Below, piece after piece: positions 1 to 64,000 of a stretch of DNA of 64,000 bases. The notes under the pieces were generated by a model that made no database searches, was not told the origin of the DNA, and saw nothing but the letters and a program-made list of their open reading frames with translations. Origin of the DNA: Podarcis erhardii (taxonomy: Eukaryota); the NCBI GenBank assembly GCA_964252035.1, contig OZ176213.1, one strand, 5' to 3'. A program made the translations under genes and the position numbers. Positions within the stretch are counted from its first letter, which is position 1. Every line of letters begins with the position of its first letter.

Positions 1-266
1 AGGCAGCATGGGTCACCTTCACTAACCCCCACACTTTTGAAGTTGGGATGAGCATGTGATGATTTCTCAATCATCTCCTTTGGATAGTTGTCACTTCTGC
101 CAAAGGGTGTTCTAAGGGAGGGTGGGAAGATATCAAAAGGAATTGAGCAGTGGGATTATCAATCTAGACGATTGTATGTTTATTAAGGAACCCAGTTCCT
201 TGAACTCAAAACTCAGCACTACCCTGTTTCAAGGAAGCCCCCCCACCTTGTCCCAAGCAACTCCTA

Positions 267-2282
<2,016 letters not shown>

Positions 2283-2838
2283 CGCGAAGCCCCCGCGTCA
2301 CACCCAGAGCGGCTCCCCGACTCTATTGTCCCCGCGGGGCTACCGTACAAGCGACCCACTTCCGCCCTCCCGCAGGCCGTAGACTTTGCAGCCTATCAGC
2401 GCAGACTTTCCCGGAGGCCCCCCCAACACTGCCAGCCAATGACTGAAGACGAAAGTGACGTAAATACGTTTTCTTCCGGTTTCTGTTTGGAAACAAGGCG
2501 ACTCCTCCCCTCCCTTGCCTTATTCTCCGTGGTGCCCTGTCTTATTTCAACATTCGGCTCTGACTAGAGACATCCCTTTGTTGGCACGCTCTGGCGTCGC
2601 CGCTGCGGAGAATAAAGCGCAATATTAAGTGGGTAGGTGATAGCGGCGCGGGAAGGGCAGTGAGCCGCTCTACCTTCCGTCTCTATGGCGCTAGCTCCCG
2701 TTTCTTGACAAGGCGCATGCGCAGAGACATTCCTTCGCTCCTGGCGAATCTTGCGTTTCCATGGACGCCGTTTCGCTGGTTCTGCGAGTGCGCAGGCGCA
2801 GCTGGCGCGAGGTGCGTGGCGCGCAGAGAGCGGGAAAT
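2283..2838. promoter_or_regulatory. CpG-island bidirectional promoter shared by DCTN5 and PALB2
   Basis: 556 bp between the two ATGs, CpG-rich. CCAAT 2436-2440, CRE-like GTGACGTA 2455-2462, ETS CTTCCGG 2473-2479, NRF1-type GCGCATGCGC 2713-2722 and TGCGCAGGCGCA 2789-2800. Confidence 0.8.
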
Positions 2839-5800
2839 ATGGAGCCTCCGCGGGGCCACTTCCCGGCCCTCAACGCGCAGGAGAAGGCCCAGGTGGGCGC
2901 CGGGCGAGAGGGGCCGCGAGGGAGGGGCTTTGGCTTGGAGGAGGAAAGGGCGGGAGGGTCTCTTGAAGAGAGGGGCTTTGGCCTGGCAGCTGGGGAAGGA
3001 AGGCCCGCCCAGGCCCGCCCCTCTCTTTTTCTGTGGTGGAGATTTCAGGAGGTGGGACAGGGGAGAAGGCCCTCACTCTGCGGTATAGAGCATCTGCTTT
3101 GAACGCAGAAGGCCCCACGAGTGGGATTTCCAGATAGGGCTGGGAACCTTGGAGAGTTGCTGCCAGTCAGTGTAGACAGTACAGGCTAGATGGACTCAAA
3201 TAATCTGACTTTGTGTAAGACAGCTTCCTATGTCCTTGCTTAAACCTGCTGTTTATTTAGAACCATGTGGACTGGATTCTTTCTCAACCTTGGATCCTAA
3301 GATGTTGCTGGGCTATCACTCCCATCATCGCTTCTCGGCCTTTTGGCTAAGATCAAGTGTAGTATTCCTAGCCAGCATGGCGAGGGGTCAGATATGATGG
3401 GAGTTGTAGTTTAAGAACATTGGGAGACCCAAGGTTGAGAAAGATCATGGCTTGGAAGAACATTCTCACTCCAGTTTGCATACAAAAAAAAAGTCTGTTT
3501 TTAGTCCCCACCGGCATCTTCAGGTGGGAGTCAGAAAGACCCTTGCTTGAAACCCTGGAGAGCCACTGCCAGTGTCGACAGTACTGAGCTAGATGGAATC
3601 TTACTTTGTAGGGAAGGAACATAAACACTTGCTTTGCACACACAAACTCCCAGGTTCAGTTCCCATCAGCATCTCCAGGTGGGAGTAAGAAAGACCCCTG
3701 TCTGAGATCCCGGAGAGCCACTGGCCCATATATAGGTCCATAATTTAGCAGTAGAGCAACTGCTTGGTGTGCAGCTGGTCCCAGATTCCACCTTCAGCAT
3801 CTCCAGGTTGAGCTGCCCTTACCTGAGACCCTGGAGAGCCACAGCTGTTCAGTGTAGAGACACTACTGAGCTGGATAGGGCAATTTCTGAGCTAGGACAA
3901 AAGTGAAAAGGAACTAACAGAAGCAGAAGACATCAAGAAGAGGTGGCAAGAATACACAGAGGAACTATACCAGAAAGAAATGGATGTCTCGTACACCCCA
4001 GGTAGTGTGGTTGCTGACCTTGAGCCAGACATCCTGGAGAGTGAAGTCAAGTGGGCCTTAGAAAGCACTGCTAATAATAAGGCCAGTGGAAGTGATGATA
4101 TTCCAGCTGAACTACTTAAAATTTTAAACGATGATGCTGTTAAGGTGCTACACTCAATATGCCAGCAAATTTGGAAAACTCAGCAGTGGCCAGAGGATTG
4201 GAGAAGATCAGTCTACATCCCAATCCCAAAGAAGGGCAGTGCCAAAGAATGCTCCAACTACCGCACAATTGCACTCATTTCACATGTTAGCAAGGTTATG
4301 CTTAAAATTCTACTAGGCAGGCTTAAGCAGTACGTGGACCGAGAACTCCCAGAAGTGCAAGCTGGATTTTGAAGGGGCAGAGGAACCAGAGACCAAATTG
4401 CAAACATGCGCTGGATTATTGAGAAAGTTAGAGAGTTCCAGAAAGACATCTACTTCTGCTTCATTGACTATGCAAAAGCCTTTGACTGTGTCGACCACAG
4501 CAAACTATGGCAAGTTCTTAAAGAAATGGGAGTGCCTGATCACCTCATCTGTCTCCTGAGAAATCTCTATGTGGGACAAGAAGCTACAGTTAGAACTGGA
4601 TATGGAACAACTGATTGGTTCAAAATTGGGAAAGGAGTACGGCAAGGCTGTATATTGTCTCCCTGTTTATTTAACTTATATGCAGAATTCATCATGCGAA
4701 AGGCTGGGCTGGATGAATCCCAAGCCGGAGTTAAGATCACCGGAAGAAATATCAACAACCTCAGATATGCAGATGACACAACCTTGATGGCAGAAAGTGA
4801 GGAGGAATTAAAGAACCTTTTAATGAGGGTGAAAGAGGAGAGCACAAAATATGGTCTGAAGCTCAACATCAAAAAAACGAAGATCATGGCCACTGGGCCC
4901 ATCACCTCCTGGCAAATAGAAGGGGAAGAAATGGAGGCAGTGAGAGATTTTACTTTCTTGGGCTCCATGATCACTGCAGATGGTGACAGCAGTCACGAAA
5001 TTAAAAGACGCCTGCTTCTTGGGAGAAAGGCGATGGCAAACCTAGACAGCACCTTAAAAAGCAGAGACATCACATTGCCAACAAAGGTCCGTATAGTTAA
5101 AGCCATGGTTTTCCCAGTAGAGATGTATGGAAGTGAGAGCTGGACTATAAAGAAGGCTGATCACCGAAGAATTGATGCTTTTGAATTATGGTGCTGGAGG
5201 AGACTCTTGAGAGTCCCATGGACTGCAAGAAGATCAAACCTCTCCATTCTTAAGGAAATCAGCCCTGAGTGCTCACTGGAAGGACAGATCGTGAATCTGA
5301 GGCTCCAATACTTTGGCCACCTCATGAGAAGAGAAGACTCTCTGGAAAAGACCCTGATGTTGGGAAAGATGGAGGGCACAAGGAGAAGGGGACGACAGAG
5401 GACGAGATGGTTGGACGGTGTTCTCGAAGCTACAAACATGAGTCTGACCAAACTACGGGAGGCAGTGGAAGACAGGAGTGCCTGGCGTGCTCTGGTCCAT
5501 GGGGTCACGAAGAGTCGGACACGACTAAACGACTAAACAACAACAACAGGGCAATTTCCTATGTACAGTGGTGCCTCGCAAGACGAAATTAATCCGTTCC
5601 GTGAGGCTCTTCGTATAGCAGTTTTTTCGTCTTGCGAAGCAAGCCCATTGACAGCTTAGCGGATTAGCGCTATTAGCGGTTTAGCGGCTTTTAGCGGATC
5701 AGCTGATAAGCGGCTTAGGGCTTAGGAAAGGGGGGGGGAGGGGAAAAACCCCGCAGGAACTCGCAAGACATTTTCGTCTTGCGAAGCAAGCCCATAGGGA

Positions 5801-8800
5801 AATTCGTTTTGCGAAGCGCCTCCAAAACGGAAACCCCTTTCGTCTAGCAGGTTTTCTGTCTTGCGAGGCGTTCGTCTTGCGGGGCACCACTGTACTCCTT
5901 TTGGGGATCTGTTTAAACCAGCCACCCCCAACTTTGTGCCCTCAAGATGTTAGGCCTATAACCCCTATCAACCCCAACATCATAGAGCTGTGTTGGCTGG
6001 GGCTGTTGGGAGTTGCACTCCCAAAATCCTGGAGGGCACTAGATTGAGGGAGGCCAGTTTATACTGTTGGGGATGCGGTTTTAAGTTACACAGAACCCTT
6101 CATTTTGAGTACATTGTTTTGGTGTGCATTCTTGTGTTCCTCCTTCCTCCAGCAAGACCGAGTGTTTGGCAATGCAGTTCATGTAGCTGCTGTCTTCCTA
6201 AACCTTGTTTTAAAACAACTTGTGGTGATCACCTTGTAACATCTTTGTCTTCCAGCTGAAAGAAAAGTTGGCCTTATTGAAAAGAGAATACAGCAAAACA
6301 TTCCACAGGTTACAGGTAAGTAAACAATAGTGTCTGCCAAGGACTTATAAGCAACTGATTTCTTCAGTTGGGGAAGATGTTTCATCACCTGAGGCCCTTT
6401 TCCATGTGCTTCCTCAAGAGGTCCTGAGGGCAGCAACACAAGAGCAGGTCTTTTCTGCAGTGGCCCCTCGCTTGTGGAATGTGCTCCCTGGGGAGGCTCA
6501 CCTGACTCCTTACTTACATATCTTTAGGTGCCAGGCAAAAAACATCCCTTTTCTTCCAGGCCTTGGTTAATTAAACAATCTATGGCCTTTTAAACTGGGG
6601 GGGGGGTATTGTTTTGTTTGTTACTATAGTGTGTATTTTTGTGTTTCTATGTTGTAACCCCTCCCCTGTGATCATCTCATGAAGAGTGATATAAACATTT
6701 AATAAATAATAATAACATTTTTTGGCAGAAAATGGAAGCACATCTGATTAAGCGCTGGTCTTCCCATTACCCTTGTTTGTTTTGTTTTTGTAGCGTGCTG
6801 AAAGAGCTGAAAAGGTGAACAACTATGTCAAGAAAAAGGTTGCAGAGAAAAACCTGTTGCTTATGCAAGAGGAAGCTGAGGGGGACCTTGCAGGTAAGCC
6901 TGGAAAGGCAGATCCATGGTTCTTTGGGTGTTTATCTGTCCTGATGAAGTCATTGCTCCATGGCTCTCACTCTTGTATTATAGGCTCACTCTGCCTTTCC
7001 CAAAAGGCAGAGCACTTTTTGTAATTATTGCACACAATGCTGTTCTTAGGCAGGCCTCTTGGGCTGAGGACTAAGTGAGACCATTACAGGGAGATGCCAT
7101 AAAACTTAAATTAAGTTTTCTTGTGTTGTTTCTGCATTTGGAAGAATTGCAGTTCAGTGGCAAAGCATCTGCTTTGAATTCACCAGGTTCATGATTCAGT
7201 CTCCAGGTAGGACTTGGAGAGACTCTCTGCCTGAAACCCTGGAGATCCATTGCCAGGAGTGTAGTTAGTAGTCAGATTGACCAATGGTCTAATGCAATAT
7301 AATCCAGCTTATATTATAAAGCTCTGATATTATACAGCTGTTCCTCTAGTTATACTGCTTTCTATGTTCCCACATATTGCTAATCTGAAGAAAATACCAT
7401 AGGTATGTGTAACCAGAAGCGGGTTTTTTGTATACAGTCGTACCTCTTCTTATGTATCCCTCTGGATACGCAAACTTTGGGTTGTAAATGTGGCACGTGC
7501 GCAGAAGGGCACCTCCAGTTACGGACTTTTTGGGATATGGCCGGGCCTCTGGAACGGATCCCATCCGTAACCGGAGGTACCACTGTACAAGGACTGTGAG
7601 CTCAGTTCTAGCGCTCAAAAGAAATACCTCAGCACTCAATTCTTTAATTCTAAGTGGTTTTTGTACCTGACTCTGTTTGATGAATCTCTGGGTTTTAATT
7701 TTTTTAAAACAGGAAAGTAGATTTGTCAAGCCTGAAATCTGCTCTCCACATGTGCTTCTTTTTCTGTGCTGTGTGCTTCCTTGATGGGAGAGTGCTGTTA
7801 TTTTTTCCTTCACAGATGGTGGCTGTTCAAAGAAGAGCACTGCAAAAGCTGCATCAGTCACCTTCAAGCCTGAGGTCTTCAACCAAGAAGACAGCTTGCT
7901 AGGAAACTTGAGTTCTTCGTGTAGCAACCAGGACCGCAAAAGGGTTCTCTTTAGTCCTGTTCTTAAGAAAAACCAGAATAGTTTGTCAAGAAGTAGAACC
8001 AAAGTGCAACAGAGAGCATCTTCGGCTTTGGAGGAGAGAGAAGAATCTACATGGGATGCACCTCTGGGAAATGTGGTACCCCAACCAGAGAGCTCCCAGG
8101 GTTCCAGGTCGCCAGTTTTCAACAGAAGTGACAGTTTATGGATGGACCATAGCATCCCAGTGGCCTCCTCAGGGAACACAGCTGAAGAAGGAAGAGGCAG
8201 CGATGTTTCTCCTGTGTTGCTGCATCTGGATTGTTTACAGGAAACATATGGGCAAGCCACCTTTCTTCATGATCTGTCCTGTGAAAACCAGGAGTCTTCA
8301 CCTGAGCATCTTTGTGAGGAAGGCCTGTTTGATAGCTCTGGAGGTCCAGCTGTCAAGAATATTGTGTCACCTGCAGACATGCAGATTGAATCTCCACAGA
8401 TGGAGAAGGAGGCAGGCCGGTTTGCAGGCTTAGCTGTGACAATTGAGGCTGCCTCTCATACACATGGAATGCAGCAAGAAGGCAGCCAATGCCAGGAACC
8501 TCAGAAATTGGAGCTCAGCGGCGGTGACGCTCCCACCAGCAAGCCCAGTGGAAAGGGTTTAGGGGATCAGCTTGAAGAAACTGGATCTCCCCTCCTGGAT
8601 AGGGCTCCAGCCACACCTGCTAAGGATGTGCTGAGCTCTTGCACAGTAGTTGAGGGGCTCCTGTTTCCTGTTGAGTATTACGTAAGGACAACGCGGCGAA
8701 TGTCCAGTAAACAGAGGGAGGTGAACTTGGCGGCTGTCATTCAAACCCAGCTGGGCAAAAGTAGGAAAGGACAGAGAATTGTGTGCAAGGAGAAGAGCAC

Positions 8801-9860
8801 AGATCCAGCCTCGTTGTCCTCCCAAGGGCAGACAGAAAGTGGTGAGCAGAGACAGGCTATTCCTTTCCCATTTCCCAATTCTGGTGCCAGCCCTGGCACT
8901 TCTCCTCTTCAGTCTCTTTCTAACGAGAGCACATCTTCCAGCGGGGGTCTAGTACAGAGTGAAGGCCTAGTGCAGCCCAGAAGAAAGAGAAGGCTGAGAG
9001 GGAGGTCTAATCACAAGGCCTTGTCCTGCACAGCGGAGGACCCAGCAGAGAACATGGAGCTGACAATTCCCAAGGTTGAGAGTTCTCTTGTGCCAAGTGA
9101 AGCTCAGGGAAGGAAAGAAAACCACCATGGAAGAGACGAAGCCACAGTGCTTTACATTACATCTGGTGGCAGCGTGGAATCCAAGCAGAGTGGCAGAAAA
9201 TGGCCGGCAGAGTCTGCAGTTTCTGCTTCCACAAACCCAGAGACTGTCCATGTCTCACAGGTGGTGAACTCAAAGGCCAGTGTTCCCTCCAGCTTCATGG
9301 GAATCCTGGAAGAAAATGACAAGACGTGTTGTCCTGACAGTGGGTCTCCTGAGCAGGCTGGGAATTGGAACAACACTGCGGTCAATCCGGCACAAGTGGA
9401 TAGAGACCCCTTGCCTCACTACGCACCCCTAGTTGCCTCTGTGAAATGCAAGCGGAGGGGAGCACCCCGAGGTATGTGACCCCTGGACCCAGAGCTCGTT
9501 CAGCTTTATCACCCAGGGGCAGCTTGGGGAGGGGGCTCCTACTTGGTCCCTTTAGAGCAAGGGTCGCCAATGCAGTATTTGTGGGCACCACAGTGCCCAC
9601 CAATTTCTCCAATGGCTCTCATGAAAGGCCTCAGTAAATATCCTCTCGGGAATATCTTGCTCATTTCCTGCGTACACTGGCTTAGCTTCTTCAGTGGAGA
9701 CCCCTCCCCATGAGGCAAGTTGAGAAAGCTCCCTTAGGTGCCGTATTTTCATGAGGGTGGGTGGGCTGACCTGCAGGATCTCCTTAGGAAGTTCTTTGTG
9801 ACTGGTCCCCTTTGAAGTGAGTTGGAGGTGCTGTGCAGCTGGCACACAAGAAGAGCTCCC

Positions 9861-9901
<41 letters not shown>

Positions 9902-12229
9902 AATTGTGCCCCATATTAATTGGGGATGGGGAGGGCTTTTAGATTTCCAGCTTGATCACAATACGCTCATTTTACAGGCTCCTTGGTGGTCTTTGATATT
10001 TCCCCATTGTTTTGGGGCCTTATTGAGCTGGGGAATGGGAGAAGAAGACAAGGCTTTTCAAAACGTACCTGGAAGCACACAGGTCCTTTGCATCTGTCCA
10101 TTTCTTCCAGGAGAATCCTGAGATGCAGGGGAGTTCACAGCTTAGAGCATCTAGGTGGTTCAGCAAAGGACAACTGAGAGCATGTTTCGAACCAACAGGT
10201 CTCCTGCTGCTAATTTGAAGCAGGGTGACTTTAAGGATCCCAGGAGCCCTTCTAGAGTAAGATCCTCACGACTGCAGTGAATGACAGGCTAAGTTGTTTC
10301 TCTTTTGTGTTTGCAGGTAGAAGGAGGGCCAGCCTGCCTGTGGAATCTCGGGATCCTACTTCACTTTACCTCTTTGGGACAGGTTCTCCCAAATTGCCCC
10401 TTCCTTTTCACGGCAAGAGAAGTAAGATGTCCAGTCTTGAATGGCTGCCCTGTGGCTTAGATCTCCAAGAATTCCACCTACCTGAAGATGAATTTGGGCT
10501 CCTTAAACTGGAAAAGCTCAAAGCCTGTGCTGTAAATCTGCCGGAGAATTTTGACACTGGCCAATCAGCCAAGTGCCTCCAGGACACTAGTGGGGCTGGC
10601 TTTGAGAAAGATTCAGCACTAGGAGAGAATCTCATTTCCCTGGAGAAAGAGCCACCCTTTCCAGTGGGCTCCCCTCGGAAAGCTCTTCCATCAACTGAGT
10701 TGTTCCTCTCTCTAGCCCTGGAAGGTGTCCCAGAGTCCCAGCTGCCTACCCCAGTTTTCCCCCGTTTGGGGGCAACCCCAGCCTCCCAGGCCTTGCCAGG
10801 CACGCCTGGTGCATCTCCTTTGCAAGCTCATGCCAGCCCTGAGCCAGGGGACTCTGCAGGTATTTCTGCCTTGCCCAGGAGCAGGCAAGAGGAAGAAGAG
10901 GGAGGTGGCAAAAGGATGCCCTCATGGTCACAAGGCCAAAGGGAAAAGAGCTGGAAGCCTGATGAGGACATGGCCAGCTTTGAAGAAAGGCTGCTGTCAG
11001 CTGGCGAGTCTGTTGAGTGTTGCAAGGAATCCCCCAAACAGGAAGAAAGAGCAGAGGAGCCTATGGTTGGTTGGTTTATTCATACAATTTCTGTGCTGCT
11101 TTCCAAACAGTGTACAAACAATAATCAACAAGAGCAGAGCATCATATTTACAGCACAAGTTATATAATTAAGAGTGTTCAATAAAACAAAAGAGCAGCTA
11201 AAAATGCAGCTGAACATTATTACTCACTCCACCCACATTCTGCTGTAATTATCAATCAGTGATCGCACACTCTTGCTGGGTAGTACCAACTGCTCTCTGC
11301 TTTTGGTCATAATTGTAGAGGTCTCTGGGATTCCCAAGGAGAAAGCAGAGGCGTTTCTGTCAGAGCTGCAGGCTTGACCTTCCAGGAACTGCAGTTATAA
11401 TCAAAACTCGCTCCCTTGTGTACCTCTTTCTTTCCTTTTTCTTGGCTGCCTCCAGAACTCCATGACACTCCCTGTTCTTTGGTTCTGCCTAAGTTTCCCA
11501 CAGCCTCTCTACGTCTTTCCCTTTCTTTGCTTCCATGTCTTGCCTGTTTCTCCCTCTGCCCATTCCTCAGGTTCTTGTTGCCTACTGTGCCCCCTTTCTT
11601 TGGTCACCGTCACCTGGAGTTCACTTGGGTCCCCTTAGCTACCCATCGCTCAACATTCCTGCCTACTCAGCCTGTTTCTGCCAACACCTCTCTCCCGTCA
11701 TTCAGCCCTGTGTGAGAGTCCCCCCACCTTTCCCAGCCAGATCGACTTTTCTTTCACAGAAGCTGCATCAATTGCCAGGGTACTGTGGCTGAAACCTTAT
11801 CCCTGAGCAGGTAGAATGTTCATGAGCATTCCAAGACCATTCCCAGCAAGGGGCAAATCACTGTTGGTTTTTAGCCTACTAGGTGCGGAATACCCTTGCG
11901 TCCAAAAGAAGGCAGCCTAGTTCAAGCTTCCGCCCTTAGGCAGTATTTTTCATGCATAAATCCTTGGTACAGATGTATAGCCTACCTTGAGTGGGAAACT
12001 TCTGTCGCTCCACATGCTGCTGAACTGCATCTCCCAACATCCCCTTTAGGCATGATGGGAGTTGCAGATCAACAAAATTTGGAGCACCAAAGGTTCTCCA
12101 CCTCATTCAAGGGGTTGGAATATTGAGAGTTCATGTTTTACCTTAACTTCCAGGAATCTTGATTTGGGACAACTGTGCTTGAGCCAAGCTTAGGTACCCT
12201 TGTCTGTCCAAAATCACATTTCTGCAGAT

Positions 12230-12263
<34 letters not shown>

Positions 12264-13484
12264 ATTTTATTTATATCCCGCCCTCCCTGGCCAGAACCGG
12301 GCTCAGGGTGGCTAACATCAAAATATATGATACATTAAAACATTACACTTACAGTTTTGGCAACTCTGTACACTCCAATTAAATAAAACCAAACAAATCT
12401 AGCCAAACATAAAGTACCTATCTGACTAATTAACAATTATTGCATTGCTTATCAACCTACTATTAGCATTCCAGGTGCCTGGTGCTTAAGAGGCAGGTGG
12501 GAACTCTGCTGCCCGGAAGCCATATGGTTCTTCATTTTATTACCTTGATGTTTTATCGCAGAACGAAGTGACCGTAGAAGACCCAGCGGAGGACAGCCAG
12601 AGAAAAGGGAGCTTGCAGATGACCTCAAAACTAAAGGTCAAAGAAGAAAACCATGTCACTTTTTAAAAAAGTGCTTTATTGATGTAAATGCATGTCTGCC
12701 CCCCCCCCTTTTTAAAACGCCTTGTTCCGATTCTACCTACTTCTGGACACAGATGTGTCCTTTTCCCCCTGGAGGTTGGGCCCTGCATGGACAATGTTAT
12801 TCAGGCTTGCTAGGACTGATTCACGCTTTTGTTTATTTTTCCTTTTATATGCTTTTATTTTGTTTTATTGGTTTGGGTTTTTCATTATAATGGATATTGT
12901 ATTTATATTGTACATAGCTTACACTGCTTAGGGGTTAAAAAAAATTAAGTGGCTCAGAAATGGTTATGAATACGTAACAAAATATTGTAGAGGTGCAGAT
13001 AGCCACTTGCCTGTGGAGTTGAGAGGAGTGGCACAGTGGCCCCCACCCTCTTGGGTGTTCTCCTTTCTCTTCCATCCTCCCTTCACTCTCTCCTAGGACA
13101 GGCCTCCAGGATAGTGCCAAGAATGCTGTTTTTCTGTTTTTTGTTTTTTGCATGTGTGTGTGTGTGTGCAGAGGACAGAAGTATTGTGGTTGGGTGCCCA
13201 TGTGTGCTCTCCCTTTCAGTCCCAGGCGGTGGGAAGGAAGCAGAAGGGCAGGATTAGCCGGGTTCAAGTACTTGTCGTCGTCAGGGCATCTGGCATGAAC
13301 AGGGGAAAGGCCTTTAGAAGTGAAGCACTGAGAGACCACATCTGGTCCATATTGGGAGGAAGGCCTGGATGTGCAGGTGCTTTCCTGACAAGCTTGAGCC
13401 TCGGCCCCTTTATTGAGCTAGCCGCTGGTCTGGTGCCTGCACATGTCCAGTAAGCTGCTTTTCCCTGTGTAGGGGAGCACCAAT

Positions 13485-13520
<36 letters not shown>

Positions 13521-16500
13521 GTGGAAGCCTTTTGTGGCACATGATTTGCCTTTGCTGGCAACATTTCCCTCCCACCCACCTGCCCCCTATTGATTCTTTC
13601 TCTCTTGTTTTGTACAGAGCTGCTCTGGCTCATGCTCGGTGGACGTGGGCACCGTGTGGTGGGAAGCCGCTGACTTCACAGCACTGTGTGTTGTGACAGC
13701 TTGTGAGGCTTCCGTTTCCCTCTGGAGGCACCTGGAGTCTGGCCACTGGGACTCTGTACACACCTGGCACTTTACAAAGGTTAGAAAGAAGGGGTCTTTG
13801 CTCCTGCTGAAATAGAATATGTGTGGTCTGCCCCATGGTAGCTATCACCTGCAACTTGCTGCAGTTGCCGTTGAGTAACTTCTGGAAACAAAAACTGGCT
13901 CTGGACTTCTTCCCATTGGAGCATCTGGTTGGCCCTTGGGATAGCAATATGCTGGACCAGATGGGGCCCCCTTTGGCCTCTTCCAGCAGCCAGGCTCTTC
14001 TTGTCCTGGAAGGGGGAGCACAGATGAGGAGGAAGAGAGTTGATTCCTGTTTCTCTGATTCCCCAGGTTCCGGTCTTTCAGATTGTCCCTCTTCCAGGTA
14101 TCCAGAGCCTAGTGTGTGTTGCATTGGGAGGACTGGAGATTTCAGAGATCAGGTGAGTTGTGCCTGTTTTCAGAGATCCAAAATGTGTGTTCCTCCACAA
14201 CATAATCATTGTGCATCTTAAGTGTAACTTTAAAAATGCTTTTTGGGCTCCGAGTAGAGGCCAGCTCTACCGCTGTGGCCTTGAGGAAGGAACCTTGACA
14301 GTTAAGTCTTTGTGGTTATTTCTGAGTGCTGCTGCAGAGAAGTGAGACTGACCCTCTTATACCATGATGCCCTGCTCTTTGGGTATTAATAACTCAACCA
14401 ACTGTACTTCTGTTAGGCTGGCTGAAATGGCACAAAATAGTGTGCAGACTCTCAAATGCACCTTATCTGTGTCTCTCCCCCTACCCCACTTTGCATTGCT
14501 TGCCATCTAGCCTGATGGAGATCTCCTAGAAGTTATATCTACCAACTAGAATAGCTTTAAAAGAGTAGGATAAGGCCATGAATGGCTACTAGTCATGATG
14601 GCTATGTTCTACCTCCACTTTCAGAGGAAGCATCCTCTGAATACAAGTTGTTTGGAATCACAAGTGAGGAGAGGGCTACAGTTGCACTCAGGTTCCCCTT
14701 GTGGGCTTCCCAGAAGCATCTGGTTGGCCTCTATAATGCTGGACAAGATGGGCCTTTGGTATTTGATCTGTTTTAGCAGGGCCTTTTTTATGTTGTTAGT
14801 TTTGGAGAACTCGAAAGCTTGCACGGTATTTTCCGACATTTCAGCTGGCTTAATAACGGTATTGCTCCAATACGGATTTTGCAGTGGATTTTTACAGACC
14901 AGTACAGTTACCTTTTACTTTTTCAGCAAGTGGTGCTACAGGTTACTGAGTTACCACAGTTGTGCATAGAAAATGACACAGGAAACCTCCCATCAATGAC
15001 TTCGTGGCCTTTGGGAGAAGCAGAAATACAGAATTTCCTTGCAGTGCTCTGTAAAAGAGCTGAACATAGCAGACCCTTTTTGTAGTGAACATAAATACAC
15101 CCCAAACTCAGAAGTTCACAGTACATACTGTAAGACAGAGGCAAGGAATTATGAGGACTGCCTTGTCAAATAACCCTGTTTTTCTTGCATGGTAGCACAG
15201 AGATGTTACCAATACACTAAGGTTCTCAGCATACCTGCCAAAGTAAGTGCCGTTGGCATAAGGGAGGGATTACAAACATGCTTGGAATCGGGGCCAAAAG
15301 CTAACATGTCACCTTTTCTTCTAGGTTCTTGTTTTATTCTTCTGAAGATGGCTGTGTTAAGCAACCCCTCATCAAAACTGGAAACATAAATGCTGTCCTT
15401 GGACTAAAGAATAGGAGGCTGGTCAGTAGTTGTGGGTCACTCCAAGACCAAGAAGTGGAAGTTCTCTCTTTCTCTGATACAGGAAGGTGAGAGGTGGCGG
15501 TGGCAGCAGCAGTGGGAAAGGAAAGTTGGTGTTGGGGGGGGGGTCCACTGATCTCCTGGAGCAGCAGCCGAGACAAAAGGTGTTTTGCTGTCTTTGAGAC
15601 GTCTTCTACTTCTTTCAGCTTGGTTTCAACATCCCTGGGGGTTTCTTTTGTTTCTAGGAGTAAGGAGAGGCAGGCTTTGATGCCTCCTGAAGAGACTGTT
15701 TTGGCTTTTGCTGAAGTTGATGGGATGGAGGAGGCTTTAATTGCCTTGACTACCACAGATTGCTTGGTGGTCTGGTAAGCATTTGTATGGAGCTTACTTG
15801 CATCACTGCCAGAACAAAGTTTTTCTCTAAATCTAAATCTAAAAACTTCCCAGTGTCCTAAATTAATGAGACTCTGATGTTTGACTTATATTTCATAAGG
15901 AAACCAGAAAAAAGGTACACTGCAATTTTATAAATGTATATTCCACCCCCACTCACATGGGAGGAAATATTTGTTTGTGGGGAGAGGAGGCTAGTAAAGG
16001 ACACTTTAAATATTTTTAAATTATTTTTTAAAAATTAAGACTTGGTAATTCAACAGCATACATTTGTCTTACATTGTTTTAATTTTTGGGTGGGGTGGAA
16101 ACAATATTTTTAACAAGCTAATCTTGGCAAGCCCAGAAAGTAATGATTGATAGTGGATTTCCTGTGAACAGTCCTGAGACTTGTGGGTATGGAGTGGTAT
16201 ATTACTATTACTAATAATAATAATACTAATACAGTTGTACCTTGGTTTTTGAACAGCCTAGTTCTCGAACGTTTGGCTCCCAAACGATCGAAACCTGGAA
16301 GTGACTGAAACTCTCTTGGGTTTCAGACTGGGGAGTGTCTCCCAGCCCTACCTGGAGGGGCTAGAAATTGTACCCAAGTCTTTTTGAATGCAAAACAGGT
16401 GCACTACCACTGAGCCACAGGCCCTTCTTTGTACACAAAGCAAGCTACACAAGCTGGCATCAGTAGCCCAGTTAATACCCCTGGCTTAGAGGCCCCTTCC

Positions 16501-19500
16501 CAGCTCGCATCCATCTCCTTAGATAAGGGAGTAGCTGACAGGCAGCCGGCGGGAGAAGTCTCTCCTCTCCTAACTGAATCAGAACTAAGGCTTCAAAGCA
16601 GATAAACATACGTGACCTCATTTTTGCAGCAACTAACAATCAGTCTTGGGGTTATCCTGACTATCAAGATGTTGTTTACAGGCCTTCCAGAACATTTTCA
16701 CTGTTTGGTTCTACACCCCCCTCCTTTTGCTGCACTCTGTACAGGAGCAGGTGACATTTGCTTTCTCCTTTTGCAGGAACTTGACAACTGGGCAGCTGCT
16801 GAGGAAGGTTCCCCTTGGTTCTTCCTACCCAGGATCTGTCTGCCACAAAGCCTATTCTGACTCGGTATATCTCTTAAAGCAGGTTCTGCTCTGTGAAATA
16901 CACAGTACTGCAGTTTGGGCCGGGTCAAGGAGCAAGGCATCTTGGGGAAAAGGGGATCTGGGATTCAAGTTGCACCCTTGCACTTACCTCTCCCGTGCCC
17001 TCCCCTGATGTTCTGGTCTTTGTGTTGCACTAGCTCCCTAGCTCTAGACACCACCAAGGTCCATCTTTGACCTTGAAGGCCCTAAATCCCTTTAGTTCTG
17101 CATTCCTAGGAGCTTGCCTTCCCGCCTACATCCCATTGCAGTGTAAGGCATCAGCAAAGTCTCCATCAATATAGCTTTCTGTTCCCTGGGTTAAAATGTT
17201 TCTGGATTGGCATCTAAGAGCCAGACCAAAACGTTTCCCGATCTGAGATTTTAACAGAAGCTCTGTGTCAGGGTTTCTGGGAGAAGTGAGGAGATGGCAG
17301 AGGAGACGGAAAGCGAGTGGGAGGAGGGAGAGAGAGACGAGGAAGAAGATGACGGAATTCGAAGGGAATCTATGAGCCTAAGCAGTGAGTCAGAGGATTC
17401 CCAAAAGGGAGCTAGCATGATCAGGCGAAAAGCAGGAGAAGAGAGAAGCTGTGAAAAGTCAGGGAAGGAGGGGAGAAAGCCCAGTGAAGCACAGACGCTG
17501 TCAGAGGGGTCTCAGCCGGAACGGAGTAAAGGGGGTGGAGTTGTCAGCCTCTCGGAGGGAGGAGGAACAGGAGAAAACAGAGAGAGGGGGTTGGAGCAAG
17601 GTATTCAGCCGGAAAGGGTAGAGAGTGGAACAGGGGGCAGTATAGAGGACGAAGGAAAGGTCAAAAGCAACGTACGCGCGCCAAGTTCAAACATAGAGGC
17701 GCGCGGAAGTGGGGAAAGCTCAGAGGAGGAGCCCGGCCCCAAAGCCAGAAGGAGGGGGCAGGAGGCGGCAGAGGATTCAGCCTCAGGCGAATCCCGGAAA
17801 GAGAGAACCCAGGGGGGCAGAAAGACCCTGCGGAAAAGAAAGGAGAGGAAGAGGTGGTCTAGAGCCAGGCTATTAAGTTGGTGTGGAGGAGGGGAGGAGT
17901 CAGAGGGGGACTTCGGCGGTCTAACGTGACAGACGTACAGCCACAATGCTGAACTGTGAAAGAAGCAATTATCTTCAATAAACTTTTCCTGTAAGTAAAC
18001 TACAACGGAGTAAGGTCTCTCGTGAGCTGGGACCCACCTGGGTGGTTGTGACAGAAAGTCCCCCTCCCTCTGAAAGCAAAAATTTTTTTTTGCGAAGCTC
18101 ACGAACGGGGCAGCCATGAGTGCTGAGGAACAGCTGGCTGCACTCCGGGATCAGATTACCACTCTCACAACGGCAGTCATTGCTTCGCAGAAGAAGAATG
18201 CTGACTTGGAGAAAGCCTGCCAGGATTTGCAAGCAAGGTGGGAAAATGCGGACAAGGCGGGGACCCCGGGCTCCAGAGCGGAGGGCATTGCGCTTGGAAG
18301 GAGGGGGGGTGCCCTAGTTTCGCATTTTAATGGCAACTTGCAAGACTATCCCAACTTCAGGGCAGATGTCGTGTATGCACTGCATTTACTCCGTCATGAT
18401 TTTAGAGATGAGGAGGAGAGAGTGGGATTTATTGTTTCGCACCTGCATGGGGAGGCCAGGGCTTGGCTACGCAATCTGTGGCGCGAAGATGGACCAGCCC
18501 GTCGCAATGCAGATGCGTTTATCAAGGCAATGGATGCTTGTTTTCAATCCTCTGTGGATAAGGACATTGCGCGCCGGCAGATGCACGGGCTGAGGCAGGG
18601 GAGAGCCACTGTACGCCAATATCATTCTAAATTTTTTGCATTGCTCACCGCCTTAGATTGGCCGAAGGACAGTCTACCGGTCAGGGATCTTTTTTGGGAG
18701 GGATTGAGCCCCTCCGTCAAGGATGAGATCGCAAGGGGGGACAGACCCCAGACCCTGGAAGACGTGGTGCAACGGGCTTTGGCTATAGGAATTCGACATG
18801 AGGGACGTCCGTGGCACGAGGAGGGGGGGCCCCAAGCGCGCGCGCAAGCAAAAGCTCTCCCTTTTGTGCACAGGGATTTCAGCCGTGCGCACCCCTCACC
18901 AATGGGGAAGGAAGGCGAGGAGCCAATGGAGATTGGTGGTGCTAGGGCTCAAAAGCCATCCCAGAGCCCCATCCCTGCTGCAGCCAAAGCGAAGCCTCCT
19001 AGAGGGACCAGGAAGTGTTACATCTGCGACAGTGCACACCATATGGCGAAAGAGTGCCCCCAGAGGCTCCAGAAGCACACTGCAGCACTAGCAACTGTGA
19101 CAGCAGAGGTGCAATCAGAGGAGCAGCTTCAGGGAAACTGCAGTGCCTGGCTGGAAGCAGAGCTACTGGGGCTCAGCCAGGCGGATCTGTAGAGAAGTCC
19201 CCAGCATCCTTGCAGCGCATGGACCCTTTACCTCCCAAACCAGCAGTTTTACTCACAGCAACACTCCAGCTGCCTGATGGGCGACTTCTCGAGGTTCCAA
19301 CAACCATCGATTCGGGAAGCAACGCCGATTTCGTGGGATTACAGTTCGTCAAGCAGCATAACATAGCGCTCCTGCCTGCAACGACGCCTCTGAACGTGGT
19401 CACGGTAGACGGCAGGAAGTTGCTGGGGGGGCAAGTGGTGCAGCAAACCCCTCCCATGATGATGCAAATTGGAGACCATCGAGAGCTTATTAGTTTCAAT

Positions 19501-22500
19501 GTCACCCACTTATCGGACACGCCCATCGTGTTGGGCATGAGTTGGCTGGACAGGCACAGTCCCGCGGTTGCTTGGTACCAGAGGCAGATCACCTTTTGTT
19601 CATCGTATTGCGCCCAGAATTGCATCCAAACCGATCAAGGAGGAGAAGCCGAACAGCAGCTGCATCTGAGTATGGTGCAAGCGGTTCCTCACAAGTACGC
19701 GGAGTTCTTGGAGGTTTTCTGCGAAAAGGAAGCTGACAAATTGCCGCCTCACAGACCTTACGACTGCGCGATTGACTTAGTGCCAGGCGCGCAGTTGCCA
19801 ACTGCCAAGCTGTACTCCATGTCGGAAGACGAGCTGCAAGAGCTTCGGGAGTTCATAGAACACAACCTCAAGCGCGGATTCATCCAGGAATCTAAAGCAG
19901 CAGGAGGCAGTCCTGTTTTCTTTGTGAAAAAGAAAGACACGCCCCAGAAGAGGCTCATTGTGGACTACCGGTTCATAAACAGACTAACTAAGCCCAAGGC
20001 CTTCCCCATGCCCAAAATTGACGACCTTTTGGCTACAGTCAGGAGGGGGAAGATTTTTACCAAGCTGGATTTACGTGGAGCTTACAACCTCATCCGCATC
20101 AGGAAGGGCGACGAGTGGAAGACGGCCATGTTCACTCCTTTGGGCACGTACGAATACAGAGTTATGCCCTTCGGTCTACAAAATGGCAGCCATGTTTTCC
20201 AAGCATTCATGCATCACGTCCTGGCAGGTCTCCTCTACAAGAAGTGTGTCTGTTTTCTCGACGATATCCTGATTTTCTCGGAATCGCCAGAGGATCACGA
20301 TAAGGACGTGAAGGAAGTTCTGCAGAGGCTGAAGGAACACAGGCTGTACGCCAAGTTGGAGAAGTGCCAGTTTGATGTGAGAGAGGTAGATTTCCTTGGC
20401 TACAAGCTGTCCGACGAGGGACTGGCCATGGACAAGACTAAAGTCCAAGCGCTGTTGGACTGGAAAAGCCCTCGAAATCGGAAGGAGGTCCAGAGGTTCA
20501 TCGGCTTTGCCAATTTTTATCGCAAGTTTATTAAAGGTTTTGCAAACGCGACGGCGGCAATCACTGACACCCTCAGTTCCAAGAAGAAGAAGTTCGTCTG
20601 GACCGAACAAGCAGAGCGATCCTTTCGGAAGCTTAAAAGCCTTTTCGCCTCCGAGGAGCAGCTGCTGCACGTGAATCCGGGCAGGCCCATGCGGGTAGAG
20701 ACAGATGCATCAGACAGAGCAGTTGGGGCCGTCCTCTTGCAAGAGGATTCGCAAGGCAACTGGAGACCGGGTGCATTCTACTCCCGGAAGCTCAGCAAGA
20801 CGGAGCGCAACTACACCATATGGGACAGGGAGTTGTTGGCCATTCATGCAGCTTTCAAAGCGTGGCGACACTTCTTGATAGGAGCCAAGCACACGGTGCA
20901 GGTCCGCACGGATCACAAGAACTTGGAGTATTGGCGGACGGCTAAATTGCAAACCCAACGACACATGCGCTGGGCGGAATTCTTTGCGGATTTCGATTTC
21001 AAAATAGAATACATCCCTGGAGACTCCAATGTTATAGCAGACGCGCTGTCCCGAAAGCCTCAATACCTGGAGGAAGTAGCTCCAATCGCAGCGAAGTACA
21101 TTTTCGCACCGCAGGCGTGGACGTGCGCTACCATCGCAGTCGACCTGGACGCGGTGCGACGCGCGCTGCAAGAGGATCAGTTTGCACAATCCAAGATGGA
21201 GGAGCTCCGCAGAGGGTCGCCTGACAACAATGAGTTTCAGTTGCAGGATGGACTTTTGACTCGCAAGGGCGCCCTTTACGTGCCCACCGACGAGCTTCGC
21301 GCCACGGTTTTGCAACAATTGCACGATGCCCCGAGTGCGGGCCATTTCGGCAAAGAGAAGACGATGGAGTTGGTGGCAAGGGACTTTTGGTGGCCCCAGA
21401 TGAGAGGAGAGGTGGCGGACTACGTAGCCAGGTGCGATATCTGCCAGAGGTCCAAACCAGTGCATCAGAAGCAGGCGGGATTGTTAGAACCGCTGGAGAC
21501 ACCGCAGCAACCGTGGGAGAGGGTAGCGTTGGACTTTGTTACAGACCTGCCCAGCTCCAGAGGTAAGACGGCGGTGTTAGTGGTTGTGGACTTGTTCACC
21601 AAGATGGCGCACTTCATTCCTTGTGCCAAGGTGGCGACGGCAGAACAGACCGCAAAGCTCTTCATCGATCACGTCTTCAGAGTGCATGGACTACCGCAGT
21701 CCGTCTTGTCCGACAGGGGGCGCCAATTTGTTTCCACTTTCTGGCGGAAGCTTCTGGGTATCTTGCACGTCAAGATCAACCTGACGTCGGCGAGGCATCC
21801 ACAGACCAACGGTCAAGCGGAGAGGGTCAACGCGATCATGCAGCAGTACCTACGGTGTTACGCCAACCAGCGACCCGCGGCGTGGGTGGACTACCTGCCG
21901 ATGGCTGAGTTCGCCTACAACAACACGAAGCACGCATCCACCGGGGTGACGCCTTTCTTCGCGAACTATGGACGTCATCCCAGAACCTTCCCGAGCTTTA
22001 CAGCACCTGAAGGGGGGGGACCTCAAAATGCCGACCAGTTTGCAGCAGAGTTGCAAGAGGTGCACGAGGAGCTGCGGAGACATTTGGAGCTGGCAAAGCA
22101 GGCGTATAAGGTGCAAGCCGACAAACACAGAAGGGCGGGGGAAGACATTCAGGTTGGGGACTGGGTATGGTTAGCAGCCCACGCGATGCCGGCCAGGTCG
22201 TTGGCCAAAAAGAAGTTAGAACACAGGCAGCTAGGACCATATCAAGTTGAGGCTAAGATCAATCCGGTGGCTTTTCGCCTAGCCCTTCCGGAGGGCTCCA
22301 GGGTGCACCCGGTCTTTCATAGGTCGGTGCTCACTCCCTACAAAGCCCCACACAGGTTTCAAGAGTCAGGAGCACCTCCAGAGCCACGTAGAAGGGCGCC
22401 TGAGAGAGGGGAGTCGCCAAGACCAGAACCTCTTAATGAGGTCACAGAGATACTGGATTCACGATGGGGGGAGGAGGGAGTTGAATATTTTCTCGCCAGG

Positions 22501-25219
22501 GAAGGCACTCCAGTCTCTGCAAATAGCTGGGTGCCGGGTTACGCTTTGGACGAACCCCTGTTGAAGGAGGAGTTTCATGCAATTTTTCCGCACAAACCCA
22601 TGCCCGAGGAGTATTTTGATGATTGGCTTTTCACGCCCACTTTGTCGGGCAGCACGTTCGGGGGTTTCTCCTCGCCCGAGGGCTCTACGCCCAAAACAAG
22701 CCCGACCAGGGATCCCCGCCTGGGGGGGGGAGAGACAAACCCTTATTGGTGGGTGGATCAGCCAAGGGAGGTATGGAGTCAGAGGTGGATGATAGGTCCT
22801 TGGCAGGCAGCGCCAGGAGAAGCAGTGAGGGAGGAAGAGACTGTGATGCCTTCAGGGGGGGAACCCGAGTTCGAACACACGTATACGGAGCTGCCAGAGG
22901 AGAAGATTGACGTGGACACCCGGTATCCTGAACCGACCCAGCAAGAACCACATTTCCCTCAACCTGCACCCAGCGACCGGGAGGGGGGAAGGGGGGGCTT
23001 CGAGGGGGGGATGGATGTCAGGGTTTCTGGGAGAAGTGAGGAGATGGCAGAGGAGACGGAAAGCGAGTGGGAGGAGGGAGAGAGAGACGAGGAAGAAGAT
23101 GACGGAATTCGAAGGGAATCTATGAGCCTAAGCAGTGAGTCAGAGGATTCCCAAAAGGGAGCTAGCATGATCAGGCGAAAAGCAGGAGAAGAGAGAAGCT
23201 GTGAAAAGTCAGGGAAGGAGGGGAGAAAGCCCAGTGAAGCACAGACGCTGTCAGAGGGGTCTCAGCCGGAACGGAGTAAAGGGGGTGGAGTTGTCAGCCT
23301 CTCGGAGGGAGGAGGAACAGGAGAAAACAGAGAGAGGGGGTTGGAGCAAGGTATTCAGCTGGAAAGGGTAGAGAGTGGAACAGGGGGCAGTATAGAGGAC
23401 GAAGGAAAGGTCAAAAGCAACGTACGCGCGCCAAGTTCAAACATAGAGGCGCGCGGAAGTGGGGAAAGCTCAGAGGAGGAGCCCGGCCCCAAAGCCAGAA
23501 GGAGGGGGCAGGAGGCGGCAGAGGATTCAGCCTCAGGCGAATCCCGGAAAGAGAGAACCCAGGGGGGCAGAAAGACCCTGCGGAAAAGAAAGGAGAGGAA
23601 GAGGTGGTCTAGAGCCAGGCTATTAAGTTGGTGTGGAGGAGGGGAGGAGTCAGAGGGGGACTTCGGCGGTCTAACGTGACAGACGTACAGCCACAATGCT
23701 GAACTGTGAAAGAAGCAATTATCTTCAATAAACTTTTCCTGTAAGTAAACTACAACGGAGTAAGGTCTCTCGTGAGCTGGGACCCACCTGGGTGGTTGTG
23801 ACACTCTGCTTTCAGTGCAGCTTTCAGACTGCAGCATGCCTTGAGTCTTAGAGGTGGGTTAGAAACAGAGTCACAGTCTTGTTAAGGGGGTACCACTTTC
23901 CTGAGCCTGGGATCTCCTCTCCCTCCCCATAATTCCACCACCAGTCGCTGCTACTTTTGTTGCTTGCTGAATTGACATTTCTACTTGCTTTTCCTTCCTT
24001 GTGGATCAGGGCCTCCTGTTCGTAGTTCTGAGCCACCCGCATGCCAAGGAGAGCAACTCATGGCTGAACCCTGCCTTCCAGGTGGTTGTGCTCAACCCCA
24101 AGACAGCGAGGAGTGCCAGGCTGATGTCCTTATCCCTTCCCCTGGGAATCACAGGAAGGCAAGTTGTTGTTGTTGGCTGTTGTTGTTTCCACCCATAAAA
24201 CCAGCAGTTAGAGCAGATTGCAGCCAAACTAGGGTATGGGGATCTGACTGCCCATTTAGCTCATTTCTTCCTACTCTGGCTGGCAGCAGCTCCCAGGCTC
24301 TCTGGCAGAGGTTTCTCCCAGTCCTGCTACCTCTGATAACGTTAACTGGGCGCAGCAAGGACTGGGGATGTCCTGTATTCAAGGCATATGCTTCCCCTCC
24401 CCCACTTTCTTTCCAGCCCAGTGGAGCTACATTCCTGTTGATGCTTCTGTAGCTCTAGGTCACTGGGAGGGCACTGCCTCCTTCCTGCCAGCCTCCTGTG
24501 TAAATCTGATTTTAAGCACTGGAGCTTCCTGGACTCTGGTGAAGGGAGCTGCTTCCTCTGCAGCTCTTCATGTCAGGAGTTCCTAATGAAGCCTCTGCTG
24601 GCGTGTGTCATGATGGGTTACCATTCAAGTGCAGACCACTTTCTGCCTGCCCCCTTCTCTGCCCTTTGAACATCCTGGACCTCTTCCACAAACAGCTTTT
24701 TTTCCTGGTTGATGATGAGGATCATTAAAACATGCTGTAACTTCCACTTCTATTTAAGCAGGCTTTTTAAGGATCCAGATTTTACTGCACTGTTGTGATT
24801 TTAAGAAAACAGCCTTGTATAAAGTTGTAGAAAAATGTTAAATCTGTTTTTAATCGTGTGAGTCCTCTGTGTTTCTTCTTTTTATTTTGACTTTATACTC
24901 TTGCATTTTAGTTCTACTTTAATTTTTTTTTTAAATAGTTATGTTATGGGGCAGCATTAATCTGGATATTGCTTTTGGCTCTAGGTACTTGGAGGGTGAA
25001 GTGAAGGGCGCTTCTGCAGCAGCTGTGCTAACATCTGGAACCATTGCTGTCTGGGATTTATTTTGGGGGCAGTGCATGGCTCTGCTGCCCCCCAACTCTG
25101 AAGGGAGCTGGTCTCTTGCCAGATGGTCTGTAACTGACACTTGTCTACTGGCTGGGCAAAAGGACGGCAGTGTTTACATTTACAGTTACACAACAGCTTT
25201 GAGGGACTCGCTTGGTTAG
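2839..25219 (+). CDS. PALB2: Partner and localizer of BRCA2, complete 13-exon CDS (about 1230 aa)
   Basis: Exons 2839-2892, 6256-6315, 6794-6893, 7816-9471, 10317-11065, 12562-12636, 13618-13779, 14067-14152, 15325-15486, 15658-15774, 16777-16864, 24010-24158, 24985-25219; total 3693 nt, in frame. Contains the coiled coil [15 protein letters not shown], Ch[28 protein letters not shown]15-binding [18 protein letters not shown], and WD40 exons 7-13 (exons 7-12 have human-like sizes 162/86/162/117/88/149). Confidence 0.96.
3277..3446. mobile_element. Palindromic hAT-type MITE copy interrupted by a U2 fragment
   Basis: Arms tctttctcaaccttggat / cccaaggttgagaaaga; internal ctcccatcat...atgatgggagttgtag as in the copies at 58526-58661 and about 63340-63480. 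Confidence 0.65.
3327..3365 (+). pseudogene. 3'-truncated U2 snRNA pseudogene (first 39 nt)
   Basis: ATCGCTTCTCGGCCTTTTGGCTAAGATCAAGTGTAGTAT is the vertebrate U2 5' end, including the branch-point recognition GTAGTA. No Sm site, and no DSE/PSE promoter seen. Confidence 0.93.
3888..5547 (+). mobile_element. 5'-truncated RTE/BovB LINE (RT domain) with 11-bp TSD
   Basis: ORFs 3980-4372 and 4406-5536 are in one frame, broken by a single TGA at 4370-4372. Motifs [32 protein letters not shown]; BovB-type tail GACTAAAC-(AAC)n; TSD AGGGCAATTTC at 3877-3887 and 5548-5558. Confidence 0.93.
5566..5892. mobile_element. Tc1/mariner (pogo/Tigger-like) MITE
   Basis: 22-bp TIR CAGTGGTGCCTCGCAAGACGAA / TTCGTCTTGCGGGGCACCACTG (1 mismatch), TA on both flanks, internal TCGTCTTGCGAAGCAAGCCCAT repeats. 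Confidence 0.9.
6440..6715 (+). mobile_element. L2-type LINE 3' fragment
   Basis: ttctgcagtggcccctcgcttgtggaat...tttaggtgccaggcaaaaa followed by an (AAT)-rich tail; a similar copy lies at about 50160-50450. Confidence 0.55.
7435..7585. mobile_element. Tc1/pogo-type MITE, short subfamily
   Basis: TA-CAGTCGTACCTC ... GAGGTACCACTG-TA ends. Confidence 0.75.
7816..9471 (+). CDS. PALB2: PALB2 large exon 4 (disordered region plus ChAM motif)
   Basis: ORF 7896-9479 extended back to the acceptor ttcacag at 7815; donor CGAG|gtatgt; ChAM motif present. Confidence 0.92.
9861..9901. repeat. (TGAT)10 microsatellite
   Basis: Directly visible. Confidence 0.95.
10317..11065 (+). CDS. PALB2: PALB2 exon 5 (MRG15-binding FxLP region)
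   Basis: Acceptor ttgcag at 10316, donor ATG|gttggt; phase 1 to 0 as in human. Confidence 0.88.
12231..12261. repeat. (AAT)n microsatellite next to an L2-like 3' end
   Basis: Directly visible; followed by tttatatcccgccctccc...gggtggctaaca. Confidence 0.9.
14575..14795 (+). mobile_element. CR1-type 3' fragment
   Basis: ggctactagtcatgatggcta...ttgtgggcttcccagaagcatctggttggcc...ggacaagatggg; related copies at about 35700-35930 (-), 41800-41920 (-), 49010-49260 (-) and 59280-59420 (+). Confidence 0.55.
17266..18053 (+). repeat. 5' LTR (U3 about 17266-17902; R/U5 to 18053)
   Basis: TGTCA...TGACA termini; TATA-like TATTAA 17871-17876; AATAAA 17977-17982. Confidence 0.97.
17294..17929 (+). CDS. 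211-aa low-complexity acidic/basic ORF encoded inside the LTR U3 (function unknown)
   Basis: GAGATGG Kozak-like start; open across almost the whole U3. The copy in the 3' LTR (23044-23679) is in frame with pol. Confidence 0.4.
   Translation: MAEETESEWEEGERDEEEDDGIRRESMSLSSESEDSQKGASMIRRKAGEERSCEKSGKEGRKPSEAQTLSEGSQPERSKGGGVVSLSEGGGTGENRERGLEQGIQPERVESGTGGSIEDEGKVKSNVRAPSSNIEARGSGESSEEEPGPKARRRGQEAAEDSASGESRKERTQGGRKTLRKRKERKRWSRARLLSWCGGGEESEGDFGGLT
18116..19192 (+). CDS. Gag (capsid plus CCHC zinc knuckle), 358 aa
   Basis: Retrotrans_gag/PEG10-like segment ([33 protein letters not shown]) and the knuckle [14 protein letters not shown]. Confidence 0.95.
   Translation: MSAEEQLAALRDQITTLTTAVIASQKKNADLEKACQDLQARWENADKAGTPGSRAEGIALGRRGGALVSHFNGNLQDYPNFRADVVYALHLLRHDFRDEEERVGFIVSHLHGEARAWLRNLWREDGPARRNADAFIKAMDACFQSSVDKDIARRQMHGLRQGRATVRQYHSKFFALLTALDWPKDSLPVRDLFWEGLSPSVKDEIARGDRPQTLEDVVQRALAIGIRHEGRPWHEEGGPQARAQAKALPFVHRDFSRAHPSPMGKEGEEPMEIGGARAQKPSQSPIPAAAKAKPPRGTRKCYICDSAHHMAKECPQRLQKHTAALATVTAEVQSEEQLQGNCSAWLEAELLGLSQADL
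19138..23679 (+). CDS. Pol (PR-RT-RNase H-integrase-chromodomain plus long tail), expressed by -1 frameshift from gag
   Basis: Protease IDSG (19309), RT FLDD (20254-20265), RNase H ETDAS/DRELLAI/TDHKNL, integrase HHCC (LHDAPSAGH...CDIC), DDE (LDFVTDL, SDRG, QAERVN), GPY, chromo-like 22435-22590; no stop until 23677-23679. Confidence 0.95.
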   Translation: MQCLAGSRATGAQPGGSVEKSPASLQRMDPLPPKPAVLLTATLQLPDGRLLEVPTTIDSGSNADFVGLQFVKQHNIALLPATTPLNVVTVDGRKLLGGQVVQQTPPMMMQIGDHRELISFNVTHLSDTPIVLGMSWLDRHSPAVAWYQRQITFCSSYCAQNCIQTDQGGEAEQQLHLSMVQAVPHKYAEFLEVFCEKEADKLPPHRPYDCAIDLVPGAQLPTAKLYSMSEDELQELREFIEHNLKRGFIQESKAAGGSPVFFVKKKDTPQKRLIVDYRFINRLTKPKAFPMPKIDDLLATVRRGKIFTKLDLRGAYNLIRIRKGDEWKTAMFTPLGTYEYRVMPFGLQNGSHVFQAFMHHVLAGLLYKKCVCFLDDILIFSESPEDHDKDVKEVLQRLKEHRLYAKLEKCQFDVREVDFLGYKLSDEGLAMDKTKVQALLDWKSPRNRKEVQRFIGFANFYRKFIKGFANATAAITDTLSSKKKKFVWTEQAERSFRKLKSLFASEEQLLHVNPGRPMRVETDASDRAVGAVLLQEDSQGNWRPGAFYSRKLSKTERNYTIWDRELLAIHAAFKAWRHFLIGAKHTVQVRTDHKNLEYWRTAKLQTQRHMRWAEFFADFDFKIEYIPGDSNVIADALSRKPQYLEEVAPIAAKYIFAPQAWTCATIAVDLDAVRRALQEDQFAQSKMEELRRGSPDNNEFQLQDGLLTRKGALYVPTDELRATVLQQLHDAPSAGHFGKEKTMELVARDFWWPQMRGEVADYVARCDICQRSKPVHQKQAGLLEPLETPQQPWERVALDFVTDLPSSRGKTAVLVVVDLFTKMAHFIPCAKVATAEQTAKLFIDHVFRVHGLPQSVLSDRGRQFVSTFWRKLLGILHVKINLTSARHPQTNGQAERVNAIMQQYLRCYANQRPAAWVDYLPMAEFAYNNTKHASTGVTPFFANYGRHPRTFPSFTAPEGGGPQNADQFAAELQEVHEELRRHLELAKQAYKVQADKHRRAGEDIQVGDWVWLAAHAMPARSLAKKKLEHRQLGPYQVEAKINPVAFRLALPEGSRVHPVFHRSVLTPYKAPHRFQESGAPPEPRRRAPERGESPRPEPLNEVTEILDSRWGEEGVEYFLAREGTPVSANSWVPGYALDEPLLKEEFHAIFPHKPMPEEYFDDWLFTPTLSGSTFGGFSSPEGSTPKTSPTRDPRLGGGETNPYWWVDQPREVWSQRWMIGPWQAAPGEAVREEETVMPSGGEPEFEHTYTELPEEKIDVDTRYPEPTQQEPHFPQPAPSDREGGRGGFEGGMDVRVSGRSEEMAEETESEWEEGERDEEEDDGIRRESMSLSSESEDSQKGASMIRRKAGEERSCEKSGKEGRKPSEAQTLSEGSQPERSKGGGVVSLSEGGGTGENRERGLEQGIQLERVESGTGGSIEDEGKVKSNVRAPSSNIEARGSGESSEEEPGPKARRRGQEAAEDSASGESRKERTQGGRKTLRKRKERKRWSRARLLSWCGGGEESEGDFGGLT
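23016..23803 (+). repeat. 3' LTR
   Basis: Identical to the 5' LTR except T at 23360 versus C at 17610 (CpG site). Confidence 0.97.
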
Positions 25220-25307
25220 ATGAGTTAATTTGGACAAGATTTCCTGCACTTGAACAATATGTAAGGACTAGGGGATCCATTTCTCCGAAAAGTTGAATGC
25301 TTTCAGG

Positions 25308-25313
25308 AATAAA
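25308..25313 (+). terminator. Probable PALB2 polyadenylation signal
   Basis: AATAAA about 90 nt after the stop codon. Confidence 0.5.
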
Positions 25314-25928
25314 CCAATTTCAAAAGTGTTATGAAGTAGCCCTAGGAGAAAGTTATATTCTGTTTATTCTGGCATTGCCAGTATAGTTATGCCTGCTGGG
25401 GCCAATGGTATCCCAGAAGGCTGGTCTCAGGAATTGATAATGGGCACGATCCACTTTGAACGTTTTCTCTGCATACCCCAATGGGCTTCCCTGGGCACAG
25501 CATTGTGCAAAATATATTGTTCTTACTGTTCACCCTCTTGGGCAGGCTTTGAACTGTTAAAAACATTTTCTGGAGTGTCTTAAATATAATATTAAAATTT
25601 CTTTTTCAAAAAATGTATAAAGTTTTCTAGGTGACGGGTTTGTTTCTAAACACTTAGAAATTGCCTAAAATTTTCCAAATGCTGTATGTGTATCATTGAA
25701 AGATAAGGCAGTCCATTCACCCAGCCTCACAATGGTAATAGAACCAATAGAAAAGGAAGAAGTAATAGACACAACAGAAAAGGAAAAGGGAATGGGAAGG
25801 GAAGAAGAAAGCAAGTGTTGGAGCAGCTAATCCTTTACTGTCCATTATGATGTCTCCCTCTCCATAATTATCCTCCTGGGCTGCAGAGAATGGTCTACAG
25901 ATAGCTGGCATGAAAGTGGGATGGAGTA

Positions 25929-26179
25929 CAGTGGTACCTTGGTTGTCAAATTTAATCCATTCTGGAAGTCCGTTTGACTCCTGAAATGGTTCAAAAACCA
26001 AGGCATGGCTTCCGATTGGCTGCAGGAGCTTCCTGCACTCAATTGGAAGCCACAAAAGCCACGTCGGATGTTCAGCTTCCGAAAAAAGTTCGCAAACTGG
26101 AACACTCACTTCCAGATTTGCGACATTCGGGAGCCGATTTGTTCGGAAGCCAAGCCATTTGACTACCAAGGTAGCACTG
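25929..26179. mobile_element. Tc1/pogo-type MITE
   Basis: TA-CAGTGGTACCTTGGTTGTCAAA ... TTTGACTACCAAGGTAGCACTG ends. Confidence 0.82.
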
Positions 26180-26214
26180 TGTTTGAGATTTCAGGCACAC
26201 ATCTTCAAATTTCT

Positions 26215-26528
26215 AAAGGACTGTCTCATGGAAGATGGAGCAAGTTTTTTCCTGCTCTGGAAGGTAGGACTCGAACCAATGGCTGCAAACTCCAAGAAAG
26301 GAGATTCCAACTAACCTTCAGGAAAAAACTTTCTGACAGTAAGAGCTGTTTGTTTGACAGTTTGGAACGGTCTCCTTTGGAAGGTTGTACACTGTCCTTC
26401 CTGGGAGGTTTTTAAGCAGAGGTTGGATGGCCATCTGTCATGGATGCTTTAGCTGAGTTTCCTGCATTGCAGGGGTTGGACTAGATGACCTTTGGGTTCC
26501 TTCCAACTCTACAATTCTGATTCTATGG
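26215..26528 (+). mobile_element. CR1 LINE 3' fragment
   Basis: tttaagcagaggttggatggccatctgtc...tcctgcattgcaggggttggactagatgacc...ccaactct...gattctatg; related ends at about 41330-41490, 45780-45917 and 47400-47455. Confidence 0.7.
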
Positions 26529-26812
26529 GGGATCCCTGCCCCTCCTCAGCAGAAAGTAAGTAGAGAGGATCTGGGGTGCTGTACTGCACCTGACTGGTCC
26601 CTCCTGTTCCTTCCCTTCTACCCTCCTGCTGTCTGTCATAGAATGAAAATTCTGTTGACAGGAATGAGGCTTCCAGGCCGTTACCCATAAAAAGAATGGA
26701 AAAAATCCTGGAGGTTTAGCATAATGCTAAATGTAATGATGAAAAAATGACTCCCTCTCCAATGAGAGTGGGGAAGCTTTGGCCCTCCTGATGTTACTCC
26801 CATCAGCCCTAG

Positions 26813-27108
26813 TAAAGGACCCTTGGAAGGTTAAGTCCAGTCAAAGGTGACAGGAGTGTAGCGGTCATCTCGCTTTCAGGCCAAGGGAGCCGGCGTTTGT
26901 TCATAGACAGCTTTCTGACTAAACCACAAGCCAGAGCGCATGGAAACACCATTTACCTTCCCGCCGCAGCAGTATCTATCTACCTGCACTGGCATGCTTT
27001 CAAATTTCTAGGTTGGCAGGAGCTGGGACAGAGCAACAGGATCTCACCCTGTCATGCAGATTCGAACCACCAACCTTCTTATCAGCAAGCCCAAGAGGGC
27101 CACCTGTG
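26813..27108 (-). mobile_element. Sauria SINE
   Basis: Reverse complement carries the Sauria SINE body (ggttcgaatc...gggtgagatcc...cctgccaacctag...gcgggaaggtaaatgg...gccggctcccttggcc...gcgagatga). Confidence 0.75.
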
Positions 27109-27729
27109 TCCCTTACCAGCCCTAGTAAGCATGGCCAGTGACCAGGGATGTTGGAGTGCCAAAGGTTTCCCACACCTCTACAATGATCAGTGGGGGTGGG
27201 AGGCTTGTGTTTGTGTGTGCACATGCACAAATACACTACACAGCTACACAGCTACACCCTCTGCAGGCATGTGTTCCCCAAAAGGGTTTCATCCTGTCCA
27301 TGTGCCCTGGAGGCAGACTTTGCTAACTGGTGGCAGGGTTTCAGGTAGGAGTCTTTCCTAGGTCTTCCTGGAGATGCCAGCCACATAACATGCCGAAAGG
27401 CCTAGATTCAAAGTGGGCAAAGATTCCAGTCCCTGTTGTTCTGAATAAAAGGCTGGTTTAAACGGCAACATTGTAATCTATTTTTATGGAGTCAGACCTC
27501 TTGGCTCATCTAGCTCCATATTGTCTGCCCGGGTTGGCAGTAGTTCACCAGAAGAATATCCGCAGCCCTATCTGGGACCTTCTGCATGCAAAGGAGGTGC
27601 TATCTGGCAGTGAACCTTAGGGCTGCAGGAGGGAAGAGGGCAATGAGGCAGCCTGGAGGGCTATCGATTCTACTCCAGTTTGACTCGGAGTAGACCCATT
27701 GAAATTAACTGAGGTCCGTTACTTGTCAT

Positions 27730-27923
27730 TTGAGTCACGGGACGGGGCAAGAGGAGGAGCCACCACATGAGCCTGAGGGGAGGGCGGGGCTTGCTTTGCA
27801 TATGCAAACACGGCGCGCTGCATGCCGGGAGCCTCCCCTCCTCAATACCCTTGAAGCCCGGCGGGCGAGCGGGCTGGCGCGGGGCATTGTGGGCGTCGGC
27901 GCAGGCGCACTCGCGGGGTCATC
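27730..27923 (+). promoter_or_regulatory. NDUFAB1 CpG-island promoter
   Basis: GC box GGGCGGGG (27782-27789), palindrome TTTGCATATGCAAA (27795-27808) and NRF1-like GCGCAGGCGCA just upstream of the ATG. Confidence 0.6.
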
Positions 27924-31567
<3,644 letters not shown>

Positions 31568-32414
31568 TTGTTTGTGTCGAGCTGAGTAAGTAGAGACTCC
31601 TGCTGGAAGGAGTGTGCAATGGTCTTGTGGTAGAAAACCTGCGTGGAGTGATGCTCTCTCCTCGTTCAGAGGGCATCTGATTGAAGGGAAGCAGAAGATG
31701 GATGTCTTGGGGAGGACTTCATGCTCTTCATGCAAAGGCATCAGCCTCTGCTAGATAGAGAATCTTGGGTAGCATGGAGCAGCCCCCATTAAAACTTATT
31801 TGGGAGAGTGGATTCTTTGATTCATGATTTGCTTGGGAAGGCCTTGGAAGCTTGCTGCCTCTCCTACACTTGCTTGAGGACACAGCCCTCTATCTGTGTC
31901 CGTAATCCACCTTTCCATGTTCATGGAATAAGCAACATGCAGCTGTGGGAAGTTACTCTGGTGCTAAGGGAACATCATCCCCCTGTGGCGTTGTCACAGT
32001 TGAGGCTACTACAAGCTGGCCTAGCGCATTTTACCAAATGCAGAGGAGCACAGCAAAGGCCCCATTATGCCTAGGTAGCCGAGTGCCCCTAGACTAGAGC
32101 TTTTCCAGAAAAGGGAGCACTTTATTCTAAAATAAAATGCAAGGCAAATTGAAAGAAGAGTAAGTGAAGGTTGTTCCAGAGTGGAGAGGCAGCAGTAACT
32201 GGCATTGGAAGTTGAAAGGGTGACCAGGGGTGGAGGTAGAATGAGAGATTGAGTTTTAGCTCTATAACAACCTCTCTTTCCTTTATGATCAGTCAAAAGC
32301 ATGTCAAAAGGAAGCGGAACACCCTAGTTTATAAGGAAGTATTTCACTGTGTGTTACTTCTCAGTGATCTTTTTGAGTTTCTAAGCCATACATGTCTCCC
32401 TCTCCCATCCACAG

Positions 32415-32600
32415 GCAACTCTGTTCTGTCCTGAGGGCTAGGATGATGTCAGCAGGAAGAGGGGACCGTGTCATGGAAGCTCTGTGCTGTATTGAATCAC
32501 TATTACGCTCAGAGGAATAGTCCTGTTGGCTGCTGTATTTAAAGCTGTGTAATATATGTTGGCCTCCAAAATAAAAAGACTGATACTGACTCCTTTATTC
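32415..32600 (+). other. NDUFAB1: Probable non-coding terminal (3' UTR) exon of NDUFAB1
   Basis: Donor gtaagt at 31586 lies 18 nt after the stop; pyrimidine tract plus cag at 32414; AATAAA at 32570-32575. Confidence 0.5.
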
Positions 32601-33799
32601 TGATTTTCACTGGTTCCAAGCATGCGTGTATTATGTGTCTCAGGGTTAGGGTTACAGCTATATTTCCTGTTCTCTTCTGGTGTGGTCCTTCTCCCTACTT
32701 GCATCTGGGGAACTCATAGAATTGAAGAGTGGGAAGGGACTATGAGGGTCATCTAGTCCAACCCCCTGCAATGTCTTTTGCCCAATTGTGGGACTCGAAC
32801 CCATGACCCTGTGGTGAAGAGCCTCATGCTCTACTGACCAAACTATGTTAAAGGCACCTCTTGGCTGCTGAGCCAAGAGGTGGGAGGAGCTCTTGATCTC
32901 AGGTCAGACAAGGGGAACCTTTTTCAGGCTGAGGGCTGCATTCGAGGGGCCACTTGCCAGAGGCAAAGGTAGGTAGAGCCATGAATGTGAATTCTCCCTT
33001 TTGTACAGCAGGCTGATTTCTACACCCCCATCCTCCATCCAGACTTTGTGTCCAGAGTTCAAGGACACATTCCAGCCAGGCAGAAAAACTCAAGGAATGT
33101 GCTAAGCTGAGCTGGTGAGGGGTGAAACTATGGCTCAGGGAGGGTCCTGTGAGCCTTTGTCCCAGAGGTCTCCACACCCATCCCTGGCTTAGATGCTCTG
33201 CAAATGCCCTCTGGAGCCCCATGTGTTCTGTAGCCAGTTCCTGCCGATTCAAGAGCTTTGCCCTGTTGGGACTTGCTCTTCTGTTGTGTTTGGAGCAGGG
33301 GCGTGGGGGTTTTGTGGCCCACCAGGAAGCCTTCGCTCCTATCTGCCCCAGCCATGATGGCCAATGGCCAGGGATGGTGGGAGTTGTGGGCCAGCAACAG
33401 GCAGGACTACACCGCACCCTTCATTGAGCTAGCATGATGGGACATAGTGGTGGCCAACTGCTCAGCTACCAAGGCCTCTTGCTCCTGCACTGCCAAGTGG
33501 AGGCAACTTGATTTCCAAGCAAGGGAGAGGGGTTGGGGCAGGGACACTTTTCCACATGCTCCTCTGGACAACCACATAACAGTGATGGGCACACTAATGC
33601 CAGCAGAGCAACTAATGCTAATTTCTGTACGATAAGCTAGTTTCCCCACCTGCACCTTCTCCGCAAACAGAGGCATTGGAGAGTTCAAGGACACATTTTA
33701 GCCAAGGAGGAAGGAGCATGGGGAGGGGATGTGTGCTCCCTAGGGCCAGAGAGAGAAGCCTGGTGTGCCACATTTGGCCACAAGTGCCTGAACTGTCTC

Positions 33800-35110
33800 T
33801 CCTTGCAGCTGGCCTGCTCGACAGAGGCTCCGAGAGGGCCAGGGAGTCCCTGGGATTGAAGTCCCGAGCAGGGCGTCAGTCGAAGTCACCGAGCGCCTGC
33901 CCCGGAGAAGGCAACCAGGAGACCCCCTCGGTTGCTCTCGGCCCCACACGCCCCTCCCTCGAAGGGGAGGCGTGGGGAGTCAGGGCACTCTGCAGATGCC
34001 CAGAGAGCAACTTTTCCTCCCCACGTGCGCCGGCAAGCTCTGGGGCTGCTGCCTCGCTCGCCTCCTCCCGTCGTGCCACCGCGGACGTCCCGGAGTTGGG
34101 GGCAGGCGGGGACTTCCCGTCTCCAAGCCGGGGGGCTCCGCTTTCCGGGTCTGGGGCGGCGGCGGCTGCTGCTGCTGCTTCTCCGCCTCCTCCTTTTGTG
34201 CCAGCCGCGCGCTCGCTGGCTCGTGTCGCGCACGGGAGGTGGCGAGCAGGGCGGAGGGGGGGGGGGGGCTCCGCTTCCTGGCAGCGACGGCGGCGCGCTT
34301 CGGAGGGAGCCAGGCGCGCAGCATGGACCTCCACCGCCGCCGCCGCCGCTGCTGCTGCTGCTGCTGCCGCCTCCGCTGCTCTCTCGTGGCGCTCCTGGCC
34401 CTGCTGGCCGCCGCAGGTAAGGCGCGGGCGAGGGGGGCGCGGGGTGGGCTGGGCGCTCCGTCGGGCACCGCGGGGCACCGCGGGCTCCTCTCCTGCCCTC
34501 CTCTGTCTCTCTCCGCGCAGGGCGCTCCGGAGGCTGCGAGCAACGCCTGGACGCCTCGGCCGCCCCCGAGGGGCCCCCCTGCTCGGATCTCCTCCCCAGA
34601 CAGCGGCTCCCCGTCGAGGGGCAGGAGGCGGCGGCGGCGGCCCTGCCAGACCCGCTGCAGGTGGACTTCGAGGGGGTCGGCCGGGAAGGCGGGCGGCAGC
34701 GTCGGCGGCCCCGCGGGGACCAGCAAGGCGCCGGTAGGACCCCTCAGCCTGGCCTCGCCATCACCCCCTCCTCCGGTAAGGACCCCTTCCCTTTTTCTCC
34801 CTTCCCTCGAGAGGGCTCCAGAAGGTCGCCTGGCTGGCCATCGGTCTCGCTGTCCTTGGCATCGGGGAAGACCCCGCCCCGTCGGGTACTGTCTGCCGGG
34901 GGTGGACAAGGCTTAGGGCGCTCTCTGCACAAGCTCAGAGACCCGCTTCTCTCGGATGATGTTGTCAGCGCCCTCCAAAATCGGGCAACAGCCCTTCTTC
35001 GCTGGCTTAGGTGCTGGGCACCGCTGGGGCGGAAGGTCGCCCTCTGGGGGAGCCAAGTGGCCCCAGGCATGGGGCACCCCAAGAAGGCGTCTTGCTCGCC
35101 CAAGGACCAC
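33800..35110. promoter_or_regulatory. CpG island over the promoter and exons 1-2 of the mucin-like gene
   Basis: Very high GC and CpG density with GCG/GCT triplet runs. Confidence 0.75.
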
Positions 35111-38100
35111 CCCCCCACTCCCCCACTTGTTACCTGCCTGAAACTGCCAGCACCGGGTATCCCAAGTGTGTGGTGGAGATTTGGTAGGTCTGAACCTGGG
35201 GCTGGTGTGGGGAGGGTGAATTTGGGAGTCACTGGTGCTGCAGGGCGCCCCCACCCCAATTTTGATCACTGAAGTGGCTTTTCTGTGCCCACCCCCCAGA
35301 TGTGTCTGGACTCCATTTCCCATCATCATCCTTGACTTTTGGCTCTGCTGGTTTGGGGTGATGAGATCTCAGCATCATCTGGGAGCCACAGGGTAGCTCC
35401 CCACCCCCCTGCTTCATGGAAGATACACCTGGTCTTCCAACAGGGAACATTTTTGCGCACACACACCCCGTCATTAATAAATTACTGCTCATCATTTAGG
35501 AAGATTTACATGCCACACTTTTTTTTTTTTTAAACTAAACTGCTTACATACGTTCTGATGGCCATGTGCAGTACTGTAATTGTTTAATACATTCGAATGT
35601 TCATGGGGCCGAGAGGGCACCACAGGGGGTGCTGTAGCAACAGCAAAAAAACGGAAGGCAGAAAGTAGAAGGGGGTGCCAAATTTTAAAAAGAATATAAG
35701 AAAATAAAAAGAGCCTTCTGGATCAGGTCAGTGGCCCATCTAGTCCAGCATCCTGTTCTCATAGTGGCCTACCAGTGGGAAACACGTAGGCAGGACCCAA
35801 GCCCAAGAGTTCCCTTCCCTGCTCTGGTTTCCAGCAACTGGTATTCAGAAGCATAGCAGCCTCCAACTGTGGACAATGGAGTTCATAGCTTTAAAGCACC
35901 CGCAAGCACCATCCCCTTTAGATGGCCATGTGCATTTTTTCACTGGCTTCAAAATGTCCCACACTGCTCTTGCTGCATTTCGGGAAACCAGCTGCTCCTT
36001 CTGCTAAGCAGGGTGGGGTGGGGCCCGGACCTCTGCCCCCAAGCCTTACCCTGGCAGCACCCCCAAAGGATAATGCCTGGCTGTGAGGCCCCATGTTCTT
36101 CCTAATGTCTGCCATGTTCTGGAGGCTGGTTGTGGCTCCTTCGTGGGGCAGAAAGGAGCACTCTGCACATGGCTTTTCTTTCTCCCCCCTTGCTATCTTC
36201 CAGGAGGGGTCTGGTCTGCAGGGTGCTGCTCTGTCTACAGGTATCTGCACCTTTGCCGCCACCTGTCTCCTTGCTCGACTCCTATCTTCACTCCAGAAAG
36301 ACATCGTCTCACCTTATGGTGCTGCGAGGATGTATCTGTGTGGGTGTGCAGTTAGCTGCAGGCAGGTCTTTTGGGGTTGGTGCTGGCTTTGTGCCAGAGC
36401 TGGGTATCTTTCTTAGAGCTGCATTCCTAGACTGAGTAGAATGGAAATATTATGCAAGAGGGAAAAAGCAACAGAACCACAGTAGGAAGCAGCTGCCTCT
36501 GTGGGATCCCAGCAGAGCCGTTGGGGTTCCCATCCATGGCTAACCTTCCTTCACAATCCCTAGATTAAATATGTCCATCTCATGCTTGCCTACCAACCCC
36601 AACGAAAACCTCTTGCTAGTGACCCAAACTCTCCTTTACCTTTGCTTAGGGTTTTCGTCGATGGAGGAACCAAGCTCTCACCCTTGACACATGGTTGTGT
36701 TTAGAAGAAAGCAATGCCAGACAAATTCATAGCACACTTATGTGGTCAACAGGCATCTAGTTGCTAATCTCTAGGTTGAGATGGGAGGAGGGCAGCGTGT
36801 TGTGACTCTGTTCTTTTGGAAGAGTGCAGCTAGGCATGTACCTTCCCCTCTGTAAGACAAAGTGTGGGGAACATTTTTGAGCCTGGGGGCCTTACGAGCA
36901 ACCTTCTGGGGGCCACATGCCAGGTGTGGACAGAGTCGTGGGTCAAAGTGAGTGTGGCCAGAGGCAAAACAGCAGTTTCCACCGCCATTCTCCACTTTTC
37001 TACTTTCCAGCCACACAAAAGTCAGATATTTCTGCACAGCTCTTGTCTTCCATCCAGGCAAGCAAAGTGACATCATTACACTTCAAGGGCACTTGAGGAG
37101 ATGGCAAGGCAGGTGAGGGCCAGATAGTCATGGAGGGCCGTATTCTGCCCCCCGTCTTCAGGACAAGAGACGCAGGGCTGATACAATACCCCTCTTTGAT
37201 TGTTCAACCTTAGGTGGAGAGTAGGAGGGCAAAGGCTTCAAGGTTTCACTCAGCTCTTAATCAGCGAGGTCATGGGCAGCCTAGACTGGCCCGGTGGTCT
37301 GGCTGCCAACTTAATATACCGCAGGCTCTTACTGGCCTGGGCTTATCTCTCTCAGTCCATCTGTATGAGTGACATGCAGTGCTCTAAGGACAACCTGGCT
37401 GCTTGGGGGGGGGGGAGGAGGGAGGATTTTCCTTCCCCACTGGCAATCAGATGAGTAGTAGTCATTGTAAGCCTATCAGAGACTGATAACTATGGGGTGC
37501 ATGATGCTCTGCCTGAATCCAGATGTTCGCTATGATGGATGACATCGCAGCTGTGTGTGTGGATGCAGGAAAGAGTAGTGGCACTTATCCTACAGTTGCT
37601 GATGCACACCCTTCCTCATTCCCTGGGGTCTCTGCCTTCTGCTTTGCCCCCACCCGTCAAGTCCTGTGTCTCAGATGTGAGCGTATGAATGCAGAGGATC
37701 CAGGAGTTCCTCGTACAGAACATGGATTTCTTCCACAGCAGACACGATGCCAGCCTCCTCCTCCGAACCAGCCGTGTCAGATAGCGGTCTGTGCCAGAGA
37801 AAGCTTGTTGCCTTGGCAACACAGAGAGAGTGATGCAGAATATCTGGGTGGGTTGTCTTGAGTGCCTGTTCTGGATTATTAGCTGGGCTTCTGTCGAATA
37901 TTCTGCCACTGAGACGGCAGCTCTAGAGCCATTCTTACCCAATAGCTACGCTGTGGCCCCTGGGAGGCTGGGGGGAGATTTCTGCCCCACCCCATGTTTT
38001 TGCATAAGGTTTCGGTTCCCAAGTTTGTCTTGGGATTGAGAGCTGTGTAACTACGGTCCGGATGTGTGTGTGGTGTCCATGCGTGGTGCAGAAATCCGGT

Positions 38101-41100
38101 GAGAAGCAGGGCAGCTGCTCCACCCCCAAATCAGCAAAACCAGATCAAAAGTAAATCATTCATTCATTCTCCTTGTATGCTGCTTTTCCATGCTCAAAGC
38201 AGCTTACAACAAAGAAAAGAGGAGAGTATTTCAAAATCAAAGTGCAAAAATAATTTCCTAATAGCAACAAAACACCACAACAGTATAGAGAACACCAGAC
38301 AAAAACAAAACAAAACACTTCAGTGCTATAAATATAGCAAGGTTGCATAAACAACTACAGTGGTACCTCGGGTTAAGAACTTAATTCATTCCGGAGGTCC
38401 ATTCTTAACCTGAAACTGTTCTTAACCTGAAGCACCACTTTAGCTAATGGGGCCTCCTGCTGCTGCCGCGCCACCGGAGCACGATTTCTGTTCTTATCCT
38501 GAAGCAAAGTTCTTAACCCGAGGTACTATTTCTGGGTTAGCGGAGTCTGTAACCTGAAGCGTCTGTAACCCGAGGTACCACTGTACATCCAGCATCCAAT
38601 TGCAAAAATAACAAGGGAGCTTTACAGTTGCACCGAGAGAGCTCTGTGTTTAAATGCATTTTTGGAACAGGAGGTTTGGGGGCTTTGGCTTATTCACCCT
38701 CCCGGGGCTGCCAGCGTGTAGCATCAGCGCAACACCACTGCCTGGTACCTCCCGGTGCTTTAACCTCCTTGCGTCTGGTTGAACAATGGGCACTTGCTGA
38801 CATTTGCAGCTCAGATCCCGAAGACGCCTCTGCTTTTCTGCCTGTAGGGGTGGCAGTGAAGATGGTGCTACCCCTCGACTTCCCCCCAGGAAGCTCACTG
38901 CCTCTGCTTTCCCTCCACCCCACAGGGTCAGATTTCTCTGGGCTGCAGGACTCTCTACCTGTAGGGCAAAGCACCAGTAAGAAGCTGAAGACCCTCCTCC
39001 ATGGCAGTGCTGAGCCCTCTGGCATCACCTGGCATCTTCCCTCATCCACTGATGCTGCTGTCCCCACTGTGTCGCACCCAGACTTGCAGACTGGATCTGC
39101 TGTCCTTGATGCCAGCCAAGAAGAAACATCAAGGAGGCCAACGGAGGTGGAAGAAAGCAGAGCAGCAGTTGCCACTGGGAGAGCCACTCAGTTCCCCACT
39201 CAAGAGAGCACATTGGGGGTTGGTGGGCTGCCCCAACCAAGTCCACGCCTCATCACAACCAAGCCTGTGACCTTCTCAGCGTTGCTTCCTGGGCCCATTT
39301 CCCCAAAGGATGCTGCAGGTCAAAATTCTTGGCCCTCTTCTCTTTTGGAAGAAACCTCCAGCCCTGGAGCTGGAGAGGAAGCCCCTGAGGTCTGGCAGTC
39401 CACCAGCCCCTCTCTGCTTCTGGCCTCCAAAGTGCAAGCTGCCACACAGACCCAGGCTGAGCCTCAGCACCCTTGGCCGGAGAGCCAGGGACCCCCAAGT
39501 GCTACGACGGGTGGGAATGAGACACGCAGCGTGGGCCCTACAGATGACCTGAAGATGCCCACCAGAGCCAGCAGCCTGAGGCCCCAGGAGACCCAGTCAC
39601 CCACTGCAGAGACTCAGGAGACCCTTCTTCTGGCTTCCACTCCACAGCCAGTTGCGGCTGGTACTGGGGCAGCCCAGGAAGAGGATGTGGCAACCATCAC
39701 AACACAAATATTGCCACAGGGCTGGAGCACAGCCCCGTCTGTGGTGGGTGCTGAGGGGCCAGGGGGCAGCACACCAGGCGTGGAGCCAGAAACCCGATCT
39801 CACGAGTCTTGGGGTGCCATGGGACCCTCTGATCCTGGCCCCACCCTGGCTCCACCCCCAACACCGCCGAGATCCAGGGCAGGGTTGGGTCACACGATGG
39901 AGACAACCCAGGGAGCCATAAGCGCAGGCAATTTTGTCCCCAGTGGAACAGCCCTGGTGCACAATTTCACAGAAGCCATGAGGGCAGCACAGCCTGTAGT
40001 GGATGCTCAGGCTACTTCTGCAGAATCCCCACATCGTACAGAGGTGGCTCCCCACTCATCCTCATCTTTCCACTTGGGGACAGCTTTGCCCCTGAGGTTG
40101 GCAGACTCTGCCACCCATCCTGCTTCTGCCAGCAACCTCCCTACTGGGTCCACATTGCTCACCTTGTCTGTGGGCCCGGGTGGTGTCATGGAAGAACCAA
40201 GAGCTTCCAGAGCAGGTGGGCATACCAGCACAGACGTGCCCATGTTTCAGAACGCCACAGACCCGCTCATGGCTGCGGAGATTGCCTCCAGCGGGGCTTC
40301 CACAGCCACAGAAGAGCCTGAATCTCAGAGCCCCTCGGAGCCTGGCAGTGCCTGGCCCACGAAAGGGGGCGATCCTGAACAGCCATCCTCACAGCCAAAG
40401 CAGCTTAATCCCAAGGGGGCTGCAGAAGAGGGCACCTTGCCCACCATGGTCCCCACTCCAATGGAGGTCTCTGTCAATTACAGAGAAAGAACAGGGGTGC
40501 CTAGTGATGCCAGGGAGGGCCCTCATAAAGCCACAACACTCCCCACCCAGCAGGCAACAAGAGAGGGGTCCCTTTGGCAAGCCACAGAGGCAGCAGAGCC
40601 CTTCACCAGCATCAGCAGCCTCCCAGGAAAGGATGCCCCCACTGGCTGGACTTTCAGCCCAACCAAAACCCCAGCGGGCTCTGAGGCTGCCTTGCTCACT
40701 ACAGAGGGAGATGATGTGAGCACAGCTCCTTCGTTGAATCCAGAGCTTCACTCCCAAGCAGCCAATTCCTCCAGTTTGGGCTCTGGAACGGCTGTGCCCA
40801 CAAGCAAGATAGGAGCCACTGGGACCATGCCTGTGACCCACCGGCTGTGGACCTCTCCAGGCAGGACAAGGAGCTGGGAATGGGGGAAGAGGCCCAGCGC
40901 CACAGCCGAAGGTGGCTCTATCAGGGAGATTGCCCGTTCTCCATTTAGTCTGGAGGGTCTTGTCCGAACAACAGCCACTCCAACAGGGAGCAGTGGGCAC
41001 ACACAGCCGCCTATGCCAGCTCCAGGACCAAAGAGCACTGCAAGGGAGGAACCTGTCGTTGCCAGCACCCGGCTCTCGCCAGCCACACCAGAGAAGTCCA

Positions 41101-44100
41101 CAACGCAACTGGAGCCGGCCGTGCCCAGGGAAGGCCGCCCCAGAGCCCACCAGGTCTTTGTGGCAGAGAATCAGCTGCCCCGCCTGAAAGGTCAGTGGGG
41201 CACCTCTCTCTGCAAACCAAGGGAGGGAAGCAGAGCTGATCTGGGGGGCAAGGTTGGCAAGCTAGGAGGGGGTACTGTGGCAGGTGAGTTCCTTGTAAAC
41301 CGAGGTTTAGTGGGGACTGGAAAGGACTGTCTGCGAAGGCGGTGGACTCTCATTCATTGGAGGTTTCTAAGCAGAGGTTGGTTGGCCATTTGACGGGGAT
41401 TTCCCCCTCTCTGATTCCTGCATTGCAGGGGCCTGGACTAGGTGGCCCCTGGGGTCCCTTCCTACTCCACCTTTCTATGATTCTGTAGTGCTTGTTGGGT
41501 AAGGCTGAAGGCAGAGAGGTCACAAATAGCTGGAGTTAACTGTTTCTAGTTTCAACCCTTTCCTCTTCCCTGATGAGTTTTACAGAAGTGGGGAGGAGGA
41601 AGAGGACAGCCAGGGCTGCCCTCTGGATTGGTTGTTAAGTTAAAAGGCAGAAGGTAGTGGCTGGCAGAGGATTTTCCTGGGAAAATCCAGGCGTACGGCA
41701 GCTGTACCCATTTGCCCTAATGGACCAGCCATCCTCAGGTAGAATTTAACACACAGGAGGCCCCACCACCTTGCTGGAACTAAGCTGGTCTGGGTCTGAA
41801 TGTAAAAACATAAGATGACTTCCTGGTCAGGCCAAACGGGACCCCACCTAGCACCGTGTTCTGACAATGGCTGACCCAGTGCCCATTGTGGGAAACCCAC
41901 AAGCATGGGCATAACATGAAAACAAAACCTGTAAAAAATACTCAGTTTCTACACCCATTCTCCTGGTCCAGCTACAGCTGTGGCCATTGGCCTCTTTGAA
42001 GCAAGTTTTCTGTTGCAGAGACTCCTGGCTCTCCTTTTTAATGCTATAAGCCTGCAGCCTCTGTGCTCCCTACACTTGTGGGGCAGGTGGATCCACTCTC
42101 ACCATCCTGCCATGCTGTGGCAGCTGACATCACTTGGGGCCCTGAAGGTGGTAATCGAATTGTAGACTCATACGTACAAAGCAGGAATTACTACTAAAGA
42201 ATCTCTTCTCTCTTCTCTCTTTCTCTTTCTCTGTCCCTCCTTCCCTCACCCCCAACCTTGGGCTGAGGTGGGTCCTATTTTCCTTCTCCTCCCTTCCTGC
42301 AGCCACTCTCCTGCATATCCCTTGTGAGCTGGTCCTGGCCATGGAGTTTTCCAGAAGCTTCTGGAACCCTGACTCACTCGAGTACCAGGGCCTGGTGCTC
42401 AGCGTCAACGAAACGGTGGGTTAGCCGTGTTTGTTTACCCAGGACTTGGGTGGGATTTTATCTGGGTTGCCCAAGGTCCTAGAGCCTAAAGGCCACATTC
42501 CCTGCTGGTCAACCTTCCCAGGGCCACATGGCCATGGGGGCGAGGCGGGACTAGGGGCAAAAGTTGGCAGGGCTGCAAATGCAAATCTGGCCTTTGAACA
42601 CTCGGCTAGTTTCTATGCACCCTTCCCTCTCATCTTCATCCAGGCAAGCAAGAGACATGATTAGAGTACAAGGAAATCATTCCACTCGGGCAGAAGCACT
42701 CAAGGAGGGCGTGAAGCATGGGCCAATGAGGGGTGTGGCCTGGGGAAATGGGTGGGGCCTGATGATAGTTCCAAGGGCCAGGTGAAGAGGACTGGAGGGC
42801 CACATTTCATCTCCAGGCCTGAGGTTCTCCAGCCCCTCCTAGAGTTTATTATTTTGAACTGGTGATGTTTCATTGTTTTAATGCCTGAGGGATTTAAAAA
42901 AATAAACCGTGTCTGTTTTGTTGCAGGTGTTATAATTTAATTGTATTTAATGCATGATTTATTTCATGTTAGCAAACCCCCCTGGGATCTGTTTTGGTGA
43001 AGGGTTGGGATGGAAGCTCCATAAATCAATGACTAATTGATTACCCTTCCTTCCCCTTCCCCCTTTCTCTCTCTAAGGTCACACCTCTCTTCGATTCCCT
43101 GCCGGGATTTCAGCGACTGGAAGTGAAGGCAATCCGGTATCTATCCATCCATCCATCCATCCATCCATCCATCCATCCATCCATCTCTCTCTTTGGGTTT
43201 TCTTGTCTGCCGTATCCCAGGGCTTAGGGAGGGCAAGATAACTGACACCATTGTGTAGCAGGTGAAAATGCAAAAGTTGAAAATTGTCCTGGGTGGCTCC
43301 TTGGAAAGCAGATGACATCAGGAAGGCCTTGATGACTCTGAGGAATCTCTGAGGGTGCAGGAGGTGGGCAGGGAAGAAGGCAACTTACTGGCTAGCTCCA
43401 TCTGATGGCAGAGTTGGATCACCAGGAGAGGCTGGTTGCAGGAAGGCCTTTAAAAACGTGCGGAACTCAAGCAATTTCCTAAAGTATTTGGTGCATTCAT
43501 GAGTCACATTTCCAAACCTGTCCCTGCAAAATAATTTCGCTTATGGGTGATGACTAGACCCTGAAACTTCCTGTGTTAGGAATGGTAGTACAGTGGTACC
43601 TCGGGTTAAGTACTTAATTCGTTCCAGAGGTCCATACTTAACCTGAAACTATTCTCAACCTGAAGCACCACTTTAGCTAATGGGGCCTCCTGCTGCCGCC
43701 GCACCGCTGGAGCACAATTTCTGTTCTCATCCTGAAGCAAAGTTCTTAACCCAAGCTACTATTTCTGGGTTAGCGGAGTCTGTAACCTGAAGTGCATGTA
43801 ACCTGAGGTGCCACTGTGTGTGTGTGTGTGTGTGATCTCAGGACTCAGATGGGGCTGCCTCTGCAGCCACCTTCTGTGTATTACATGGGACTAGATGGTC
43901 CTTGGAATACCCTTCCACCTCTGCAATTCTACCATTCTCTTATTCTCTCTGCAGGCCCGGGAGTGTGGTGGTAGCATTTGATGCCCTCTTCCTGGTAGCG
44001 GCTCCCGGCTTGTGGGCTGCTCTGAATCGCTCATCCCTCTCGGAGCGCTTGCGGCCGGGGCTCTGGGTTGGCAATGCCCGGGTGCTGCAGAGCACGACAC

Positions 44101-47100
44101 TGGGTAAGCTTTCGCTGACGGGCAATTTGCCCATTTCCCAAACCCAGCCGACATCAGTTGCCCAGGAGATGCCGCTGGGGACAGAACCTGCACACCTGCA
44201 AAGCAGCGGCTCTCCCACTGAGCAATGGCTCCCTCCCCACAAGTTTCTAGTCCTCAAGATTTTAAACCAAGTGGCTGCTTTCCATAGACACATCAGAAGC
44301 TAGCTGCCTTTTACCAGTGGTCCCACCTAGCTCTATGCTGACTGGCAGTGTCTTTCCAGGGTTCTCGGGCGGAGTCTCTCCCAGCCCTACCTGGTGACAA
44401 AACTTGGAGCCTTCTGCATGCCAAGCAGGGGCTCTGCCACTGAGCTGTTACCTGTTCCTACAGAGCGGCACCTGGACCTCTGCTCCGTTCTCTTCGCCTG
44501 CCAAGCTGGCTACGAGTGCGTCTCCACCGGAGAAGACGGGAGTGCCATCTGCACCTCCGCTTGCCACCGCGACTACTGCAAAAACGAGGGCATCTGCACC
44601 CATGCCGTCAACCACACGCCTGTCTGCCAGTGAGTGTCACAGCGCACAGGCCTTGCGCTCAGTCCCTCTGCTCCTGCACACACGTCTCTGCCTTCAAGGC
44701 CTCTGTCTGATGGTTTCCCCCTTGCATTCCCCAGGTGTCCCGTGGGCAGTGACTTCTGGTTCCTGGGGGTGCGCTGCGATTACAAGGTGACCCAGCAGGG
44801 CTTGCTGGGGGTTGCCTGTGGCCTCTTGCTGAGTCTGGTGGTGGTTGGAGCTGCCATTGCCGGCCTGGTGATCCGCCGGGTTCGTATGCTGCTGCTGGAG
44901 GCCAGAGCGGATCAGACCAAGAGCAGGTGAGACCCTGCCCCTTCTCCTCCCTTCCTGAACTCCACGTAGGTGGAAGGAAGAGAGAGAAACTGGGGCACTG
45001 CTCCCATTGGTTTCCTGCCTTCCCTGCCAGTTTAATCCATGCACTGCCTTGACAGTGGCACTGACTACCTTGAACAGGGCTGGTTTAAGCATGGAGCTAA
45101 ATAAGCATCAAGGGAAGGGGTTTAGGGTTAGACATTTTCCATAGCTGGATTTTTGACAATAAACGGTCACAAATTGCTCAGCTGAGCATTCGTTTTCTCA
45201 GTTCAAGTACAGTGGATCCTTGGGTTATGTTACCTTCGGATAACGTAACTGTTTGGGTTGTGAACGCAGCAAACCTGGACGTGTATACTTCCGGGTTTCG
45301 TCACATGCGCAGAAGCGCTCTATCGCGCCACGTGCGTGCGCAGAAGCAGCGCCTCATGTTGCGGACTTTTCGGGGTACATACAGACCGCCAGAATGAATT
45401 AGGTTCCTATCCAGAGGGTCCACTTATTAAAAATCCCAAAAGAGCAACTGTGCAACAAGGCAGGCTTGATGTCTTATCTCTACTAAGTACAGAAGTGGAC
45501 GCGTTAAGGTAAGATTAGTTTTGAGGATCCGATCCATGCAATTAAAAAAAGTAGGAGAAAACTTTTCAACTATGAAGTATACAAAGATAAACATTATTTT
45601 CCATCCTTATTGTAGGTTTTCTTTCATTTCAATAAATAAAATTTTATTTTATGGTTTGTTATTGTTTATATTTTGAATTGAATTTTGTATTTTGAATCGA
45701 ATATATATATATAGGGGCACCCAAATCTTGTTAAGTGGTTAGGGCATCTAAAGACCTTAATCTGGCCCTGACCTTGGAAGGACTTTCCTTCATCAAAGGT
45801 TTTTAAGCAGAGGTTGGGTGGCCACCTGTCCAGGCTTCTTTAGCTGTGATTCCTGCATTGCAGGGGGTTGGGCTAGATGACCCTTAGAGGCCCCTTCCAG
45901 CTCTGCAATTCTATGATGTCTTCCCCCCTATTCATGACATTCCTCATTAACCTCTTCTCTTAGAAAGGGCACCCACAGGGGCGGTTTGCAGTGCTGAGTC
46001 TCTGCTGCTTCCCTTTTTCTGGGCCTTGTTGGGCTCACAGGACTGTCCACTTATTGCTCTTTCCTTATTATTATTTATTAGATTAGTATACCACCCTTCA
46101 CCCATAGATCTCAGGGCTCTTGTCTTTTTCCATCTAGTGTGGGGCTGTGGGTGGGTGGGAAATGGGACGGGGGCTGCTAGGCTGAGCTGAGGGGTCTATT
46201 TCCTCCCGCCAGGTCTGCTTTCAAGGGAAAAGCAAACAGCCAGCAGCTTCTGGCTGAACTCCAAGGGAAATCCGGGGGTGGGGTGTGAAGGGGTAGAGAG
46301 TGTGTAACTGAGCTTTGTGTTGAGAGAGAGACAGGGCAGTGGCGTAGCGTGGGGGTGCAGGGGGGGCCGGCCGCACTGGACGCAACATCTGGGGGTTAGG
46401 GCTAGGGGGCGCAAATCCACGGGTTAGGGGGCGCAAATCCACAGGTTAGGGGGCGCAAATTACTTGCCTTGCCCCGGGTGCTGACAACCCACGCTACGCC
46501 ACTGAGACAGGGGGGTGGATTCGTTTCAGCCTGAGCTCTTTAGCACTCCAGGCTTGAATCACTGGCTACAGGCTCTGAGCATATGCAGAGTGTAATCCCC
46601 TTTCTAGGCTCTGAGCATATGCAGAGTACAGTCCCCTCTCTATGCTCTGAGCATATGCAGAGTGCAATCTCACTCCTAGAATGAAAAGATTGGGCAGAAG
46701 GTCTCACTGTGGGCATCTTGCCTAACCCCCATAAACATCCTCTCACCCACTTTGACCTGCAGAACTGGCACTGTTACAGGTGTCACATAATACCTGTTCC
46801 ACATTTGTAAGAAATAGATATTTTAGTGTGGCGGCACCTACGGTCTGGAACTCCCAGACTCTTGACATCAGGCAGGGACCTTCATTGTACAGTGGTACCT
46901 TGGGTTAAGTACTTAATTCGTTCCGGAGGTCTGTTCTTAACCTGAAACTGTTCTGAACCTGAGGTACCACTTTAGCTAATGGGGCCTCCCGCTGCTGCAG
47001 CGCCACCAGAACACAATTTCTGTTCTTATCCTGAAGCAAAGTTCTTAACCTGAGGTAATATTTCTGGGTTAGTGGCGTCTGTAACCTGAAGCGTACGTAA

Positions 47101-50100
47101 CCTGAGGTACCACTGTACTCTTTTCTGTGCCTGCTGTTAGAGGCATTTTTGTTTAGACAACCCTGCTCAGGCTTTTAGAATGATGGTGTGTATATTGGCC
47201 ATTTTAATTTTCATGAATGTTTTAATTTCTTTTACTAATAATTTCTTTTTCTAAACTGCTATGAGGTTTCCTACCATCCACCAGCATATAATTTTTAATT
47301 ACCAAGGACTTCCCAACAACATGCTACTTCAGCATGTTTTGTTTTTGCTTTTTTAAATAATTGTATTTACAGTATGAGGATTTTAGATTAATTTCTATTA
47401 CATGGGGGGTTGGACTAGATGACCCTCGGGGATCCCAACTCTACGATTCTATGACTCATAGCAACATAAGGGATCATAAACTCTTGACCCCTCCAGCTAC
47501 CGCCGCTTCTGCCGCCTTGACGATGTCTCGGCCCACTACTGGTCGGAGCCTTGGCTGGCCTCAGCAGTCTCCTTGGACAACCCGGCCTTCAGCAACTCGG
47601 AAGAACTGCTGCACTTGCAGATCCTGGACACAGCCTGCTGCAGCTGCCAGGACGACTGCATGGGCCCCGACGGCTACTGCAAGCAGCCGCAGGATGCCCC
47701 CTGCATCGGGGCCGCAGGCCGGCCGAGGTAACCGTCACTGCAGCCATGGTGGGTGGTGTAAAGGGTGGTGCATGAAGGGTTCTGGTGAAAAGGGGGGTCA
47801 AGGACTGCAGCTGTAATGGCACAAGGGCATACAGTGTTTAGTTTCAAGTTTCTAAGTGATGGGACACCTGCTTGGCATGCAGAACATCCCAGGGTTAATC
47901 CCCAGCGGCATCTGCAGGTAGGGCTGGGAGAGACCGCACACACCTTTCTTCTGGATGCTCCTCACCTTCGTGCAAAGATGGGGGTGGGTGGGGGACTCAG
48001 TTGCAACAGGAAAATAAAGATGTGCTTTGCTTTGACTGGTTCCTACCTCCATCCATTCTTCTCTGACCGATAATGGACTCTGAATCCCTTGATGGAGAGT
48101 TGGGCTGTAAAAGCAAACGCCCATTTTTTAAATATACCAGCTTGAAACCCCAAAGAGCCGCTCTCAAGTCAGTGAAGGAGACTGTAGGTGGGCCAGCGGT
48201 CTGACCAGATCAAGACAACTTCCTCTGTGTTTGGCAATTGTAAATTCATCCTCCTGTTTTTTAAAAGATGAGCTGCATAAACAACCTTCATTTGCCCTCT
48301 GTACATATAGACTAACACATGCAAAGGACTTCCATTGCTTAGCGACTTCCCACCCCCCAGCAAGCAAATCATGCTTGATCCCCAGCAGCAGGCAACAGCC
48401 CAGCAGGGTGGAGAGCAGGCTGGGCAGGGAGGTGGGAACTCCCCAAGGAAAGGACAGGCTGAGCCCAGAGGACTGACCTTCAATTGTCACAGCTAACCTC
48501 CTGGCTGGCCTGAGGCCAAGCAGCTGGCATAAACTTTCCACTTATGCTGGTTTGTTTGGTGCTAAAGGGAAAAAACTTCCCCAAACATAAAGGCCTCTAA
48601 TAGTGCCATGGAAAGAGGAACTCAGGAAAAGTTTGATAACTGGTAGCAGAAATGCAGAGATAAGCCCCCACACTGCTAGACTGCAGCCTTGTGCTCCAAT
48701 TTCTTGGCTGCTTTTCCCAAGGCAGCATCTGGCTTTCAGCTTCCTCCCTTCAGCTTGCTCTCCCCAGCCCCTCCTCCTCCAACCTCAAATCTTGGAATGC
48801 AAGCATTGATCTAACCATGGATCTTCCTTCTGCTGGGTGGGGGTAGATGCTTGGTGGGGAGATAGGGCTCAAGAGGGGAAACTAGGAGAAGAGGTTTTAA
48901 CCATTCAGGGTCAAAGTCACATGCCCAACTATCTCATCGATTAGAGTTGGGTCAGATGCCTGAATCCCAATATTTTATTACTGCTAAGTGGAGAAGGGTT
49001 TAAAGATAAGCCCAGCTGCTGGATGAGGCCAAAGGGGTGCCACCAGGGGCCCATCCCTTCCAGCATCCTGTTCTCACAGTGGCCAACCAGATGCCCCAAT
49101 GGGAAATCCATTAAGCAGGACCCCAGCACAAGAGCCCCCTCCCCTCTTGTGGCTTCCAGCAACTGGTATTCATTATTCAGAAGCAGACCACCTCAAATAT
49201 CCTTCCTGAGAATGCATCATAGCAGTAGCTCCTTATCAACAGAGAGACACTGGGCTGCATCCAATAGTTGCAGCACAACTACTTGTGCTACTTCCCCTTT
49301 TCCAAAAGCTCTGGTGAACCCTGGAGTGGGTGGAAAGCCAGTGGAAGAACCGCATTGGCATTTGACAAAATCTACAACTCTTTCTCCCTGAACCACCACC
49401 GTACTTGTTCCTGGTGCGCTTTAAATCACTTTTAAGTAGGATGTGGCAAAATGCTGGCCTTACTTTCATTCCTCGGGGAAAGTCATGGGCTTCCAAGGAA
49501 GAGAGTTGGGTGTTCCACATTTTAATGTGTGTTTCCTTGCATCTAATGCCCCAGTACAGTCTAGCATGTGTAGATAAGGCTTCCTCCCATTTTGCATCTT
49601 GGACATCTTCCTTCCAATCTTTTTAGTGCTCATTACAACCATTGGGATGTGAGCTCCAACAGCATGAACGACCCTATGATAGACTCCGGGAAGGCCAGTG
49701 AAGTCTCCGTCTCCAGCTGGCCCATGGAACCTATTCAGTGGAGCCCTTGCCCTGCTCTGCACAACCCCTCCAGGGAGCAAGTGGTGAGTGAGGCCCAGGG
49801 CAGGGGGAAAGCAGGTACACTTCCCTGGGCTGTGGGTCTCTAGTTTGGAGAGGTGGCGCTTTGGCATGGAAGCGCACAGGGTAGTTTGGCACAGAACTCT
49901 GATGAAACACAACTATTCGTTTCCATATTGCAAAACAAACAAACAAAAACCCTTATTTGCATGTTATGATGAATCTCCAAGGGGGCCAGAGGGTATAAGA
50001 TATAAATTTGCTCATGTAACTTGATTATGGTGGAGACTACGAGAAGAGACTTTTGCTCAAGGTCACTCCATCAGTTTGGCAACAACCAGTAAGTTGTCTG

Positions 50101-50641
50101 GCTGCTCACCCATAAAGCAATAGTCCTACATTGTGGCATCTGCTCATTGGCCCTAGAAAACGAAAACGGGCCTTCTCTGCAGTGGCTCCCCATCTCTGGA
50201 ATGCTTGTCTGGTGCCTTCATTATACACCTTTAGGCGCCAGGCGAAAACGTTCCTTTTTAACCAGGCCTTTGATCTGATTTACATCCTATGCCCTTTTAA
50301 AATGTGCTGGTTGTTTTTTGGGGGGGGCTATTGGGTTGTTGTTTTTATTTTAATTATGTATTTTGTGGTTTTATATCTTTATTTTATTCTGTGAAACACC
50401 CTGAGACCCCTCCCCAAAGTGTAAAGTGGTATATAAATTCAATAAATAATATTAGAAATCAGCAGGAAGGGGAGAGAGGGGTTGGGCCCTTTCAGCCAAA
50501 TTTGCCCCCTGCGGCATTCCCAGTACAAAACAATCCCTGGAGCCCCACTGTCTCTCCTTTCCGCAGCACAAAGCCCAGAGGCCTCACTCTTACTGCGAGG
50601 GAATGGAGCTGGTCAACCTGGAGAGAAGCTGGACAGCCTGA
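34323..50641 (+). CDS. Unnamed type-I transmembrane mucin-like protein (signal peptide, S/T/P domain, SEA, Cys-rich/EGF, TM, cytoplasmic tail), about 1277 aa; MUC3/MUC17/IMPG2-like architecture
   Basis: Exons 34323-34416, 34521-34775 (alternative donor 34733), 38848-41190, 42303-42415, 43078-43136, 43955-44103, 44464-44629, 44735-44926, 47497-47727, 49627-49783, 50567-50641. All GT-AG, phases compatible, 3834 nt open. SEA ([13 protein letters not shown]...RPGSVVV), 10-Cys module ending [42 protein letters not shown]. Confidence 0.85.
38358..38583. mobile_element. 226-bp Tc1/pogo-type MITE
   Basis: TA-CAGTGGTACCTCGGGTTA...TAACCCGAGGTACCACTG-TA. Confidence 0.92.
38848..41190 (+). CDS. 2343-nt mucin-domain exon (Ser/Thr/Pro-rich, non-tandem) of the unnamed gene
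   Basis: Inside ORF 38628-41393; acceptor cctgtag, donor AAAG|gtcagt, phase 1 to 1. Confidence 0.85.
43143..43185. repeat. (ATCC)n microsatellite directly after a splice donor
   Basis: Directly visible. Confidence 0.92.
43591..43816. mobile_element. 226-bp Tc1/pogo-type MITE (same subfamily as 38358-38583)
   Basis: Same TIRs and body; right flank runs into (TG)n. Confidence 0.9.
45190..45378. mobile_element. Truncated Tc1/pogo-type MITE
   Basis: TA-CAGTGGATCCTTGGGTTA left end; body resembles 7435-7585; right TIR missing. Confidence 0.55.
46337..46504. mobile_element. hAT MITE with 17-bp TIR and 8-bp TSD
   Basis: TIR CAGTGGCGTAGCGTGGG / CCCACGCTACGCCACTG; TSD AGACAGGG at 46329-46336 and 46505-46512. 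Confidence 0.92.
46571..46678. repeat. 3 x 36-bp minisatellite
   Basis: Units start at 46571, 46607 and 46643 with the invariant core GCTCTGAGCATATGCAGAGT. Confidence 0.88.
46890..47115. mobile_element. 226-bp Tc1/pogo-type MITE (same subfamily)
   Basis: TA-CAGTGGTACCT...AGGTACCACTG-TA. Confidence 0.9.
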
Positions 50642-51339
50642 ATCCTTCCAGTCAGACACAGGACGTGTCAACGTGCTCGAAACCAACCTTTTAATTTCTA
50701 CCTGACCAGCTCAGAGATTGAGGTGGCTTTGAACCCTGCGAACAGTGCAAGCCCATCAAGGCAGGTGGCTGATGTCAGTTTTCAATGCAAAGGCTTGAGG
50801 AGGCTCAACCATCAAGTAAACTAGCCTTACTGGTTTCGTGTTGGATTTTTTATTTTTATTTTTACGAGTAGTTACTCTTGGGAGGAACAGCACAGCACTG
50901 GAATCCAACACTGGGACAAGACTGAGCAGTTAGTTCCTATTTGGACGCAGGAGTTAGTTCCTATTTGGAGACAGGAATCTCCTTGACAGAAAAAGCTGGA
51001 CAAGTAACTGGATTAAAGGGCGAGGAGGAAGAGCAGTTACTGTTTCGTTTTGTGCAAGTTGCTGTAATGGAGGTATTAAACGCCAGAGTTTAAAAAACCA
51101 AACCAAAACCCAGCATTTTTTCCCCACATGCTCCTCAATTTCTAAGTGTCCTGTCAAGATGGGAGCTGGCCCTAAAAGGAAACACACAAATACTAAACCC
51201 TTGTTAACCTAGCATAATCTAGCAAATCTGCCTGTGCACCAATAGCAGAGGGTCCAGGGGGAAGAGAGGAGACACACGGACAAACAATACAAATCACGAA
51301 TGAGACCGTTCCATGGTAAGCAGCCAAAAAATGTCATGA

Positions 51340-51345
51340 TTTATT
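51340..51345 (-). terminator. Candidate TNRC6A polyadenylation signal
   Basis: AATAAA on the minus strand, about 1.8 kb past the stop, at the end of an AU-rich UTR-like tract. Confidence 0.45.
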
Positions 51346-53140
51346 AATATCTGGAGAAACTTCATAATTAGAACACAACCCAAACTGTACATTTTACAAT
51401 CACACTCTATTTGTAAACAGTTAAAAAGCCACTGGCGACTTTTGCATCTTCAGACACAACAGTTAGAATCAAGGCAATGAAATGAGAGCGTCTTTCAGCA
51501 CAGTTAAAAAAATTGGTTTCTTTTCTTTTTTTTATCCTTGTTTAGTCTTTCATCCTCCAACTAAACAAGCTTCAGGTAATAACACCATTTGTGGCAAAAG
51601 AGAAGATGATTTTAACACTTTCACAAGAAAAGTATTTGCAGGAACTTTTAAAACATTTAAAATTTATACAACAAAATTCTGTAAGCCCAAGTTCTTGGTT
51701 ACAGTCTGCATAGTTACTTCAGCTTTAAGGTTAAACACTGAACACAGTCACGAGAGCAGGAAGAAGGGCCACACCAAAGGGGGAGGGAGGGGGAGGAAGA
51801 AAAGAACAAGGGGGCCGGCTTTACAAAAATTGGGGGGAAACTAGAGATGAAGAGCCAAGCACCCCTCTCCCACCCCACACTATTAAAAAGACAGCATTGG
51901 AAAGCACAGCATGTCGAACTCCAGCGATTTGAAGCAATTTTTGGCAGAAGAAGGTTTACAGAGCAAGTAGTAATCAGTGCTAAAAGTTATTTTCCTATAA
52001 GAAACTACAAGGAGTTTTACGTAGGGACCTTGGTTTTTCCTGAGAGCCATGCTCTTAGATTTAGGAGGTGGGAATAGAAAAAACACAAATGGAACATGGC
52101 CAAACACTGCTCGTTATTCCCAGAGATAGAAAGCATCTTTTAACATCCACAATTTTTTTTTTGTTTTTAAAAAATATTTAAGTGATGGTCGAGTAAACAT
52201 TGTTTCTCAAAAGAAAAAGAAAAAAAAGGAAAATAAAAGATTTCTGTAAACAAGGCAGCACCCCAACACAGGAGCCCCCCCCCAAAATAAAACAAAAACA
52301 AAAATACCAAACGCCTATTGAAAGTGCAGGACCCCCTGCCCAGACAAGCAGGCCGGGTTGCCAGTCATAGCTGTGCGTGCAGTTTCAGAAACTGCAGAGC
52401 TCCATTCTTTAGTTTAATTCCACATGAACAAACAGGTGCAAGGCTTTTCCGCTTGGCATCCTAGGTACCAGTCTCATCATTCGATTGTTGGGCGCTGGAG
52501 GGCCGCCACGTGGCGGCTGGGTGGGCAGGCAGGCGTCAAGGCATAGTGGGGCACAGCCTGGTCCAAAGCAAGGAGCATCCTTCTGTCTGTCCTCCAGGAA
52601 GCGCCACCCGTGAGCTGCTGCTGCTGCTGCTGCTGCCCCCACCTTGACGATTGTGGGGCAGGGAGAAGGACAGAGTCTGTGCAAAGCCTAAGAAAGCTCA
52701 AACTCCATCATCAGCAAGTTGCAAAAATAGTAAGAATGATGATGACAATGATGATGAATCCACAAAGCAAAAAATAAAAATAATAAAATAAAATAAAAAA
52801 GCGATGGAACACATGAAAAGCAAGCTGATTCTACGTAGTTTTGTTTTTTCTTTAAACTATGTATAGCACTATATCCTGGAAGTGTAAAATCTATAACTTT
52901 TTCACATTATAATTATTGGCCTGCACAATTCAAGTATTCAAACTGGGATGTTTTGGGCTAAAACAAAGGGGGCGGGGAAGAGGGGAGGAAATGTGCGCAC
53001 GAAGTAACCGTTTCCACAGGTGACCCCTGGAGGCTGCAAGTGGGGAGGGTGGGTTGGCGGGGAGGGATGGGGGGAGGGGGAGTCCAAATTTAGTGCTGCT
53101 TTGAGGTCACAGTTTTGTTCACTGAAAGAAGAAGAGGTGG

Positions 53141-56100
53141 CTACATGGACTCCCCTCCGGCCCCCAGGTGGTCAACGGAGAGGAAAGCATTGAGGGGGGA
53201 CGGGCTGCTCAGCCCTCCCCTGGTGTCGTTGCTGCCCAGGGAACCCCAGAGGCTTGTGGAATAGTTAGGGCTCCCCCAGAGGGATGTGCCGTGGAGGTCT
53301 CCGCTGCCCGTTCCTGAAAGCCCAGCACCATTCCAGTGGCTGTTTAGGTCGTTGCGGTTGGAAAATGCGTGGGAGCCATCGAGGCGCCCCAGGCGGGTCT
53401 GACTTGTGCCCACAGACTGCCAGGCAGGGGAGGGGGAGAGAGACTGGCCTTGTGCAAAGAAGCGGCTGATCTCCTCTTCACTGGCAAAATCAGCAAGGAT
53501 CGTAGTGTTCCCGAGGACACACCTGTCCGGAAAGAGGCCCAGAAATGGGTTGAGGCGGGCACAAGCCCTCGAAAGCAGGCTGCATCTTCTCTTCCCCGAC
53601 TCATCCTCCACTACTCCAGCCCACCTGCCTTCCTCGCGCACAGAGATTGCAGCAGGCATCCCTGTTCCCACTATTCAGGCTCTGGCTTGCGCCAGTCAGG
53701 CCCTTCTGAGGCAGGAGAGTGGTAGAACACCTGCTCTGCATGCAAAAGGCCCCTGGTTCAAACACTGCCCCCCATGTCATCTGCAGGTAAGGCTGGGAAA
53801 AGACCCCCTTGCCTGAAACCCCAGAGAACCCCTGCTAGCCAGAGTAGACCATACAGAGCTAGATGGAACCAAGGGTCTGACTCAGTATAAGGCAGCTTCC
53901 AGTTAAGACCAGCCCTTAATTCAGAAACATGAGGACTAGCATCTTATTTTTCAGGGGAAGCAGCGTAGCTCAGGGACAGGGCAGAAGGTCCCAGGTTCAG
54001 CCCCCCAGGTCATTTCTAGGGAGAGCTGGGGGGGGGAGACTCCCTTGTCTGAAAAGAGAGCCACTGCTGCCAGCCAGTGTGGGGACAATGCAGAGTTCGA
54101 TGGACCAGTGGTGTGACACAGCCCAAGGCAGGTTCTGGTGTTTCTAGGAGATCAGTTCTATCTGCAGCCCTCAGACTACCCTGTGCTCAAAACAATTTTA
54201 AGAGTTTTGTCTTTTAAATCATGCCCTGCCCTCCATCACTCATAGCAAATGCATCTCCAGCAGTGTATCTAAAACAGAGTCGATCCTAAGGATGAACATT
54301 TCTTATGGGAAACGTCTGTGCCCTGTTCAGTGAGGGGCATCGTAAGGGACCACCCGCTTACACAGAAGTGTGCCAGCTAGACGCTGCTGCTCTCAGCTTC
54401 CCGAGGACCCAATCCTTGCCTTCTGCACACCGCACCCACCCAACCCCAATGCAGCAGGACAGAAAAGCACCTCCCCATTTCCTCCCTCCCAGGCTTCTGG
54501 CCATACTTACATGTGGAGAGATTTTTGTGCCTTCACCACCTCTTCTTTTGAACTGTAGCGGACCAATGCATTGCCGTGGGGCAGGTTCAGGTGGAATGTG
54601 ATCAGCGGCCCGTGCTGCATGCACAGTGTCCGCAGGGTGGAGCCATCAATCTGGATAGGGCGGGGGGGGGGGAGAGGCACACACACATCACTCACTGTCT
54701 CTACCTGCCTGAGACCTCAGGGCAAGGGGAACAGGGCCCAAACCTCCCTGCAGGCTCCTGGCACAAGGCCAAGCTGTGCCCTCACTCACCTGAGGTGTGA
54801 GGTTCTTCAGGACAAGACAGTTGGTTATTCTCCCTGAGCTGCTCTCACCCCAGCTTGAACCTGCCGGAAGCAAGAGAAAAATGGCACTGCCGTCGTGGAA
54901 AAAGGTGACTGCAGGTCCCACATGGGAAAGCCAGGTTTTTTTAAAAGGTCCTCTGCCCCACCCGGTAAAGGGCCAGATTTCACCCCATAGCGAATGAGGC
55001 CGAAGGCTTCTATTTCGTGTGTGGGAATCAAACCAGCCACTCTAGAGCAACAGTGACTTTGCAACAGAAGGATAACTGTGGTACAGAGCTCATTGACCGT
55101 GGCCTCAGGCTGCCATGTTCCCAGCCACCAGTCAGTTCAGAAGGCTGGCGCTGGAGATGCTGCAAGAAGCAAGGAGATTTGAGAGAGGACAGAGTGCAGG
55201 GAGGGTCTGAACTTCAGGCCCTGTTTCAGCTCCTGATTGATGGCCCATGATCCTAATTTCCAGGGGCCCCCTCGCCACCATCTTGGGTTGCCCTTCTGGC
55301 AGGCAATGCTACCAGCCGTGACAAGGCAGCTCTCCCGCAGCTTCAAGAACCGAAAGCAAGGAAAGGTGTTCTTTCTCCTTCCGCAGACCCCACCCTCCTC
55401 TCTTTCTCACTCCTGTAGGCAAAAAGCCAGCCTGGCCAAAGGCAACCCAGACCCTCACCAGGGGTATATCTGGCATCGGAATTGCTCCAGCTGCCCCCGA
55501 GCCGCGCAGAGTTCTCCCACGAGGACAGAGGCAGCTTCTGCCCAGTCAGTCCGGGCGGTGGGCGCGAGGGAGCGGTGATGCTCTTGGGTGGCAAAGGAAC
55601 CTTCCACAGCTCGTGAGCCAGAGAGGTGTTGTTAATGGAAGCAGGAGACCACGTTGATTTGGAGTCACTGTTTCTGGCTGGGAGGAAAGGAAACCAGAGG
55701 CATGTGAAAAAAATAAAAATGGAAAAGGAGAGCTGTTCCTGGTGCCCCTCCCCAATCTTCCCTGTGGGCTGATCCGGCCAACACACGACTCTGGGCAGAT
55801 AAGGGCTGGGTGGAGAAGCAGGAGTTCATGGCGGCATCTGAGAGGAGGCGGCAGACATAGCCTGTGCACCGGGGTGTGTGTGACGCACCCGACCTCACCT
55901 GAAGAAGAAGTGCTTTGTGCTGTACTGCTGAGGGAAACATTGTAGTTGGAGGCACGAATGGATGACCAGGCACTAGTTGAAGGCAGCGTGGTGTTCAGAG
56001 ATGAGGATGACCCTACCAGGAAAAAGTCAACAGCTCATCACTCCCCTGGAGGAGCCCTGGAGGACACCAGCAGCAAGGGAGAGACAGGCACCCTTGTTTC

Positions 56101-58068
56101 TTCACATGCGCCGCAGCCATTGAAATGCAGGTTCCAGGGCTGAACCCTGCTGCAAACTGGAACGCAGAGCCCAGCGAGGTGGGTGCAGCTCTGGTCACCC
56201 AGGCACAGCTCAGTTCTCTCCTGCCCACAGGAACCCTTCTTCCCCCAGCACTGCTCAGACCAACAGACCTCAACTCAGGGATCAAGCCATGGCTGGATGC
56301 AAGTTACTCAAGGGGGGGACACCCTAAGGCGATGGCGTTCCAGCCCTCTTCTCCCACTCTTGCCAAGATGCACACTGGCTAATGAGTTCCACCATGGCTG
56401 CAGTTTTGCAGAAGCAGCATGCAAGGCTTGCTTCACCCAACTGCAGGAGAATGGAGGACGTGCAAAATCCAAGTGGACCCGATTGCCTCACACCTGGGCT
56501 TTCTGGAATGTCTCCATGGTGGAGAGCACCAAGAATCTTTGAGAGGGGCTGGGGGAACCCTTCTTGCTCAGGTCAAGTCAAGTGAGACCTGGCCAGCTCC
56601 TTGTGCTGGGTATGGAGAAGGACTCAGCAAAGGTCTCAAGAGCTGCAGGATTTCCTTCCTCTAGAGACTTGCCAAAGACCAAGCTACTTAAATCAGGCAT
56701 GTTAACAAAAAGCTCAGAAAAATACAAATTGGCACAACCTTTGGACCACTGAAGGGGCTCTTTTTGTGCAGAATTCTCAAGTGACCAGCCTCTGCTCCCA
56801 GATACATACCGCTGTTCCTGTCCCTGAGGTGGTCGGCCTCCCGCACAGTGTTAATCGACAGATTGTTTGTGACGCTGCCGGGAGTGATGTACGGGTCAGT
56901 TTCAGGGTCGATGTTTGGATAACCTTTCCACGGCTCACCAGGACGAAATTCTAGCATTTTGAAAAAAGTATCAGGAGAACTATTGGGCCCAATTCAGCCT
57001 CCGAGTGATTGCTGAAGGCCAGTGGGGCAAGGCTGTTATTTCAGACTGCAGGGGAAGGGCAGGGATGGGGGACCCACTTCAACTCACAACGGGACTGATC
57101 CTTCTCCGATAATTCTCAGAAAAAGATTTGGGCTTTCCCCCCGAGTTCTTTCAAAGTTTGGAGAGAAATGCGTCCTCTTAGGAGCACCTTTGTAGTCCCC
57201 TTCACAGCTGCAAGATCACATGCATCTCCTTCTCCTCCCCATCACAGACTTAACTTGTGGAACTTCCTAGCACAAAACTATTATTTCCAGCTGCCTCTCG
57301 GGTCCACAATTTATTGTCATGGCCAGAGAAGGCACGTAGGTGAACTCCTCTACCCTTCCCTAAAGACTTCTCAAGTCCCCCTTCAACCAGTTGCTTCCAC
57401 CATCTTCCCCCACCCAAGAAGGGAAGAACTTGGTTTCCTGTGCCCCAGGCCCCAAATCTTGGAGGAACAGACTGGTGCAAGTCACCCACCTGGTGGCCAA
57501 TTGACACTGCTAGAACCGTTAGGCGATTTGGCACGTGGCCAGCCGTCCCCAATCGATCCAGGAGGGCTGGCTGGTGAGTTACTGCTGTTCATGAAGTCGT
57601 AGGGAACAAAGGGAGTTTCCTCCAACCTAAAGCCACTTGAAATAGCACCTGGAAGAGAGGAGACTGCTGATCAGTTTGGCCACTGAGCTGCCAACAGCAA
57701 CCACAAGATTAACCCCTTCCTTTACACCCACAGTTCAGAACATCATTCTGAGTTAAGTCAAAAGTAGTCCTCCAGTCCCTGCCAAGGTGTAGCATGTCAC
57801 ATCCCCACTTGCACTCAGGTGTCATCCTGGTCCAGGGTAAGGTCTTCATTCTCCTCTAAATTAGCTATGGCTGGCAGCCAAGGCAAATGAGATGTGCTTG
57901 CATGGGCAGAAACTGGCAGGCAACTGCTTCAAATTCCCAAGACCATCGGCTTTCTTTGGCAACCAAAAAAATACACCCCAGTGTGACTGTGGTATTATGC
58001 TTCAAACCATGCAAGGGCCTCTCTGAGAAAATAACCATGCAAGGAGCCACCCAGAGTGGCTGGGGAAA

Positions 58069-58099
<31 letters not shown>

Positions 58100-61000
58100 A
58101 AGAAGAAGAAGAAGAAGAAGAAGAAGATAATATACCCTACCCATCTGGCTGGGTTTCCCCAGCCACTCTGAAGAAGAATAATATAATATACCCCACCCAT
58201 CTGGCTGGGTTTCCCCAGCCACTCGGGGCGGCTTCCAACAGGATACTAAAAACACAGTAAAAAATAAAACATTAAATACTTCCCTAAACAGGACTGCCTT
58301 CAGATGTCTTCTAAAATTTTACCCCTGTGCGGCCCCCGGTCCATTTCTCCTGCCTACTGACAGCCCACTCCTCTCTCCTCTTGCCACTCTCATCACATTT
58401 TGCATAAACCTCAAAGGATTGGGGGGGGGGGAGTTTTGAGCGCCAAATCAACTCTTAAATTCAGAAAAAGAAGCATCCAAAATATGCAGCCTTTCAGGTA
58501 TTGTACCGATTTGCATCCTTTAGTCCAGGCTTCCTTAAACTTGGCCCTCCAGATGTTTTGAGACTACAATTCCTATCATCCCTGACCAGTGGTCCTGCTA
58601 GCTAGGGATCATGGGAGTTGTAGGCCAAAAACATCTGGAGGGCCGAGGTTGAGGATGCCTGCTTTAGTCAGAATAAAAGGTGTATGGTATGAAAGCTTTA
58701 TTGCCACCTTTCACAATGAACATCCACAAATTACACCTCTTCTCTCTGCAGCACCCATCTTCAGGAGGTCCTCTTTGCACCAGGAAGACAGTGTTTGGGG
58801 CCCTCTTTGCTCCCCCTCCCTTGCATTCCACTCACCGTTTTTGCTGGCATTTTGATCCAACGATGTGTTAGCAGAAATACTGTCCACAGTCATCCATTTT
58901 CTCAGCCGGGACTGTGGCTCCTTAATACTGCCCAAGTCCATATTTACATTCAAGTTTGAGTTCAATCCTGCATTGAAGAAATTGGGTTACACTCTCTGGA
59001 CTCCAGTTCAGCTAAGCATAGCAGTCTGAATAAAACAGGCCTCCTGCTAACTTCACTGTCAAGAGGCAGTTTATTATTATCGTCACAGACCAGTTCTGGG
59101 TCACTTACAATATCAGGAAAATCATAAAACACAACAGGAATACACTGAATTGCAATTGGGTATGACAGAGACAATTCAGATATAGCGGCAGTTTAAAAAG
59201 TATATTAAATCTTGATCACTAAAATATAACCTAAAATTATCATTTAAAACCTTAATCATTTTGGTAGTACAGCTTGTTCCCTAAGTTTTATGGCAGCGTC
59301 AAGAGGCAGGATTCACTATGAATACCAGCTGCTCAGAACCACAAGCGAGGAGAGTGCTGCTGCTGTACTCAGGTCCCAAAAGAGGCATTGTGATTTTTTG
59401 AGCTGGGAGACTGTGCCTCAGCAAAACAGAAGCAGCAGCTCTTAAACAGCAAGACGGGACACTTTTTAGAAGGCTCTAGTAATTAAGCCTCAAACTGAAG
59501 AGTGGAATTCAAATTGAATCTTGGGAGGAAACAATTTTATTTATTCAATTTATAACATTTATCAATAAGAAGGAATTAACTTTCAAACACGTTAAAATAG
59601 CCATAGGCTAAATACGGATTAAAGCTCATATCAACATTCTAAACCTTGGGGTAGGCTTGTCTAAATAAAAATGTTTCTAGCAGGCGCTGGCCTGATGTCA
59701 AGAGGCAGGGAGTTCCACAGTGTAGGTGCTGCCACACTAAAATATTGAATTCTGCCGATCAAAGCAGCTGATTGAATGGAATTGAATGGAAAACCTGTTA
59801 AATTATACATTCACTTGCAATTGGGAATCCTGTTTCCTTTGAGGAGCCTAAAGGGGGACCTCCATTGAGGATTTCCATTGAGGATTGAGAATTATGTCTT
59901 TAATCTGGTGAAGTCAGGCACCAAAAGAAAGCTAGGAAACCGACTAGCAGGATTGTTAATGCTGGCTGCAGAATCAGAGACAAGGGGCTTAGCCAGGCAG
60001 CCACTGGCTCTCTTTTGAGAGAGGCTAAGACCAAGCACTGACCCAGCTCACAGCCTTGGTCACCTGATGCAGATTAGCCATAAGACGAGTTGGAGAGGAC
60101 ACTCACCTATGGGAAAGTTGCTGAATGCATTGATTTGTGACGGCCCTTTCTGCAGCTCTGGGTTGGCGTGGGGCACAACGTTCTCCACAAAAGACTTCAT
60201 GGCAGAATGATGGAGCTGCTGTTGGGATGGAAGCAGCTGCTGCTGTTGCTGCTGCTGCTGCTTCATGAGTAGGTTTGGATCCAGCTGACAAGACTGTTGC
60301 ATCATCTGTTGCTGCATATTGAGAGCGCGACTCTTCAAGCAGAGAGAGAGGGAAAAAATGGATTTGAGACAGATGTCCTGTCTGAGGCCTGCACAACTAG
60401 GAAGTGGTTCCACTGTAGCTGTGAAACAGAAGCCACAGCATATATAGCAGGCAGCTATAGAATCATGGAACTGTAGAGCTTGAAGGGACTCTCAGGACCA
60501 TCTAATCCAACCCCCTGCAATGCATGAATATGCAAGAATCGAACCTGCAACCTTGGTGTTATCAGCACCTGAGCTGCTCAGTGTGTGCAGAAGGTCCCAG
60601 GTTCAATGCCCAGGTAGGACCCCCCGCCATTTGAAATCCTGGAAAGCCATTACTGCCAGTCAGAGTTGTACACAGTACTGAGCTGGATGGCCTGACTCTG
60701 TCTAAAACGGCATCCTAAACTTCTAATTCAGTCTAGTGGGTCATATGTTCTACAGACTTTCTGCCATTACAACCTGTGCACAAAGGTCGAACTGGCTTAA
60801 GCATCCAGCGAAAAAGGCCAAAATAATCATTCTTGTAATAGTCAAACAGAGCAGCAGAGATAATTCAGAAAACACACACAACCAACATGACTTGAATCTG
60901 CAATATGGATGAAATCTTAAATAATGTTGTCTATGTATTCCTGGCAATGGATGTGAAAATAATTTTGTTATTTGCAAATAAAACCTATCTTCTTTTCAAC

Positions 61001-61246
61001 CTGCAAAATGGTCACTGTTAACGTACAATATTTAAACAAAGCGAGTCCTTGATCTGGGCTGCAAAACATAGGTGGTGAACTTGCACTTGTTCTTTGAAAT
61101 AAAGTGGTCTGATTAGAACAACCTTTAGAATAACTTTATCCAGCAAGGAGAGAAAAAAGAGACGCTCCTTTGACCATGCATGAAGGCAGCAGGAAGGAAA
61201 ACAGGATAATCATAGAATCGTGGAGTTGGAAGGGATAATGATGTTG

Positions 61247-61290
<44 letters not shown>

Positions 61291-62529
61291 TCATGATTTA
61301 TACCCTGCCCATCTGGCTGGGTTTCCCCAGCCACTCTGGGGTCCTCCTGCAGTCCAGGAATCTTTTGCCCAACATGTGGCTCGAACCCACAACCCTGTGG
61401 GTTCTTCCAAGAAGTGGGTTCTTCTAAGAAGTGAGCTAGTTCTTCCACAACAGATGATTCACCTATTTTGCCAAGGTGCGTTGCTAAGTGCACCCTAGCT
61501 TTTACAAAGGGCTGTCCACCGTTCCACTGAAATATTCCAGTTCTCAGGCAAACAGCCCTGAACTGGCAACAAGAGATTTGTGAAGAAGGGGATAATGTAT
61601 GGGTCAGCGGAGAAAGACCCAATTCAACCTGATCTTTCCCGATCAATTCAGGTCAATAGAAGGCAGAACCAATATTAAAAATGAAAGAGAAAACAAAAAG
61701 GTTCCCCAAACCCTACCTGCTGCTGCTGCTCCTGGCGGCTGCCACCCCCAGCAGAGGACATGTTTCTCTGGCTCGGCACTTTCCTCTGCTGGGCCAGCAA
61801 TCGCTGCAAAAAGTCAGGAAGAAGTCAGGGCAGAGTCAGGGAGGATGAGCACTTTCTAAGCAAAGTTGGGGGAGGAAGTGTATCACTTACTTGTAACTGG
61901 GAGATCTGGGAAAGCTGGTTGAGCTGGGAGAGTTGGTTCAACATGGCTACCTGTTGCGGGCCGAAGAGTGGATTCAGGCCCCCGTTGTTTGGTGCATACT
62001 TCAGCAAGGATACTGGAACCTACAAAGCGGAGAAAAGCATGACAATGACATGAAGGTTGGAAGTTGGCTAGGATAGAGGGAGGGAGACACGCAACCAACA
62101 CCTTCTCACCATAAGCAGGAAGAGCTGCCACAGCAGATACTGGCAGCCTTGCTTGGCTTGGAGGCCCTTTACTTAGCTCTTTAAAAACTTGGGGGTGGGG
62201 AGTCCCGTAATGGGATGTGGAAGGGAGAAGAGGAGAGGTGGAAGGTGGAGAATGTGACTTGTGTTTGCTTGTACCAGGGCAGGTGCTATTGGGACCAAGC
62301 CTGGCAGCCATCATTTTTGAAGAGAGGGATGTCTTTACAAAACTAGCACACCCATCCAACCAACATCAGGCCAGGCCTTCTCTTTCACAAGCCTCACCTG
62401 AGGGGAGAGCAATGGAGGAGGCACTTGAGCACGTGGATTAGGCTGAGATGAGTTAAGAGGCTGTGCTGGAGACGGCTGCATACTCCGGGGCTGTGCTGCT
62501 AGATTTCCAAACATACTGGGGTTGCCATT
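53141..62529 (-). CDS. TNRC6A: TNRC6A (GW182) C-terminal 12 coding exons: Q-rich region, silencing domain, PAM2, RRM; 5' part lies beyond the window
   Basis: Exons (minus) 62529-62398, 62019-61891, 61803-61717, 60332-60107, 58967-58836, 57648-57490, 56950-56810 (PAM2 [10 protein letters not shown]), 56012-55899, 55677-55459, 54860-54790, 54650-54511 (RRM with the A-paralogue-type [25 protein letters not shown]), 53522-53141 (...[10 protein letters not shown]). Phases consistent. Confidence 0.96.
53716..53900 (+). mobile_element. tRNA-derived squamate SINE
   Basis: A/B-box-like agtggtagaacacc...ggttcaaa head followed by the family body (cctgaaacccc...gagctagatggaacc...gcagcttcc). Confidence 0.65.
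58070..58126. repeat. (AAG)19 microsatellite
   Basis: Directly visible; it is the tail of an inverted L2-like 3' end. Confidence 0.95.
58526..58661. mobile_element. Palindromic hAT MITE with 8-bp TSD
   Basis: Long arms caggcttccttaaacttggccctccagatgtttt / aaaacatctggagggccgaggttgaggatgcctg; TSD CTTTAGTC at 58518-58525 and 58662-58669. Confidence 0.9.
61248..61290. repeat. (AAT)14 microsatellite
   Basis: Directly visible. Confidence 0.93.
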
Positions 62530-63051
62530 CTGCAGAGAGAACGTAAAAAGAGGGCTGAGCAGCTGTTCCCACCCTCTCCCAAGACAGGAGCAGGAGTACA
62601 TAACCATAAAGTGGCAGCTTAGGTCAGGAGTGACAGAAAGTATGGTCTGCCGGCTACTGAAGCTGCTTCTTGCATTGCCCTTAAGCGTTGCATTCAGCAC
62701 ATGTAGGGAAACAGACAAATGTTCAGCCTAGTGCTGTTTTGGTAGGAAGGCGGCATTTCTAAGAAGGTGAGCTTGGAGCTGAGATGTACGTTGAAGCAAA
62801 CAAGCATCACCCTGAAACCAGAGAGTAAGACCAAGTTTCCATCTCCCTCTGAATTCTACAGAGCTACTTTGTGGGCTTCCTCCCACTGGGGCATCTGCTT
62901 GGCCACTGTGAGGCTCCAACTGCTGCAGAGCTCTTTTGACATTCTTATACCCTTGACTCTTAGTAGACCCTGAAACTCTTTTGCCTGGAAGCAAAAAAGA
63001 ATGCCTGCATCCCAGCACTCCTACAAGGAGCTGAGGGAAGCATGCCTAGTG

Positions 63052-63191
63052 CAGTGCTTTTTTTCTCCCTGAAAAAAAATGTTTAGGGACTACTCTCATT
63101 TTCCTACTCATATTGAAATACTGCCAATCTTAGATTCACAAAATGTTTAAGGGTACGTGTACCGCTGCGTCCCCCCAGAAAAAAAGCACTG
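63052..63191. mobile_element. Small hAT-type MITE
   Basis: TIR CAGTGCTTTTTTT / AAAAAAAGCACTG; imperfect 8-bp TSD cctag(g)tg. Confidence 0.75.
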
Positions 63192-64000
63192 CCTAGGTGT
63201 GTGGGCACATACACACTGTCCTTACGATGGAAGTGGGATGTAGGTTCAAGTGAAGGGATTGGGATTTGCCTAAGCCAGTTAGTGATCTTTCAAAGCTCAG
63301 GGGAAATTTGAATCAGGCTCTTCCATGTCTTAAGACCAGTTTTTCCCAAACTAGGGTCTCCAGTTGTTGTTTTTTGGGACCACAAATCCCATCATTCCTA
63401 GCTGGCAAGACCAGTGGTCAGAGATGATGGGAATTGTAGTTTGAAAACAGCTGGAGACCCGAGTTTAGGAAACAATGTCTTAAACCTATAGTTCAAGCTA
63501 CAGCACCACAATGGAGCTCCAGTCAGTATGATAAATCTATCTGCCACAGGAGACACTGGGAACCCACCAGGTCCTTCACCAGTAACAGGATCCTTGGTTA
63601 ATGAGGGGGATGCCCTGAGGGAAGAAGGGAGCCCCCAAGACATACTGCAGTGGCACAACTGCTTCTCTTCTCACCCAACCACCCTTTCTGGACTAAAGTG
63701 AACATGCCAACAACAACCAGAACACAAAAGCTAAGCCTGTGCTTGCAAAAATAGGCAAACACAGCCCTCAGATGGGGCTGTAAACACAAGCCCTGTCTAC
63801 CCAAGGGTCTGGTTCCTGCACTGTGCGGAGTTGCGACTAGGTGACCCTTGGGGTACCTATGAATCTATGATTCTGTGCTGCCTTCAGTTCTCCATATGCT
63901 ATTGCAAATACGTGGACAGCGGTCGGAGGGTTGAGAAGTTAAAAAGAAACTATGAATGAGAAGCAGAGGAGAGTAACAGGCACATATAAAGAGATGGTGT

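What the first reader, a model, noticed from the sequence alone, without database searches (positions are those of the whole stretch)
17871..18104. tRNA-independent self-priming structure: the first 11 nt of the transcript pair with the PBS
No TGG-type tRNA PBS follows the 5' LTR. Instead 18056-18066 (AAGTCCCCCTC) is the exact reverse complement of 17903-17913 (GAGGGGGACTT), which begins 32 nt after the TATA-like TATTAA, i.e. at the predicted TSS. The primer 3' end would sit 2 nt (GA) from the LTR edge, the usual spacing. A second 9-bp stem (18020-18028 TCGTGAGCT with 18096-18104 AGCTCACGA) links U5 to the leader (all seen). This matches the self-priming mechanism defined for fission-yeast Tf1: an 11-nt primer released by RNase H plus a U5-leader stem (known). 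Here it occurs in an intact vertebrate element.
Basis: partly seen in the sequence, partly recalled or inferred. Interest (0 to 1): 0.72.

Follow-up and report, generated by a model that had tools for sequence, protein, structure and literature searches.

The report
Self-priming sushi-type retrotransposon in a lizard
An intact, very young lizard jumping gene of the Tf1/sushi kind appears to start copying its RNA by folding its own 5' end onto the primer site instead of borrowing a tRNA. This trick is already described for the group, vertebrate members included, so it is a good reading of an ordinary case.

Summary
17903-17913 is the exact reverse complement of 18056-18066, which starts 2 nt after the 5' LTR edge. 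18020-18028 is the exact complement of 18096-18104. The leader contains no TGG.

The host element (17266-23803) is an intact Ty3/gypsy chromovirus-type retrotransposon:
- 788-bp LTRs with one mismatch and a 5-bp target duplication.
- A gag resembling PEG10 gag, and a PEG10-type -1 slippery site.
- PR-RT-RH-IN with a Tf2-1-type SH3 domain and a degenerate chromodomain.
- Closest proteins come from the lizard Podarcis muralis.

The 11-mer alone is weaker evidence than it looks, because the LTR is purine-rich: 4-6% of shuffles give one. Three things make self-priming the best reading:
- It lies 32 nt after the only TATA-like box, at a TCAG initiator.
- The second stem is independent (p about 0.01) and pseudoknotted to the first.
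- Several unrelated relatives show the same layout with different sequences and with compensatory changes.

The transcription start could not be tested because no RNA runs were offered. The family's copies show no variation in the arms, so there is no within-family covariation.

The literature already calls self-priming a common feature of Tf1/sushi elements, vertebrates included, so this is a new member of a known kind. The scan noted the same signature on other pieces of this genome; none was followed up.

The parts
17261..17265 (+). Target-site duplication CTCTG (left copy; right copy at 23804-23808)
   Evidence: the same 5 nt flank both LTRs.
17266..18053 (+). 5' LTR, 788 bp, TGTCA...TGACA ends; 787/788 identical to the 3' LTR
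   Evidence: direct repeat at offset 5750 with a single mismatch at 17610.
17871..17876 (+). TATA-like box TATTAA, the only A/T hexamer in the LTR upstream of the poly(A) signal region
   Evidence: A/T hexamers occur only at 17871, 17967 and 17977. It lies 32 nt before the self-primer; relatives have TATA 28-35 nt before theirs.
17900..17905 (+). Initiator-like TCAGAG; predicted +1 at A17902 or G17903
   Evidence: sequence. A TCAG motif sits at or next to the primer arm in L008, L013, L039, L044, L072 and L076. This is inference; no RNA data.
17903..17913 (+). Putative self-primer, the first 11 nt of R (GAGGGGGACTT)
   Evidence: exact complement of 18056-18066; mean pairing probability 0.92 in the leader RNA ensemble.
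17977..17982 (+). Poly(A) signal AATAAA; R therefore runs from about 17903 to about 18000
   Evidence: The poly(A) site itself is inferred.
17989..18054 (+). U5 stem-loop abutting the PBS; its apical hairpin (stem 18014-18019/18029-18034) presents 18020-18028 as a 9-nt loop
   Evidence: present in the MFE, centroid and constrained folds.
18020..18028 (+). 5' arm of the second duplex (TCGTGAGCT), the loop of the U5 hairpin
   Evidence: exact 9-nt complement of 18096-18104, p about 0.01; crosses the primer:PBS duplex (pseudoknot).
18054..18055 (+). GA spacer between LTR edge and PBS
   Evidence: Relatives have spacers of 0-2 nt.
18056..18066 (+). Primer-binding site (AAGTCCCCCTC), not of the tRNA (TGG) type
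18076..18093 (+). Local A/T hairpin in the leader (GCAAAAA...TTTTTGC); the only polymorphic spot of the leader among copies
   Evidence: 7-bp helix; 18082 A>T and T-run length variants.
18096..18104 (+). 3' arm of the second duplex (AGCTCACGA), 12 nt before the gag ATG
18116..19192 (+). gag ORF (358 aa): Ty3 capsid / Retrotrans_gag, zinc knuckle, resembles PEG10 capsid
   Evidence: 7lga PEG10, E 7e-5.
19132..19138 (+). -1 frameshift slippery heptamer G GGA AAC in the gag frame, inside the gag/pol overlap
   Evidence: sequence plus frame arithmetic (gag frame 2, pol frame 1). That PEG10 uses this heptamer is from my own knowledge.
19015..23679 (+). pol ORF (PR, RT, RNase H, IN with Tf2-1-type SH3, degenerate chromodomain); stays open through the PPT and 3' U3 into R
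23002..23015 (+). Polypurine tract abutting the 3' LTR (a longer purine run starts at 22979)
   Evidence: sequence.
23016..23803 (+). 3' LTR; carries the second copy of the primer sequence at 23653-23663

Best explanation
Window 17266-23803 is an intact, recently inserted LTR retrotransposon of the chromovirus (Tf1/sushi-like, fungi/vertebrate) lineage in a lacertid-type lizard genome. It most likely primes minus-strand cDNA synthesis with its own RNA.

Proposed steps:
1. Transcription starts at about 17902/17903, 31-32 nt after TATTAA (inferred).
2. The first 11-12 nt of R fold back onto the PBS at 18056-18066, 2 nt past U5 (the complementarity is shown; the pairing is predicted at P about 0.9).
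3. The fold is held by a U5 stem-loop abutting the PBS and by a pseudoknotted 9-bp contact between the loop of that hairpin (18020-18028) and the leader (18096-18104). This gives the same crossing topology as the Tf1 'pretzel' (inferred).
4. The element's RNase H then cuts after nt 11 and RT extends the freed 3' OH through U5 and R (inferred by analogy with Tf1; not tested).
5. Strand transfer uses the roughly 100-nt R.
For: Anatomy of the element:
- Exact 11-nt and 9-nt complements at the stated places; no TGG in the leader.
- The primer:PBS duplex is in the MFE and centroid, with mean pair probability 0.92.
- TATTAA is the only A/T hexamer in U3, 32 nt upstream.
- Intact element with LTRs 787/788 identical and a TSD.
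- Ty3/gypsy domains with SH3_Tf2-1, plus a chromodomain remnant that aligns to the Anolis chromodomain.
- gag resembles PEG10.

Placement: the tree puts it in a vertebrate clade next to Batrachochytrium and metagenome chromoviruses.

Relatives with defined LTR ends:
- Anchored complements of 12-13 nt in L013, L039, L072 and L076 (p 0.003 or less).
- 11 nt in the fish-like L008, and 8-13 bp with a G:U pair or a bulge in L044, L079 and the six-member family A.
- TATA lies 28-35 nt before the arm in six of them.
- Compensatory changes occur in family A (primer GATC / PBS GATC versus GAAC / GTTC).
- A second duplex covaries at a fixed position.

Literature: self-priming is described as a common feature of Tf1/sushi elements from yeast to vertebrates, and it needs a 3-duplex pretzel (PMC10085805, PMC6317226, PMC4600332, PMC7175516).
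Against: - No RNA run was offered, so the 5' end of the transcript is unmeasured.
- The LTR is purine-rich and the PBS pyrimidine-rich. An exact 11-mer arises in 4-6% of shuffles, and duplex energy is not exceptional (p = 0.27).
- Copies in three sequenced organisms show no variant at 5% or more anywhere in 17849-18081, so there is no covariation inside the family.
- The 9-bp duplex has negligible probability in nested folding (0.005) because it competes with or crosses other helices.
- About ten relatives showed no clear signature, though several have uncertain LTR ends.
- No reference Tf1 or sushi-ichi sequence could be included in the tree.
- Host tRNAs could not be screened: there are none in the window.
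Confidence: 0.8

Rival explanations
1. The complementarity is a by-product of low-complexity composition (GA-rich LTR, C/T-rich leader). The real primer is something else, such as an internal or fragment tRNA site or another host RNA.
For: 4-6% of LTR shuffles give an anchored exact match of 11 nt or more, and the duplex-energy test is not significant. Host tRNAs could not be checked (my ARAGORN pass over the fetched loci returned nothing).
Against: The match sits 32 nt after the only TATA-like box, with a TCAG initiator at its 5' edge. There is no TGG in the leader. An independent 9-bp duplex has p about 0.01. The same architecture appears in unrelated relatives with different sequences and compensatory changes. 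The published rule for the group says the same.
Confidence: 0.1
2. The 5'-end:leader pairing is real but serves another step, such as genome packaging or dimerisation, control of gag translation, or protection of the 5' end. Priming would then use a different mechanism.
For: The 9-bp arm ends 12 nt before the gag ATG, and the structure would enclose the whole 5' UTR. Nothing here measures priming.
Against: The 3' arm sits exactly where a PBS must be, 2 nt from the LTR edge, and no other PBS candidate exists. In Tf1 the same duplex is the primer (PMC7175516).
Confidence: 0.07

Closest known systems
Tf1 / Tf2 of Schizosaccharomyces pombe (founding self-priming LTR retrotransposons)
   Same: An 11-nt 5'-end:PBS duplex just after the LTR, no tRNA PBS, and extra duplexes linking LTR sequence downstream of the primer to PBS-flanking sequence with a crossing ('pretzel') topology. 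Ty3/gypsy order with a chromodomain-type integrase tail and a Tf2-1-type SH3.
   Different: - Host is a lizard, not a yeast.
- gag and pol are separated by a -1 frameshift rather than forming one ORF.
- The second duplex lies 30 nt beyond the PBS, after a local hairpin, and pairs with a hairpin loop in U5 rather than with PBS-adjacent sequence.
- The chromodomain is degenerate (Pfam 15 bits against a cut-off of 25).
- The LTR is 788 bp and GA-rich, and pol stays open into it.
- No biochemical evidence here.
sushi-ichi and other vertebrate Tf1/sushi elements (Butler et al. 2001, J Mol Evol 52:260; the source lineage of PEG10/RTL genes)
   Same: A vertebrate chromovirus with proposed self-priming (as cited in PMC6317226, PMC4600332, PMC10085805). 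gag resembles PEG10 capsid and DUF4939. The G GGA AAC -1 slippery site matches PEG10 (the PEG10 heptamer is from my own knowledge).
   Different: I could not fetch sushi-ichi or read Butler et al. 2001, so direct sequence and structure comparison is missing. The nearest proteins available are squamate (Podarcis 77-91%, Anolis 46%), amphibian and fish (38-43%).
Tj1 (S. japonicus), Tosmo/Tcry elements, Tcn1-clade elements of fungi and non-seed plants
   Same: Self-priming predicted from the same sequence logic: PBS complementary to an LTR segment taken as the RNA 5' end.
   Different: Different hosts and different arm sequences. Tj1 transposition has been shown experimentally; nothing has been shown here.

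Membership tests
Ty3/gypsy (Metaviridae) LTR retrotransposon | LTRs with TG...CA ends, TSD, PBS and PPT, gag, and pol in the order PR-RT-RH-IN | tested here: met
   LTRs, 5-bp TSD, PPT; RVP_2, RVT_1, RNase H, Integrase_H2C2, rve, in that order; Ty3 Gag-Pol 7q5b, E 6e-141.
Chromovirus, Tf1/sushi (fungi/vertebrate) group | Chromodomain at the integrase C-terminus | tested here: inconclusive
   The Pfam Chromo hit is below threshold (15.1 bits against 25.1, E 0.022). The segment aligns to the Anolis chromodomain (E 1e-6) and shares columns invariant in A1, but the KW-type aromatic position is not kept. The 55%-identical Podarcis relative has a significant chromodomain. I read it as a decayed chromodomain.
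Chromovirus, Tf1/sushi (fungi/vertebrate) group | Phylogenetic placement of RT-RH-IN with reference Tf1/sushi elements | tested here: inconclusive
   The tree nests it in a vertebrate clade (95 SH-aLRT) beside Batrachochytrium and metagenome chromoviruses that carry self-priming signatures. No Tf1, sushi-ichi or outgroup sequence was available, and the tree is unrooted. SH3_Tf2-1 is present.
Tf1-type self-priming | No tRNA-type PBS; the PBS just after the 5' LTR is complementary to about 11 nt inside the LTR | tested here: met
Tf1-type self-priming | The complementary LTR segment is the very 5' end of the transcript | not testable with these tools
   No RNA run was offered. The only support is indirect: TATTAA at -32 and a TCAG initiator, with the same spacing in relatives.
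Tf1-type self-priming | Additional duplexes between LTR sequence downstream of the primer and sequence flanking the PBS ('pretzel') | tested here: inconclusive
   A U5 stem-loop abuts the PBS. A 9-bp duplex between U5 and the leader has p about 0.01 and crosses the central duplex. It lies 30 nt from the PBS rather than adjacent. There is no covariation within the family; a covarying equivalent is seen only in distant family A.
Tf1-type self-priming | RNase H cleavage between nt 11 and 12, then extension of the freed primer | not testable with these tools
   This is a biochemical property. An RNase H domain is present.

The most novel reading that the evidence does not exclude
This lizard lineage may run a modified pretzel. 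The PBS-adjacent third duplex would be replaced by a long-range contact between the complete 9-nt loop of a U5 hairpin and a leader segment just before the gag ATG, which would couple priming to gag translation. Because pol stays open into the 3' LTR, the primer sequence would also be under protein-coding constraint. This would be a lineage-specific variant of self-priming in an element that still looks mobile in a vertebrate.
Probability: 0.25. Interest if true: 0.4.

Novelty: new member of a known kind. Interest (0 to 1): 0.25.

Why it matters
It adds a squamate example, apparently still active, to the list of LTR retrotransposons that dispense with a tRNA primer. Such elements should be blind to host defences that target the tRNA primer-binding site, for example 3'-tRNA fragments. 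An intact, nearly polymorphism-free family would make a convenient natural system for studying self-priming in an amniote. It does not change the current picture: self-priming is already regarded as a common trait of the Tf1/sushi group, vertebrates included.

Tried and rejected
This blocked the planned covariation test among close vertebrate relatives.
- The look-up of sequencing runs returned no RNA run. Read laying therefore gave contigs only, with no starts or ends of molecules and no TSS evidence.
- Within-family covariation was not possible: no variant at 5% or more in either arm.
- An untargeted scan of all 81 loci for CA-anchored 11-mers with a reverse complement elsewhere did not discriminate (24 loci against 21 and 19 for the reversed and complemented controls). 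I dropped it.
- The ARAGORN pass over the fetched loci parsed no tRNAs, and the window has none, so the tRNA-complementarity test was not done.
- Rfam found nothing in 17200-18500 except a chance snoRNA match (E 0.23). The bacterial promoter and terminator scan is irrelevant here. The phage search was blank.
- A ubiquitin match of pol residues 35-93 is inflated by the repeats of polyubiquitin (single-repeat i-Evalue 3-5) and overlaps the start of the protease fold. I rejected it.
- The primary Tf1 papers and Butler et al. 2001 are not in the held library. Their content is cited second-hand.
- align_proteins printed a consensus line by itself. I did not use, save or propagate it.
Full report
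**1. The observation**

- GAGGGGGACTT occupies 17903-17913. Its exact reverse complement AAGTCCCCCTC occupies 18056-18066.
- The 11-mer occurs nowhere else in the 64-kb window except in the 3' LTR copy at 23653 (0.11 matches expected).
- A direct repeat at offset 5750 defines the LTRs as 17266-18053 and 23016-23803. They are 788 bp long with a single mismatch at 17610.
- The LTR ends are TGTCA...TGACA, and a 5-bp target duplication CTCTG flanks the element.
- The PBS candidate therefore begins 2 nt (GA) after the LTR edge.
- The neighbouring bases on both sides do not pair, so the duplex is exactly 11 bp.
- TATTAA lies at 17871-17876. The 9-mers at 18020-18028 and 18096-18104 are exact complements.
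- There is no TGG between the LTR and the gag ATG at 18116.

**2. How unlikely is it?**

Less unlikely than it looks.
- The LTR is 70% purine, and the leader starts with a C/T run.
- An exact complement of 11 nt or more, anchored 0-8 nt after the LTR, appears in 6.5% of dinucleotide shuffles of the LTR. With offsets 0-6 it is 3.7%, and 0.4% when the leader is shuffled.
- By duplex energy the real LTR is not exceptional (p = 0.27).

Position is what lifts the observation.
- The LTR has only three A/T hexamers: TATTAA at 17871, AATTAT at 17967 and the poly(A) signal AATAAA at 17977.
- A promoter-based guess of the start, made without reference to the PBS, therefore falls at about 17896-17906.
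- The sequence there is TCAGAG, an initiator-like motif with A at 17902.
- The joint chance is of order 1e-3 (my estimate).
- The second stem is independent evidence (p about 0.01 by shuffling either side).

**3. The element**

- gag (18116-19192) matches Ty3_capsid, Retrotrans_gag and a zinc knuckle. More weakly it matches DUF4939, and the only PDB sequence hit is the PEG10 capsid.
- pol (ORF 19015-23679, in the -1 frame) carries RVP_2, RVT_1, RNase H, Integrase_H2C2, rve and SH3_Tf2-1. It matches Ty3 Gag-Pol at E 6e-141.
- In the gag/pol overlap the heptamer G GGA AAC lies at 19132-19138, in the X XXY YYZ register of the gag frame. From my own knowledge, this is the slippery site used by PEG10.
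- The integrase tail has a sub-threshold chromodomain hit. It aligns to the significant chromodomain of an Anolis relative and keeps columns invariant in a 12-protein alignment. I read it as a decayed chromodomain.
- The best database proteins are from Podarcis muralis (77-86% over the whole pol, 91% over RT-IN). Next come other Podarcis families (55%), Anolis (46%), amphibians, fishes, tuatara and the chytrid Batrachochytrium (38-43%).
- In a query-anchored RT-RH-IN tree the window sits in a squamate clade. That clade lies inside a vertebrate clade (95 SH-aLRT), next to Batrachochytrium and metagenome chromoviruses.
- This is the composition the literature calls the fungi/vertebrate cluster, equivalent to the Tf1/sushi group (PMC10085805). 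I could not add Tf1 or sushi-ichi themselves.

**4. RNA structure**

- Folding 17903-18125 as RNA puts the 5' end on the PBS in both the MFE and the centroid structure. The mean pair probability is 0.92, and it is robust to moving the assumed start 1-20 nt upstream.
- The overall energy is unremarkable (z = -1.1).
- Directly before the PBS, 17989-18054 forms a composite U5 stem-loop. Its apical hairpin (GGUCUC/GGGACC) displays exactly the nine bases 18020-18028 as its loop.
- Their complement at 18096-18104 lies outside the primer:PBS helix, so the two duplexes cross. A nested fold with both is impossible.
- That crossing topology is what the literature describes for Tf1. A central self-primer:PBS duplex is joined by two duplexes that link PBS-flanking sequence to LTR sequence downstream of the primer, the 'pretzel' (PMC10085805).
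- The difference here is that the outer arm lies 30 nt beyond the PBS, after a local A/T hairpin (18076-18093).

**5. Relatives**

*Contigs of public runs from three organisms were laid on 17266-18400.*
- About 33 variable sites fall in U3 (17464-17848).
- None at 5% or more falls in 17849-18081, which covers both arms of both duplexes.
- The only leader variation is at 18082 and in the T run.
- The arms are therefore conserved, but within-family covariation is unavailable.
- LTR k-mer depth is about 2.1 times that of gag.

*I then fetched 80 metagenome loci and one IMG/VR locus with an alignment of pol.* Among 22 with LTR pairs, several independent families repeat the layout with unrelated sequences.

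| Family | Complement | Spacer after LTR | Shuffle p |
|---|---|---|---|
| L013 | 13 nt | 0 | 0.000 |
| L039 | 12 nt | 2 | 0.000 |
| L072 / L076 | 12 nt | 1 | 0.003 or less |
| L044 | same duplex as L039, with one G:U pair | - | - |
| L079 | 8 nt | - | - |
| Family A (six members) | 13 bp with a bulge or a G:U pair | - | - |

- In six of these a TATA box lies 28-35 nt before the LTR arm. The window's spacing is 32.
- Most arms start at or within a few bases of a TCAG motif.
- Family A shows compensatory change. The primer/PBS pair is GATC/GATC in four members and GAAC/GTTC in two.
- Family A also has a second 8-bp duplex at a fixed position whose sequence differs between subgroups while staying complementary.
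- L008 groups with fish proteins in the tree. Its sequence 1 nt after the LTR edge has an exact 11-nt complement in the region upstream of the 3' LTR repeat, about 29 nt after a TTAAG-type box. Its two LTRs agree only over 115 bp, so that contig may be chimeric.
- About ten loci gave no clear signature, and several of these have uncertain LTR ends.

**6. Mechanism proposed**

*Shown:* the complementarities, their positions, the intact coding capacity including RNase H, and the conservation of the arms among copies.

*Inferred, by analogy with Tf1:*
- The start is at 17902/17903.
- The RNA folds back on itself.
- RNase H cleaves after nt 11 (PMC7175516).
- The 11-nt primer is extended through GA, U5 and R to nt 12.
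- Transfer to the 3' R follows. R is about 100 nt, given AATAAA at 17977.

**7. Comparison with what is known**

[quoted passage not shown] It is explicitly said to have been described in elements from yeast and vertebrates, citing Butler et al. 2001, Lin and Levin 1997 and Goodwin and Poulter 2001 (PMC6317226; PMC4600332; PMC10085805). I could not read the primary papers.

**8. Earlier notes of this scan**

The same first-stage signature has been noted on other pieces of this genome (s1-217760, s1-229670, s1-244799, s1-254950, s1-217752, s1-229697). None had been followed up. I did not see their sequences and do not count them as evidence.

**9. Verdict**

It awaits a measured RNA 5' end. Novelty is low.

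Noticed in passing
window 19132-19138: The heptamer G GGA AAC sits in the gag zero frame inside the 178-nt gag/pol overlap, so pol is reached by a -1 frameshift. From my own knowledge, this is the slippery site of the domesticated sushi-type gene PEG10.
   Followed up: partly
window 22979-23679: The pol frame stays open through the polypurine tract and all of the 3' U3. It stops only at 23677-23679, 24 nt into R, so the 3' copy of the primer sequence (23653-23663) lies inside an ORF. The same frame is open in the 5' LTR (17294-17929, 211 aa). GA-rich, T-poor composition may explain it. This was noted separately by the scan (s1-254807).
   Followed up: partly
window 22435-22580 (pol residues about 1141-1190): The chromodomain of this subfamily is degenerate (Pfam 15 bits; one aromatic-cage position is not kept). 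A 55%-identical Podarcis family and the Anolis relatives keep a significant chromodomain.
   Followed up: partly
window 17464-17848 versus 17849-18081: Among the copies in public runs, variation is concentrated in U3 (about 33 sites), while R, U5, the PBS and the first leader bases show none at 5% or more. At 17603 every laid contig reads G where the window has A.
   Followed up: no
window 17899-17900: In a second organism's run (X4), two contigs that match U3 perfectly diverge into unrelated sequence at 17899/17900, 3 nt before the predicted RNA start. This may be a graph artefact of the GGAGG repeats, or a sub-family with a different R.
   Followed up: no
window 19117-19293 (pol residues 35-93): There is a weak resemblance to ubiquitin. 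The high total scores arise only because polyubiquitin repeats are summed; each repeat scores about 11 bits (i-Evalue 3-5). The stretch also overlaps the N-terminal strand of the protease. Probably spurious.
   Followed up: yes
L011, L012, L017, L036, L047, L061 (metagenome loci): This is a six-member family of probably fungal chromoviruses from root-associated metagenomes. Its self-primer:PBS duplex and a second leader:R duplex both covary between two subgroups, a clean natural illustration of the pretzel.
   Followed up: partly

What the first reader, a model, noticed from the sequence alone, without database searches (positions are those of the whole stretch)
34323..50641. Unnamed 11-exon transmembrane mucin/proteoglycan-like gene that I cannot match to a named human gene
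A full frame-consistent model can be built: signal peptide; about 780-aa S/T/P domain; one SEA; a 10-Cys module whose last part ([14 protein letters not shown]...[16 protein letters not shown]) resembles the juxtamembrane EGF of IMPG2 and MUC3/17; a TM helix; and a tail of about 170 aa (seen). The tail does not resemble those of IMPG2, MUC1/3/12/13/17 or HEG1 as I remember them. It has a CpG-island promoter. It may be a SEA-EGF receptor family retained in non-mammalian vertebrates (inference).
Basis: partly seen in the sequence, partly recalled or inferred. Interest (0 to 1): 0.74.

Follow-up and report, generated by a model that had tools for sequence, protein, structure and literature searches.

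The report
Lizard orthologue of zebrafish vap gene
This is a real, intact 11-exon gene for a mucin-like membrane protein; it is the lizard copy of a little-studied vertebrate gene that zebrafish databases call vap (vascular associated protein), and it is found from lamprey to birds and platypus but not in marsupials or placentals.

Summary
Window 34323-50641 (+) holds 11 exons with canonical GT-AG sites. They form one open frame of 1251 codons behind a CpG island. The product has a signal peptide, a non-repetitive Ser/Thr/Pro-rich region of about 840 aa, one SEA domain with a canonical G|SVVV self-cleavage motif, a 10-Cys module (a 4-Cys partial EGF plus a full EGF), one TM helix and a 171-aa tail.

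The gene is not nameless. It belongs to a single-copy orthologue group that runs from lamprey and sharks to birds and platypus. Its teleost members are labelled 'Vascular associated protein', 'vap' or 'si:ch211-14k19.8'. One zebrafish paper exists (Kawahara, Endo and Dawid 2012); I could not read it. Sauropsid copies carry junk automatic names such as NACA-like, 'IMPG2 partial' and collagen-like.

The nearest paralogue is the C-terminal SEA-EGF-EGF-TM part of IMPG2 (hhalign 99.5%, 27% identity). The tail is unrelated to IMPG2. It is very conserved and mostly disordered, with short motifs LDNPAF, DSGKAS and a C-terminal WTA.

No therian representative appeared in an exhaustive profile search. 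The 'unnamed' claim does not hold. This is an ordinary orthologue of a poorly studied gene.

The parts
33750..35000 (+). CpG-island promoter region that spans exons 1-2
   Evidence: GC 0.69-0.79 and CpG o/e 0.71-0.85 in 500-nt windows, against o/e 0.10-0.26 outside. The transcription start was not determined.
34323..34416 (+). Exon 1: start codon and signal peptide (basic Arg/Cys-repeat n-region, then a Leu/Ala-rich core); ends in phase 1
   Evidence: Translation and GT donor; matches the N-terminus of P0001/P0002. The signal peptide is judged by eye only.
34521..34775 (+). Exon 2: Pro/Gly/Ala-rich start of the ectodomain, with 2 Cys
   Evidence: AG/GT sites and frame; 92% identical to P0001.
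38926..41190 (+). Exon 3: 754-codon non-repetitive Ser/Thr/Pro-rich (mucin-like) region. An in-frame alternative acceptor lies at 38890.
   Evidence: S+T 24%, P 12%, no Cys, 4 N-glycosylation sequons; no tandem repeats; 89% identical to P0001; acceptor choice follows P0001.
42303..44103 (+). Exons 4-6 (42303-42415, 43078-43136, 43955-44103): SEA domain
   Evidence: AlphaFold2 model with pLDDT 92.7 and beta-alpha-beta-beta-alpha-beta order; best structural matches are MUC16, TMPRSS6, TMPRSS11 and GPR126 SEA domains, Z 8-12; Pfam SEA 21 bits, E 3.7e-4, below the 26.4-bit cut-off.
43959..43973 (+). G|SVVV motif, the putative SEA self-cleavage site (cut between 43961 and 43962), at the start of exon 6
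   Evidence: Translation. In the model the Gly is residue 68, and the MUC1 SEA alpha chain 1041-1097 (ending, as I recall, at the cleaved Gly 1097) aligns to model 12-68 at rmsd 1.4 A. The motif is kept in amniotes, salamander, sharks and lamprey. Cleavage itself was not tested.
44464..44798 (+). Exon 7 and the first part of exon 8 (intron at 44630-44734): 10-Cys module, a 4-Cys partial EGF plus a complete 6-Cys EGF next to the membrane
   Evidence: Ten Cys invariant in 46 orthologues; aligns with IMPG2 EGF1-EGF2 but lacks the fifth and sixth Cys of EGF1; Notch1 EGF12 matches model 146-189 at Z 6.0, rmsd 1.3 A; Pfam EGF 17-19 bits, below the 21.5-bit cut-off.
44799..44873 (+). Transmembrane helix (25 hydrophobic residues), followed by basic residues
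   Evidence: Translation; predicted helix with pLDDT 89-98 that continues into the juxtamembrane segment.
44874..50641 (+). Cytoplasmic tail, 171 aa: end of exon 8 (44874-44926), exons 9 (47497-47727), 10 (49627-49783) and 11 (50567-50641, with the stop)
   Evidence: Splice sites and frame; mostly disordered in the model (pLDDT below 50 after about residue 97); blocks conserved from sharks to birds.
47573..47590 (+). LDNPAF motif (NPxF/Y type; candidate PTB-adaptor or endocytosis signal)
   Evidence: Coordinates; S, D and N invariant and P nearly invariant in 23 species. The function is inferred from resemblance to the FxNPxY signal of LDLR (my own knowledge).
49682..49699 (+). DSGKAS motif (fits the DSGxxS phosphodegron pattern)
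   Evidence: Coordinates; D, S, G, K and the final S invariant from sharks to birds. The degron reading is inference only.
50621..50638 (+). Conserved C-terminus ...ERSWTA-COOH
   Evidence: Coordinates; W and T invariant and A nearly invariant across vertebrates. Function unknown.

Best explanation
The locus is the lacertid-lizard orthologue of the vertebrate gene that zebrafish resources call si:ch211-14k19.8 or vap (vascular associated protein). It encodes a type I membrane glycoprotein. The parts are a signal peptide, a long non-repetitive and probably O-glycosylated Ser/Thr/Pro stalk, a SEA domain, a 4-Cys partial EGF plus a full EGF, one TM helix, and a 171-aa, mostly disordered tail that carries very conserved short motifs.

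Shown here: the exon structure, the orthology, the SEA and EGF folds (by prediction), the position of the G|SVVV motif, and the conservation of the tail.

Inferred: the SEA domain probably cuts itself at G|SVVV during folding, as the MUC1 SEA domain does. The mucin-like outer subunit would then stay non-covalently attached to the EGF-TM-tail subunit and could be released by force or shedding. The tail motifs (LDNPAF, DSGKAS, C-terminal WTA) would recruit cytoplasmic partners for endocytosis, turnover or signalling.

From the title of the zebrafish paper and a zebrafish blood-vasculature gene set, the likely site of action is endothelium and blood cells, so it would be a vascular sialomucin-like surface receptor. 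No intact copy was found in therian mammals.
For: 1. Gene model: 11 exons, all GT-AG, one frame of 1251 codons. NCBI models of the same shape exist in Podarcis lilfordi and Lacerta agilis.
2. Orthologue group: 261 word-search hits and 94 profile hits at E below 1e-30. These span the whole SEA-to-C-terminus profile in sauropsids, platypus, amphibians, lungfish, coelacanth, sharks and ray-finned fish.
3. The gene tree follows the species tree, with one copy per lineage. The clade, lamprey included, is separate from IMPG2 (SH-aLRT 97 and 99).
4. Names: 'Vascular associated protein' (Electrophorus, Triplophysa, Astyanax), 'vap' (Gasterosteus, Cetorhinus) and 'si:ch211-14k19.8' (Danio rerio P0291 and many others). 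Lizard against Danio: 43% identity, E 3e-84, aligned to the last residue.
5. Transcript evidence in zebrafish: the full 1196-aa ORF lies on a 4-kb contig assembled from a public sequencing run.
6. Fold: pLDDT 92.7; SEA matches at Z 10-12; the MUC1 alpha chain ends on the motif's Gly.
7. Tail conservation and disorder.
8. [quoted passage not shown]
9. Synteny: the tail-to-tail neighbour of the TNRC6 family is shared by lizard and platypus.
Against: The link between the 2012 'Vap' paper and si:ch211-14k19.8 rests on database names given to the same orthologues. The paper is not in the library, so I could not compare its cDNA or read its domain description. To my recollection its phenotypes come from morpholino knock-down, which is often unreliable. 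One transcriptome paper finds si:ch211-14k19.8 enriched in iridophores, so expression is not only vascular. There are no expression data for any reptile. Pfam scores for SEA (21 against 26.4 bits) and EGF (17-19 against 21.5 bits) are below the curated cut-offs, so those domain calls rest on the predicted structure and on profile comparison. The G|SVVV motif is lost in frogs, lungfish and ray-finned fish including zebrafish, so cleavage cannot be essential to the family's core function. The motif readings (PTB signal, degron) are pattern matches only. Absence from therians is shown only for the best 150 of 679 cluster representatives.
Confidence: 0.87

Rival explanations
1. This is a family with no characterised member. 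On this view the 'vap' and 'Vascular associated protein' labels on the fish orthologues are a database mix-up, and the gene studied in 2012 is a different one.
For: I could not read the 2012 paper. The Danio rerio entry I saw is labelled 'uncharacterized protein si:ch211-14k19.8', not vap. Most orthologues carry junk names.
Against: Two naming pipelines agree. UniProt gives 'Vascular associated protein' in three fish species. NCBI gives 'vap' in stickleback and basking shark. Both are attached to the same 90%-identity clusters that also carry 'si:ch211-14k19.8'. si:ch211-14k19.8 also sits in a blood-vasculature gene set, which fits the name.
Confidence: 0.07
2. It is IMPG2, or a recent IMPG2 duplicate, as many bird genome annotations label it.
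For: Dozens of bird orthologues are named 'IMPG2 protein, partial'. The SEA-EGF-TM part is homologous to the C-terminal part of IMPG2 (hhalign 99.5%, E 5e-23).
Against: Identity to IMPG2 is only 27%, and the match is limited to profile positions 16-220. The tail does not match. IMPG2 forms its own clade (SH-aLRT 99), apart from the Vap clade (97). One species, Aldrovandia affinis, has both an IMPG2 (P0239) and a Vap orthologue (P0329). The lizard protein shows no second, N-terminal SEA domain, and its first EGF lacks two Cys.
Confidence: 0.02
3. It is an orthologue of an epithelial transmembrane mucin of the MUC3/12/17 or MUC13 type.
For: Automatic names such as 'mucin-17', 'mucin-12-like' and 'mucin-3A' appear on fish, shark and frog orthologues. 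It has a SEA plus a juxtamembrane EGF plus a TM helix.
Against: There are no tandem repeats in the S/T/P exon. No EGF precedes the SEA domain. The tail is conserved across vertebrates as its own family, and platypus is the only mammal found with it. The locus lies between an NDUFAB1-like gene and a TNRC6-family gene, not in a mucin cluster. I had no reference MUC3/12/13/17 sequences to compare directly.
Confidence: 0.02
4. It is an inactive locus or a prediction artefact in this lizard: a pseudogene, or exons that are never joined.
For: There are no transcript data for this species. The S/T/P exon evolves fast (89% identity to the sister species against 100% in the C-terminal exons).
Against: The 1251-codon frame is intact, all splice sites are canonical, there is a CpG island, and every invariant residue of the family is kept. 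Fast change in mucin-like regions is usual.
Confidence: 0.02

Closest known systems
Zebrafish si:ch211-14k19.8 / vap (vascular associated protein; Kawahara, Endo and Dawid, Biochem Biophys Res Commun 2012, PMID 22510405)
   Same: One-to-one orthologue. It has the same order of parts. The C-terminal 352 aa are 43% identical and align to the final WTA residue. All ten Cys, the SSYRRF, DNPxF and DSGKAS blocks and the C-terminus are shared.
   Different: The zebrafish SEA region has lost the G|SVVV motif, and its N-terminal half has diverged (profile match starts at about position 44). The S/T/P regions cannot be aligned. The function reported in fish (erythropoiesis, angiogenesis) is untested in any amniote.
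IMPG2 (interphotoreceptor matrix proteoglycan 2, SPACRCAN), C-terminal SEA2-EGF-EGF-TM part
   Same: Homologous cassette (hhalign 99.5%, E 5e-23, 169 columns). Both have a G|S[IV]VV motif, and both have a juxtamembrane EGF in which the CxC pair is followed by a V-G-x-[DN]-[FW]-W-[FY]-x-G-x-x-C stretch.
   Different: IMPG2 has a second, N-terminal SEA domain and two complete six-Cys EGFs. Its tail does not match, and it forms a separate clade. IMPG2 is a retinal matrix proteoglycan that therians have kept.
SEA-type transmembrane mucins (MUC1, MUC3/12/17, MUC13, MUC16)
   Same: Type I topology, with a glycosylated stalk and a SEA domain near the membrane. The SEA fold matches MUC16 (Z 11.9), and the MUC1 alpha chain ends exactly on the motif's Gly. 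It probably works like them: a self-cleaved two-subunit surface glycoprotein.
   Different: It has no tandem-repeat array. S+T content is only 24%. The tail is a different, conserved one. It lies in a different genomic neighbourhood. It is not a member of those orthologue groups as far as tested.
Vascular sialomucins (CD34, podocalyxin, endomucin): functional analogy only
   Same: Single-pass, heavily Ser/Thr/Pro-rich surface proteins of endothelium and blood cells, each with a conserved short tail motif at the C-terminus (my own knowledge).
   Different: They share no sequence or domain relationship. Those proteins lack SEA and EGF modules.

Membership tests
Vap / si:ch211-14k19.8 orthologue group | Match from the SEA domain to the very C-terminus, with the conserved tail blocks | tested here: met
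   Profile positions 1-384 are matched by sauropsid, platypus, amphibian, shark and fish proteins. Danio alignment: E 3e-84 to the last residue. Tail blocks are invariant.
Vap / si:ch211-14k19.8 orthologue group | Monophyly with the named fish genes, and a gene tree that follows the species tree | tested here: met
   (71 rows; quick tree only, the careful search did not finish). Vap clade SH-aLRT 97, separate from IMPG2 at 99.
Vap / si:ch211-14k19.8 orthologue group | Conserved gene neighbourhood | tested here: inconclusive
   The tail-to-tail TNRC6-family neighbour is shared by lizard and platypus. The only zebrafish locus returned was a 4-kb transcript contig, and the two bird proteins tried (P0034, P0012) were not on record, so fish and bird synteny was not tested.
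Vap / si:ch211-14k19.8 orthologue group | Identity with the gene studied in the 2012 Vap paper | not testable with these tools
   The paper is not held. The link rests on database names.
SEA domain (Pfam PF01390) | Pfam score above the gathering cut-off | tested here: not met
   21 bits (E 3.7e-4) against a cut-off of 26.4 for P0001. Single exons give nothing.
SEA domain (Pfam PF01390) | beta-alpha-beta-beta-alpha-beta fold that matches solved SEA domains | tested here: met
   pLDDT 92.7. MUC16 SEA Z 11.9 / 2.9 A / 105 residues; TMPRSS6 Z 10.7; TMPRSS11 SEA Z 10.2; these stand clear of unrelated rows at Z 7 or less. Foldseek probability 1.00.
SEA domain (Pfam PF01390) | G|S[VI]VV self-cleavage motif in the turn between strands 2 and 3 | tested here: met
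   GSVVV is at model residues 68-72, between strands 57-66 and 71-79. The MUC1 and GPR110 cleaved N-terminal chains align to model 12-68.
SEA domain (Pfam PF01390) | Actual autoproteolysis | not testable with these tools
   Needs expression and a gel or mass-spectrometry assay.
EGF-like domain | Six-Cys pattern and EGF fold | tested here: met
   The last six Cys are invariant. Notch1 EGF12 matches at Z 6.0, rmsd 1.3 A, 39 residues. The weak PDB sequence matches are to EGF itself. Pfam EGF, at 17-19 bits, is below its 21.5-bit cut-off.
IMPG2 | Two SEA domains, two complete EGFs and an IMPG2-type tail; placement in the IMPG2 clade | tested here: not met
   One SEA only. The first EGF lacks two Cys. 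The IMPG2 match ends at the TM helix. Separate clades.
MUC3/12/17-type transmembrane mucin | Tandem-repeat PTS array, and an EGF before as well as after the SEA domain | tested here: not met
   No tandem repeats in 34000-51000 apart from intronic microsatellites. The region before the SEA domain has no Cys. No direct comparison with verified MUC3/12/17 sequences was made.
Mucin-like (PTS) domain in general | High Ser/Thr/Pro content that allows dense O-glycosylation | tested here: inconclusive
   S+T 24%, P 12%, evenly spread. This is lower than in classical mucins. Glycosylation was not tested.

The most novel reading that the evidence does not exclude
Vap would be an ancient, single-copy vertebrate receptor built from a self-cleaving SEA domain plus EGF. 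It would be sister to the C-terminal cassette of IMPG2. It would act at the surface of endothelium and blood cells as a force- or shedding-sensitive sialomucin. Its disordered tail would signal through an LDLR-like NPxF motif, a DSGxxS degron and a C-terminal WTA. The gene would have been lost, or changed beyond recognition, in the therian stem after the split from monotremes. As far as I could find, none of this (domain make-up, tail motifs, therian loss) has been described.
Probability: 0.3. Interest if true: 0.5.

Novelty: already known. Interest (0 to 1): 0.27.

Why it matters
For this window it settles the annotation. The locus is an ordinary, intact orthologue of a gene that exists in public annotations, not a new family.

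The wider value is in tidying the record. Hundreds of orthologues are filed under misleading names: NACA-like, 'IMPG2 partial', collagen alpha-1(I)-like, mucin-2/5AC/17/19, FLO11, CSPG5 and MEP1B. One group name (vap) and one domain description would replace them: a SEA domain with G|SVVV, a partial EGF plus a full EGF, a TM helix, and a conserved motif-bearing tail.

The apparent loss in marsupials and placentals, with retention in platypus, may explain why the gene has had almost no study. It also makes the gene a candidate for work on vascular and blood development in fish, frogs and birds.

Tried and rejected
- Pfam on the single exons by reference found nothing useful. The domains showed only on the full-length orthologue, and below the cut-offs.
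- The spliced product of the window itself was never joined and handed to a search. Exons were searched by reference, and the stored orthologue P0001 served as proxy. P0001 is identical to the window in exons 4-11 except for one residue.
- ESM Atlas search with the tail: no usable hit.
- PDB sequence search with the profile: only weak SEA and EGF matches, E 0.06-1.
- The 2012 Vap paper could not be opened by PMC id or PubMed id. Citing papers list it only in their references. A search for vap with endothelial terms gave an unrelated paper.
- The look-up of encoding contigs had no record for two bird proteins. For zebrafish it gave only a transcript contig. Synteny beyond lizard and platypus was therefore not tested.
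- Pfam gave nothing for the two large upstream ORFs at 7785-9476 and 10256-11164. PALB2 was confirmed from its last WD40 exon instead.
- The careful tree did not finish, so the quick tree was used.
- IMPG2, MUC3/12/17 and pseudogene readings were considered and rejected (see rivals).
- One fish-like protein, P0364, also carries a ferret label in nr. I read that as a mislabel or contamination, not as a therian orthologue.
- I met no contig that I took for human, and I made no search of human sequence.

Full report
**Observation.** The window has no N and looks like a squamate genome. A word search with the large open exon (38553-41390, by reference) returned two full-length NCBI models. These are P0001 from Podarcis lilfordi (1249 aa, 89% identity) and P0002 from Lacerta agilis (1239 aa, 83%). 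Both are misnamed 'nascent polypeptide-associated complex subunit alpha, muscle-specific form-like'.

Mapping P0001 back onto the window and reading the junctions gives 11 exons: 34323-34416, 34521-34775, 38926-41190, 42303-42415, 43078-43136, 43955-44103, 44464-44629, 44735-44926, 47497-47727, 49627-49783 and 50567-50641. All introns are GT-AG and the phases agree. The sum is 3756 nt, or 1251 codons plus stop.

Exons 4-11 are identical to P0001 except for one Ile/Val. The window therefore comes from a lacertid close to Podarcis. A CpG island covers about 33750-35000. Exons went in by reference, and P0001 served as the stored proxy.

**Anatomy.**
- Exon 1 encodes a signal peptide. Its n-region is an Arg/Cys triplet-repeat stretch that differs in length among lacertids.
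- Exons 2-3 encode about 840 aa rich in Ser, Thr, Pro, Ala and Gly. In exon 3, S+T is 24% and P is 12%; there is no Cys and no tandem repeat.
- Exons 4-6 encode a SEA domain. Pfam sees it only below its cut-off (21 against 26.4 bits). An AlphaFold2 model built on 46 orthologues is confident (pLDDT 92.7).
- The best structural matches of that model are solved SEA domains: MUC16 Z 11.9, TMPRSS6 10.7, TMPRSS11 10.2 and GPR126 8.3. Unrelated folds score Z 7 or less.
- The sequence GSVVV opens exon 6 (43959-43973). It lies in the turn between strands 2 and 3. The N-terminal chains of cleaved MUC1 (1041-1097) and GPR110 SEA domains align to model residues 12-68, and so end on this Gly. This is the canonical SEA self-cleavage geometry. 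Cleavage itself is inferred.
- Exons 7-8 encode ten invariant Cys. Compared with IMPG2, the first EGF lacks its fifth and sixth Cys and the second EGF is complete.
- The TM helix is at 44799-44873. The tail has 171 aa.

**Relatives.** A region search with P0001 residues 865-1249 found 261 proteins. The 120 shown are lizards, turtles, crocodilians and birds, at 59-83% identity over the whole region. Their names are a mixture: 'IMPG2 protein, partial', collagen alpha-1(I)-like, mucin-19-like, CSPG5, MUC17 and MEP1B.

A profile of 13 sauropsid C-termini (A1) was then scored against 1.84 billion cluster representatives. It gave 679 hits, 94 of them below 1e-30. Cluster look-ups show full-length matches, tail included, in these groups:
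- coelacanth, lungfish, paddlefish, bichir and gar;
- teleosts and sharks;
- salamander, caecilian and frogs;
- platypus (P0130, 1764 aa).

A shorter lamprey relative (P0191) also matched.

The gene tree follows the species tree with one copy per lineage. Platypus is sister to sauropsids, on a long branch (quick tree). All the short fragments among the best 150 hits are closest to birds, crocodilians, lizards, sharks, teleosts or a caecilian, and none to platypus. No marsupial or placental representative was seen. Those proteomes are abundant in the library, so an intact therian orthologue with this tail is unlikely. Only the best 150 of 679 rows were visible, however, so a strongly diverged remnant is not excluded.

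**Name.** In Electrophorus, one 90% cluster holds both 'uncharacterized protein si:ch211-14k19.8' (NCBI) and 'Vascular associated protein' (UniProt). Triplophysa and Astyanax orthologues are also 'Vascular associated protein'. Gasterosteus and Cetorhinus orthologues are 'uncharacterized protein vap'. The Danio rerio protein P0291 is 'si:ch211-14k19.8 isoform X1'.

P0291 aligns to the lizard C-terminus at 43% identity, E 3e-84, down to the last residue. Its full ORF lies on a 4-kb contig assembled from a public sequencing run, which is consistent with a spliced transcript.

[quoted passage not shown] I could see that paper only as a reference. si:ch211-14k19.8 is listed in a zebrafish blood-vasculature gene set. 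It also appears as an iridophore-enriched transcript. I found no other literature.

**Relation to known families.** After the orthologues, the next hits are IMPG2 proteins. They match only profile positions 16-220, which are SEA, EGF and TM, at E about 1e-17. Profile-profile comparison with the IMPG2 SEA2-EGF-EGF region gives 99.5% probability, E 5e-23 and 27% identity.

In a tree of this cassette, the Vap clade with lamprey (SH-aLRT 97) is separate from the IMPG2 clade (99). It is also separate from amphioxus 'mucin-17-like' proteins and from some unnamed groups. One fish, Aldrovandia affinis, has both genes. Vap is therefore a paralogue of the C-terminal cassette of IMPG2, not IMPG2 itself.

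**Tail.** From sharks to birds the tail keeps four blocks:
- QT.SSYRRF just after the membrane;
- [LM]DN[PL][AG][FY], which resembles the LDLR FxNPxY signal;
- DSGKAS, followed by S.WP.EP..W.PFP;
- [10 protein letters not shown]...E[RK][ST]WTA at the C-terminus.

The model predicts a helix through the TM and juxtamembrane part. Apart from one short helix, the rest is disordered, with pLDDT below 50 after about residue 97. This is the signature of a tail that works through short linear motifs. Which partners bind is inference.

**Cleavage motif across species.** G-S-[VT]-[VIL]-[VLI] is kept in amniotes (including platypus), salamander, sharks and lamprey. It is lost in frogs, lungfish, bichir, gar and teleosts. 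Self-cleavage is thus probably ancestral, and probably active in this lizard. It is not required for whatever the zebrafish protein does.

**Neighbourhood.**
- The last WD40 exon of PALB2 lies at 24935-25216 (+) (PF16756, E 1e-31).
- An acyl-carrier (PP-binding, NDUFAB1-like) gene lies at about 29.2-30.0 kb (+).
- The vap gene follows.
- A TNRC6-family gene then lies on the minus strand (PF16608 at 55346-56993).

The tail-to-tail arrangement of vap and TNRC6 is the same in platypus.

**Verdict.** The locus is the lizard orthologue of a named but barely studied vertebrate gene, so it is already known as a gene. The domain description, the tail motifs and the apparent therian loss are modest additions and would need the checks listed under next steps.

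Noticed in passing
window 34335-34370: The signal-peptide n-region is encoded by (CGC)n(TGC)n triplet repeats. The window reads five Arg then six Cys. Podarcis lilfordi and Lacerta agilis have shorter and differently arranged runs. This looks like repeat-length variation inside a signal peptide.
   Followed up: partly
window 38890 vs 38926: Exon 3 has two in-frame AG acceptors 36 nt apart. The upstream one would add 12 residues. The NCBI models in sister species use the downstream one.
   Followed up: partly
window 43139-43185: An (ATCC)n microsatellite of about 12 copies starts right after the exon 5 donor.
   Followed up: no
window 24935-25216 (+) and about 29242-29976 (+): The last WD40 exon of PALB2 (PF16756, E 1e-31) and, downstream, exons of an acyl-carrier-protein (PP-binding, NDUFAB1-like) gene. 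The local order is PALB2, NDUFAB1-like, vap. A GC-rich stretch at about 27700-28350 may be the promoter of the acyl-carrier gene.
   Followed up: partly
window about 53100-60500 (-): A TNRC6-family (GW182) gene lies tail-to-tail with vap. The TNRC6-PABC binding domain is at 55346-55825 and 56691-56993 (E 3e-26), and a Gln-rich exon is at 60063-60491. The window stretch about 51330-57000, from the non-coding part beyond the vap stop into the 3' exons of TNRC6, is colinear with the platypus locus L001 (about 28560-37400).
   Followed up: partly
window 50116-50391 and 6331-6567: Open frames with the 'RAFS.VAP.LWN ... FR...K..LF.QAF' signature typical of a squamate interspersed repeat. One copy lies in the last intron of vap.
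   Followed up: no
protein P0364: A percomorph-like Vap orthologue is labelled Oreochromis niloticus in one source and Mustela putorius furo in nr. This is probably contamination or mislabelling and should not be read as a therian orthologue.
   Followed up: no
protein P0130 / locus L001 (platypus): The platypus orthologue sits on a long branch (0.75 against a median of 0.12). Part of its tail has diverged, while SSYRRF, DSGKAS and the C-terminal ERSWTA are kept. This may mean relaxed constraint in the mammalian stem.
   Followed up: partly
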